Assembly (NCBI GenBank): GCA_977862235.1
Contig: OZ374557.1
Span: 2,728,001-2,792,000 of the forward strand
Source of the DNA: Dudresnaya verticillata
Taxonomy: Eukaryota
DNA: 64,000 nucleotides
Direction of reading: 5' to 3'
The notes beneath the pieces were generated by a model. That model searched no databases, had not been told where the DNA came from, and saw nothing but the letters and a program-made list of their open reading frames with translations. A program made the position numbers and the translations under genes. Shown here in pieces: positions 1 to 64,000 of the stretch; positions within the stretch are counted from its first letter, which is position 1, and the number at the start of each line of letters is the position of its first letter.

Positions 1-106
1 GGTGTGCCATATGCGAAGACGAGTGTATGTAGACGACTGAAGCGGATTAAGAAGACATGGAGTAAGAACACTTCTTACTAAGCAAACGCCGTTAGTGTGT
101 AAAAGC

Positions 107-1516
107 CTAACGTAGACCGCCACAAGAGCCGCGAGGTCTCTTCCGTGGCAAAATCCTGCTGCAGACAGGCTCTTGCCTTGATGCGTGAGTACTGCCACAA
201 GTGTGCAACACACGTGAAGGAAAGCGTGTTTGCAGTATTTGAAGCCTCTGCATATAAGCCACCGCCGCTGGGATTAGACAGACGTGTTTTCGTGAAAAGC
301 CTTTCACCCACAACCCTTTCCAAGAAGTGACGCGGGAAAGCGCGACGTAAGCTTGCCCAGGTTTCCAAGAACCGGGGGCTGTGAAATCAATTGCCACATG
401 ACGAAGAGTCAAGCCTTGTGACCTATGCACAGTCAGTGCGTACGCAGGGACGAAAGCGAATTGGGAACGCGTTGCTACAATGTTTGCCAAACGGTCTCTG
501 ACATGGAAGTTGTGCGGGGCTACTATGCTTTCGAGACCTGTCTGTGCATGTTTGATTTTGATCCGCTCAATTCGCCCATTGGATTCGCACTCAACGTCGA
601 GGACCGTAGCGCGATCTCCAGGAAGAAAACTCGCTATTTTGCGAGTGAGGAGCACTTGGCAGCCTTTCGCAACTCGCACCAATTTCTCCGCAGTGCCGTC
701 TAGACTGCACTTTCCCTGTGACTCTTGTTCGGGTTTTCATAACTGTCTCTCGCAATATTCTCATAGATAGTAGTTCCCAACTCAGAGAGAGCTTTGTCAT
801 TCTTCTGCTGGACCTGTCGACGATATCGAAAGAGAACAGTGTGTGTCGCCGGTGGATGGATGCAGTCTACTGAAGTTTTGTTTAGTTCACAAATGTCATT
901 ACCTGTCATTGTGTTCTTTCGGACGCGTTGCAGTAGGTTGAACAACTTCTCGTCACCTTTCTGACGGTGGTTGTGCGAAAGACATGCAACTGCGCCAGTT
1001 CCAAGACCACCGAACGTCATAATCCACGTCCAAAGCACGAAAAATCGTTCCGTTTTCTTCCAAAGTGGCATCCTTATGTCCAATGGGTTCCAACTGAAAT
1101 GGATCCCCCGCCACTATCACCTGTCTCCTTCCAAACGGAAAACAACTCCACCTATCGTCATCTGTAAGTCTTCTCAGCACATAGTCCATCGCCTCGAAAA
1201 TTGCAGCGGTGATCTGAGTTATTTCATCCAATACAAGTACTTTCATGCGACGAAGTTCCATTTCTCGTTCCCCGTGCTGCAAGACGAAAGTAAGAAGCTG
1301 TGGGCCATTGAACGGCCAATTTGATGGAGCGCAGAAGAGCCTGCATATTGTCATTCCCTCCATTACGGAAGCTGCAGCATTTGTCTGTGCACAAGCGCAG
1401 ACAACAGGGTACTGTCCAGTTGTAACGCTTGCCTCTCGCAACATGCAGTGAAGCAGAAACGTCTTTCCACAACCCCCGCCCCCGAGGAGGGCTACAGAGA
1501 GTCCTTTATTGAACAC
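107..1516 (-). pseudogene. Pif1-family SF1B DNA helicase, split by two frameshifts (ORFs 953-1516, 700-1083, 107-682)
   Basis: Motifs in order: Walker A GGGGCGKT, CAQTNAAA, Walker B VLDEIT, AGDPFQLEP, NHRQKGD, AYALTVHRSQGLTL, GQAYVALSRV. Short upstream ORFs (1506-2054) may be further N-terminal pieces. Confidence 0.9.
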
Positions 1517-2585
1517 TGAAAAGCAACAAAGTTGAACGGGTCCAAGTTCTCCTTCCCGACATTCGCATTTGCGAGATCATTGTCGTTTCTGTTCCCCGAA
1601 GCTTGGGATGGCATGAAAAGAGCGCAATTACCAGTACTGGAGTATGAAAAAGCCGCTGCGGGAGTCGGGGGGTAAGAGGATGAGATAAAGGGGAGGACAA
1701 AGGGGAAAAGGATGTTTACAAGGCCAGCGTCTCGCTACAGATGGGGAATAGAGGATCGGATCGATACGAAAGAGCCTACCCCTAAACTTGGGGCCTTTAC
1801 CCCGCGATAAAATCTTCGGAATCCTAAGCCATCGCAACATACCGTTTCGGTTCGGAATGTTTTGGCGGGAGACGGGTATAACCCTGGTGTTCTCGCTCCA
1901 TACCAAGTACCACCCAGCTCAGCAAGAGGGATGGAAAAGAGACCTGTGCATCGTCGACCCTCATCCTCATTGGTACTTTATTGTTCCCTTCCGTTGTGTA
2001 GTCGTGTAGCGAGCCAATAATGGATTGGATTGGATTGCAATCCAATAATGACATAATGAGAATATAGGTTCAAAGCGGTGATGTCGCATATGTGTGTTAT
2101 ATCTGACACAGCGGTTCAATCCATTTGATAATTTATTTTTAGCTGCATCTGGATGCATGCATCCACCTTGAGATAATTAAATCCATTTTCTTGCAAGGAA
2201 AAATTATACAACAGCAAAACATCGGGCCACGCGCGTCTCTTGGCTCTTGTCTGCTACCCTGCGACACCGTCTGGCAATGAAGAAAACAATCCGTTACACA
2301 TCAATGGGACACGGTGCAGGCCTGATGTCCCCGGTGCGGTGTACCTTCATCTCTGTCTGTCGTTGGTGCATCCACGTTGCAACGTCTCAACGACTGTTTC
2401 TGGTATTGATCTCCAAAAGATCTGGAGTAGGAGGTTGTGGCATACCTAGACACTTACTTATACTTATACACACACAGACGTTGTAGTAGTGAGAGATCCA
2501 CAGAGATAAGCCTACCCCTTAGTAGAAACAACTGTCAATACCATAGCTCGAGTAAAGCCCCCCCCGGTGTGACGATAAGGAAGAT

Positions 2586-5500
2586 GTGTGGACGACAGAC
2601 GAGGCGATGGGTCTGCTCGACTTCATGTCGTCATCGCATGTATCGGGGGACGGAATGGGACATGCGAGGCCTGCTCGAGCAACGAGACGAGCAACAAGAT
2701 GTTATCTCAAATCTTGGGCCTTGGACATGAAAGAAGTTTGTGCTATAGCAGAAGGCTGGTTAGGGCACGTCATCGCAGACGATGAATTCGTTCCTCCATC
2801 CTTGCGGGCAGGTGATTCCCCTTTCGAGAATATAACATTCCAACCAATGTATCAGGGGAGGCCGGGTACAAAGCATGGGAACGGGGGACGTCCACCGGAA
2901 GGTGATCCTCGAGAACGTCGAGAGACTTTAAGAAATAATCTGAGACAACTGTTTGGGCGCGAAATTATCAAGACATGCGGAGGAACTATTAACGATGTGC
3001 TGTTGAGACTTCAAGAAACTCAGCTCTTGTTTCGTGAGTGTTGGGAGGAAGAAGTTCGTTCCTTCCTAACCGACCTTGACAAGGAGAAGCATAAGGTTTC
3101 TATGATTGAGGTGGTAAATGCACCACTATTCGTGGTTTGCATAAGAATTGTATATTCCCAAGTAGGCGTACTTGAGGCAAAAGTGATGGACCGCCATGCC
3201 ATTTGCATTTGGCTCGACACAGACGGGATTCTATTCTGCACTTGTGTTGGAGAGACTGCTCAGCGCATCCGTGATTGCGTAGGACGAACAGAAGAAACCT
3301 AATGCATTCATGTTGAAGCTATTGCAAGTGTCCTGACGTCTTTACAGAACGCACTGGGTTGTAATTACGCGGATTGTTCAAGGCTTTTCGCAAGCTTGTT
3401 TGGTAACGGTCTTGAGAAACATTATCGGGAACAGTGCCCGAAGTACTACGATATGCACGACGGGAAGATTGTCGTCATCTCGTCTACACGCCAATCGAAC
3501 ACGATGGAATTCGCACCTATTAGGGTCATTGAAAAGGGGAGTTTCTATAAGTGCGCCTTTTATGATGCGCGCCGCGGTGGATGCCATCATACAGAAACGG
3601 CTACTCGGCTAAGGAAACAAACGCTCGTGAATGAGGAAGAAGAAATTGCGGAGATATCTATAGAAGAAGTCGAATCGCACCAAAAAGAGTTCGTTCCTGT
3701 GGCGGGCGGAGTTATTAGCTCCAGTGCCCCTTTTCGAGGAGAATCTATCGGGATGCATGCATCCAGTTCTGCAGGAGAGACAGGAGTTTCTGCGGGGATG
3801 CATGCATCCATATCTGGCGGAGACACAGCGGAACGGAGACAGAAGACGGGAAACGTCACGAAGTCACGACCTCCTATATCATATCTTCCTGTGTCACCAG
3901 TTAATTGCACAAGAGCGTTGTTGGTAGACCGGTTCGTTGAGAACTGTTGTCTGCAGAAAGGAGCTTTTTTGATTCGTGCCCCTCCGCACTGCGGATACTG
4001 CAACACCCAGACAGCATCTGGAAAAAAGAAAGTTCACAACAAGGGGGTCATACATTGCACATACGGCCCGTATAGAATGCATGTCGAAGAAGTCACTTGC
4101 CCGAAATGTGACAGAAGTGTATTCGCAGAAGGTAGAGACTGTTGTGTGGTGCTAACATCCCTCTGCACAGCTGCAACACATGCCTGGTTACGAGCCGAAA
4201 TAACTGGCGTGGCACAGGGGAACGGTACATTTTCAGGAAGACTAAGACAGTACCATTCCCAGGCTATTTCTAAGATACTGGCAGACATTCTGCCAAGTCA
4301 TACACCGCCGAGGTCTGTAGAAGGGTTATATCTTCTCTGCCGCTGCATGCTTCGACTAATGACTTTGGAACCCATCCCGGAATTGTTTCACTGCCATACT
4401 TGTGAAGGAAGTGAAACCATCCCAGCTCTTTGTATTGATGGCATTCAACAGGGTTTCATCAAATCAAAACAAGTCAAGTTGCAGAACATTTCGGAAAGGT
4501 GTGATCCCCTTCCATCTGCAGACACAGCTTCCTCTCAGTCTAGTAGACCACTCACGGGTCTTCTTAGAAGAGAGGGAACCGCCTCAATTTTGCTCACAGC
4601 AGTCAAGGGAAATACTATCTTTTGCAAAACTCCAGAAGATGCAAAGAACATATCCATGTGCGTGCGACTAATCTCTGGAGATGTGTTACCTCCAACGTTT
4701 TGCACATCCTCCATATGTGGCAAAACACATAACGATTACAACCGGGATATTGGAGATAACAACTTCGTAATGGCCTTTAGAGAGTTGCATGTCGCAATAC
4801 TACACAAAGACACATTTCTCTTCAGACTATTACAACCTCTCCATACGTATATATCCGAAGAAACCGTGAAAGGAAATACTGAGCTTTTGAATCGGTTGCG
4901 TGCAAGCGGACGACAGTCAAAACGGAGTCGAACCGGAAGAATTCGTCTGAGAGGGCAGCCGGCTTTCCTAGACAAAATCGCACCAGTACTTCAGCGTTTA
5001 CTAGGACCGACATACTCTTCTCTAATTTTACAGGGCTCTTGTATGCGGAAAGAGTTGACTAATGCTTGAAAACTGGACCGTTTGAAGGACATCACCACAT
5101 TATATTACATGCTTGCACAAGGACCACTGGTACAGTTCGTCAGAGTGACAGATATTGCATCTCTGCGTCACCTTGCACGCATATGTTTATCTTCTCATTA
5201 TGCTCCATTGCTGGAGGTTATTCGGTCGCCGCTAAAACTATGCAACTCTGCTGGCAACACTAACGTACTTAGGGGCAACAAAGCTTTGAGAGCTGCTTTA
5301 CTCACGACCTACGAAATTGAATCCCGCAGTGAGTTTGAAAATATCGGTTTCTCTTTGCGACAGGGTCTCGGACATATGTTCATGGCAGCAGCCAGCTGCG
5401 TATTCGACTTCTACTCGTTTTACTCCAACTGCACGCCTCGGCCACACTCTGCAGCAAAATATGCAGCTGCATGGGCTTCTACCGATACCCGCACATTGAT

Positions 5501-6143
5501 TGCAGGAATGAAGTCTTACCCGAAGCCGCCTTCCGCTATTCTTGAATATGCTTTGAAGAGTGGAAACTACTTCCCGGGGAGGGATCAAGTACGTCCGCTC
5601 CCGTTCAACCCAGAACAGGAAAGTGCAGAAAGAGATTCTCCACTTGGGCCTTGTTCCAAAAACTTCTACAAGACGCAGGATTACTACACCCCTGGCGCTA
5701 TGACTATCACATGCTCTTGTCCCCATCCAATAACGTTCGGCACAAAGGTGCTCTACCGGCACGAAGGCGCAAAGGTCGTATTGGATATGGTGCTGTCAAG
5801 GTTCGCAAAGATGCCGCGGTTCATTGTTTACGATTTTTCCTGTGGGCTATTCCGCAGTGCCGCGCATACGCTGTGGTGGGCACTGAAGGATACTACAATT
5901 GTGTCGGATAGATTCCACGACAGTAACCACAAGCATTACTCTCCATCGTTTTCACCTTACGTCTACAAAGACTTGGACTGCACCAATACCGTGTCGCATG
6001 AACAGAGAAACAGCGGAATCAGGCTCTTATCTCGGTCCCTCCGCAATTGTAGTCATGAAGTTTATGTCACACTGCTCGCCTTTCAAAGCATTGTGAACAA
6101 CATTCGAGCGAAGGCGAAGAGTTCACTTCCGTATGCTGTATGA
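2586..6143 (+). pseudogene. KDZ/Zisupton-type (HMGXB3-like) transposase with SWIM and CxC zinc clusters; one frame with two in-frame stops
   Basis: ORFs 2586-3302, 3396-5069 and 5082-6143 share one frame (stops TAA 3300, TGA 5067). SWIM-like CTC...CIH spans the first stop. Other motifs: CGYC...CPKC, FHCHTC...CIDG, SGNYFPGR, CSKNF...TPGAMTITCSCPH, IVYDFSC, SDRFHDSNH, HEQRNS. Confidence 0.8.
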
Positions 6144-7300
6144 GAAAAAAATTACAAAGACTTCGACTTGGAGCGGTCTTACTTCAACTGTTTAAACTAC
6201 AAATGTTGTTGTTGTATGCCTGATGGTTCTCCAGTGATGCAATAATACATACAACTATAGGTAATAAAGTAATCCTTCTCAGAGCTCTGACGACAGATGT
6301 GTCATAGGATGCATGCATCCATCCCATCACCTTGTGCAAGAAAGCAATCGTTTTTGAAGATTCGCCAAAAATCCTGCAGTAAGTCATATATGGAATGATT
6401 CTCAACCTACACTACTGTTTCGTGTTTCCTAAAGTGAGTTACCTTTACATTCCTACTGGATGCATGCATCCACCATATGGTGTGGTGGATGCATCCAACA
6501 CACGCCACCATCTACGCCGCCTGTTCGGTTCCATGCCGTGTAGCACGGTAAAGGGGATTGCAATGAATGCATGGGAACTATACACACCAAATAAATAAGT
6601 TCAGATGGAGCTGATGCACTCTGCAACTGCACGATACTGCCTTGACTGAACATTTATTTGTACGGTTTTGTAAAGCCGGCATTTATGGCGAGTTCTGGAA
6701 ACAACCGAAACGACAAGGACCTGGAAACAACCACCGATAAAGCAATATTCTTTCTCATGTTGACAAGTTTTTTACTTTGTTGGCATGTTCACTTCATTCT
6801 ATTTATGTGAGCAGCTTCGGGCATAGGAAAATTGCGGCCCAAACCGATTACGATTAATCGCAATGGGTGGGGCCGCAATTTCAGTTCCAGTAAAGACATG
6901 ATTGGGTAATTGGTCCCTGCGCGATATATCGATATACGATTGCTGGGAGTGTTGGGCCGACCGGCCACGCATCTTCCAATGATCATCACGTGCACGTGAA
7001 TAAAGTAACGCACACTTTTGGTGGCAGACAGCGCCTTCATCGAGATTGATCAATCTGTCGGCCAGCCTTCCGCATCAATACAGAATTCCGCTGGCCGCTC
7101 GAAGGCTTCAAAAACCACACATCTCCCTTCCCCGCCCACCCCGCCCTCCCCGCCCACCTGCCCCCCCAGCCCGCTCAACGACGGCCAACGACGCCCACCT
7201 TCGGCACAATCACCCACCACCGCCTACAGACTGACCTGCGGCACCACCACCCATTCGCACCTACCTACCGCCGCTCACGGACGCCTACGAAGCCCGCGCT

Positions 7301-8847
7301 ATGGTGAACCCGAGGAGCCGCGCTGCGACGCGTCCGTCGAAGCCTGACCTATACGAGCGTCAGCGTCTGCAGGAGGACTGGGATCTGTACATCCCTCCGG
7401 AGGAGGCCGACTGTCATTCACCGCTCATGACCCCTCAGCCATCGGAGGGGCGGTAATAATTGTGGAAAGCGATGAAGAAGGACCCATCGATGGGAATCGA
7501 GCCGAAGAAAATGAAGAGGTCACCGCTGACCAGGTTGACGAGGTTAGGGCTGACCGCATCTCTACGTGTGGTCGCATGGAGGCTCCCGATACTGGGAGTA
7601 GCACGGCGGGGCCCTCTGCCCCACAGTCCTCAACCACCAACACTGCCTGTGTCGACAAAGGAATCGCTGGTAAGCGGAGATCTCACCAACGTCCCGCTAC
7701 TAGTCCAGAGCACGGGAGTAAGCGACCGGCGCGAAGGCACGGCGCAACCCCAAATGCTGCCTTGGTTAAGGTGAAGAAGGAGATTTCTTTAAACAGAGCA
7801 CCCGTCGCGGCACACCCAACTTCCCGGCCGGCTGGCGGTGTCAACGTACAGAAGAAGGAACTCGCCGTCGTGAAGAAGGAAGGTGGGAATCATCGCAACC
7901 CAGACACAGATATGATGACGAAGACGCTCACCAAAGCCGAAATCCGCTTTCTACGTGACAACGTCTCGGATTTTAGAGTTCTGGGCGTTGATGTTTCGGA
8001 GGAGGACATAGATGGTCTTCGCCAGATGGAGGGGTGGTGTTCAGACGTTATAATAGACGCGTTCTCCATGCGCCTGAACTCCCGAAATGTGGCAAGGGTG
8101 TCCAAGGATGCTTCCTCGCAGAAGGTCTTCTGCTTCTCAGTCTTCTTCTTCGACCTCCTTCTCCGACGCTCCAACATTTCCGACCGCATGGAAAGAGAGA
8201 GAATTGCGACGGCACCCGAGAATTCGGACGCTGCGGCTGCAGCGGATGTGCCGGGCAATGACAGCGATTCTGCGCATGATGTGGACGCGGAGGAGCTGAT
8301 TCGGCGACAAACTTCACACCCAAGGATGCCATCAACGTGGGGTGGAGATGATGACCCGTATGACTACTTCTGGGTAAAGAAGGTGATGCAGCGTTCTGCC
8401 ACGAGTTTGGGAACGGTGGATATTCTAATGTGGCCAGTCATCATCTCCAGGATGCATTGGGTGCTGATATTCGGCGACTTGCGCGATGGCACATTCTACA
8501 TTTACGACTCCCTCAAGCTGGAAACTGCTGAGAAGCTGAATCTGGTTGCCGCGGCACAGCGATACGTCAACGACGAGGCTCGTTCCAGAGGTGTTCCGGA
8601 GTTCACGTTCAGCTCAAAGGTCATTATGACTGATCCGGCTTACCCAGACCAGACGGATTCTGGGTCCTGTGCCGTCTTCGTCATGTGGGTTATGGAATCT
8701 CTCGAGCGCAAATGTAAACCGTCTTTCAAGCAAGAAGATATTGCTGTTCTACGCGCACGCACAGAGCTGTTCCTGAGAACTAGTCGCATATGGCTTATGG
8801 GTAAGAGGAAGAGACCTAGGATACGGACTGAGGCGAAGGCGAAGTAG
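7301..8847 (+). CDS. Ulp1/SENP-type SUMO protease (peptidase C48) with a long disordered N-terminus
   Basis: ORF 7462-8847 has WCSDVIIDAF, HWVL (His), YIYDSL (Asp) and QTDSGSCAVFV (Gln, Cys). The probable start is ATG 7301, joined by a -1 frameshift at GGGG 7447-7450. Confidence 0.85.
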
Positions 8848-9065
8848 TGTATACATTGTGTTTGCACACAAGGGATCTTCTTGCTGTGATTTATGTCTTG
8901 TATTGTAGCGCTTCTCCAACGCTAACTCTTCTCGACTCCTTCCTGTTGCTGAAATGCAACAATAATTAAAGCTTTGAGCATAACTCGTGTAACAACCAAT
9001 TGCGCGTCATACCGAGCATGCGTACGATTCGCGGCTATCGTTCAAAACATGGCTGCAGTTCAATT

Positions 9066-9520
9066 TGCACCCATGGATGCACTGCATCCACCCCTCATTT
9101 CTGGGCTGATAATCCATGCCGCATAATGTGCAGCATGGATGCAGTGCATCCACCCCTCATTTCCGGGTTTCGATTTTGCAAAATGCATGGAGGCAGTGCA
9201 TCCACCCATTATTTATGCAGAAATGAGGGGTGACCCGTTCTGCCCATGAGTTATGCAGCATGGATGCAATACATCCACCCATCATTTCTGGGATTCGGTA
9301 CTGCAGCAGGGGTGGATGCATTGCATCCACCCCTCATTTCTGGGTTTCAGTTTTGCAGCAGGGGTGGATGCAATGCATCCACCCCTCATTTCTCGGTTAT
9401 GCAGCATGGATGCCCTGCATCCACCCCTCTTTTCCGGGTTTCGGTTTTGCAGAATGCATGGATGCAGTGCATCCACCCTTCATGTCTGAGATATGCAGCA
9501 TGGATGCAGTTCATTCACGC
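9066..9520. repeat. Tandem array of ~9 imperfect units (about 42-73 bp) built on the palindrome TGGATGCAnTGCATCCA followed by CCCCTCATTTC
   Basis: Units read directly, starting near 9072, 9134, 9186, 9259, 9310, 9361, 9405, 9457 and 9499. The array lies between the convergent 3' ends of the Ulp1 gene and ORF 9674-11377. Confidence 0.9.
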
Positions 9521-9673
9521 GTCATTCATACCTGCAGGCAGGAGACCTTTCATAACTATTGCGATTCAGTCGGGTTGCAGTCGACTGCACGGATCGGGTT
9601 GCAGCCTCGGTGGTTGCGACCGCTGCTAGGATGAACCGCATCTCGTCAGATTTTATTGGAACCCTAGAGGTGT

Positions 9674-11377
9674 TCAAGAATTGTCGATCAGGTCTTTGTG
9701 CCAGAAAAATGCAACGGCGTTGGATAGATCAGACACCTTCTTCGGAAAGAATGCGTCGCTGTAGAAATGCTGCTCCCTGTACTTTCCAAGTTGGTTTGTA
9801 TGGTACCATTCAGGGAACATATACGGAATGTTCCCGGTTGCAGCGCCTCCTATTGGCTCAAAGTTGAATAAAAGCACGGCATTGCTAATGTCGTGGTCCA
9901 GACCATCCCCACTGCATGCTCTTGGAGGCTTTTCTTCTGCAGGAGCAACGAGGTTTCCTCGAACAAAAATGGCAGAGCCAATTCTCTCAAACTCCGCTCG
10001 CAGAAATACCCTCCCAATACGGCCCTTGGCAACGAAATAGGGCGTTGATAAGATATTGGTAGGAGAAAGGTCTTGGGAGAATGGGTCGTCTACTGACTCA
10101 TTCCCTTCTTTCTCCTTCAAGCGGACGATGACGCATTCTCCAGGGACAGCTCGGCCAAGTAAGAAAGAACTGAATGGATCCACGCTGCCACATCCCAATA
10201 AACAATTTCTTTCGTCGTCATTGTAGACATTCACAGTAGCCTGTGGATCAAACACACAGGTGCCACTGGCAGGGCGATTGCATGTCATCCATTGCTGGCA
10301 ACCATAAGGTTCGAATCCTTTCAGGGCATACTCTCGGAGAAGCTCCCGAACTTGCAGGTAAGGAGGTCCAGTTAATAAGAGAACAGCGATGATAGCCAGG
10401 TTTTTGGCCTTTGAGTTCCGAGACGCTTTCTCTATCTCCATATGTATCCCTCTGGCAGGACCATCAATATATATTGGTGGCCCGCCAACTACCTTTCTAG
10501 ACAAAACCATGGACGGCAACCATACCTTCTTCATTCTGAGCTGAACTGGAAGTAGAGATGCATACCGAATACCAAAGGTTTTTCTGCCATTCGACTTCAA
10601 GTGATCCAAATTGTTATCAAGTAACCTCTTCACAACACTAGCACAGTACACAGTAGTTGCCCTGTCCATGTTACTTCTCTTTGAACCCATGTGCGCGGTG
10701 CATCCTACAGCGTCCAACATTAATGACAAGCATTCCGCCATTACACCAATTGGAACAGTGTACTCGACAGGTTGAATAGAAGTTCTAGGTGACGGAGCAA
10801 TACCAGACGGTGTTTCTGCAGGTGTAGATGATGAACCACGTAACAGCGTGCCAACGTCAAGTGCTTGACCGGTTGCATGTGCAGGTGGTACTATCGTCCG
10901 AGGCCGGGCTGGTGGCCCCCTTCCAGCGTCCTCTGCGGGGGGGCTGGATGCATGCATCCCTTCAGGGCCTTGATTTCGTGAAGCCCCTACTGGCTCGGCA
11001 GCCCGCCCGCCAGTCTGTCCAGATGCCCTTGGAATTGATTGAGAGGGACCGTCAGCTGGATTCGCATCCGTGGTCTGACCTGCAGGAGCACCCTCTTCGC
11101 GAACACTCCCGGGATACGGCGGACCCCACAGAGTGAAGGTAACGCCTTTTGTATTTGGTTGCCCAGGGTTCACGACCTTGCAGTAAACGCCGATAGAAAG
11201 ATTACCAAGCAATGAATCATTGCAAACTATTTGCTGCGCAGTATATGCGGCTTGAATGACCATGCTTAGCGCAGCTGCTGCCGAATCCCGCGAACTTGAT
11301 CTCACTGCTCCAAGCGCATCTCCTTCTGATCCATCAATCAAGGCATTAGCACAGGTCTGTGCTATGCTGTAGTCCAT
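9674..11377 (-). CDS. Hypothetical protein (~567 aa), probably transposon cargo
   Basis: Uninterrupted ORF (track 9674-11425; first ATG 11377). It has an N-terminal segment, a Pro/Ala/Gly-rich linker and a globular-looking C-terminal region. No family motif recognised. Confidence 0.65.
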   Translation of the reverse strand: MDYSIAQTCANALIDGSEGDALGAVRSSSRDSAAAALSMVIQAAYTAQQIVCNDSLLGNLSIGVYCKVVNPGQPNTKGVTFTLWGPPYPGSVREEGAPAGQTTDANPADGPSQSIPRASGQTGGRAAEPVGASRNQGPEGMHASSPPAEDAGRGPPARPRTIVPPAHATGQALDVGTLLRGSSSTPAETPSGIAPSPRTSIQPVEYTVPIGVMAECLSLMLDAVGCTAHMGSKRSNMDRATTVYCASVVKRLLDNNLDHLKSNGRKTFGIRYASLLPVQLRMKKVWLPSMVLSRKVVGGPPIYIDGPARGIHMEIEKASRNSKAKNLAIIAVLLLTGPPYLQVRELLREYALKGFEPYGCQQWMTCNRPASGTCVFDPQATVNVYNDDERNCLLGCGSVDPFSSFLLGRAVPGECVIVRLKEKEGNESVDDPFSQDLSPTNILSTPYFVAKGRIGRVFLRAEFERIGSAIFVRGNLVAPAEEKPPRACSGDGLDHDISNAVLLFNFEPIGGAATGNIPYMFPEWYHTNQLGKYREQHFYSDAFFPKKVSDLSNAVAFFWHKDLIDNS

Positions 11378-12620
11378 CTTCAGCAGTTTTTTCTTAGTGA
11401 ACCGAAGAGAAAAGTGAAGGAACAAAGTTCTTCTGCTCCTTGTTGTCCAGCTACAAAAGGGAGGCTAGCAGGACAGGTTCATGTATCCCGTTGCAATGAC
11501 GCGTGCAATACATTAAACTGCATGCATGCCTCGCGTAGGATGCAAGCATCCACCGTGAAGCTCCTGCATATTTTCGCATATTTCCGACTCGCTTCTCATT
11601 GGTTCAAGGGGCCGGGGCTTGCCCCGTGGGGCAGGCCCCGACCTCAGAGCGCGGGGCCCGATCCTAAGGGGCAGAAATATGTCCCTCTGGCCATTCAGAG
11701 GCCGGAACGAAATTTTGACAAGTGTTACCACATGCACATTTATTATGATTTCAATTGGACTATCGTATATTCCGTACAGTTCATTGGTGGGGACTATACA
11801 AGTGGAGCAATCTTCCTACCGTTGCAGAGCGCTTTCAAATTCATAAACATACTCAATGCCGATAGTAACAACCCCTGCATAAATCCACTGCTGTTGGAAC
11901 CACTCCTAGGTGGTGCCGACAATAACGCACAACAGCCCGCATCCTGCATAACCAGCACAGATTAGTAGGGAGTACGTAGGTTAAGATGAGAATAGTTTAA
12001 TATCAAATATGCATACGACTACCAGGGTACTACGATGCTACTGATAACTGAATAGCGGGTAAACGACTCCTTTTGTGGCGCAGTTGGTACCGTTGATGCA
12101 TCGTTGCACGCATCCAAGCAAAGCATCCGGTCAACAGAACAGAACGGGGTCGAACAACAGACACTCTCACACACTAACCAACATTAAACACACGGACTCC
12201 GTCGGCAACAGTAGCATTCAGCACACGACTCGGCCGGCCAATTGGCGTCCAGCCTCCGCGACACTGTCAGCCTCTGTCACGGGTCGTGACCATCCGTAAC
12301 ATATCTTCCATCTCCTGTTCAAAAATAGCCGTTCCATTTCTTATCGCTGTACACGTCGCATACTAGGCCACCTACCATCTCCAATCCCCATCTCATCTTG
12401 TGTTCCCTGTTGATCGTTGATTGAGTGTCTTGCTTTTTGCCGCTTTCGATACTCTCACAATGCCTCTCATAACTCAACAACCGTGGCCCGACAAAACCCC
12501 TTTCTCTTCCCTTTCTCCACTCCCTCCGCCACCCTCTCCCTGTACCCCTATTCCGCTTCACTTTCAATCCTTTTTGCCCCTGCTGTTTCAGACTATCGAT
12601 TTCCTCTATTGCCACCCGCG

Positions 12621-15170
12621 ATGAACGCCGCCGCCGCCGCAGCTCCCGCTGCTGCTGGCGCTGCGCGTGGCCACGGGCCTGCACCTCGTCCTCGCCGCTG
12701 TCTCCCCGCGCGGCTCGGCGCTGAGCGCTTCCGCCGCGGCGCTCCTCGTGCTGCTGCTGCAGTCGGGCTTTGCGCACGCGCACGCGCACTCGCGCGCGCA
12801 CGCCGCCCGCGCCTTCTCCGCCGCGCGTATGGCCTGCCTGTACCTGGCCTACCTGCTGTCGCTGCTGCTGCACGTGCCGCTCTCGGCATCGCCGCGCGCG
12901 CGCGCGCTACCGCGCGTGCTCGCCGCGTCCGCGGGTCTGTCGCCGTACGTCGCCGTGCTGCCGCCGCTGCTGGACGTCGTGCCGGCCGCGGACACGCCGC
13001 GCGCGCTGCATCTCCCCGCCGCGCTGCTGTGCCTCTGCACGCCGGTGCAAGCCGCGTGGCTGTCGCACCCGCCGGCCGCGCGTGACGTCGCGCGCGCAGT
13101 CATGCTGCTCGACTTTGCCGCCTTTGTCCCGTGCCTCGTCTGCGTCCCGGCCTTTGCGCTGGGCGTCGTGCTGGCGCAAGCCTTCTTGCGCGCGGCGGAC
13201 AAGCCACCGCCGCCGTTCGCCGCGCGCTGCAGTGACGCGGTTCTGGACGCGTTGGCGCTGTTGGTCGCCATGCGAATGGTGCTGCCGCTGCTTGTCGCGC
13301 TGCAGGCCTCCTAGGGGGAGGAACAGCAGCAGCAGCCGCCGCCGCCGCCGCCGTTCCTCGCCAGCTGAGCCGTGTGTGGCCTGCTGCTCCCGCCCATGTG
13401 CACGGTCGAGTGGACCCTAGCGGCGCTCTCGCGGGGCGGTGGCGACGTGCATCCCGCCGAGGACGCAAGGCAGCCGTTGCGCAGCTTGTCCGCCTTCTCG
13501 TTCACCGTGTACATGATGGCCGGCCACGTGTGGCGCATGCTGGGCGCTTCGTGCCAATCACACCGACACATCAAGTGGTACTGCCTTCCTCGCCCCGTTT
13601 CGCCGCCGCACGTCACAGTGGCGGCACCCGGAGCCGGAAGAGATGCTCACCAGCACGGCTGCCGAGGTGGGGAGGAGGCTGCTCAGCGTCTCCACTTTTG
13701 GAGGGCTGGCAGTGCAACTGCTCGTGTATTTGCCAGCATTGCTTGTCGTGTCCGTGGCGGTGTATCTCGGCGTGCAGGCACCGCTAGAGGCTTTTATTGT
13801 GTCTGCGCTTGAGCGCTTGATGCAGCTTGCGGAGGATGGCTTGTTGTCGCAATCTTCTTTTTGGTCGCGCGTGGTGGTATTGCTCTGTGTGGGGCCTGAG
13901 AGAGGGATCAAGCCGAAGAGGAGCGGTTCTTTTGCAGAGCGCGTCATTCGTGTGCTGCTATACTACCTGGGAGGCGCGTTCTGCTTGTGGTTTGTATTCC
14001 GGTACAGCCTGCCAATAACGATTCACGTGTTGCACACAAGGCCAGGTTCGGTATTTTGCCTTCTGCCAGGATGGATCTTGCCTCACAGATCCAGGAGCCT
14101 TCAATTGGCGAAATAGTGGTTCCACAAGAGTATACGCCCCCCAATGGGGCAATGTACAAAGCAAGGGCTCTCAACTACGCAATAGAAACATCTCCAGCAA
14201 GATCAATGGCTTGGATTGTACATTTAGAAGAAACACGCTTTGATTCGGATACAATACGGGCGATTTTGCAGCACTGTGGCAGAGAAACATACTTGACGAG
14301 GGTGACAAAATCACAGCAATGGCCACGAATAGGGCAAGGGCCGATTCTTAATGGACGTGCCCTAACATATAGATATGTTACTGGAGGCGACTTAGGAACT
14401 GGAAACTGGTTGACCACGCTCGCGGATTCGGGCCGAGTCTCCGATGACTGCGGGCGTTATCGGATACAGTATGAGTGTGGCGAGGTATGGGTTGGCATGC
14501 ACGGATCGTTCGTGATTGTCGCGAATTGCGTGTAGCAGGAGGTGACGTTTGACCATGCAGTAGACGGAAGAATAGCGGAGGACGCATTTTTCGCACTATT
14601 GGCTCGCGCGAAAAACGTGCGGTTTGCTTGGATTGATGCATTAATGGTCGAGCAAAGCCCGTTCACGGTACAGGACTTTGTGGAGCAACGAGCACGATGG
14701 CTTGTTGGTGGGTTGCGAGTGGTCTCTAGCAAACAAATCCCATTGCGCCTGCGGTTTCTCATGAAGATGCTGACAGGGTTGTGGGCTCTGATGACGCTGA
14801 CATACACGGCACTGATCGTATCGATGCTCTTCGGAAGTGGGGAGGGGCAACGCTCCGCCGGAAACTACTACTACTTTCACGTACTACTGCCACTCCTGGC
14901 CGCGGTATCGCTCTGGAACTACATATTTGGATTCCTTGTGACCTTTTCGATCCGCAGTCTCGGACCGATCCGGTTCATAACATTGCTCTACCTGCAGCTG
15001 GTGCTGTCGCCAGTTTTCGGTGTGATGGAGGTGGCAGCGGTATCGTGAACTTTCGCAAAATATCTGGCACGTTCCACGTGGTGGAGAAGGACGGTCCACC
15101 GAGTGGGACGTCTCCCTCGCGAAGAGACAGCACGGGAATTGCAGGAGAGAATACGCGACTGCTGCCATGA
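12621..15170 (+). pseudogene. Egghead/BRE-3-like GT2 beta-1,4-mannosyltransferase with a multi-TM N-terminal extension; disrupted
   Basis: Motifs: IVVPQEY..PNGAMYKARALNY, WIVHLEET (egghead HLDEET lacking D), IGQGPI, NWLTTLADSGRVSDDCGR, GMHGSFV, TFDH..DGRIAEDAFFA, EQSPFTVQDFVEQRARW, FHVVEK. In-frame stops at 13312, 13366 and 14533, plus several frameshifts. Confidence 0.8.
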
Positions 15171-16817
15171 CGCGCACGCGGATGTATTGTATCGTAGCGA
15201 GAGCTGGGTCGCGCATTACCGGGACCATCCCGAACTATGCGGGCTTTCTATCGTCGCGCTTGTAAACACAATAAAATCATCCGAGACGTTGGGGATATGC
15301 AACCATCTCGAGGAGAAGAACCATTTCCCCGCCTGCTTCAAGGCTTGTACATAACAAACTCCTGCGCACGTGAAAGTGTCAACTCGTCACTGTCGCAGCC
15401 ACGCCCGCCGTATCGCCAGACAAGCTCGAACGTACGGCAGCAAACGCATCGCCGAGACCCGCGCAGTTTCAGCATCGCCATCGCAACGACGGCCCTCCAA
15501 GGCACGCTAGCTCACGAGGCCCCTACACTCTGCCACTCGAGCATGCGCGCACAACACACATGTTGTAGCCGCATCACCTCCAAGCAGTCCGCCTGCTTCC
15601 GCAACGCGCGCCGGTAGTTTCGTCGTGCGCGTCGCTACCGCCACGACAGCCGAGGCTGACGCCACGCGCACGCAGCTCCACACGGGTCGCGCGGGACGTT
15701 CGTCATGTCATGTTACTGAACGTAGGCGGAATGAGTACTGGTTACCACAACGACTATGAAACTCTGAATATCGAACATTGGTGACAATGAAATTATGAAG
15801 CATTGAGGTGAATTTACTGTATAGCGAGATGTCGCTGTACACCGGGAGATACAAACTGGTTTAAGTTGATTTAGCATTTGCCCCTTTCGAGACATCGGTT
15901 GAAACCTCGCGCGCACGGGTAACCGGTTACGATCCTGGAAGCCGTTTTGCAGTTGTTGGACTTTTGCTTCTCGTTACAGCACTTAAGCCGTCGTGTGTGA
16001 CTGCGTTGAGATGTTCCTACTCTCACCGCTGCGTTTTCCCAGTCCTTGTCCCACAGGTCCGGTCCAGAGCTGCTCCGATTGGACCATTGGATTGGGCTGG
16101 TTGGGACGGCAGGGTGCGGGGCTCCATGGGCTATCTGCTGGACTCCGCTGGATTGGTAGGTGGGGCGCTCCTAACATGAAATAAAACGACGGATATCGGC
16201 CTCATTCTTCCACAATATGTGCAAGGATACAATCGTGCCCGGGGGGGCGTGGTCGACATTGCTGTGATGGTCAGAGCGCCTGAGTTACATCGTGGAAGCT
16301 TCTCAGTCGACTTCGGGAGTCGCTACCACCTCGTGGCATCCCCTGAGAAACGAAAGTTTGCGGTGTTTGGGAGGCTAACTTGGTGAGACCGGGATCCAAA
16401 TCACCTGTGTTAACAGATGAAACAAACACCTTTTTTACTCAATGGATCAATCCCCTCCATCGCCGGCGTGAAGGCCGAGCGACGACTGATGAAGTCCTCA
16501 CTGTCTGAGCGACCCGAGGCAGGGTCGCTCAGAGACCCCAAACAAAGGGGTGAAGTCCACCTTACATGGCTGACATCCTAAAATACAATTAAAACTGGAC
16601 GGTGCGACCGCAGGAGGCGCCTGGCCGGAAATCCCAAATGTCGCCAGAAATAAAAACAAAACAGATAAGCGGCGGCGCGCAGCGCCGCTCCCGGTGAGCT
16701 CGAACCCTACCCTCGAGCGCCACCGGAAGCAAATCGGTGCTGGCGACCCCGCCAGGGCCACTTACGTCAGCCCGGCCGCGCCGGCCGGAGTACGAGTACG
16801 TATGATAAAAGAAACAC

Positions 16818-17039
16818 GTGGGCTCACGTGGCATGACCGTTTCAACAGAGGAGAAGAACGCAAATATTCTCGTTGAACTAACTACCTTCTGTCCGGATCA
16901 AGGGTCCGTATTGGATGTCTACGCTGGGACAATGACTACGGCTTTAGCTCGTCTGATATTATCCCGCCGCTGTACAGTCGTAGAGAAGAACCCGGTAACC
17001 TTCAGGCTCGCACGCAACCGTCTGTATCGTGTACTGTAG
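16818..17039 (+). pseudogene. C-terminal remnant of a beta-class N6-adenine/N4-cytosine DNA methyltransferase
   Basis: EEKNANILVELTTFCPDQGSVLDVYAGTMTTALA...RRCTVVEKNPVTFRLARNRL follows the N6_N4_Mtase C-terminal pattern (K-P..L..LI, G..VLDPF.G.GTT..A, R..I..E, A..RL). No catalytic DPPY motif seen. Confidence 0.6.
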
Positions 17040-18304
17040 CATCGGATATGGGTGTGGACAGGGACCCCCATCCTGAAGTGCAGTAAGAGCAGCGGACAGC
17101 GGCGACTCGCGCCCCGCAAAGAAGCTACTGTAATCCTGTACTGTAACACTTTCCTGAAAAGGCAGTGATATTGTGCTACTTACGGCTCCACTACTGCACA
17201 GCAATGCGCACAACAACACCGACACGAGGACAGAACCCACAGCGCTGTAGACCACACTCTATACGCTTCCCACTGTGACCGTCGGCTAATCTCACATATA
17301 CTGTACGACTCCCAATTATCACGACTCCCGGGCGCGAGGCCAGTCCCTACGGAGGGGGTAGGGCACGATCGTGACGATTCCTTTTGTCCAGTTTCTCTAC
17401 CAAAACGCAGCAAACAAAGGTGTATCATAATGCGTGACATGCGTTTTCCAGCTCTGCGTCGGGCCAACCTTTTGTCCAATTTTACTTGTCGCTCTGGTAT
17501 TCGCCGCCGCGCTGCAAGCCCGCTCCTGGGATTGGACGCCCTGGGTGGCACGCTTCCTTGCAGCGGCCTATGCAGCGGGAATCGCCGCAGCGCTGGGGGC
17601 GCCCCTGCCCTCCGGGGACCGGTCCGCTCCCATCGAGACCCGGGGCCAGGAACCGGACCGTGGCCCTCGGTCCGGGCCGGTGTTGACGCGGGGTGCCACG
17701 CGCCGGGCTCTTACCACCAGGTGCACAGCATGTACACGTCGCCACGCCACGCTCTCCAGCAATGCATTGGTGCGCTCTACTGGGGATACCCACGGACAAC
17801 AGGGGGACATCTTCATCTGCATTCCTATTCGCCTATCCGGGACATACACCCCCCTTCCCTCCCGCGGGCCACCCAGCCATGCCCGCTACCACTGTAACGA
17901 CAAACACCGCCATCCAGCGCTATCGCCCCGTCATCCTGCTCAGTGCACACCTCGCTCTAACTATTGTGGCTTCTTCCAGACACTGTCACCGCTATGCTAT
18001 TCCTCTCCTTCGCAGTAAGAACACCCGCTGTGCCCCACCGCAAGGTGTAGACTTCACCATGATGCTGAAAATACTAAGTCTTTTCATTTACAATGAGTAC
18101 ATACTGCGACATTCCCAAACCCCGATGAACTTCAAGACACACACGAATAGCATTTAACAACATGGCAGTAATGCCAAAGATTCTCATACTAGCAAGCTTT
18201 TCCTAACAATCGCCTACACTTCACTTCATGAATAGTAAAAAGTGTATTGAGCGGTAACGGAGATAACGACTTATCTTACGAAACAATGCTGAGTCCAAAA
18301 CTGT

Positions 18305-21300
18305 TCAAAGGTCGAAACTGACCTTCTTGTTCTCAATTGCCAAGCGCAAAAGACAGCGGCGGACAAAGTCAATCTGTCCTTCTCTCGGTTCCCAGATTTC
18401 AACGGCGGATCCATGATGCTGCTCAATGCACCTCTCCCAGTACCATCTCCACGCCTTCTCATCTTCCACAAGGGTTGAACTATCTCCGACGATAACAAGC
18501 AGCTTTCTAGCTCTACTGCAGGCCACATTCGTACGCCTAGTGTCCTTCAGGAACCCAATGGATCTATTCACGTTACTGCGCGTCGATGATATTATAACCA
18601 CGTCGCTGTCCGACCCTTGCATAGCATCAACTGTTCCAACTGTCACATTGAAGTTCTTAAACTGCTTCATGAAATCCCTCGACAGATTATTGTGGAGAAG
18701 CATCACCTGCGAACGGTATGGAGCCAGAACAGCAACTTCCACAACCTCTTCCATTTCCCCATTTCGCGCTTGCACGCTCGCGATCCTTCGAAGCAGTGAT
18801 TCCACAATCCAGCTCTCAAGGTCATTGACAAAACTTCCTTTTCCGCGCTGCAGACGCTCGAATCGGTCTCTACAAGCAGAAGTATCGACAGTTGTGAATG
18901 GAGAGAAGGCGTCTGTGTCCTTTCCTTGTCATTATAGTAAGCCAAGTGATGAGGAAGAACATCCGGGTGCTGCACAAGCTCGCCATAGAATGGCACCCTG
19001 TGTAGTTTTCCTATTCCGGGATGTGAGCGGTACTGTTTGCGAAGCATCGTTCCGCTGCAGCGCCGCTTTTCGACCAACCTTTCAAAAAAAGACCGTATCT
19101 GATTCTTGTAATGGGCTTGGTGATTGCCATTAGATTGCAGGACGCTCATCGCATGCTTCGACTTGAGAACCGGGGGCAGCCGCTGGTGGTCACCTGCAAA
19201 GCAGAAATGGTTCACGTCGGAACGATTGTCAACGGAACTCAATGGTATCAGACTCTCCGGCTCAAATACACCCCCCGCCTCATCACAAATTACCATATCA
19301 AACTTGGCTTGCATCGCCCGGAACGTCCCACTCCCAACCAAACTATTCGTCTCTAGGTACACGAGAGAATTCTGAATAGCTTCCTTACGCGCTCGAGAAG
19401 AAGGCTTTTCCGGTTTTGGAACTGTGGAGTCCAGCTGCTGAACTTCCTGCCAACCTTCCTGCTCGTACTTCATTGCACGTTCCCGAAGAGACTGCGACCA
19501 TAAGTCCTTGAAGTCGTATTTGTGTCTGGCTATTCGTACCAATTCTGGAACTAGATTGTCTTCCCCGATACCTTTCAACAACCGGCGCGCAACATTGTCG
19601 ACTGCCTGATTGCTGGAGGCCGTGACCAAGATACGCATTCCTCCTCTTTTCTGCGACCCAGGACAATTGACTTTAACCACGTTTCTTCCATTTTCCTCTT
19701 CAATCTTCTTTGACTCCTCACTAAGGTGTCCTTTCACGGAGTGATGCAACAGCGCCATGATTAAGACACACAAGCTAGTCGTTTTTCCGGTTCTTGGAGG
19801 CCCATGAATATAACTCGCGGAATTGGAGCCCTTCTCACAGCCCCCAATGCGTCGCAAACACCTCAGAACAGCCTTCCTCTGCGAAACATTGCACTCCGAC
19901 TCGGATAATGTGTCGAGGAATGCAAGGCATCCTTCATCAACACCGTTCCTGAGGGCTTCCATAGGAGTCTCAAGGTCTGTGGGTATCGCGTTTGAAGAGT
20001 CAACATCACCAAACAGAATATTCTGAAGTCCCAGCGGGAGATTTGCGACGTAGTGAATACCGCGCAGCATTCTCTGAGGCAATACTATGGTGGAGAACGG
20101 TCGCAGGTAAAGGTGGTCATCCTCCTTCGGATCCCAACCGGTGAGGAGCATTCTACTCCCACACACTCTGACCATGACCTCATCGATCTTGCGTCCTAAT
20201 CCAACTTCATCCAAATCCTCGCGTTCAAAGTGCACACTGCGGATCAAGAATATTGCTGCCGGCGAGTCTGGTCTCTTCGGTAGCTGCAAATCGCGATACG
20301 AATAGTCCTTGAAGAAACCGACGCAAGCTGTCATTCCGGTGAGCGACCGCACAATCTGCTCGTTGAGCTTCGGATCGTGGCTCTCGCAATTTAAGTTCAT
20401 CAGCAGAGCGGATGGCGTGACTTTTCCAACCCTCATCATAATCAAATTCGGGTAGCGAAGATCTGTCGCTTTGCGTACGAGAAAATCCGCTCGTTGCACC
20501 AGTGTCAACCTAGGACGCCTAGCTCCGGCCTTCGGAATGCTGAACTCCTTGATAAGGTCAGCCTGCAAGCAATACTTCGCCTCCAAATTCACCACAGCCG
20601 TCCAGTGATTGGAATAGTTCCTCGCATCCCTGAGTTTGGAACAGTCTGGCTCTACATGTTGGTGGTTCCACTGCGTGAATACCTCTAGCCACTCCAAATG
20701 CTCTTCATCCAGAAGGCTACCTGCCGTTTTCGAACGCTCTTCAGACTTGTGATTACTCCACAACCCTTGTATGAGACTGGGATCAATCTCGTGGCTTGTG
20801 ACGGTGGCATAGAAAATCTCATTCTCCACATCTAAAGACTTTCCTGCCTCCAAACGTTGCTGGGCAGTCACGGTGCGCATCTCCTGTTCTAGTTTCTTCT
20901 GTTCCGGGGACGTCTGAATAGCATCCTCATTGTCGGAGTCAGGATAATCCAAATAGTAGCGCTCCTCGTGAGGACGGAACGTGGTGCATCGTCTGAGTGT
21001 CTAGACCGTGCTTGAACTGCATCTGGTAGGGCTTCAAATCAGTACGCCTCTTCTGACGAGCCGGACCCTGTCGAAATGCAGTCCTGCCGGATGCCGCCGG
21101 AGCGCCAACAGCATCAGGAAGATCAGGCGATGGAGAAACCGCAGGAGACGCACGAGAAGCAGTCACACGAGGCGTCGGAGTTTGGGATGGCGTCGGGATC
21201 CCTGAAGATATCGGTGGCGGGGGGCTATCGACGGCAGGACTCGACAATGCGCCGTGAGGTTTCCGTCCTTGGTTGACAACATTGCTATTCCTTGGTGCCC

Positions 21301-22418
21301 ATCCCAGCCTGTCCAGAGCCCCGGGACTGTCCGTAGTTGGAGCAGCGACAGCGGCAGACGCAGGCGATGCACCATTGGCCGCGGCAGCGACAGGAATAAT
21401 TTTCTTGAATCTCATCCTCGTCATCCCGCGATCGCTTGCGGATATCCGCGGTAACATCAACGACTTCGGTCGTCTCCCTAACCTGCCTAGGCTCGTTGAG
21501 GTCAATAATCGGAATATCGATGGAGGAAGAGCCCCTCGGAGCAGGCTGCCCTTTCTGCATATTCTCCCGTGAGTTCCTGGAACTGCTCAAGCGTGCCCGA
21601 GAACGAAGAAAAGAGAGGCTATTCCCAGGATTATCCACTCCACAATTGAGTCTTGCCCACACCTGTTGTACAGCATAGTTATTGTGCTTCTTCTCTTCAC
21701 GAGACATGAGAAGACGTCCCGGAATCTTCCGGACATCTGCTAGCGTTGCATAATTACGAATAGCATCGTCCAGTATCTTGGGCTTGAAAATTCCCTTGAA
21801 CGCATCGTTTCCAGCTTCTTTTCCATCATCTGGACATCCGTTCACCTCTTCGACCAACTTTCTGAACACACGCGAGAGACTGTTCCTGACTCGAGGCGAC
21901 GCCCCTTCCAAAGACATGAACTGATTCGCGCTATGACCAGAACAAACCAGCATCCAAACCGCAACCTCCTGGATGAGGTGTTTGCACCAGTGCAGAAGGC
22001 ATTTCCTTACATCTTCAGCGGTCACAAGTTCCCCTTCGCTGTTGTGTAGAATCTGAGCAAGAATCTCTGTATGCAATAGCATACACGTCTCGGCTATTCT
22101 CCATCCCTCAACCATCGACTGATACAGAAACGAAGAGGCTTCTTGTGACGACATCATACGGGAGCCCCATGAAGCAGCTAGGTATGTCTCGAACATGCCA
22201 ACCATCGGATCGAAGCCAACTTCGGAACCATTGCTTCCCGAGTGATGCTTTCCGAACCAACCACACAACGTACCCGCCAGCGTCACAAACCTGAGAAATG
22301 TCATGCAGCAGATCTTTCGCGCTTCCTCCGAATACCTCGAAGCGATGTCTGCGACTTTGCGAGTCTCTCCCCAATAGTTGACTAGTCCTGGGCGATCAAA
22401 CTGGTCGATGAACTCCAT
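18305..22418 (-). pseudogene. Sen1/Upf1-like (DNA2/NAM7) SF1 helicase with a long N-terminal region; frameshifted
   Basis: ORF 18703-20952 has IHGPPRTGKTT, ILVTASSNQAVDN, VICDEAG, AGDHQRLPP, SFFERL and MLRKQYRSHP. ORF 18305-18805 has VLAPYRSQV, GTVDAMQGSDSD and RRTNVACSRAR. Overlapping ORFs 20939-21505 and 21285-22418 probably form the N-terminus (inference). Confidence 0.85.
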
Positions 22419-23132
22419 TGAGAACGCATCTTACGCATCAAACGGGCGAGATGCCGCTTTGGTCCACTCGCTTTCCTTGAGAACTCGGAAAGCTGAGTTG
22501 GCTTGAAGATACCCTTTCACTTTGTTGCTCCAGACTGATGAACCCTGGGAAGACTCTATGCCGAAGATGGTCTCCCCGGGGGCGTTTCCTGAAGTCAGCC
22601 TTCAGTCTTGATGTTGAACTCAGCGCGCTGCGGCGAAGAAAAGTCAGTAATGCTGTTCCGTGCGAGTGTGCGTGGGGAGTGTGCAGGCAGGCGGGCTTTT
22701 TCGCAGGGATTCGCGAAGTTCGTGTGGTTATATGCTATTCGAGCGCTCGGTTCGTCCCGCTTTTTGCGCCCTTTCCAGCTTTCATGCGCGTGTGCCAGTC
22801 TTGAAGCTCGTCGGAGAAGGCCGGTGGGGCGCGTATGCGTAGCCACTTCTGTCGATTTGCACCCATCTGTGTCGCAGAGTTGCACTGTAAGATACCTTAC
22901 AGTGCTCCCGCCGTCGGCGACCAACGCGCCGTCCGCGCGCGACGCGCGCGCCCGACTGCAACTGGCTGGGCTACTTCAAGCCCCGCTGACCACTGCAGAC
23001 CACCCCCGCTCCTCGAGAGCACGATCGAAGTAGAAGAGTAAGCAGCGTTGACGAGAACGTCCGTTGCGTCAGCCGCGGTGGTCTGCCGTAGCCCTCTTCC
23101 CTTGCTTCGATAAACCTCGCCCACCTCTCTGA

Positions 23133-23210
23133 CCCGCTCGCTCCGCTCGCGCCCCGCCTCGCTCCGCTCGCGCCCCGCTCGCGACCCGCTTCGCCCCGCT
23201 CGCGCCCCTT
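23133..23210. repeat. GC-rich minisatellite (CCGCTCGCGCC-like units)
   Basis: About 6 imperfect copies of CCGCTCGC(G/T)CC read directly. Confidence 0.6.
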
Positions 23211-26200
23211 TCCCCGCGTTCCGCGACCTTGCGCGCCGTGCCCGCAGAGCGGTGATTGTACACCACTCTCACGCCGCGCGCGCGTGTCGACCGGCTACGG
23301 ACGACAACTTCAGTGGCATGGCCTTGGTCAAACTTGGCCCCATCAGACTGTACATATTATGTGGGACGGGCCTCACACGCGCGCGCGCGTGGCGCCACTT
23401 GACGATGAACGGATCAACTGCGTACGACATGGGGCGAGTCAGCCGGCCTGAAAACGGCTGCTCACGGCATTTCGGTTGCTCAAACAGCCCCAGAAAACGG
23501 GTCTCCCACAAGGGCCTACAACGCAGGTGCAGACTAGATTTTTTTCTTTTGGGCAGGCCTGGATGTAATTCGGAACGCATTTTTGCAGAAGACTTGGTCG
23601 CGACCAAGTGAAACGCGCCTGAACACAAATGGTCTGTAATTGTCGTCCTGACAGGACAATAGGGCTGCGGCGGACGGCGTCCCAGCCAAACCACCAATGC
23701 GTGGGGCCCTAATGACGTGTCGACATTAAGGTTCCTCGGCCAAGTGCCCGGGCACTGAACCGCGGCTCACAGGCGTATGGTACAAATGCCGGTGCAGTTG
23801 TGCAATTCTGAATACAACAGTCCAAAACCGCTTCAACATGACGAGCAGCGAGCCGGTCCCCGAGTACGCATACTCTACACGCGACAGGCTGCAGCCTTTC
23901 TCTCTCATAATCGACACAGCAGCTGTCGCGAAGTTTTCCGAATGCCTCTCTACGTGCTGCAACACGAATCATGATTCACGGTGGAAAGTATACTTGTTGC
24001 TGCAATGACAAGCATGAATAGAAATTATCACATCCCTGCCCCGCAAAGTTTCGCGAAGCTTATCGGAGCGTCTCTGGTTTTTCGCACTCTCAATCGATGG
24101 AAGGTAGCTCGGGTAGCTACGCGTTTCTACAAACGCAGCTGTGTGCAACCATGAATAGAAAATATGACACCCTATTGTCCTGCCCTGCAGGACCACACTA
24201 CGGTTGTACCGCATACATATGTGCAAATGTGCGCAACCACAGTGTGGCATACATAGATCAAGCTACACCGTATTGATATCAATGCATGCTGTTGTAACCA
24301 ATGCTGGAGATAGCTCTTCGAAACACAGTCTTTGAGCTATGGATCGATAATTTCCGAACACGCAGTGTGCGACCAGTCTGGTCGTGGGAAGGGACCTTTC
24401 CGGAAAGAAACTTGGCTTTCCTGCGCAACTTAATGCCGTCCATGGAAGTGCATGTGAGCAAGCGGTACGCGTGTGGGCTAGGTCAACTGCGAAGGGCGGC
24501 TCGAGTTTCAACTCTGAATAGCTATTCTGTGAGACGTGTCTGGCGCGCGCGTATGATCGCCTCTTCGAATCCCGGGATTGTTGGGCCCAACTGAACATGA
24601 ACTCAGTCGCGGCTGTGTAGGTATCCGCGGATGTCCCATCGGGGCCCCGAACGATCGGTATCAGAGCATACAATACTTCGGTTCCATGGAAACACCCAAA
24701 TGATATCACGCGTGATATCAGGCGTGGTTTATGCGTGCATGCCTGCTCCAAGTTTACGCAATTGCAAGTGCGACCTGTTCAAGGCCTTGGCCGGCCACGG
24801 TCTGCAATCCATGTGGCGAAAGTTTGTACCGCGGTACACTAGTGTACCGAGCTCGGAATAGAAATATAAGTATACATTAGAGCGATGACTCCGGAGTCAT
24901 GGCGGCCGCCATTCCATGACATCATGCGCAATTCAGGCGTATCGATAGGTTCTTTGCACGCACGGAATTACAATTGGAAGTGCACCGTCGGGGACCCATG
25001 GTGATCACCGTTTGCGAGTCCACATAACGTCGTGTTCAATACGTTCAGTCGGAATAACTGTTCATTTCCAAGAGTACCTCTCGTGGGAGTGCGTTCACGC
25101 GACTGCCTGCTGGCCTGCGAGGAGAAGCTGCTAGGAGCTTTTGGCTTCCACATAGTTAGACTGGTCCCAAAACCTCGGTAATAGCTATTCATTCAGCCTT
25201 CTGCGCCTTCTGCTGGAGATAACGACTTCTGTACGCAATTGACATTGTTCCAAATAGGGAGAGGTAGGGTGATGCGGCAGCAACAGAAGTCGGACGAAAC
25301 ATACCTGCATGAGTTTGCGAATAGCTATTCGGGTAGAGATGGGCCCATACCGGTATGGTGAAGGATGAATAGCGGAGGGAGTACGGGAAAGAGGCTCTTC
25401 GACTGCTTGGAGGGGTATTTGCCACACGCAGAAACGACAGACTGTACTAATTATCCTATTTGTAGCCGCGCGAAGCCCATTTGTCCGAATTGAGCTCACC
25501 AGTTGCGTGCTCCAGTTTGTAAGACAATATATGCAGAATTCTATTACTCTGAAATTTGCTTATTCTGTCTTGAGATATGCAGAAGGAGAAAGTCGTCCTA
25601 TTCGGATTAGCTCTTGGCTTTCGGTCGTAAGAAAATCAGCCATTCTATAAGGAAACGTTTCTGGTTTCATTTTCTCTATGCCAAGTCACAGTCTGGTGGG
25701 CACCTTCGTACGGTAACAAAACGTAACGTCAAAAAGGGCGTACATTGCTGTGAACGTACCATTGGTCTGCCACCCAAAACATTACAGAAACTTTCAGTCT
25801 TTGGGGAATAGTATCCCGCTGCTCAGCCCGTGGGTTACTGAACCGTACTTTCAACGCGACCTTGCGGCTCTACAAGAGCAAAGAGCCACAATATTTCTTC
25901 GCAGATACCCTATTTGAATGCTGTACATCTCGAATATCGCTTTACTTTTGCTTTTGGAGGACATTTGTTAACAGCTTTTGCTCTCAGAGGAAAGTGCCAG
26001 AACAAGTCCATGACAACGTTCTATGTACATTTGCCAAAACCAAGAAGATGTCATGAACAGGAAGTCTAAACTCTTTATTCAAAACATGTCTAATGGGTTC
26101 CCGGAATACTTTTCTGCAAGTCTGTGCTGTTGAAATGCTAAGCTGAGCCTACAGAAACGATAGAAGTGCGTCTGCTTGGATTGTGTGAGCCCCTTATGTT

Positions 26201-27109
26201 CAGCAATAGACTATTCCTTAGATTTGCCGTCTTTCTCAATAGTTCTTGTTCCTAAGCCAACTATAATGCTTGCTAAGTCTCTTCCCATGTTTATTTCTAT
26301 ACCTTAAAGCCTATTCACATCACAAAACGCGGCCGTCGTAATGGGGTTGATAGCATCCTGGGTGGGGAGGGGAGTTATGATAAGCTTTTCTGCTCACTGC
26401 TTCCGGGATTTTTTGCCGGTAATTGCACTACCACACTCACTCTGTACTGTTGAATTCAACGCGCCCTCGCACTACTGCGCGCCCCTCCCGCAAACCCCAA
26501 CACAACCAAGCGAGAACAAGAAGAGAAACTCTGAGAGTTGAGACTCAACACACCGCGCGGTTTCTGCGCAACCAACACAAAGCGTTCCATGAGTGGACTC
26601 ACACCGCCGGCCCCAGCAATCGATTAGTCCCACGTGCACGCGCGCTTCTTCTGTATACGTTATCTGAATAGCTATTCGTGCAAAGTTGACCTCCCAAGTC
26701 GTACGTAGACGTCTGAAACTCCCATACCTTGAAAGCGCAAACACTCAATCAAGGGATGAATTCTTCAGCAATCAATATCCCAGATACCAGAACCACCACT
26801 GACGAGCAAGAGGCAACAGTTCTTCACGGGTGTCTCACAGAATCTGAACACGCTGGCAACACCCGTGCCCTGGGAAAAAGATATTCGATGACTGTTGAGA
26901 GAGTTAGACATTCTGCATTGGACATTCACGGGAATATCTCAAACTTGCGCGTGCTTGCTCCAAACCGTATCCAGTTTTCCATCTCGGAGCGTGGAATGCG
27001 AGTGGCGCGGGACCAGGGGCATTTGATTTCTTGAGGCACAGTTGCGCGCGCGCGCCAGAATACCGTTAGTACAACGGGGAGGGGATGCTTTCGTGCTATT
27101 CGAGCGTCC

Positions 27110-30100
27110 ATGAGACCACGTGCTGAGACACAAAGATGGAATAGAAAGGAATTTGTGAGCGAGGAAGAATGTTTGAAGAAAGCTGCGCATGTATGCTCAC
27201 AGTTGCTGTCAAGGATCCACCAACAGGACCAGTCGCACGTGTTGAAGGCTATTCACTCGAAGAGTAGAGGGCGTTTCTGCGGAATAATGACATCGCTAAC
27301 GCTAGAAGGCCTTGAGTATTACGGCCATCTTGGCGTTCTGTGGCAGAGCATGGAAGGAAAGTCAGCAAAGGTTTTGTCAATCACAATTACCTTGGATGGC
27401 ACTGAAATACGGGCAGTGTGTTCTTGTGACCCAATTGCACACAATGAATGTGAGCACGCAAAGGCATGTTTGGAGAACGGCCCGTTGTCAGGGTTTGTGC
27501 TGAATCAAATGGCTGAGCCGCGTCTTCACTCGCACAGCTTTGGAAAAGTTTTAACTTCTGACACTGACTTCCCGGTAGTGCAATTGATACCTACTTCATC
27601 GAATACAAGGTATGGATGGACAGTCTGGGTGGTGTTCGATGCTGGAAAAAGACTTTTCGTGCCTGTTTTGAAGAAACCAAAGAAGAGGTTTCAATGTCAG
27701 ATGTGCCGACGCTCGAGTTACAAAAGAATGGCGTGCTCACATGAGCTTGCATGCTCTATTCACCTTCGGGACGTTCTAAGTTCTAGTCCCCGGGGACTAC
27801 AGTCCTCAGGATATGATGAACCCACAAGGCAGCGCGGCAACATAACGATGGACACATGTGACCTGGAGAAGTATTGTCCTATTCAGATTGAACGGCCACT
27901 TCTTCCTTGCAAACGAGAAACTGAAGAGATGAGAAAGCTCGCAAGGAGAATAGACAATATTCGAGCCGGGAAAGTCATGGTGTTGGTTGACTCACACCTT
28001 GTATGCGGCACCTGCAGAGAATTGCAATTCCAAGGGGTCCCTGTCGACCGCACCGCTACACTGTTCACGCTGTCTCAAGGAGCGGTAGAAGTCGTGGTTC
28101 GAGACCATAACTGTACTAGGTGTCGTAACTTCTTGGCGTACAAAGGCCTTGTTGATGCGGTTTTTCCTGTTCGAAAGCACTCATTGTACACGACTGAATT
28201 GTTGTACACAATTGCAGATGGAGTTTTCAACTTTGCAATTCCGATAAGACCGTCCTTTTCGTTCCTCAGCACAATTGCTCGTTCAGCAAGCAATGTAAAA
28301 CGTTTGAACAAAAACTCGAATAGCAAATCAATTCCTATGAGAAGGAGAATAAGCGAGGCTTTCGGGCTTTTCATGATCACTCTGAGCATAAACGATGCGA
28401 AGCAGTTGTTTTCATGCGAGAAGTGTGAAATTCCCCTGACTGCTGATGATAGGAGGCTATTAGGAATATCACCGGAAAATTCTGCAGGCTTGACGAGATA
28501 CAAGGGAGTCGTTATTGATGGCACCTCAGCCGGAATAATACAGAAGCTTCCAGACTATGACAGGGACCTCTTCGTTATGGAAGGGACTGCAACAAAGAGG
28601 CAAAGGCTTGTGACGTCCAGGGAAAGACGAACAGCAATAACTCTATTCTGTCGGTGCGCTCGTCAAGCTATTCGAAACGCCCGTGTTACTGCCAATAGGG
28701 AGAGTGAAACTGTGTCATTTCTGCTCCCGGGTTTGGTGTCTGGGAAATACCTCGACATCATGCGCCTATACTTGGATTCATCCACCTGCTTTTGTGAAGA
28801 CAGGAATATTCATCGCGACGGCCATAGTCAAACGTGCCGCAACAAGCGGAGAAAGTATTCTTCTCAGACAGATACGTCTCAGTTTCAAAGGGTCCTTCAG
28901 GCAATCTTTTCCATTCGTTTGGAATTCAGACCTACGGATTCTGTTCAGGTCAAAGCCAAAGATGATTGCGAGGTCGAGGATCTTGAACTTTCTTCGGCGG
29001 ATGAAAGTGACGGTAGTGGTATTGATACCCCGACCTCTCAATTCTACGCACGTGTTTCCGCGCATGCACAGATGCATCATGTGTCCCAGTTTCTTGATTC
29101 AGTTTTAGATCTAATCGAGTTTTGCGCTTGCGAGCACTTGGCTCTGGTGTACATAATGCCAACTGCATCAGCCCCACTCACTTTCGACAATTCTCCTGGA
29201 AGCAAAGCTGAATTTCTTTCCGCAGGTATACCGAACAGTTCAATAGAGGGAATTGCAAGTGCATCTGTCAGTCTGCATGAGAAGTGTTGTGAAGAGCTCC
29301 AAAGGTTCTCAAGATGTCAGCACTCCGGTCCCGGTCTCGTTTGTGATGCTTGTATTGCAAGGCTGACTGTCCACGCCCGGAAGCTATGTGAAGTTAATCC
29401 GGTTCTATACAAGTTTTGTACGGAACTTAGATCTCATGGACGAAATGTGGCAAAGCTGGTCGCGGGACTCTGCTCTGAGCACCTTTCTGCAGCGAAGAAA
29501 TTCTTTTTGGACTTCGATGCCAACCGCCCTGAGACGAAAAAGGCATACCGTGAGCTGTACGGACGAGCAATTCCAGAAGAAGAAGAACATGAGCTGGATC
29601 CTAAAGATACTGGGATATGCTTTCCTGGGCGTCCGAGGTATCGAAAGCTTGTAACATTCGACAAGAAGGAGCGTCACCACTGCTCTAAACAGTACCCGAA
29701 CTCGCAACGATTCAGTCCTGGAATATTAACTGTTCAATGCGTGTGCAGTCACCCCAAGTGCATAGGGTTCATTGTCATGACGCAGCCGGAGTCAACAGCT
29801 CTTGCATTATCATCCGTGCTATCACACTTTAGGGTTCCCCCACGCACTGTTTACTACGACAACGAATGCAACTTGATGACGTCTGCGTTAATGCGAGTTC
29901 CCTGGTTTCTTCATCTCTCACGCTTGATGGTTGATCGATTCCACTACAGCGGTCACACATGTGGTCCGTTCTTCGACGCAAACTATTACAAGTCGAATGA
30001 CAACCAGCGGATCACAGCAGCAGAGGCAATCAACTCGCGGTTGCAAAAGTCCGTCCCGTTCCTGCGATTTGTTAGTGGGACACATCTGGTCCCATTCTTA

Positions 30101-30355
30101 ACTTCTCGTCTAGCAATGCTCAATATAGCGTCCGCTGCACGGGAAAAGCTTGGAGTCGGCGACCTCGAAGACGTGAACTTGACGCAGTTCTATCAGAATA
30201 ACTACAGTTGCAGATGCGCCGCTTGCGGTCTACCGCAGAAGGAAGAGGAAGTTGAGCTTCTGGAAGACATATCAGGAATACAACCTGCTGATTCCGGGCC
30301 GGAGAATTCAGATTCCTCTACTGATTCAGCGACGGGCTCGGATGTGGAATCATAG
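27110..30355 (+). CDS. KDZ/Zisupton-type (HMGXB3-like) transposase, 1081 aa, with SWIM and CxC clusters
   Basis: Motifs: SWIM CSCDPIAHNECEH, CQMC...CSH, CGTC...CTRC, FSCEKC...VIDGT, TGICFPGR, CSKQY...SPGILTVQCVCSH, VYYDNEC, VDRFHYSGHTC, AEAINS. The same frame continues upstream to ATG 26756 across a single TGA at 27032. Confidence 0.85.
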   Translation: MRPRAETQRWNRKEFVSEEECLKKAAHVCSQLLSRIHQQDQSHVLKAIHSKSRGRFCGIMTSLTLEGLEYYGHLGVLWQSMEGKSAKVLSITITLDGTEIRAVCSCDPIAHNECEHAKACLENGPLSGFVLNQMAEPRLHSHSFGKVLTSDTDFPVVQLIPTSSNTRYGWTVWVVFDAGKRLFVPVLKKPKKRFQCQMCRRSSYKRMACSHELACSIHLRDVLSSSPRGLQSSGYDEPTRQRGNITMDTCDLEKYCPIQIERPLLPCKRETEEMRKLARRIDNIRAGKVMVLVDSHLVCGTCRELQFQGVPVDRTATLFTLSQGAVEVVVRDHNCTRCRNFLAYKGLVDAVFPVRKHSLYTTELLYTIADGVFNFAIPIRPSFSFLSTIARSASNVKRLNKNSNSKSIPMRRRISEAFGLFMITLSINDAKQLFSCEKCEIPLTADDRRLLGISPENSAGLTRYKGVVIDGTSAGIIQKLPDYDRDLFVMEGTATKRQRLVTSRERRTAITLFCRCARQAIRNARVTANRESETVSFLLPGLVSGKYLDIMRLYLDSSTCFCEDRNIHRDGHSQTCRNKRRKYSSQTDTSQFQRVLQAIFSIRLEFRPTDSVQVKAKDDCEVEDLELSSADESDGSGIDTPTSQFYARVSAHAQMHHVSQFLDSVLDLIEFCACEHLALVYIMPTASAPLTFDNSPGSKAEFLSAGIPNSSIEGIASASVSLHEKCCEELQRFSRCQHSGPGLVCDACIARLTVHARKLCEVNPVLYKFCTELRSHGRNVAKLVAGLCSEHLSAAKKFFLDFDANRPETKKAYRELYGRAIPEEEEHELDPKDTGICFPGRPRYRKLVTFDKKERHHCSKQYPNSQRFSPGILTVQCVCSHPKCIGFIVMTQPESTALALSSVLSHFRVPPRTVYYDNECNLMTSALMRVPWFLHLSRLMVDRFHYSGHTCGPFFDANYYKSNDNQRITAAEAINSRLQKSVPFLRFVSGTHLVPFLTSRLAMLNIASAAREKLGVGDLEDVNLTQFYQNNYSCRCAACGLPQKEEEVELLEDISGIQPADSGPENSDSSTDSATGSDVES

Positions 30356-31112
30356 AGTTGTGACAATATGTATCGAACTATTCAATTTGTGCATTGCTCG
30401 TCTCTGCCATGGAGAGCTCCCGGAGGTAAAGGTATTCCTTGTATATATTCACTCGCACGCTCGCTTGGAGACTCTCGACGAGTCACATGCCATGATACGT
30501 ATGCATCGGTTTCGGGTCCGTTGTGGTTCGTGTGTTGCGGTTCCAGGAAATGTTCTGACCTTTAAGCTTAAAGAGCTGGCTCTTCATGTGCGGCAGGAGC
30601 TGGCAGGTCGACCTGCTGCATGAAGCATGGTCTCACGTCTACAGTGGGACTCCTGAATCATGCATGGTGAACAGCCCATTGTCAAGACCCGCGGGCCTGG
30701 ATGAATCCAGATCAAGATCCAGATTGCTGCTGTGATGGTGCCACGATACAACATCATGATCTCATAATTTGATCTTTTCTCAAGAAATGTGACCTATATT
30801 TGGCCAGGAAATTTCCCGCGCGCGCGCAATTACGTTTGTGCACAAATGACATGTCGAAGCTCTGTGGAGAAGTTCATCCACTCCCCACCATAGTCCGTCC
30901 GTGCCTGAGCATCAGGTGGTCCACACTATTGCTCCACCCGTGCATTGCGGACATACAGAGCGCTTGACCACTCTCTGCGCTGCATCGCTTGGGTCACCCT
31001 TCAACCAGCACTCAGGTTCGCCTTTTGTTCATTCAAGAGAAATTGAGAGCTCTCACGCCATTGCGTATACGTCAGAAGATCGAATAGCTATTCATAACAG
31101 TCTTTCCGCGTC

Positions 31113-33071
31113 ATGGGGGATAATGAAGAGGACCTTAACAGTGACTCTATAAGGCGTGCCTTAGATCTTACCGCTGTTCGAACTGTTCCAGGGCTTGGTG
31201 GAGAAATCGTTGAAGTCGAGGAGAAGCTGAATGTAGCTCAGAGAAGATGGAAATCTGGGAGGCTACACCTCCTCATGGAGACGGAAGGTGCCGAAGCCAT
31301 TGCATCTGGAACAACATCTTCTCAACGAGAGATATTCGTCCTATTCTCTCCGAGTATCGATTTCGCGAAGGAAAACTGCAGGAATATTACTAGAACACTG
31401 GCCAGTTCCATAGCAATGTTTTCGTTTTCAAACAACCCGAGACGGGCGGGAGCATCCTCTTCACAAGTCCCACAGCAACATATAGAGCCGAGTGCCTTGC
31501 CAACAGAAGAGGATGGAGTGAAACTGATGAGAGCAGCATTGCAACGAGCCCAAGGCCCGAACTGGTTTCCAGGTACCAAGGCTTCTGGAGCAGGAATAGG
31601 TATTGTCACCGTGGGCATAGAAATATTCCAAAAGTTCATGGAGCTTCCAGTGGAGCATCTCGACAACCTGTACGACAACTTCGTCTTTGAAGGCTATCAG
31701 GAGCTGAAGTCAAGGATGCTGAACTCAGACCCAAGAGCTAGGAGGATGCGCAAGCGAGAGGCTATGACGCCGCAATGGTTTCGCAAAAAAATGAAAGCTG
31801 GTGAGCTCGTGATTGATATTCTGGAACCACTTCTTCCTTCCAAACGAACGCTCAGAGACAAGAGGAAAAGTGCAAAGCAGTCAATGATATTATCGGCATT
31901 CTACAAAAAGGAAAGTGAGTTTGCTAAGGACGTGTTGGATGGTATGCATTCCGTGGCACACACGTTGCCTAGTTACGACAAGATACAATTCGTCACAAAA
32001 AATTCAACTCGTGACTCTGCCAGGCATACGGAAGAAGTTAGGGCTGAAGAGCTGCGAGATACAGAACAGTTACAACCGCCTGCAGAATCCAGGAGTGCCG
32101 AAGGGAATGAGACAATGGCTCCACCACTTGATGCTGTAGCATTGGCGACGTCTGCAGCGTCCCAGCTACAGTCAATCTCGGCAAACGCGCACGCCGCTGG
32201 CCATGGGGTGGATAATCAATCATCGCCTTCCCCACGTTTTCCACAACAAAGTGTATCCAATGCTTCCCGCGCTATGGAAAGCACTAGAACAGCTTCTCGT
32301 ACAAGAAATGAACAAGACAAAAATACAGAGCAGTGCTCGCGTCCTTTATCCTCACAGAAAACTATTCGTACTTCAACTCAACCTTCTGCACAAAGTCCTT
32401 CTGGAATAGAAGAAGGCTCTGTAGCCCGGGCAATGGGTGCCAAACACATCGCCCCACACAAAATGAATAGAGACACACGTGCGAATGAAATCAATTCGGA
32501 CATACTGCAGGACGAAGAAGGGACGGGTCAAGAGCATCACGCAATCGACAAAAGTCTACCAGACTCAAGCTTGGGGAAGAGACCAGGTTACCACTCAGAA
32601 CAACCATCCAGGGACGAACTGGACCGCGGAAAAGACGGAGAGGACGGGGTGAGCTCAGAGAGGTTCGAAAGTGATATTACAATCGCTCAGATCAGGCATA
32701 CACGTCAAAAACCGCGGAAGCATCGGCGCGTAGGCTTTCGAGAACGTTGTTTGAATATTCGGACAGCAATTGCAAACCCAATCCATGATCAAAGAACCAA
32801 ATCGTCATCTGTAACGCGCAAAACGTGTGCACTGCCACCGGCATGCAATCCCTCCGAACAGTCTTCACCGCGTGCAATGATAGCTATTAAAAGTCTTGTC
32901 TCATCACCTCGACCAAAAACGAGCGAGCCTCCAGGTTCTGCTCCCGCGAGCCACAGAATAACCTTTGAAGCTGATATGGCAGATCATCAAAGTATTCAGA
33001 AAAGTGCAATTGTGACCAAAGCAAGGGAATCGGCAGGTTATGGTGACCTCATGACTATTATTAATAATTAA
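31113..33071 (+). CDS. Hypothetical protein (652 aa; helical-looking N-terminal half, disordered C-terminal half), probably transposon cargo
   Basis: Long ATG-initiated ORF downstream of the transposase. The frame continues past TAA 33069 into ORF 33156-33386. Confidence 0.6.
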   Translation: MGDNEEDLNSDSIRRALDLTAVRTVPGLGGEIVEVEEKLNVAQRRWKSGRLHLLMETEGAEAIASGTTSSQREIFVLFSPSIDFAKENCRNITRTLASSIAMFSFSNNPRRAGASSSQVPQQHIEPSALPTEEDGVKLMRAALQRAQGPNWFPGTKASGAGIGIVTVGIEIFQKFMELPVEHLDNLYDNFVFEGYQELKSRMLNSDPRARRMRKREAMTPQWFRKKMKAGELVIDILEPLLPSKRTLRDKRKSAKQSMILSAFYKKESEFAKDVLDGMHSVAHTLPSYDKIQFVTKNSTRDSARHTEEVRAEELRDTEQLQPPAESRSAEGNETMAPPLDAVALATSAASQLQSISANAHAAGHGVDNQSSPSPRFPQQSVSNASRAMESTRTASRTRNEQDKNTEQCSRPLSSQKTIRTSTQPSAQSPSGIEEGSVARAMGAKHIAPHKMNRDTRANEINSDILQDEEGTGQEHHAIDKSLPDSSLGKRPGYHSEQPSRDELDRGKDGEDGVSSERFESDITIAQIRHTRQKPRKHRRVGFRERCLNIRTAIANPIHDQRTKSSSVTRKTCALPPACNPSEQSSPRAMIAIKSLVSSPRPKTSEPPGSAPASHRITFEADMADHQSIQKSAIVTKARESAGYGDLMTIINN

Positions 33072-35075
33072 ACCATACAAACGGCTGGAAATAACGCAGA
33101 AGCTTCTGCCCTAGGGACGGAACTTGCACCACCACTTGCACCACTGTCGAAGCTAATGGATTTCAGCTCTAGTGATGATCAGCAAGAGATTTGTGATGAG
33201 GAAAGCAATTCAGATGAAGACACGTTAAGAATGACAACATTTCCAGATAGGAATGACCCTTTGTGCACAGCCAAGATGCTTGACGTCAAGATATACTATT
33301 CCACCGGAATTCTGTGCGAGTTCCGCTTCAGAAAAGAAAGACAAGTTTCTGATCTTCTGAAAGACATTTGCAACATTGCGGACTAGTAGTACAATATTCA
33401 TGTCAGGTCCTCAATGACCAAAAGCCTAAGCTGGGAGCCATCTGCAAGCTTTGCCAAATGAAGATTGATTTCAGAGATTTCCATTACCTGAATGCTCGTT
33501 ACAAAACGCTTAGTAGAGACTTTCTGCCGTCGATGAGTTAAAAAATTGCCTTTGTTCTGTTTCCCAACTTGTCAGTAGAGTTCAGCCAAAACGTTTCTTG
33601 CAGCAGTGTAGTGAATTCCAGAGGTGTTGTAAACCGCGAAGATGTAGTAAAAATGTTTCTCGTTAGAGCAGGGCGTCGCACAGTTCCTCGCAGGCGTTAG
33701 GTAGGTGCAAGGGTGCTATTCGTGAAGTGGGTCGGGTGACTTGAAGGTTAGTGTTAATCAGGTTTTGCTCAGAAGGGCAGCGCGCGCTCGGGTGCCCGCA
33801 ATTTGGAGCGACGAAGCATCAGAGATTCAGGGTAGGACGACCGGGGGATGTGGCGGATGAGATAGAGGGTGCTGCCGGGTACGGGGTGCGCCTGCGGGCA
33901 GAGGCAAGGGAGCGCGGGGGGGGGCAGGGTGCGCGGGGTGGCGGGGGACGAGGGGGAGGCAGGGTGACCCCGACTGCTGAAAGGGTGAGGAGGGTGGCCT
34001 GCTTCGCCCGACTGATATGGCGCTTACAATGAAAGCCTGCCAGGTGGCGCTCCAGCTCTCTCCCAGCAATGACACCACTAGTATCCCCAGTGGCTGCGGC
34101 GAGCGAGGCGCCCGGTATCCCAGCAGCCGCCGCGGGCGGCTGGCCAGTGAGACACCTGTCCAGGGCCGATGACGCGGCCCCCGGGGCGGTGCGGCCCAGA
34201 TGGGAAAAGGACCACTGCGGGGCGCCGGGGCGGACCGGGTGGGCAAGGGGCAGGACGGCCCGCCCCCCAAAAGGCCCACGAGCCTACGAGAAGGCTTACA
34301 GACATAACTATAAGTGCGCCGCTCGCTAGCAGCGGGTGCAGTGACCAGCGCCGCCCGAGCGGCGCCAAGGGGCGCCTCTTGTCCATGGCAAAAACCTTTT
34401 GTCCAATGTCTTCATACAAAGCTGTTTTTACGCGACGATTCACAGTAGGGAACTTTCCCGCCGGGCGAAATGCTCGCAAGTGTCCAAGTGCTTCATATGC
34501 CGCTCGCATTCGCATAATCGTACTAGTACTGTACAGTGCCGTCCAAGGTCACTGCTCGTAACGCAGATAGAGAAATTGCCGGGTGCGGGGGGGGGGTTGA
34601 CAGTTCTGTACCGCACTGCACACGGTGTCCGCGCAGGCCGGGCCCTGCTTTGAGGAGGACATTACAGTGGGAGCAAATCTAGCTGAGTACTGTACTGGAA
34701 AAACCACAGCAGTCAGCCATACCCATGGGGAGAGATGGCCCCGAAAATCACTATTTTCAGTCCCTTCCACTGCAATACTGGTGGCACCGCGGTGCTGGCC
34801 GTCGTTACGATATTCGAGGGGAAGACAACTGCAAGACTGGTTGTCTCGGGTTGCCCCTCTGCCGGTTGTCAGCTGCGCAACATTCATTGTGAATTCTCGC
34901 GCCTACAGGCGTACTTCGATCCCGTTTTACCAGCCGAATATGTCGACATGAAAGACGACTCTGTGTATAGGGACTGTCTCAACTCAAGAAATTCGCTTAC
35001 TCGAGAAGTCTTAAAGGTATTGGGTCTTCGCCGTCCAACTCACCTGGTTCCCGCTGCGACAACGTAACCGGTGAC

Positions 35076-36959
35076 ATGGCAAATGATGATGCGGAGCTGG
35101 AAAATACCACGTCTCTGTATCTTGATAGTTCCTCTTCATCTCGTTTCGTTCAAGAGCGACCAAATCCTCGTGATGAGGAAGCAAGAGTTGTTCCGACAGC
35201 TTTGCAAGGGACCGTGGTAGTAGAGGCACTGCCGTCCCGGCGGAGGATTAATCGCACGTCACGGGCGGAACGTCTAGCAGCGGAGCAAGCGACATGGGTT
35301 CGAGAAAAGTTTGGATTGGCAAGCAATGAAACGCTGGTCGCGTCGTTTTCTGCTGCTCTTGTGAAACATATTCTGCTCCAAGGGCGCATGCACATTACGA
35401 CGTCAGCGCTTTGTTTCTATGCGAAGCTTTTTGGGAGGGTTACAAAAGAAGCCTTTCCTTTCAGCACCATACGCCGCGTGAAGAAACGCCGGGGAGGGTT
35501 TGTTGCTAATGCCATCAAGATCTACTTTGCGGACTCAACGCAACCGGTTGTCATTGGCTCCTTAAACCATCGCGAAAGGGCGTTCACTATTATCCAGGAT
35601 CGGCTTCGCGAGATGAATCCTCATGCTCATGAGCCGCAAGATGAGAACGACACGGCTTCTAATATATCTGGCGGACCAGAATCCGAGGATATGTCAGCCG
35701 AGGACGACACACTTGCACATGGCGGCAGTTCCTCTGGTCATTGTGGTGTCAGGGATGAAATCCCAGATGGTGCCCAAATGGGTTCATGTGAGAACCACAC
35801 CTCCCGCTTCGCCCTGCACGAAAGTCAAGGTACTGATTACTTTGGAAGCGATTCAGCGAGCGTCTCATCCAGGAAGAGCTCGGATGCAGAACGCTTTTCA
35901 GCACATGGAGAAGATGTCCATTATTTGAGGGACCCAAAGTGCGTCTGGCAGACGGTGGATGACATTGTCGACCGTTTAGCAGCTAACGCATCCGATAAGA
36001 GGACGGAACGCGCTCGTGGGGTGCTGAATGCCCCTGTCATCGAAGTTTTCAATATTCTCTTTATCAGCGATTGGTTGAAATGCTACCATAACTCCTCACG
36101 CAACAGTGATGCGACATTTTCACAATGGTACAGAGCTTCAGATGGCTATATGACTCGTAATGTTTCGTTCACGAGACCGCTAGGGTACAAGATCGGTCCG
36201 AAAGAAACAAGAGTGAACGAGAAACAGAGGTATTCCTTCACGGACAAAGGGGGTGTTGTTGTAGAGTTTGAGGGGCGGAATTTGGATGCTCCATACGGTG
36301 ACTATTTCGTCGTGGAGTCCTTTTTCGAGCTTCAACCCGTTGTGAACAGCTCAAAAACCATGTTTATCGCTAGCATGGCTGTGCATTTCTCGAAAACCAC
36401 AATATTGCGCGGCAAGATCGAGGCAGGAGCACTTGCAGAAACGAAGACAGCTTTCGAGAAGATCCTTCAGTTAGCCTCGAAGCGTATTGATCGACGTTCA
36501 GCTTCAAGTATGCAACACGGTGGCACGGGCTCGTGTGTGAAAGCCAGTGGTAAGGAGAGGCCACTGCTTGACGTCCCACCGCGTCCGTTGAATAAGCAGC
36601 ACTTTTTAGAGCGCGTTGAGAAGACAGCTGCTATCCCTGCTGCTTCATTAGGGCGTCAGGATTGTCTGATGATCTCAGCAAATGAGGTTGGCGCGAAGAC
36701 TTCGTCTTCGTCAAAGGCTCATATGGTAGACACGGAGAACATTCAGACTGGCGGGGTGGGAAGGTTGTGGTCCGTCAGATGTTTGCATATCGTAGCATTG
36801 TCAGCCCTTCTTATTGTAGCGTTTCTGCTACTTCGTGTTGTAGTTTTGCTCATTCGAATGCAAAACGATGTGAACGCCCTTGAGATGCTGATGAGCGAGC
36901 TCAGGCGGCGCAATGCTGATAGATGTGGAGCGGGACCTTTTAACACGTGGGCCAAATAG
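35076..36959 (+). CDS. GRAM + VASt (StART-like) sterol-transfer protein with C-terminal TM helix (LAM/GRAMD1/VAD1 family)
   Basis: GRAM: FGLASNETLVASFSAAL...LLQGRMHITTSALCFYAKLFG...NAIKI. VASt: RNVSFTRPL...GPKET...DAPYGDYFVVE...FSKTTILRGKIE. Hydrophobic C-terminal helix. Intact 627-aa ORF. Confidence 0.9.
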   Translation: MANDDAELENTTSLYLDSSSSSRFVQERPNPRDEEARVVPTALQGTVVVEALPSRRRINRTSRAERLAAEQATWVREKFGLASNETLVASFSAALVKHILLQGRMHITTSALCFYAKLFGRVTKEAFPFSTIRRVKKRRGGFVANAIKIYFADSTQPVVIGSLNHRERAFTIIQDRLREMNPHAHEPQDENDTASNISGGPESEDMSAEDDTLAHGGSSSGHCGVRDEIPDGAQMGSCENHTSRFALHESQGTDYFGSDSASVSSRKSSDAERFSAHGEDVHYLRDPKCVWQTVDDIVDRLAANASDKRTERARGVLNAPVIEVFNILFISDWLKCYHNSSRNSDATFSQWYRASDGYMTRNVSFTRPLGYKIGPKETRVNEKQRYSFTDKGGVVVEFEGRNLDAPYGDYFVVESFFELQPVVNSSKTMFIASMAVHFSKTTILRGKIEAGALAETKTAFEKILQLASKRIDRRSASSMQHGGTGSCVKASGKERPLLDVPPRPLNKQHFLERVEKTAAIPAASLGRQDCLMISANEVGAKTSSSSKAHMVDTENIQTGGVGRLWSVRCLHIVALSALLIVAFLLLRVVVLLIRMQNDVNALEMLMSELRRRNADRCGAGPFNTWAK

Positions 36960-38214
36960 TCTGAAGCTTTGTCTCACGGTTTCCGGATGTGTACGTGCTT
37001 TTTGCAGTTCTCAACTTCTAGGAAAGCACTAGCTGGCAAAAGCGGGATTCGCTGCGTGCACAGACATGAAATAGGACATGGCATGTTTTCGTCCTTCAAT
37101 GATATCTGATCTCATTGTGCAGGACAGTGTAGTCCAAGTTTCCAAAGATACCTATTGCTCTACCGTGATTCAGTGACTTCAGCGAAAGCTGGTGACTCCA
37201 ACGTTTGATCTGCATTAATTGATCGAAACCTAGAGTGTGGTGATAGCCGCCTTAGATGGTTCATGCGCTCCTCGCGAGAGAGTTGCAGTCATGTCATCAC
37301 GTAGTGCAGCGTATGGATTCCCAGCATGTGCAGAGAAATGCATGGGAGTGATGCTGTATCGCATGCTTATTGTAGTAGGTGAAGTATCAAGGTGAACAAG
37401 TGCTCCAAAGAGCCTTTCGTGCTACGTAACACCGACAAGTCCCGTAAACAAAGCACACCAACTACGGGGAGTTCAAGATTAATTCAAGCAAAATAAGTCT
37501 CTTGCTAGTTGTCTCGCTTATTTGCAGCGAGCGTATCGCCTATAGTACTTTCAGAGTACTGCACTGCGACACCGTCACACTACTGAAAATGTCTCTGACT
37601 AACAATCTGGAGACCGAGCGCGAAATGTGGGACCGAAAGGTTGCCCACAACGCATAGTGCAAGCTCTAGCAATTCGTAGAGCGCTAGAATATCAAGATCG
37701 TACCTCACTCTGACTCCATGCCTCTTACCATCCCAAAAAAAGAGGCCAGTCTCTATGTTTTGCGTACTTGCGCGACCGTTCGGATGAATGGTCTACTCTG
37801 TAAATCCTTGCTCGCTTCCTTCGAGTCTTGCTATCCCTTTCAACCGTACGCTCACTTGACATAACAATTGTATTTAACTTCAAGACTCGTGACCATTCCA
37901 ATTCCTCCCGCATCTTCTAATCGAGCAAAATATCATCCCTGAGTGCTGCAGCGCTGGATATCGTTGATCACAAGCATGCTAAGCCAATCCAGCCAACACA
38001 AGATTTGCAGCATTCAAATACGTCTTCATAGCCCAATATCCTTGGACTTGCGTATACCAGCTTCAATCTCGTCCTCCAGTCAGAGCTTCCCAACATTTTA
38101 CAGTCGGCGTGAGAGCACGAAGTCTGCGTGCGCGAAACCATCGTATTCATCCATCTTCCATCCATCAAACATTATCTTGCAAACCCAGACTGGAGAGAAT
38201 TCTAGGGGTGGACA

Positions 38215-39402
38215 ATGACCACCAGCATGTTGCAGGCATCACGTCAGCCTGCGGACCATGTACCCCCGCAGCAACGCCAAACGTATGGACCATGGTGTCC
38301 TCACACAGGATGGCAGGATCCCTCAAGTCATGACCCACAAGTTTCGAATCCAATACCCACCAGTAAGCCTTCTGAAAGGCAACCGACATCTGAACCGCAC
38401 ACAAGACCATGTACATTTTCCAATCATCCAGCACCTACATCTACCCCATCAGCAGTTCAAGACGCTACCGGTGGTGGCTCTGTCCCAATAGGGCATGATG
38501 ACTGCATTACTTCGTTACCACCGTACTACCAGTCACGCCCCCAAGAGGCAATGCCATATTACCCACGCCAGGCTTATCTTGACATCCGGGTCTATGCGAC
38601 TCCATACGGGTACACGGCCAACCACGAGCCACTATTTGTACAATTCGGCACTGGAGCGGCTGAGGCAGCTGCGCAGGCTATTACAAGTATTGGAAACGGA
38701 TACACATATGCAGTACCATACAATCACGACGAAGCAAGCCAAGATGGCCACTACGGATACAGCGGATATGACGCCCATCGCTGGAATACTCACGGAGGGG
38801 AGGGAGTTCAGGGGTACAGTGCTTCCCTTGGTGCAGAGGAGCAACTACGATCAAGAGGGCAACGTAGAAGCGCAGAAATTCGTGACAGAAGGAACCAATC
38901 ATTAGGTATTCCGTCAGACAGAGACTCAAAGAGAGCTCAAGAGGGCAGCGAGAAGCCTCAAATAGACGAAAGAGCATCAGGGAGGATTACTTGGACAAAT
39001 GATCTGCATACTAAATTCCTCCAAGCACTAGACGAGATTGGACTTGAACAAGCTGTTCCAATGGCGATTCTCAAGCGAATGCGAGTAGAAGGACTCACTC
39101 GGGAGCAGGTGGCAAGTCACTTACAAAAGCATCGAACCACGCTAAAGCGCAAGCAGGAGGAAAGAGTTCGAGAAATATTGGTTAGGGCTGCGGCAAAAGG
39201 TGTGCTTGGAGAGGACGCAGAGGCAACTGAACAAGAAGTCTTAGCGGCAGTGCAGGAGGAAGAGCACGTAGAAGAAAGGCGTAAGAGAAGGACGAGGATA
39301 CCAAGCAAAAAGCCTAGTGCTATTGGTGTTCCGGTTGAAGGTGGCAAGGAGTGGAAAGTCAAGAAGCCACGTAGGCATCCGTCCAAGCACTCGAAAGAAT
39401 AG
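38215..39402 (+). CDS. GARP/G2-like MYB-related transcription factor
   Basis: RITWTNDLHTKFLQALDEIGLEQAVPMAILKRMRVEGLTREQVASHLQKHR (SHLQK motif). Intact 395-aa ORF. Confidence 0.9.
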   Translation: MTTSMLQASRQPADHVPPQQRQTYGPWCPHTGWQDPSSHDPQVSNPIPTSKPSERQPTSEPHTRPCTFSNHPAPTSTPSAVQDATGGGSVPIGHDDCITSLPPYYQSRPQEAMPYYPRQAYLDIRVYATPYGYTANHEPLFVQFGTGAAEAAAQAITSIGNGYTYAVPYNHDEASQDGHYGYSGYDAHRWNTHGGEGVQGYSASLGAEEQLRSRGQRRSAEIRDRRNQSLGIPSDRDSKRAQEGSEKPQIDERASGRITWTNDLHTKFLQALDEIGLEQAVPMAILKRMRVEGLTREQVASHLQKHRTTLKRKQEERVREILVRAAAKGVLGEDAEATEQEVLAAVQEEEHVEERRKRRTRIPSKKPSAIGVPVEGGKEWKVKKPRRHPSKHSKE

Positions 39403-41174
39403 AGTCTTCCAAACGTCGCGCTTCCCGAATCTCCATTCCATCTCGCTGACATAAGACACAAAGCGAGTTGGCCACATAGGACGTCACGACCGTAACCATG
39501 GGATGTGTATACTGCGAGAATACAAGCTGCTGTTGGCACTACGCACCTGGCCAGCCTTGCATCAGGCCACTACTTCTCGGGATACGGTGTACGTATATGT
39601 ACAGTACACCGTCGTCAGCGTAGTCTCCACCACTGTTGCGAAAGTGAATACCTCAACCTTGAGCTTGGACTGGAGGGCAAGGTCCCACAAAGTTTGACGC
39701 TCTCGATAAATCAAGGGAATGACCGGTAAAAAAACAGTTACCGAGTTTCATCAATTTTAGGCGGTGTACCGTGGCAACCAGGGTGCGGCGGGTGTCAGTC
39801 AATATGTAGTGACCCAATTACCGCGCTCTATCCTCAGCCAAAATTCGGGCCACGTCACGTATACTCAACTGCTGATTGGTCGCTCTTGGTCAATACATTC
39901 ACTCTATACTCAAAATAGAAAACTTGGCACACAGGCATTGGTCCGCGGCCATTCCGTGACAATAGTGACTAATGGTAACGCGTTTCAAATCGGAACGGTC
40001 GGAAAACGCTCGGGTGTGCAGCCGCGATTGAGGGCCGGTCGGAACAAGCGACCTTTCGTGGCGCCCCCCACCCCATGACATTTGGCACAATGCCAGTGGT
40101 GCGCCCAATGTTAAATTAAACTGAAACGGATGCATTACAGTCCAGAGCAGCGACCGCAGTCCTAGTCGACACTTGTCGCCGCCATAGGCAGCGATCTCCA
40201 CTCTTCAAGCCACGTTGCATACACTTGTCCGAATTCCGTATGGGCACGGGAACGGTATTTGCTACGGAAAAGGACAGCTGTCCTGACGGTGCACAACACA
40301 CTAGCTTAGGTAGCTCGGGAAAAGGGGTTGGTAGAGACTTTGAAAGGCACAGTGCCTAAGGGAAAAGGGGGAAAAGGGACGGCGCCACCCAGCTCGCACA
40401 GAGCAACCGTCGTGTGGAGGCAAGGCTCGTAAAGCACCTCAAAACGAGGTTACGGGAGTCCGTAAATTCCAGAAAAAGGGTAAAGACCCGAAACCCACTG
40501 TGAGTTCTATTCAGGAGGCCCCTGCTACTCAGGGGCCTATTAAGTATACAGAGCCGAAAATGCTCTTACCTCCTAGGAGCTATATTCTAAGCTGTTCTAG
40601 CTGTAATTATTAGTCTAATCGTACTGCTGTCAGTTATAAATACAGATTAGTGGTAGTACCGCGTCGGGACGCGTGAGCGGCCACAATAAATTACCCAATG
40701 GCAATTTGCCATCAATGTTGGTGCCAGCAGGGACGCCAGCGAGGCGCATCGCCCTTACAGCGCACGGCGCTTGTGCGGTCCTTACAGCTTGATACGCGTG
40801 GGCGTCTTGCACCTTCATGCGCACAAAGGACTTACAGTGCGCCAGCACTTCTGCTGCGGCTCATTCTTCCACACGGACGCGCTTGTGAGATGATGATGAC
40901 GGTTCTGCAAAACACCACCCTGTAGCCCAGGTAAATCAGCCCGGTTACCTTAGTGAAGGGGCTCCTGTCCTGGAATACCCCATCCATATCCGGAGACCCT
41001 AGCACAACTCATGTCTACCATTGCCTTCTGGAACTGACGAAGCGTGATCTGACGTCAATTACCAGGGTCTGGAAAAGAAAGAATAGTGGTGCTAATAAGA
41101 CATGTGTTTTTAGACTCTTCCGATACGTAACGTACCACATTGAGGAAGTGCACTGTGGTGCATGTGGTATAACG

Positions 41175-41848
41175 TGTGGTGAAGTGAAAGGCACACCTGT
41201 AAGGAGAGGTGATCAGGCAATCCCGATAAGGAGTGATCCCACACGGCACCGGGGTGGTAGAGCTTAGTTCGTGGACCGAAGGGAGTATCTCGAGCGGCAA
41301 CACCTGTAAGGAGTAAACGGACGCAACAGACAAGGGGGACGGTACAGTGCCAGGACAGCTACACCTGGACGGAGGTAAGAGGAATCCGTGCACGGGGCTG
41401 GCGAGGGGAAACCATAAAGAAGTATGAGGGTAAGGCTTAGGGTAAGTCACGGTGCCCAGGGTTGCGTACCCGTTTACTGTAGGACTCGCGGTGGCCACCC
41501 ATTAATATACTGGGAGATACACCCCGCGGTCCGGTCCGTGTGGGCCAGACCCCAATGGGTCTGGTCCACCAGGTGGTCCGACCCTACTGGTCCCGGTCAC
41601 CGTTGCGGACATGCTCGGCATTCTCATTGGCCGGCTGACACTACGTACTGTACAGCATGATTATAATTACCTAATTACAAATAAATCAACTACTTGGCTC
41701 CTATTGGTGGTGCGCGCAGACTCCAGCAGGGCATACAGTGCTACTGGGTCACTGCACTCCGCTTCGGCTTTTGGCGCCAGCTCACCGGTGCGCCGGCCGC
41801 GGGTCGGCTCAACCGTCGTCCGCACTCCGAAACGGCCGCTTCACCACA
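41175..41848 (-). repeat. 3' LTR of Gypsy sister family B
   Basis: Termini TGTGGTGAAG...CTTCACCACA. Adjacent polypurine tract on the minus strand (TTTAAGGAGGGGGGCC, 41849-41864). Only patchy similarity to LTR family A. Confidence 0.8.
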
Positions 41849-41863
41849 GGCCCCCCTCCTTAA

Positions 41864-44723
41864 ATGGCGACACGTCCTCGTGCGCCTCGGGAGTTGGGTA
41901 CTCACTCCACTCAGGTATACCGCAACATTCCATCATCCACTCCTTTACCAACCGGTGCATCATCTTGCCGATCAACCAACGCGCTCTTCCATTCCGGTGT
42001 GCCGCTTGCCATGCCGGGTGGCAGCACTGACCGCGGGCGGTCCCCTTTTCAGCCGACGCGCCATTCGCAGTCGGCGGGGGAGGTGCCAGCAGCGGAGATT
42101 TCCACGCGAGAAGAAGAGGCGCGGCCGACCACCATACCGGAGTTGCCTATCGTAGGGGCCGGAGCGCCAGGGCGTCCAACGAGCCCGAGGGTGCCACGCC
42201 GCCGCATTCAGGGCGAGGGCCCGACTTCGGGTACACCGCTTCCGGATCGCCAAGTGGGAGGTGGGGCACATAGGCCTGGTAGGGCCATAGGTAACACCGA
42301 AATGGAGTGCCGCGCAAGCGCTGAGACACGACAGGGGGGAGTCACGCCGGATGCGCCGGAGCAGCAGTGGTGGACTCCGCTTGGTCGGACTAGGATCGTG
42401 CACCTACTGCCGTCACCGATGAGGGGCGGCGTGATTACTCCACCTGGGCCAAGGTCGTTCACTCCAGCTGGGTATCGGGGTCTCGCAAGCTCAACCGAGT
42501 ACACCGATGAGGCGACGTGGTTGGGTCGCGAATACGATCACCGCACCGGTCGGCGTCATCGCACCGAAGAGGGGCGCGGCATGGTCCGCCTCCCCCTTCC
42601 CGTTTCGGTGTTCGTGATGGATTACGCCGAGATGCTGGAGGGGCGCCGCTATAACGCCGTGACGGAGTCAAGCGGGCTGATCAACCACAAGTGGTTTCCG
42701 AACCGGCGGGAAGAAATGTGGAAGTCCCGCTGGATTCACTCCGCGTGCCGGACACGGACTCCTCGTGGGTGTGACATCGTATGGGTGCGGTGTCAGGAAG
42801 AATAGGGTTATGCCGAGAAGGTGTTCCGCTTATTGGTGTCCGCACATCGGCTGCAGGATCGTCCAGTGGGTGTGGAGTTTTTGTGCGACACCAAACCGTA
42901 CGACCAGGGTGTACATTGGTTTGGCAATCCGCAGCGGTGGTCCGACGACGCAGCGAAGGAACACCGACTCCGTTCACGGGATCGCGATGGGCGCCGCTTG
43001 GGTAGGGTGTTACTCCACACGTGGAATACCCACGAATTCTTCCAAGTGCCGTCGTCATCGCACCGCAGCCTCTACCTTACCGCGCCGGAATGGTGGGCAG
43101 AATACGAGGTCACCCGCTGGCTTTCGGTGCCAACTCCGACTGTGGTGGCGTACTTCACGAATAGGTTCCTTCGACACCGTAATTGGAAAGAGTTACACCC
43201 TAGCGGAGAGAAGTCAATCGATCACCCACAGATGGCCGTTTTGGAGTTGATCCTGCGTTCGGAGTGGGTGATGTTCGTCCTCTTTTCGTGGCTTCAAGTT
43301 ACCTATCGCGGTGTGCGTGCCAACACGAAAATGACCGATTGGAGAGCCTTCCCAAGGGACAGCACCGAGCCGGAGGGTGGCGACTGTGGGCGTATTTTCG
43401 AGTTGCCCGCTAAGGTCGTCGCGCTCATACACCAAATGGGAGTAGCCGCGCTCGTGGAGGGGACCGAGTATCCATTGGAGCGCGTGCAACGGTTGTTCAC
43501 GATCCACGCAAACACCAACTGGAAGAAGACATCGGGTTTCGTCGGCTAGCATTGGGACGACGACCGGGTGTTGTCCGTTCCGCCGCTGAGTCCAGGGTGC
43601 GGCCTACCTTACTACCTATCGGCGGAGGATCCCAATCCGGTGTGGTTGCTTGATGAGGAGATGGACAACTGGCATGCGATGCGATCCCACGCAAGGCACT
43701 ACTCGGTCACGGAGGGGCCACCGAGGCGGTCGCCGCGAGTGGGGTATGCCGTCTGGGGCACGTCCGAGAGGCGGGAGCCCCTTGGCGGATCAGGAAGAAG
43801 TTACACCCGTGGGAGTGGTAGGTATTGAGCCAGCGCGTGCAGACCCGAGGATGTTGGTGCCCCGCGAATCGCCAGAGGTTGAAGCGAGTAACCGCGATCG
43901 CGCGGCGGCACCGCCGACTAAGCCCGTAAAGGTGTCTCCAAAAGGAGCGGAGGCACAGGGGACGAAGGTTGTGCTGCCGCCCCCGTCAGCACCGGAGCAC
44001 ACCGATGCGGTTCCAATTAGGACAGTGGTGCGGCCGAGGGTTAGTGAGTCCCGTGCTCCACCAACTATGGGAGAGAAGGTTACCAGCGTGGAGACCCAGC
44101 CAGTAGCGCGGGCGGCCAAGACCGCTCAGCTGGGACCCATTGGGACGCCAGAAGACTCCGATGCGGAAATTGCTACCACGCCGATGGGGAAAAGAAAGGC
44201 GTCTACACCATTGGGGGTGAATCCGTCCGCTAAAATGCAGGGCGGTACACCAAAGCGGGGCGGCGTTGTCAAACCGACGTCGACAGAGTCCAGTGACTCC
44301 GTCGTCTGCGTCACGCCCTTGGATCCGGATGGTACCGCGGCAAGGCTTACCGACTCCGTCACGGTAAAGGAGTAGAAGGACACCGATGCGGAGATGTCGA
44401 CGTGGTGCGACGCGGATTTGCGTGTCGATGGGGCTGCGCTGCAGCGACTCCGCGAAGGGTGTAGGGCCGCGGGTATGCCACTTCCAGCGTCGGCGAACGA
44501 GGCTATTAACACCGCTGTGCTGTGGGTCGGGCGTCTGGCGCGCCTACGGCGTACCATTCGCGCTTTGCGTCGACGCATGGCAAACACCGGCAGGAGACTC
44601 ACCATGATTACCGCAAGGGTGTATGGTGAGGATATTCCCGACTTGGAGGAGAGTGCGGCGAAAGAGGAAGATACGGAGGCTGACCTGGCGCCGCCAGCGA
44701 AGCGTCCACGAAATGCGGTGTAA
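41864..44723 (+). pseudogene. Long ORF (~950 codons) antisense to gag-pol inside the retrotransposon; unknown function; interrupted
   Basis: ORFs 41864-42805, 42821-43549 and 43568-43828 share a frame, separated by single TAGs. ORFs 43650-44375 and 44394-44723 share a second frame. The central region is Trp/His/Arg-rich. Confidence 0.6.
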
Positions 44724-46319
44724 GCGCAGAAATGCCACTTGCCATTTAACCGTAGAAAGGATTATATCCACTACCCGTTGGAAGGTTGCCGGTGCATTTT
44801 CAATCCGAATGGCATTCTCCGAAAACGATATAAGCCAAAATGGCTAGTGAAGGCAGTTTTGTCCCTTTCCTCTTCCGGAATCTCGACTTGCCAATATCCG
44901 CTATTGCAATCCAGGGTGGTAAATACAGTAGCTTCCCCAAGGGAATCTATGCACTCATCCATCCTGGGAAAGGGATATGAGTCCCTAACCGTTACGGAAT
45001 TGAGCCTTCTATAGTCAACACAGAACCGCATGGTGCCATCCTTTTTTGGAACGAAAACCACGGGGCTGGCCCACTCCGATGAGGCTGGTTCAATTACCTT
45101 AGCGGAAAGCATGCGATCGATCTCTGTCTTTTCGAGATCTCGCTGCTTATGTCCGGCACGGTATGGGGCTTGATATACTGGCTTCGCTCCGGGAGTTAAC
45201 TCGATGCGGTGCTTGGCAGCTGTAATGTTGCCAAGATCGCCACTCCACATCGACTTATATTCCTCGAATAGGGTTAAAATCCGTTTACGGAGCGATGCTT
45301 CTTCGGTGCCGATCTGGACTTGATCCTTCCAGTCGGTAGTATTTGTATTTTCCGTTATGGTTGCTTACTTCCTTGTCGTGAGGGGAGATGCTGCTGGCCT
45401 TTTCGGAGGTAGGGTTAGAATTAAACGATTGAATAATTCCTCCCCCCTCCTTAAATGGAGGTAAACCGTCAACGGTAAAAATAGCAGAAGGGGCAGCAGT
45501 AGAAAGGCCCACGACAGTACATTTGGGCAACCGTACCGGCTTGTTAGAAAAATTAGAGACCCAGATCCGAAACGGTTTGTTAGGTACAACATCTATAATA
45601 CCATTAGCCATTAACGTAAGGTGCTTAAAAGCCGGCTTAGGATGATTTTGTAGAAAGCATAACCCACCCGTGGGGTATTAACCGTTACGGTGGTTTGAGT
45701 CATAGGGGAATAAGGGTAGATCTTGCTAAACGAATTTTCTGAGAAACCGTAGCGGTGGATAGAGATGAGGGCTGTAGGTTTGCGGCGTTACCCGTCTTCG
45801 GATTTTTGGCTTGACCAACAAGGGATACCAGTGGGTAATGATGAAAAACAACTTTCCGTAACGGAGGGAGGATTGCCTTCACGTAGCGGTCGATGAAGGT
45901 AGTTCCCAAAATACAGGGAGCCGCCAAGTTCGCGACCACTAGAAAATGGACGCGAGCACGGAGCTCTCCGATACGGACGAAAAGTTGGATCTGACCAAGA
46001 GGGCGTATAGCGCGATTAGACGCATCCCGTAATGGAGGACTGGCTGCTGGGCGTATTAGTGGGAGCCATTGGCGCGGAAGGCGCCTGGCACTAATGAGAT
46101 TGGGCCCAGCGCCAGAGTCCAAGACGGAGATTAAAGGAAGCATCACGCTATCTGTCCGTCCCACGGTAATTTGCATCTTGTAATTTTGATGTTGCATAAA
46201 GCAGATAGTATCATTGGTCTGATAAGCCAATGGGAGTTCCGTAACGGTATCTCGCCGATCCCCTGACGGGTCCACACTCGCGAGAGGTGGAACGCCGTGA
46301 GGCGGGGATGGCGGCGCCC

Positions 46320-48796
46320 TTACGCATCCCCCCTTGAGTTTTCCGAATTCAAGGTTGCACCAGTCGGATCCGCCTCCATGGGCTCGCGCAATTCTGCGAG
46401 TTCCACTCCGTCATGGTCCTCCACCGATAGTATCGGGGCATTCCGTTGCAGACGGGTCGTATGCGGCTTGCCCCGATTCCCTTGTGGATTCGAACTGGTG
46501 CCTACTACGAACCTGCGGCCTACAGGGTAATGCTTCTGGAAGTTGCGTTCGCGCTCTTCCATAAGCCTAACCCGATCAGAGTCATGTATCCATGGGCAAA
46601 CAACGTGCTCTGGCGAAAGGCAGATGCGACAGTTACCACTTCCGTAAAGGCGTCGGACCCGAGGATCCGACTCATCCCGTAGCGGAGGTGCTGGTTGCTG
46701 CTGTCCTCGCCCACCGTGGGCATTATTTCCCTAACGGTGACTCGGCTGCTGTTGGGGGCCAGCCGGGCGAGATCCACCATAGGGGGGACCTTGCGCGCGT
46801 GGCATCCTGGGCGGAGTAGGGTGGACGCTTTGCGGGGGCGAGGAGTACGGGGTAGAAAAGGTAACCCCCGTGCTCGTACCCGTAGCGGCACCGTGGCCTC
46901 CCTCGACGGCTAGCACTTGATTATCCGTAGCGAAAGATTCCCTTGCGGCTCATAGTGTACATCCGATACGGAATCCTGCGATAACACCTTAGACGGGCGT
47001 GCTTTAGTGCGTCCATCAAAGACGTGAGCCGGAACGGTTTGGCGTTGAGCTGCCCGATGGGACTGACCCAGGCCAGTCGCATAGCGAGTGATGGCCTGAT
47101 AATCCAACTGGGAATGCGTCGCCAGATAATTTCTCATCTGTTGACGAGTGCCCGGTAGGAGTCCTTCAACGAACAGTGACTTCAATGCCCGATCGGAAAA
47201 TACTGTACCGCAACGGAGAGCCTTGGCCCAGAGCTGGTTTGAGAACTGCTCTTCCGTCATGGCGGATGTTTGCCTGAAGTTGCGGACATCCGTATAGGCT
47301 TCAGCAATCACTTCATCCGTAGCGTAGGTTCTCAATAAAAAGTTCACCACCTCAGAATATGTGCGGAGCATCTCGGCCTGCTCCACGTCAACCGCCATGG
47401 TACCTCCAGCAAGCCTAGCCTGTAGAAGGGCTTCGGCCGGTACTTCAAGGAAAAACTGGAAGCACCAGACGGCAACCGCTTCGGTGATGCCGTTGATATT
47501 ACAACCGTCACGGAACTTAGCGAGAAATCCCAAGACGGTAATAGGGTCCGTCCCATCGAATGTATGGGACGACATCTGGACGTCGAGTTTCTTCCGTATA
47601 CGGCTCATGTTCTGTGAGAACTTAGAGCCGTAGGTCTTACTCCTCTTATCCAATCGGTAGGTGCCGTAGTCCAGCGCCTTGACAAACTTGTCATGTAGCG
47701 GCCGGATTACCTTCACCTTTCCGGATTTGGCACCGTGTTTTCTGGCCCGGTGCCCATTCTCTCTATCCGTTACGGAAGAACTCTCTGAGTCTGAATCCGT
47801 AGAGGTAGAGGAGTCATGCCTTTTTCGCCTTTCCGCGATCTTCTGTTTCTCCTCTTGCGGTGGCGGTGTTGGCTATCCTCTGAGCTGCACTCATTGGATT
47901 CCATACCGGATTGGTGGCGTCGTCGCTGGGTGTGGTCGCCCATGTGCGACCGACGGGGAGGGTCAGAGCGGGAGTGTCGGGCATCTCGTTTATGCCGACC
48001 TCGACCGGTCCTCCGACTCGGATGGGGTGAGCTGGACGCATCGCTGAGTTGGTCGCTGCCTCCACCTGATCGAACCGGAACGGTATAGCGCTCTTTCTGA
48101 TAGCGCCCTGGCGTAGGCACATCTACGTGTCCAGGAGAATACCGTAACGGTGGCTGAGTGGGTGTTGGTCCCGTAGGGGCGTGTTGATGTTGAGAATCCG
48201 TTACGGGAGCCGGTGGCAGTGGCCCAGAGGGTACTGTGCCCGGCTGCAATCCCATAACGGGGGGTTTGTTGCGGCTGCTGCGTTCTTCCCTCGACCGGGA
48301 ATTCATTCCGTAACGGTGGTTGCTCAGTGAAAGCTTCCGTAGCGGGAGGCCTTGCCATGCCGGGAGCAATCTGGCTCTCGAGCTCGGCGGCCACCTTTTC
48401 CTGTAGGATCAAAGCTTGCACTATCCGAGGAAGGTGCTGCTCCAGATAGGAATTAACCAAAGACGGAACAGTTTCCGAGAGGGATATCTCCACCTCTTTT
48501 ACCATTCCAGGTTGTACTTCCAATCGGAGATGCTCTAAAACCCTAGGAAGGACCTCCGACAGGACGCAGTGGACCCGATGGGATTCCGGCTTGGGTTGCG
48601 GAGCTGCCTTCTTCGAGGCGTCTGATCCGACACGGGAACGGGGAGCTTTACCAGCAGCACCCTTTAGGATGTCTTCTGGGTTCTCCACTCCGGAACGGAT
48701 TTCACCTCCTTCACTGCGCAGACTGCGCGCAGCGGGGGTAGTGTCACCCGCTTTGGGTTCCGTAACGGGAGGGTCTGCGTGTTCTTCGTTCTGCAT
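46320..48796 (-). pseudogene. gag: gag-like polyprotein of Gypsy family A, fragmented
   Basis: Chain of ORFs from ATG 48796. Capsid-like 46910-47716 (FDGTDPITVLGFLAKF...FRQTSAMTEEQFS...FVEGLLP). Knuckle-like CRICLSPEHVVCP near 46590-46630. Confidence 0.7.
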
Positions 48797-48926
48797 GATA
48801 CCTTAACAGAACACAACGGTTGTTCCTGCTTGTCTATCCAATATTCCGTAACGGGTTGTCGGTACAGCCGAATTCCTACCGTAGCGAATTTCGACGGCTG
48901 TTTTTTCCAACCGTGACGGTGTTGTA

Positions 48927-48939
48927 GGTCGGGAGACCA
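48927..48939 (-). promoter_or_regulatory. Candidate primer-binding site TGGTCTCCCGACC
   Basis: TGG-starting sequence 5 nt inside the 5' LTR. The cognate tRNA was not identified. Confidence 0.45.
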
Positions 48940-48944
48940 AGAAA

Positions 48945-49606
48945 TGTGGTGTAGTGAAAACCCACGAACTCCGAGACGGACAGCTGGCCTGACTTTCCTT
49001 GACGGACGAGAGCAACACTACCTCCACGGGGTGGTAGAGCAGTTAGCACCGAGACGGGAGAACAGCGAGCGGTTAACCGAGACGGATATTGGGAAGCAAC
49101 AGACAAAGGGGTGGTACAAGTGCCGGGACTGACTCCGTAACGGTGGTGGTGGTAGACCGCAACGGGCTCGGCGCGGGGAAAACCGTAAAAGATTGGGCTA
49201 AGGTTGCTTACCCGTTTACCTTAGGAGCCGCTGCGGTGCCGCCCTGATATACAAGTCAGGGTGGCACCGAACGGTCCGGTCCGTGGGGGCCAAAACCTAG
49301 TGGTCTGTGTCTGGTCCTATGGTGGAATCGGCCCTGCTGGTCCCAATCTCCGACACGGACATGCGCAGCATTCTCATTGGCTGGCGCACTACTCTACATA
49401 CTGTACAGATACTCACTAAAAATAAAGAATAAACACTACAAATACTCCGCTTCGGTTGGTGCGCTCCACTGCTGCATAACAATGTACGCCAGCACACAAC
49501 AATGCTCCCAAAAACGAAACGGATACACGTGCACAAATCCCACAACGGCTTAGGGCACGCTATATGCATTTCCACCGTTTCGGATGCCGAATCTCACTTC
49601 ACCACA
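48945..49606 (-). repeat. 5' LTR, Gypsy family A
   Basis: TGTGGTG...CACCACA termini. Highly similar to 57676-58331 (scattered substitutions and a 6-bp indel). Confidence 0.9.
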
Positions 49607-51104
49607 GCCACACTTGGTTCTTTTATCGCGCTTTGTCCGCCGTGTAGCAGTATGGCAGCGGCCAGGAACAGAAAAGAACAAGAAAAGACAGCTGTTCGAT
49701 ATCACACGCTAATTGGTGGTAGCTCGAAGGAGGTTTGATAGAGACTTGGAAGGAGGCGGGCCCTGATGACTCGAAAGGGAGGGTGTGGAAGCACGGTAAA
49801 GACTCGGCGCGACCGACGGAGGGAAGATATAGAAGTAGACCCGGTGTTTCGTAGAGTACGTGTCGTACGATTTCCGGGCCTGTAATGGGCGACCGCTGCA
49901 CGCGCAGAGCGTCCGAACGACCAAAAGGTGAAGGCTTTCCGAAAAACTCCGCTGAGTGTTTATTCTGAGGGCGCCGGCTATTCCGGCGCCCATAAGTAGG
50001 GCTTGACAGCCGAAAACTCTATCAGCCCGAAAGGGGGTCTAAGTTAGTCTGTGATTATAGTTACAAAGATTAGCACAGTCAGTACAATGTAAATAGGGGA
50101 ATGCGTTCCAGTTAGAGGACTTGGTGGCGGATGCGCCGGGGTCAAGGCTAGGGTCTCGGCTGCATTGTCGATACCCTGAGTGCGGAGGTGCTCCTCGTTC
50201 GTAAGCAGGAGCGCAGCGGCGCGTCATAAATCAGCCAATACGAGGTGTCCAACTGGCGTCATTACAATGCCACGTGTATACGGTAAGTCCACGTGTGCAG
50301 CTGTAGGGCCACGTATACATACGTGTACACATGTGTCATCCACGTGTACAGCGATGAAAGGACAGCTGTCCCGATTAAGGGACAGTCTGTCCCGCGAAAA
50401 GAAGTGCGCGTCTGTAAGCCCTTCTGCTGACAGGGTCCATACTGCCACACGCCGGCGCGCCAGGCGTTACGCGTTACGCCGCGGCGCGGCGCTCTGCGCC
50501 CACACCCACCTACATCCAAAGTGGGTGTGGGTTCTTACGCGAGATGGGTGGGTACCTAATGATCAACCGCCAAGTGTAAATCCGTGAGTACGGAACGCAC
50601 CGATTGGCTACCCCGTTCTCTCGCGACGGCGTGAGTATTCGCGACGTGGCCCAATTTATTCGTGAGTACGGACGCCGCTGATTGGCTACCGGGAGATATG
50701 ATACACACCCACCCCACCGTGGGTGTGGCGGTCCAGGGCCGTGCACCCAGTGCAGTCGACGTTGTTAGGGAATTGAGCCGCACATTTGAGAATTCAAGTT
50801 TGTTGCTGTCTCCCCGATAGGAACATATCTATGATAATTGCATACGGCTTGTTTATTAGCATGCAAAATATGTTTTTATTATCCCTATCGAAATTGTTCG
50901 GAATCCGACTTGTGATCACTCATCACTGGAATAGCACACGACGAGATTCGGTGGTTGATGCAAGTACTGTACCGTGCTACTGCAACTGCTCATGCTTGAG
51001 GTTACTTCCTGCTCACCATTGGAGTTCCGTATCTTCTGGCGGTGCCATTGCAAGACTTGAAAGTGGCCTTGGTCCAGACAGTTTCATCCCAGAATCCGCA
51101 AGCC

Positions 51105-52877
51105 ATGCCTTTCCAGTGTCGGTCCGCCTATGTATCTCATGTACAGGGAGGGGCTCGACGCCGATGTCTCGATCGCACACGTGTGCTTGGCTGTTCAACG
51201 CTCTCAGCATTTCGTTACCGCTCAGTCAGACTGAGCGAGTCCACTGGCGTCTCCAGGGTCGTGCCGTCCGTTAGTACTCCAACATGTGTTTCTTCGGACA
51301 GTTGCATCACCGATAGCACGCCAGAAGACAATGACTGGCCTTTGGGTCCACCAGGGCATCCGGTCCGGATCGCACCTCAGTACTGGCTACGCGGATTGAG
51401 CTCGGATCTGGCCCGGCGCATGCCCTGGTATGTATCGGATTGGACGGATGGGCTGAAGCTAAGGTCCGTGCCTGCGGTGTTATACCTGTACTTCGCTTGT
51501 TTGGCTCCAGTTGTCGCCTTTGGAGGCATTACGTTTTCCCTGACTGGTGGCAGCATGGGTGTCGTTGAGTTTCTACTCTCTTCTGGCGCCACAGGCATGG
51601 CATATGCTGTTCTATCCGGCCAGCCACTCACCTTCATCGCCCCTACAGGCCTCACGCTGGCATTTACTTGTGCACTCTACGAGTTTTGTCAGATTGCTAT
51701 GGTGCCTTTCTTGAGCACCTATGCTTGGGTTGGAGTATGGACTGCTCTACTTCTGTTTTTGTCGTCCGTGGCAAATATTAGCGATCTGATCAAGTACTGC
51801 ACTCGGTTCACAGACGATATTTTCAACTCACTGATCGCGACAACTTTTTTGTACGAGGCTAGTCGTAGTCTCATCGGAGATTTCCGCATGTTCGGTGCCG
51901 ATAAGACGAACCCATTCACAGCCCTTGGTTTGGCCTTAGGGACATACCAGCTGGGTCGTTTTTTTACAGGCATGCGCACGTCGCGCTACCTCTTCAAGCG
52001 TGCTCGCAACTTGCTCACAGACTTCGGGCCTGTTCTGGCTATCAGCATCATGAGCGCGATTGCAGCGTTGCCATCGGTAGCGAAAATTGGTCTAGAAGGG
52101 TTGTCAATCCCGTCTACATTTGCTCTTGCGGGTGGACGCAAACTGCTTGTTCCCATGCTTGACACTCCAGTGCCAATCAGGCTCGCTGCAATAGTTCCTG
52201 CTCTTCTCTTGACCTGCCTTTTTTTCTTGGACCAGAACATATCAGTTCGTGTCGTCAACTCTCCGACACATCAGTTACGGAAGGGACCGGGATACCACCT
52301 TGATATGATGGTGCTAGCTCTTTGTACCTTCATTTGCTCTATCCTTGGTTTACCACTCATGTGCGCCGGAACGGTTCAGTCTCTCGCCCATGTGCAAGCT
52401 CTTGCTGAAGTGAAACTACGAAATGGAAAGGAAGTCATTGTGTCCGTGCAAGAGAATCGCCTGACAGCGTTTTTGATTCATGCAGCCATTTTGGGTTCTC
52501 TCTTCCTTTTGCCAGTGGTGCAACGCATCCCCATGGCAGTCATAAGCGGCTTGTTTCTCTTCCTGGGACACAACATGTTGAACGGCAACAGTTTCGTTTC
52601 AAGGATACCATTCATCTTCATGGACCCCACAATGTATCCCACGGATGCTCCAATGCGAAAGATTCCAGCCCTTCATGTCCATATTTTCACCTGTATCCAG
52701 TTGTTTTGCCTCGGATTGCTGTGGATTCTCAAGCTCAACAAGACGACAAGCATGTTCTTTCCCGCTGTAATAGGTGCACTAATGTTCATCAGGTCCAGGG
52801 TCACACCTCTCTTGCTACCTTCAACAAGTCTAGACGAACTGGATGGTGACATCCTAAAAGCGCAGGATCATGGTTAG
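51105..52877 (+). CDS. SLC4-family anion (bicarbonate/borate) transporter, membrane domain only, with a putative transit peptide
   Basis: Motifs: DLARRMPWYVSDWTDG, YLYFACLAPVVAFGG, SGQPLTFIAPTG, CTRFTDDIF, FFLDQNIS, KGPGYHLD, GTVQSLAH, VQENRLT, IPMAVISGLFLFLG. First ATG at 51105. Confidence 0.92.
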   Translation: MPFQCRSAYVSHVQGGARRRCLDRTRVLGCSTLSAFRYRSVRLSESTGVSRVVPSVSTPTCVSSDSCITDSTPEDNDWPLGPPGHPVRIAPQYWLRGLSSDLARRMPWYVSDWTDGLKLRSVPAVLYLYFACLAPVVAFGGITFSLTGGSMGVVEFLLSSGATGMAYAVLSGQPLTFIAPTGLTLAFTCALYEFCQIAMVPFLSTYAWVGVWTALLLFLSSVANISDLIKYCTRFTDDIFNSLIATTFLYEASRSLIGDFRMFGADKTNPFTALGLALGTYQLGRFFTGMRTSRYLFKRARNLLTDFGPVLAISIMSAIAALPSVAKIGLEGLSIPSTFALAGGRKLLVPMLDTPVPIRLAAIVPALLLTCLFFLDQNISVRVVNSPTHQLRKGPGYHLDMMVLALCTFICSILGLPLMCAGTVQSLAHVQALAEVKLRNGKEVIVSVQENRLTAFLIHAAILGSLFLLPVVQRIPMAVISGLFLFLGHNMLNGNSFVSRIPFIFMDPTMYPTDAPMRKIPALHVHIFTCIQLFCLGLLWILKLNKTTSMFFPAVIGALMFIRSRVTPLLLPSTSLDELDGDILKAQDHG

Positions 52878-54044
52878 AGTTCTTCCCAACGCATCCGAGC
52901 TGGCAATGCATTTCCCGGTTTGCTGTTCCGTTTAGCAAGGAGCTCTTCGAGAAGATGTGTTGCCCCCTACAGTACTAATCTGGGGATGTACCCTTCAAAC
53001 AGTAACTCGGTGACCGAGGTCGCCCCTGCCAGGGGTTGAACCATTGAAGGGGTAGGGCACGAAGAGCCCAACATGCCCTTCTCGGTCATTAGACTCGAGC
53101 GGTCCATTTCTCCTCCTCGCTCCTCGTTCCACTACCCACTATTATCTCCGGCCCCCCTCCCACATGCTCCGCCTTCTGGTATTTCCACGCTTCCGTACGT
53201 AAAGAAATTGTTTCACGCACTATCACGCAAATCAGCACGGCTACCTGCAAGTACGGTAAGTCTCGCTATTTCGCAGACCGAGGGTCGAACGTCCGGCCCC
53301 CTGGCCCCTGGCCCCCGGGAGTTTGATGGCTACGCGGACTTTTCTCCCCTCTTTCTAGACAGAGGTAAACTCAATCACAGGACGTCGCCGTCTGAATGCC
53401 GTCCCACGCCGTCATTGCGCTGGTGCGTTCTGATCGTGAGCGAAGGAAGTGTACTCACCTCGCTTATGCAGTAGAAAATGTTGTGCTAGGGGAGCGCAAA
53501 AGTGCTTCTGGTCCAGTGACGGAAACACTAGGATCATGAAGCGCTAGAATAGGCCTCTTCCAAGTGCTATCAACACGAACGTACACTGGAGTTGGAAGGC
53601 CATTGCTTATTGAAACCCATTCAGGCTAAGAGGGCGTATGTCCGCATTTGACCAGTTTCACGCATTAGTTGAGCAGGAAGGTTCGACACATAATGCGCAG
53701 CAACTTCCCTTCCCATCCCTGCTGCAAGCGGTAGCGATGCAAAACGATCACGAGATGACCCTTCGGTACAGTCAGGATCAAGGCTCTGGATCTTCAAAGC
53801 TGCAGTATCTCGCTCTCGAAAATAGTTTTGGAGCACTATGCAGCGACCGTCTCTCCTAATAGCTACGTCTGCACATAGCGAAATGGCAAACGAAGAGCAC
53901 AGAAAACAAGAATAACACAATCGCAGTCGAATTGCTTGTGATGATATTCTCACTACTGAGACAACATTAAAATGAAGCAGCACAGAGCTCTATTTCTACC
54001 TTTCTTGGTACACTGTCGGCGGATAAATGCATCGGGAAAAGACT

Positions 54045-55739
54045 CTAAAATACGAACTCAACCATTCGGGAATTAGATTTTCTTTCATATTCCAGTAAGC
54101 TTGAATAAGTGCGGTCGTTAACGGCAACAAAGAGGGCTTCCGCACCCGGCGTTAAGGCAATGCCAGCAATTTCTCCAAACAAGTCTACTTCCTGGCAGAC
54201 ATCGAACTCTCCGCGGTTCACGTCGTAAATGTGCACGAAGTCCCTAGGCTCTGCCATGAACAGAAACTTGCCGCAGCTACTGAATCTTAACGAACGCACA
54301 GCTCCGATATGAGCAGCAAGAACACCGAAGGATTGTGCCATGTTGCGAACGTCCCATATACGACACATGCGATCCTGAGAGCCTGTAGCAAATATTTGTC
54401 CATTCGGATGCCAACCAGTGGCAAAGGAGAAGTGTTCATGCCCGCGCAACTGTGCGATACGGTCGCCGTTGTCACCATCGATAACTTGAATGGGCTTCGT
54501 ATCTCCTGCGACCGCAACCATCTTACCACCTGGCTGTCTTGTTGCATGGTTCACAGGTGCGGAAAACCGGAAGGATGCAATCTTCTCGAAAGATGCAATG
54601 TCAAAACAACGAACATAACAGTCGTTGTTGCTTGTCATAATGCGACCCTCGAAAATATCAATTGCATTGGTGATGGCGTTCTCATCGTACGTTATACGCT
54701 TGTTGTGGATAAGAGCTCCGGACCGAAGGTTCTTTGCAACCATTTCTCCGTAGAAGCCACCTGCAACGACTAAATCATCCTTGGCAATCATAGTAGAGAT
54801 CTGCACCATTCCCAGCCCGTTTGCAGCGTTCATCCCCGAGCCGCTAAGATCCAAAACCGGACTTTTCTGCCTAGCTGCAGCATTCCAGTGCACTACCGCA
54901 GCATCATGCATGACGAACACATCGTGCTTGCTGGTGGCCCAGGCAAGGTTTCGCAGTTGGAAATGCACGATCGAACACTTCACTCTTCTCGCATTATGGA
55001 AAAAATCGTAAAACTCACCTCCTCGGTTCGGCTCTTTGAGTGCTTCAGGCAGGCTATCAGAGTATTCCTGGGCATCTCGACGACTTCCCTCACGGAGTCT
55101 AGTGGCGCGATAATCTTCCCGTGACAAAGGTAGTCTTTCCCAAGGAATTCCTTGAATATCTGTCCCGGTTGCAACTTGTTGAGCGGTTATATCATTATTC
55201 TGAGGCCCATCAGGGAGCGGACTAGGCGGACGGGCAAACATACTGACTGAAGAACCAGTTGTAAACGACGTGCGATGACTCCCTGAGGAATGAGCGTCTT
55301 CAGTCTCCTCGTCTAGCTCACTGCCACTATGCATTCCTGTCGTTTCCTCCATGTATTTCTGACAAATACTCTCGCAATAGCCGTTATCAGTGGAAGCATT
55401 ACTCGATAAACGCGATTGCCTATAGCAACTGTGAGTTGGATGTGTGTGTGTTGCTGCCTGCTCCACCGCAGTCAAACCAATTACGGAATACAGACCATTC
55501 GCAATGGCATACCAAGTCCCAGAGGAGAAGTCACGGTGGGGCTCTCGATAGCCATTGGCACAAGTCTGCCATACTGAAGCAATTCCAGGATGTAGCCGCA
55601 ATGCCTTTGCCCAGTCGAAAAAGTCATAACGCAAAGACTCGGCCTTGCAATGGGCGTGTGAGTAAAACGCGAAAGACTCGTGTTGGGAGTCAGCAAACGG
55701 AGCGATGTGAGGGGTTTGCTTCTGGAGAGCTGGATGCAT
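54045..55739 (-). CDS. WD40-repeat protein (S. pombe C2A9.03/DUF2415-like family)
   Basis: GTDIQGIPWERL, IVHFQLRNLAWATSKHDV, GHEHFSFATGWHPNGQIFATGSQDRMCRIWDVR, MAEPRDFVHIYD, QEVDLFGEIAG. Start uncertain (ATG 55739 or 55352). Confidence 0.88.
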   Translation of the reverse strand: MHPALQKQTPHIAPFADSQHESFAFYSHAHCKAESLRYDFFDWAKALRLHPGIASVWQTCANGYREPHRDFSSGTWYAIANGLYSVIGLTAVEQAATHTHPTHSCYRQSRLSSNASTDNGYCESICQKYMEETTGMHSGSELDEETEDAHSSGSHRTSFTTGSSVSMFARPPSPLPDGPQNNDITAQQVATGTDIQGIPWERLPLSREDYRATRLREGSRRDAQEYSDSLPEALKEPNRGGEFYDFFHNARRVKCSIVHFQLRNLAWATSKHDVFVMHDAAVVHWNAAARQKSPVLDLSGSGMNAANGLGMVQISTMIAKDDLVVAGGFYGEMVAKNLRSGALIHNKRITYDENAITNAIDIFEGRIMTSNNDCYVRCFDIASFEKIASFRFSAPVNHATRQPGGKMVAVAGDTKPIQVIDGDNGDRIAQLRGHEHFSFATGWHPNGQIFATGSQDRMCRIWDVRNMAQSFGVLAAHIGAVRSLRFSSCGKFLFMAEPRDFVHIYDVNRGEFDVCQEVDLFGEIAGIALTPGAEALFVAVNDRTYSSLLEYERKSNSRMVEFVF

Positions 55740-56369
55740 CTGAGGGCGAGAGGGAGTACTAGACGTTGAAGTTTTCCGAGCTTCTGGCCTAAGTCGCGGG
55801 CGGTGTAGGGCGACCTGCTTTAGCCGTGGCTCACTGAGAAAGCGGAAGCATCTAATCAGTACAATAGAGGGTTTTGGCAAGCAAAAACATTCACGCTCGT
55901 ACCTCGCCCGTACTCCAGCTTCAACTGGGCTATTTTTTAAGAGACAAAATTCTCTAGCTTCAGCTTCATCTAGAGTGTTTGTCAAAGTGAGGTTTACAAC
56001 GTGTACACTTGTACAGGCAATATTTATTAGGCAACAAGGGCAACGACGCGCCGCTGCTCGCCGCTATGCACCGCGCAAGGGCAATGACGCGGCGCTGCGC
56101 GCCGCTATGCGCCGTGCAGCCGCGTCGAAGGCGCGACTGACTCCTGTACCCTCTGTGGCACGATGGGATACTGTGGGATACCAGGGTAGGTTTGGGTCGC
56201 TTGATAACGACAGGTGTCTTACAATTTCTTTGTAATGATATTTGTTTCCAAGCCGTGAGACAGGTGCGGTTTTAATCACATAAATTAAGAATGGAGGCGC
56301 ACGGCGGGACTGCCGCAGACTGTAAGATCGTATCGCTGTAGCGCGGCGGCGCGTCTGTCAATTTACTGT

Positions 56370-57675
56370 CAGAAAATCGGAGCGCACCAGTATGTGGTTG
56401 TGTGGCGTGTTACGTTCCTGAAACTCCAACTTGGAAGCGATTCCGATACAACGGCGTCCAAAGTATTCCTCCGAGTTGGACTCAATCTCCCTCATGACAT
56501 CGTTGGCAAACTGGTTTTAGACTCTTGCCGTGATATCGGGACGATCAAACACACGTGGTCGACGGTCATGAGGCTGGAACGTACTTCGATGATCTATGTC
56601 CAAGCCCAGTCTGCCTATCTCCTCACGCCACGGATTCATTGTCACAGTCACGAGCAGAGAAGGGACATGCCTTCTAGCGACCATAGCTTGTACGTTCAGG
56701 AGCTTCCCTTTCCAATATGACGCTGAGTTCACGTGGTTATCCGGAAGTAACAGTCTCCCAATACAATACGTGTCGTCTTCATCCATTACAGTTTCCTGTA
56801 GCTCCCTCTCCTCTACGATCCTTGATGTCTGCTCCCGCTCCAAGAACTTGAGTCGCTGGTCCTCGATGTTTGTAGCAGTTCGAAGTAGCCAGACTTGGAA
56901 TAGTGTACCGCTCTCCTGTAGAAAATTGTCCGTGTACAGGTGGCGCTTGACGTTTGCCGCCCAAGTGAGCTTCTGGAGCTTCTTCTTATTCGCTTCTCTC
57001 GTACTCGACGGCTCAGTGTTATCTGACTTTGCTTGAAGTAACCGTTCCAAGTCAAACGGCTCATTTTTATCTCCGCACGGATACAGTAACGGGAACGCGC
57101 CCACCTCCGTATCTTCGAGCCCACGTTAAGTGTACGATACTTCACAACATGTGTTCCACGTTCTTGATCCGGTTCCATGTCAGCATTGCCAACCAACTGC
57201 ACGACTGGCTGATCGGATCGGTATAGACCAGAAGGTTCAACAGTGTAACTTAAGAGGTGCTTCGGAACTCCTGCTTGGTCTTGTGGCAGCGGTCCAACTC
57301 CTGTCACAGCTTGTACCTCATGTGCACACCTCACCAACCTGCCTTCCACGATAGTTTTCCACAACCACACCGTCGTTTGCAACTTGGTCATTCACTTCTA
57401 CGGTATCGACTGTCGATGCTTGGCCTTGAGCTGAACTTCCCGCGCCTTGTGCACGATCAGTTCCCGAAACCAGTGTTCGGTACCTTTCACGCATAGTGCG
57501 TGGGGGAGGCAGTAGTTTATCGTACAGTACAAGAACCATGGCGCGTACATTGATGTTGCGAACTGCATCTCGCAACAGCCTTGACCTCTGGTCTCCCTCT
57601 CTCAAACTCGGGGCGTCATTGCACCACAGAAAATTGTAGCGCGCATCACGTCTCGGTACAGCGATCGCTGCGTTG
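56370..57675 (-). mobile_element. Helitron Rep (HUH endonuclease) fragment, degenerate and interrupted by an LTR retrotransposon
   Basis: AFPLLYPCG, LPDNHVNSASYW...AMVARRHVPSLLVTVTMNP (motif 1), DRPDITARV, then past a stop YFGR...LEFQERNTPHNHIL (HUH motif 2). Confidence 0.8.
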
Positions 57676-58331
57676 TGTGGTGTAGTGAAAACCCACGAAC
57701 TCGAAGACGGACAGCTGGCCTGACTTTCCTTAACGGACGAGAGCAACACTACCTCCACGGGGTGGTAGAGCAAGTCGCACCGAGACGGGAGAACAGCGAG
57801 CGGCTAACCGAGACGGATATTGGGAAGCAACAGACAAGGGGGTGGTACAAGTGCCGGGACGGACTCCGTAACGGTGGTGGTGGTAGACCGCAACGGGCTC
57901 GGCGCGGGGAAAACCGTAAAGGATTGGGCTAAGGTTTCTTACCCGTTTACCTTAGGAGCCGCTGCGGTGCCGTCCTGATATGCAAGTCAGGGTGGCACCG
58001 AGCGGTCCGGTCCGTGGGGGCCAGACCCTAGTGGTCTGGTCCTATGGTGGAATCGGCCCTGCTGGTCCCAATCTCCGACACGAACATGCGCAGCATTCTC
58101 ATTGGCTGGCGCACTACTCTACACACTGTACACAGACTCACTAAAAATAAAGAATAAATACTACAAATACTCCGCTTCGGTTGGTACGCTCCACTGCTGC
58201 ACAGCAATGTACGCCAGCCCACAACAATGCACCCAAAACCGACACGGGTACACGTGCACACATCCCACAACGGTTCAGGCCACGCTATATGCATTTCCAT
58301 CGTTTCGGATGCCGAATCTCACTTCACCACA
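57676..58331 (-). repeat. 3' LTR, Gypsy family A copy 2
   Basis: TG...CA termini. Minus-strand polypurine tract TTTAAGGAGAGGGATC at 58332-58347. Confidence 0.9.
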
Positions 58332-59614
58332 GATCCCTCTCCTTAAATGGCGCCATTTCCTCTTGCGCCCACCTTCAAGGGGTTGCGGCTTGGGTCCGAC
58401 GCACCGTCATCGGATTCGAGCAGCTTTTCCAGGTCCTTCGTCAACTGCTCTACTGCCGCCACGGTTTGCTTCGATGCGTTGGGAAACCCCACGGACCTCC
58501 AATACCAGGACTTCCGTCACGGAGAATAACCAAAACGCGCTTGACGCGAGTGTAGCGCGACATCCGCAAGGATTTCTTGCCCAGGCTGGTCGCCAGTCTT
58601 CTGCCTCATAACACATCCGCAACGGGTTCCTCCAGTGTGTCAGCGGAGCAGACGCCAGATCTTACCTCTCTTTCACCGTAACGGAAGTGCAATCCAGACA
58701 CCTCACAGACAGCCGCATTTGCAAAAATCCGACATGGGGGTCCTACCACACATAAAGGAGCAAACACTCTTAGATAGTGTTGCTCTCACCGTAGCGGAAT
58801 AAGTTTCCCCAACGGTCTGCTCGAACGCGCAGTCGATTACGCTCCCATATCCACAATGGACAATTTGTACTCCGATCGGATGACGGTACTTCACACCCGC
58901 TACCTCATGACGGAAGTTGTTCCGAATTGGGTGGCGAGAAGTTGTGGGGCTAGGTACGCCACAAAACGTCGCAGGCGGCGTGTTTCAGGAATCCGTAGCG
59001 GTTACAGGCGAATACCTTCACCTCTGCCCTTATGAGACACACCACGAACCTTTTCCTCTTGAGATGAACCCAACCCGCGACGGTGTAATATAATATAATA
59101 CTATGTTGAAAATTATATAAACTATTAATATTAATATCAATATTAATATATATCCCGGGACTCTGAAAAGAATAATGAGACCGAGGAATTTTCCTGTACC
59201 GTCGCGGAAGAGGCCGTTCTTGGCCCAAACGTCATGGGGCGGCCGCCCATCGCAAGAAAAAGGCGTGTCCCTCCCAGAATGGCTACGACGAACACCGTAA
59301 CGGCTCTGCCGAGGTGTCCAGAGCGCGTTCTGTGACGGAAGAGTGCCGCGGAAGCGGTGAAACCTCGGCGGATTATGCCGACTGCGATACTGCGGCAAAG
59401 CGAGAGTGCCGTTTCGGGAAATGGGTCGCGTTCCCGGTAGGATTCGCGACTCACGCTGACAAGAGCCGTGACGGAGCGGTTTCCCCCAGTATGAGCGACA
59501 ACAACATCCCGTAACGGTAGCAGACGTCGAAAAGAGTCAGTTCCCGTAACTGTGTCGCCAAAACGCGGAGAGTTGTGATTGCCCCAAGCTACAGTGGCTT
59601 GTCTTCCGTTACGG

Positions 59615-62600
59615 TTAGCGGCGCGCCTTGCCTGCGCGTCGCAGAGGTCTTCCCTTAGCGGAGCTCTTGCGTTTTTGTTTCCAATAGCGGTAGATAAAGT
59701 TCTGCGGCAATTCCTCGGCGGGTTCGTAGCTGTCCTGATCCGGAGGGTAGCCGTACCAGCGGACTTTGTACGTCATCCCAGTCGGTTCGTCACGGTGACC
59801 GACAATCTTGTCGATCACATATTCCGTATCGGCTTGCAGTGGTTCCGTCTCGGAGGGAGTAGTACCTTCTGATTGAGGGACTACTGTAGTACCTTCTGGA
59901 TTTGGCACTACTTCTCCTTAGACGGTTGATGGCGTGACAGGCGGCACTATCAAGGGTGCCGGCTGAACCGCAACTCCGATCGGAACCTTCGTGATGCGAT
60001 CGATACTTACTGGGATCAATACCCCTTCCTTGCGGATTGTAACGACATGTTCCGTTGCGGATTCCACTTCGTAAGGCCCCGTGGCTCTCGGAAGGAGTTT
60101 CTTCATTTCTTGAGCCACCTCGCCCACATCATCCGGTTTGCCTTCCAATCGGTCCCGCTCACGGCGTTCGGCAGGCCGCAAGTTATGGGGCGGCCGGTCG
60201 ACATAGACTTGATCTCCGCTACGGATTATGGGCCTAAAGCGCACCTTACGGTCAAACAGAGCCTTGGCCTTTTGTTGAGCCACCATCTGATTAGTGCGCG
60301 CTGTCTGGAGCGCATACCGTAAACGGCGCATGGTGCTCCGCTTCTGTAGCACCGGGGTCATACGCCCTTCCGTAACGTTTTCTTGATGCTCGACAGGAGC
60401 CCCTCGTACAACAATATCCGATGGGTGGCGTGTCAGCACGAAATCAAATGGCGTTGTTTCCGTCATACGGTGTACCTGCATGTTGTACGCATATGTCAAC
60501 GGTTGCAGGTACAAATCCCAATCGGAGTGATGATCCTCAACGTAATGGCGCAAACGTTGGGCGATTGTCTTATTAAATCGCTCAGCTTGCCCATTTGTCT
60601 GCGGATGGTAGGCAGCGGTAAGCAGATGCCTGACTCCGAGTAGGGAACACACTGAGTCAAAGAACTTAGCAGTAAACTGCGGTCCGTTATCGGTTAGGAC
60701 AAATTGGGGTGCACCGTACGCATACACCCAAAAGTCCAGAAAGGCGTTAGCCACCACAACGGCTGTTGTTGTCCATAACGGAATACAGCGCGTCAGCTTA
60801 GAGAACCGATCGGTTATTACCAAAACGTAGACATAGCCCCGTTTTTTCTTCGGAAGTGGCCCGAGAATGTCGATAGCGACAAACTCCAAAGGTCCGCTAG
60901 CGGGGAAAAGTTTCATAAACCTTTGATTCCGAAAGCGGGTTCCCTTTGTCTTCACGCAGGAGCGACATGTCCGAACGGATTCAAATACATCGTTGGCCAT
61001 ATGAGGCCAGTAATAATCCTGCCGGAGTGTATAATACATCTTAATTCCGCCTGGGTGACCCGACATCAGGGTGTAGTGGGATAAATACAATACCCGTCCA
61101 CGGAGTTCGCTTGGCACCACCTTCTGCAGAGCACCATCTAATTGGGACTTGCGTACCAAGAATCCGTTACGGTCATAGTCAAACTGTGATCCACGGGAGC
61201 CTACCGTATCGGCTTTGAGACGACAGAAAGGGTCTCGGGCTTGCGCTTCAAGGAACTCCTCCCTGGTAATTGTCTCATCCTTAACGTCGGATTCTTGGAT
61301 TACAGTAAACCGTGACGGTATTGCGTCGGGCTTGTCGGGGGAGGCGGATGCACTCCCACAGGCGGGCTCCACGGCGCATATTACGTTATTTTCCGTAGCG
61401 GTTTCCTGTGATGTAGTCCAATCGGTTAAATAAACTCCATGCTCATATAATCCGTCGACGGTATTTTCGGCGACAAAGCAGGGTATCTCTTCATCCAAAG
61501 GTCTATTGTCACCGCCATCCGTTCGGAGTCGCGACATCCCATCGGCGAGTTGATGCTTAATTCCAGGACGGTATTGCACCTCGAATTCAAATTCCGATAG
61601 GCGGAGCCTTCACCTGGCTAGGCGGGCAGATGAGTCTGCGAGGTTCAGGATCCATCGCAGGGCATCGTGATCCGTTCGGAGAATAAACTTGTCACCGAAA
61701 AGGTAGGGTCGGAGTGTTAACATGCTCCAGACCACGGCTAAGCATTCCTTTTCGGTTGTCGTATAATTTTTCTCCGCATCGGTGAGGCTTCGGCTCCAGT
61801 ATCCAATAGGGAGGTGAGCGCCATTCGGTTGTTCCTGCAGAAGGACACAGCCGACTTGATGGTCACATGCGTCAGTGTCCAACGTATATTTATATCCGTG
61901 ACGGGGTAGAGCCAATATAGGTGGAGAGATAAGGCATCTCTTCAATTCCTCGAAGGCTTCATATTCCGTATCGGATAATATTCCAAACTCAAAGGATAAG
62001 CCCTTGCCGGTTTTCTTATTTAGCGGTGCTGAAATCCGAGCGAAGTTGGGTACAAAGCGACGATACACGTTGCACATTCCCAAGAAGGATCGCAATTCCG
62101 TTTGGTTAGTCGGCGGCTTCGCGACCTTAACGGATTGGATATTCCGATTATCCACTTCTAATTTTCCGGGACGGATAACATGCCCCAGGTATTGTACAGA
62201 CGCGTTGAAGAAGTCACACTTTGACAATTTCAACGTTACCCCAGCGGATCGTAAAAGTGTAAGGACTTCCTTCAGGTGGTGGAAATGTTCCGTAGCGGTT
62301 TTTGAGTAGACAATTACATCGTCTAGGTAGACGAGGGCGAATTGCCATTTAACCGTAGAAAGGATTATATCCACTGCCCGTTGGAAGGTTGCCGGTGCAT
62401 TTTCAATCCGAATGGCATTCTCCGAAAACGATATAAGCCAAAATGGCTAGTGAAGGCAGTTTTGTCCCTTTCCTCTTCCGGAATCTCGACTTGCCAATAT
62501 CCGCTATTGCAATCCAGGGTGGTAAATACAGTAGCTTCCCCAAGGGAATCTATGCACTCATCCATCCTGGGAAAGGGATATGAGTCCCTAACCGTTACGG

Positions 62601-63880
62601 AATTGAGCCTTCTATAGTCAACACAGAACCGCATGGTGCCGTCCTTTTTTGGAACGAAAACCACGGGGCTGGCCCACTCCGATGAGGCTGGTTCAATTAC
62701 CTTAGCGGAAAGCATGCGATCGATCTCTGTCTTTTCGAGATCTCGCTGCTTATGTCCGGCACGGTATGGGGCTTGATATACTGGCTTCGCTCCGGGAGTT
62801 AACTCGATGCGGTGCTTGGCAGCTGTAATGTTGCCAAGATCGCCACTCCACATCGACTTATATTCCTCGAATAGGGTTAAAATTCGTTTACGGAGCGATG
62901 CTTCTTCGGTGCCGATCTGGACTTGATCCTTCCAGTCGGTAGTATTTGTATTTTCCGTTATGGGTTTGCTTACTTCCTTGTCGTGAGGGGAGATGCTGCT
63001 GGCCTTTTCGGAGGTAGGGTTAGAATTAAATGATTGAATAATTCCTCCCCCCTTCTTAAATGGAGGTAAACCGTCAACGGTAAAAATAGCAGAAGGGGCA
63101 GCAGTAGAAAGGCCCACGACAGTACATTTGGGCAACCGTACCGGCTTGTTAGAAACATTAGAGACCCAGATCCAAAACGGTTTGTTAGGTACAACATCTA
63201 TAATACCATTAGCCATTAACGTAAGGTGCTTAAAAGCCGGCTTAGGATGATTTTGTAGAAAGCATAACCCACCCGTGGGGTATTAACCGTTACGGTGGTT
63301 TGAGTCGTAGGGGAATAAGGGTAGATCTTGCTAAACGAATTTTCTGAGAAACCGTAGCGGTGGATAGAGATGAGGGCTGTAGGGTTGCGGCGTTACCCGT
63401 CTTCGGATTTTTGGCTTGACCAACAAGGGGTACCAGTGGGTAATGATGAAAAACAACTTTCCGTAACGGAGGGAGGATTGCCTTCACGTAGCGGTCGATG
63501 AAGGTAGTTCCCAAAATACAGGGAGCCGCCAAGTTCGCGACCACTAGAAAATGGACGCGAGCACGGAGCTCTCCGATACGGACGAAAAGTTGGATCTGAC
63601 CAAGAGGGCGTATAGCGCGATTAGACGCATCCCGTAATGGAGGACTGGCTGCTGGGCGTATGAGTGGGAGCCATTGGCGCGGAAGGCGCCTGGCACTAAT
63701 GAGATTGGGCCCAGCGCCAGAGTCCAAGACGGAGATTAAAGGAAGCATCACGCTATCTGTCCGTCCCACGGTAATTTGCATCTTGTAATTTTGATGTTGC
63801 ATAAAGCAGATAGTATCATTGGTCTGATAAGCCAATGGGAGTTCCGTAACGGTATCTCGCCGATCCCCTGGCGGGTCCAC
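59615..63880 (-). pseudogene. pol: pol polyprotein: protease, RT, RNase H, integrase, chromodomain
   Basis: LDSGAG; YLDD; TDACD, EKECLA, RTDH; H..GHPG..CRSC; IDILG, TDNG, AERFN; GPY; chromodomain YVIDKIVGH...YKVRWYGY...SYEP. Stops at 61610 (W to TGA) and 59918, plus three single-base frameshifts. Confidence 0.92.
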
Positions 63881-64000
63881 ACTCGCGAGAGGTGGAACGC
63901 CGTGAGGCGGGGATGGCGGCGCCCTTACGCATCCCCCCTTGAGTTTTCCGAATTCAAGGTTGCACCAGTCGGATCCGCCTCCATGGGCTCGCGCAATTCT

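Follow-up and report, generated by a model that had tools for sequence, protein, structure and literature searches.

Genes of the probable four-gene element

Four genes and a repeated palindrome lie between positions 107 and 11551 of the window (the whole 64-kb stretch of DNA analyzed), and the observation of this block in an earlier note on the sequence was upheld with corrections. The genes encode a Pif1 helicase, a transposase, a Ulp1 protease and a protein termed ORF567. They had been described as compact, and all four are present, but the transposase and Pif1 genes are broken, the former by three premature stops and the latter by two frameshifts. Given that two of its four genes are pseudogenes, the element is a decayed, dead copy.

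The Pif1-family 5'-3' DNA helicase (107–1576, − strand) matched PF05970 with an E value of 7.6e-16. Its gene runs through three frames, with frameshifts near 1080 and near 720, and the product is 36–47% identical to an intact 507-residue Pif1 encoded on L002, a metagenome contig. The best solved relatives of the L002 protein were Pif1 helicases (E 2e-34), with a weaker match to Helraiser (6e-14). Pif1 stands alone, without a Helitron Rep (HUH) domain: no match to Helitron_like_N was obtained in the intact 507-residue helicase, and no open reading frame of at least 100 residues lies upstream of Pif1 on its strand in the window. A Helitron origin of the gene was rejected because the L002 homolog has no Rep domain and is closer to cellular Pif1 than to Helraiser.

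The transposase pseudogene (2556–6245, + strand) is a single frame of about 1229 codons, interrupted by stops at 3300, 5067 and 6141. Its core is 46–52% identical to homologs P0007–P0009, and it shares 36% identity over 1070 residues with a protein encoded on a second metagenome contig, L001. A SWIM-like CxC...CxH pattern at residues 228–252, common to the homologs, is accompanied by cysteine clusters; the Pfam SWIM model gave no match in the window transposase. Alignment of the transposase homologs revealed acidic residues at D628 (eight of eight rows), D1093 (seven of eight) and E1149 (eight of eight), which we take to be the catalytic D, D and E that, along with CxK, CxC and H motifs, characterize KDZ-type transposases.

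The element had been called a candidate KDZ/Zisupton transposon. Such an affinity is supported by a chain of homologs, but the KDZ domain (PF18758) was not matched directly in the window transposase or in P0007–P0009. Here, the transposase profile of the four-gene element (A) aligned at 99.4% to a profile of transposases of the type found in a second element in the window (B), and three of six B-type homologs matched PF18758 (E 1.8e-5, 4.7e-5 and 0.054), all under the 26.6-bit cut-off. The CxC zinc-cluster region of the window transposase reached E 3.6 only; B-type homologs matched CxC4/CxC5 with E values of 1e-4 to 0.15, and an L005 protein, the core of which aligned to the A profile at 97.6%, scored above the CxC4 cut-off (E 3.4e-8). 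CxC4 is given as the upstream zinc cluster for Zisupton in the relevant section of PMC11343200.

The Ulp1/SENP-type (C48) protease (7348–8847, + strand) matched PF02902 (E 1.4e-12), has SENP5, SENP1 and Ulp1 as its best solved relatives and is 27–32% identical to its homolog on L002. The catalytic H, D, Q and C motifs are all present. The N-terminus is long and of low complexity, and the true start is uncertain.

The reading frame of ORF567 (9674–11377, − strand) is open, and its product is 30–32% identical to a homolog on L001. A word-index search with ORF567 gave no match, nor did Atlas searches yield a usable one; a full HMMER profile search then found an unnamed family of 68 clusters, the named members of which are all from red algae (Gracilaria domingensis and Eucheuma denticulatum). 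Conserved residues in the family alignment are C216/D222/H229 and C360/C366/C374. Residues 231–270 form a basic, fast-varying segment (mean identity 15%, net charge +3.3) flanked by conserved blocks of 41% and 33%. No credible Pfam domain match was found among 60 family members, nor did the PDB, NCBIfam and PHROGs profiles match ORF567. AlphaFold models, built before the deep family alignment existed, were unusable (pLDDT 31 and 29). A reading of ORF567 by eye as BAH-like or as a 2OG oxygenase found no support in the family alignment, which contains no conserved HxD, the motif sought for 2OG oxygenases.

Palindromes and the related element

The 14-mer GGATGCATGCATCC was found in six exact copies and one one-mismatch copy, all within 2151–11551 of the window, as against a mean of 0.02 in shuffled sequence (0 of 100 shuffles reached seven). 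One copy (2151–2164) lies in the interval from which Pif1 and the transposase start in opposite directions. Two are located in a transposase linker (3751–3809), 45 bp apart and in frame, just before the conserved SPVNC block, from which they are separated by 98 and 143 nt. Downstream of the transposase stop, copies at +64 and +215 are accompanied by a contracted GGATGCATCC at 6487 (6307–6496 overall). A further copy falls inside the variable linker of ORF567 (10946–10959), and the one-mismatch copy, the rightmost of the motif, lies 160 bp upstream of the ORF567 start (11538–11551). Three occurrences in the coding DNA of the element compare with a mean of 0.03, a count reached in 0 of 500 synonymous-codon shuffles.

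A tandem array (9055–9535) adjoins ORF567 directly on its downstream side, 160–600 bp beyond the stop, and consists of nine units of 42–73 bp, each with the 15-mer GGATGCAnTGCATCC. Nine copies of this 15-mer at up to two mismatches, five of them exact, fall within 9075–9516, and a stray two-mismatch match occurs at 19918 (shuffle mean 0.26; 0 of 100 reached 10). Apart from the stray, the 15-mer is confined to the array, and the dispersed sites are without its spacer base. Thus, the proposal of one palindromic motif private to 2.1–11.6 kb holds in the window for the 14-mer, whereas the 15-mer quoted for it belongs to the array only. The palindrome is specific to the element, but possession of one is not, since the window contains two further transposon families, each with a palindrome of its own.

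These are element B, of KDZ type and located at about 18–33.7 kb, and the Gypsy elements, LTR retrotransposons of a family with the motif CCGTnACGG. Together with that of the relative described below, the four motifs all differ from one another, and motifs exceeded the codon-shuffle expectation in the coding DNA of three families. Half-sites of the A and B motifs were not enriched in four host genes. No ORF567 homolog was found in element B or the Gypsy elements, which was counted against ORF567 as reader; given that these elements have palindromes of their own without an ORF567 gene, ORF567 cannot be the general reader. A B-type relative, L003, contained no repeated palindrome in 4.8 kb, which was also counted as negative evidence. 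No trustworthy pair of inverted repeat and duplication marking the ends of element B was obtained among 630 and 897 candidates. One candidate, 15857–33075, with a 7-bp duplication and an 8-bp inverted repeat, was rejected because it cuts a frame running past the ORF657 stop and leaves the half-site at 33715 outside.

Homologs of all four genes of element A, 27–47% identical, are located on L001 and L002 in an order unlike that in the window. The comparison involves one distant relative only, put together here from a pair of contigs that possibly represent separate copies: L001 and L002 overlap over 277 nt at 99.6% and then diverge, which may fit either two copies or an assembly break. The presence of the four homologs together, in another order, implies that the genes travel as one unit, and the changed order and the different genes broken in each genome are expected of mobile cargo. 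The homology thus supports the assignment of Pif1, transposase, Ulp1 and ORF567 to one multi-gene element, as had been claimed; failure of the four genes to co-occur elsewhere had been named as grounds for refuting that claim, and the check went in its favor.

The relative has a 14-bp palindrome of its own, GGGCATATATGCCC, in four copies (0 of 200 shuffles reached four). The copy at L001:3977 falls in the same linker of the transposase, with 77 nt separating it from the SPVNC block that follows, and a two-mismatch copy at L002:837 follows the stop of the transposase by about 210 bp (215 in the window). The fourth site, L002:8059, is inside a 2-kb stretch that breaks up an array of 72–74 bp repeats and might have been inserted independently. 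Repeats resembling GGACGCAATTGCGTC occur 300–390 bp downstream of the ORF567 homolog. Enrichment of GGGCATATATGCCC in coding sequence was not significant (30 and 37 of 500 shuffles). At the sequence level, the motif is shown to have turned over at matching positions between the two relatives, and this both supports and extends the proposal of an element-specific motif.

Position 107, which had been given as the element boundary, is just the stop codon of Pif1 and not a demonstrated end; the left end probably lies outside the 64-kb window, and the element is likely to be a giant transposon of more than 11.6 kb. KDZ/Zisupton elements are recognized by terminal inverted repeats and an 8-bp target duplication (7 bp for Kyakuja). 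Neither ends nor a target duplication were seen for the four-gene element, and this was counted against the one-transposon reading. A GC hairpin near 11610–11640 was no better than shuffles (z −0.77) and is not put forward as an element end. An Rfam search of 1–35 kb of the window gave no match. Viral contigs contained no relative of the A-type transposase or of ORF567. In genome G001, ORF567 was absent and a single fragment of an algal-type transposase was present; L004, at E 3e-4, was too weak a match to be used.

Explanations for the palindromes

The interpretation that we tentatively prefer, at a little less than even confidence, is that the locus is a decayed copy of a likely giant KDZ/Zisupton-type cut-and-paste transposon of a probable red seaweed, the family-specific palindrome of which is likely bound by a dimer that the element itself encodes. 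ORF567 is the likeliest such protein, and binding would let the element recognize its own copies and keep them active. As a candidate reader, ORF567 is favored by the array next to its gene, the repeats downstream of its homolog in the relative, the array reported beside Plavaka PAG3, and the basic variable segment and conserved Cys/His residues of its family; the negative domain searches count against it. In this scheme, the transposase would cut and paste the element, Pif1 would unwind the ends or aid gap repair, and Ulp1 would act on proteins of silencing or transposition by removing their SUMO. Binding of the reader to promoters, to linkers within genes and to the array would oppose silencing by the host, and reader and motif would change together between families. 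A broader proposal is doubtful: in red seaweeds, transposons belonging to several classes, LTR retrotransposons among them, would each be tagged from end to end, even within coding DNA, by a private palindrome that serves as a barcode for a reader protein they encode. Under this proposal, ORF567 would represent a new zinc-binding, sequence-reprogrammable reader family with a variable basic helix co-evolving with the barcode, and the captured Pif1 and SUMO protease would complete a self-licensing anti-silencing module.

The transposase itself could read the palindrome through its SWIM/CxC N-terminus, for self-activation or transpososome assembly, with ORF567 in another role. This is unlikely, given that the sites are internal and dispersed, that the array adjoins ORF567 and not a demonstrated end, and that Gypsy elements without such a transposase show the same phenomenon. 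In its favor, the two KDZ-type elements in the window both have a palindrome with only the transposase in common, the sites that match between relatives are concentrated within the transposase gene and shortly downstream of it, and activation of cognate copies by a Mutator transposase is reported to be sequence-specific in a 2026 preprint. The occurrence of palindromes in three unrelated families in one window, an LTR retrotransposon among them, would also be consistent with binding of host transcription or chromatin factors, each family having acquired its sites independently. Such an origin is improbable, since the four motifs differ and turn over between relatives at kept positions, and the A and B half-sites show no enrichment in the host genes.

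No reader would be needed if a hairpin-prone word had spread within each element, whether through slippage, through duplication or through gene conversion. The two linker copies resemble a 45-bp duplication, the transposase- and ORF567-linker sites have common flanks (80% over 30 nt), and the array is a plain tandem expansion; set against this, most dispersed copies have just the 14 bp in common, corresponding positions in two species carry independent motifs, and counts in coding DNA exceed the codon-shuffle expectation in three families, so that this explanation is quite improbable. We regard it as very improbable that, instead of one transposon, the block is a cluster of host genes or an accumulation of independent insertions. 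All four genes co-occur in a second genome and the element is disabled in both, and a single motif extends across the block as far as its right edge and ends there; the missing ends and target duplication, the different gene order in the relative and the many members of the ORF567 family, counted without their genomic context, point the other way.

Relation to known transposon systems

The proposed KDZ/Zisupton-type transposon resembles KDZ elements as described in sections of PMC11343200 and PMC12477816, which exceed 10 kb and have a transposase of ∼1200 residues with SWIM-like and CxC clusters, uncharacterized extra ORFs and a transposase gene that is often pseudogenized. Cryptococcus KDZ1 (10.9 kb) and KDZx1 are covered by the former source and giant KDZ elements in Ectocarpus by the latter. 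By contrast, a stand-alone Pif1 and Ulp1, an ORF567-family gene and an internal family-specific palindrome distinguish the window element from KDZ as described there. Helitrons also carry a Pif1-family helicase, which is fused to a Rep domain in the portion of PMC8788227 cited, whereas here it is a free gene beside a DDE-type transposase.

Bostrychia Plavaka is likewise a giant DNA transposon of a red alga; it carries three accessory genes, and inverted-repeat tandem arrays lie beside one of them, PAG3 (bioRxiv 10.1101/2025.02.11.637652, main text). Its authors draw an analogy with VANDAL and place PAG2/PAG3 with Zisupton in Bangiophyceae. Plavaka differs in its EnSpm-type transposase and its cargo (PAG1, unknown; PAG2, adenine methylase-SET; PAG3, ParB-like/2OG-oxygenase); Pif1 and Ulp1 have no mention in that main text, and no PAG2 or PAG3 domain was found in the window's four genes. 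The novelty earlier seen in the combination, with its VANDAL-like logic, was therefore overstated, given that this logic is already proposed for red-algal Plavaka and such accessory genes have been reported alongside Zisupton in Bangiophyceae. The earlier interpretation is thus partly supported: one element, KDZ/Zisupton affinity and an element-specific motif were retained, but not the degree of novelty, and ORF567 stays a candidate for the motif-binding factor.

In Arabidopsis VANDAL/VANC and KAONASHI, as covered in excerpts of PMC5735166 and PMC13317346, short family-specific motifs are tandemly amplified in a three-gene element, and VANC binding and hypomethylation have been demonstrated. 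The corresponding trait within the 64-kb window is a motif concentrated in its own element and partly tandem. VANDAL differs in having a MuDR transposase and in that copies of the VANC21 motif, YAGTATTAY, all face the same way in their arrays and lie mainly outside coding DNA; its Ulp1 domain is present in some members, within some VANC genes, whereas Ulp1 is a separate gene here (same excerpts). Pfam gave no match to the MuDR transposase domain in the window transposase or to the VANC domains DUF1985 and DUF287 in 60 ORF567-family members. With Spm TnpA, family-specific motifs again diversify as transposon lineages do, and a factor encoded by the element reads them; TnpA is a transposase-derived HTH protein with terminal sites, whereas the window sites are internal palindromes (bioRxiv 10.64898/2026.08.24.746577, in part).

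The self-recognition idea has precedent in VANDAL, Spm and Bostrychia Plavaka; the sequence-specific process is demonstrated only in flowering plants (VANC and TnpA) and is proposed for red-algal Plavaka. The literature search gave no earlier description of a cassette of Pif1, Ulp1 and ORF567 in which the motif turns over while its positions stay fixed. The two elements are orthologous, and their 14-bp palindromes differ while occupying corresponding positions; this makes a reciprocal protein-motif swap possible and provides a directly testable case in another superfamily. The 68-cluster ORF567 family, without a known fold, comes to light alongside a cut-and-paste element with a free Pif1 helicase, an enzyme usually held to be a Helitron marker, and the neighboring Gypsy elements suggest that the barcode idea extends to retrotransposons.

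Gene content of element A and its relative

All four genes that the earlier note assigned to one multi-gene element were confirmed at the positions it claimed. These comprise Pif1 (107-1576, minus strand; PF05970, E 7.6e-16), the transposase (2556-6245), Ulp1 (7348-8847; PF02902, E 1.4e-12) and ORF567 (9674-11377, minus strand). Bohne in 2012 and Iyer in 2014 reportedly described a SUMO protease domain encoded by Zisupton. Given that the transposase, although read in a single frame, carries three premature stops and that the Pif1 frame is broken by two frameshifts, this copy of element A is dead. Its left end is probably outside the window, to the left of base 1. To the right, a glycosyltransferase family 2 gene (12620-15050; PF13632, E 2.6e-12), frameshifted and very GC-rich in its 5' portion, marks what is probably host DNA.

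A metagenome scan returned 176 candidate stretches, of which two were confirmed. These contigs, L001 and L002, share a 277-nt overlap at 99.6% identity, beyond which they diverge, and may represent two copies. Together they carry homologs of all four genes: ORF567 (30-32% identity; frameshifted), the transposase (36% over 1070 aa), an intact 507-aa Pif1 (36-47%) and Ulp1 (27-32%; frameshifted). The gene order is ORF567, transposase, small ORF, Pif1, Ulp1, and GC content is 43% versus ~50% in the window element. Given that the four genes recur together in this one relative, in shuffled order and differently broken, they probably travel as one mobile unit. The earlier proposal of a single element is thus well supported and very probably correct, on the basis of one relative.

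The relative's Pif1 matched cellular Pif1 (E 2e-34) better than it matched Helraiser (E 6e-14), and a domain search found no Rep domain in it. A Helitron N-terminal-domain fragment at 56517-57125 of the window (PF14214, E 4e-13) is unrelated to the Pif1 of element A. Beside the relative's Pif1 lies a fifth ORF of 170 aa (L002:1759-2268), of which the window has no homolog. L002:6444-9184 holds an array of 72-74 bp repeats interrupted by a 2-kb stretch.

Transposases and their KDZ affinity

A Pfam search with the element A transposase gave no direct match; its core is 46-52% identical to three homologs. A second KDZ-type element, element B (~18000-33720), is deeply divergent and forms its own clade. 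Its intact 1081-aa transposase (27110-30355) matches that of element A at 31% in the core, and the two transposase profiles align at 99.4%. Among six B-type homologs, three gave weak, below-cut-off matches to the KDZ domain and four gave weak matches to CxC4 or CxC5. A giant-virus-type homolog on L005 exceeded the CxC4 cut-off and aligned to the A profile at 97.6%. Acidic residues are conserved across the alignment at D628 (8/8 rows), D1093 (7/8) and E1149 (8/8).

In a tree built without named Zisupton, Kyakuja or Dileera rows, which therefore does not fix their KDZ subgroup, A and B fall into two clades, both well supported. The SWIM-like plus CxC4-like arrangement of the element A transposase agrees with the Zisupton layout of SWIM and CxC4 in PMC11343200. 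This protein would work like a KDZ transposase, and its formal membership is likely, resting on the chain of homology from A to the B-type and giant-virus-type homologs. The giant-virus-type contigs, L006 and L005 (7637-10474), encode an intact 946-aa KDZ-like transposase (CxC4, E 3.4e-8); none of the element A accessory genes and no palindrome family were found on them.

The element A palindrome and its candidate reader

The earlier note described a single private palindrome. Confinement to the element A block was borne out, but the motif has two forms. The dispersed form, GGATGCATGCATCC, occurs as six exact copies and one with a single mismatch, all within 2151-11551 (shuffle mean 0.02), and the array form, GGATGCAnTGCATCC, as nine copies at 9075-9516 (shuffle mean 0.26), with one stray two-mismatch match at 19918. 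When each shuffle was free to choose its own best palindrome, the seven observed copies compared with at most two in 200 shuffles.

The relative lacks GGATGCATGCATCC and instead carries GGGCATATATGCCC, in four copies within two mismatches (0/200 shuffles reached four); the fourth may lie inside a separate insertion. Its enrichment in the relative's coding DNA was not significant (30 and 37 of 500 shuffles). In the transposase linker, the relative's copy lies 77 nt before the SPVNC block and the window's two GGATGCATGCATCC copies at 98 and 143 nt; after the transposase stop, copies lie at ~210 bp and 215, respectively. Three GGACGCAATTGCGTC-like repeats with a similar half-site occupy the place of the window's array, downstream of the relative's ORF567 homolog. 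The palindrome turns over while its positions are kept. The matching linker positions are less surprising because, within coding sequence, insertions are tolerated in linkers only.

Word-index and Atlas searches returned no relatives of ORF567. A profile search over 1.84 billion representatives (inclusion E up to 0.001) yielded a family of 68 proteins, two apparently pieces of L001. Organism names were looked up for 20 representatives and obtained for four: three belong to Gracilaria domingensis and the fourth is a transcript of Eucheuma denticulatum. These red-algal names make a red seaweed the probable host of element A. Alignment of 59 members, omitting nine short ones, revealed conservation of C216 and H229 (each 40/41), D222, Y272, K317/R320/K323, C360 (39/41), C366 (44/44), C374 (43/44) and, at the C-terminus, a W-Y, H-F, W set. 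Between blocks at 41% and 33% identity, residues 231-270 form a basic segment that varies fast (15%). Neither Pfam nor PDB gave a match to the family, and two predicted structure models were unusable. ORF567 may bind zinc and read DNA.

It is probable that the palindrome has an element-encoded reader. ORF567 is a tentative candidate for that role in element A, at somewhat short of even chances, chiefly on two grounds: the array lies next to it, and every other cargo gene already has a role. The main rival, that the transposase reads the palindrome, is unlikely. Drawing on established knowledge, we infer a plausible self-recognition mechanism: a DDE-type transposase would mobilise the four-gene unit, the perfect palindrome would call for a reader that binds as a homodimer, Pif1 would work on element ends or in gap repair, and Ulp1 would reverse SUMO-dependent repression.

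The logic of element-encoded self-recognition is supplied by known systems: VANC binds tandem motifs (PMC5735166), Ulp1 is present in KAONASHI VANC genes (PMC13317346) and TnpA has motifs in Spm (bioRxiv 10.64898/2026.08.24.746577). Accessory ORFs have been described in giant KDZ elements (PMC11343200, PMC12477816), and target duplications are 8 bp for Zisupton and 7 bp for Kyakuja (PMC12730594). A Bostrychia preprint (bioRxiv 10.1101/2025.02.11.637652) applies the same logic to red-algal Plavaka and reports that its accessory genes also occur with Zisupton; Pif1 and Ulp1 are not mentioned in its main text. The element A family could be among the curated elements of its supplements, or ORF567 could be the accessory gene PAG1. 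An N6/N4 DNA methylase fragment at 16809-17036 (PF01555, E 0.0024) is of the same domain type as in red-algal PAG2. No description of the cassette was found in the openly accessible literature searched. The element is real and well supported, and its proposed self-recognition is directly testable.

Private palindromes of element B and Gypsy elements

The private palindrome of element B is GAATAGCTATTC, with five copies in the window. Its half-site delimits ~18-33.7 kb, where 25 of the window's 31 half-sites lie, coding DNA included. Besides ORF657 (31098-33071), the element probably includes ORF381 and a frameshifted Upf1-like helicase (18305-21000), around which 10 half-sites lie in 17.9-23 kb versus 6 in the 48 kb outside element B (p 3e-7). 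The ORF657 frame runs on for 104 codons past its stop (33072-33383); this continuation had no Pfam match, and its end resembles a ubiquitin/SUMO-like fold by eye. On L003, a B-type relative whose contig is filed in a bacterial MAG but looks like eukaryotic contamination, the transposase is followed by a 933-aa ORF (1636-4434) on the same strand, with weak similarity to ORF657 (22% over 99 aa, E 1e-4). The pairing thus looks conserved. No repeated palindrome was found in the 4.8 kb of L003 searched.

In the Gypsy LTR elements (41000-49600 and 57600-64000), CCGTnACGG occurs in 29 exact copies within 42-64 kb and in none before 42 kb. Gypsy coding DNA holds 12 versus 0.71 expected from codon shuffling (0/500), possibly a more striking case of the phenomenon. 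For each of the three motifs, the count in the coding DNA of its own family was above that in synonymous-codon shuffles. In four host genes, A and B half-sites were not enriched and the loose Gypsy pattern was mildly so (6 versus 2.15 expected, 7/300 shuffles). The private palindrome looks like a strategy common to several transposon families in the window. Given that no ORF567 gene was found in element B or the Gypsy elements, which have palindromes nonetheless, ORF567 is at most the reader of element A. The Gypsy region also holds an extra ORF of unknown kind (41864-44375). Elsewhere in the window, at 24500-24910, several perfect palindromes, 12-20 bp long and unrelated to one another, cluster within 400 bp.
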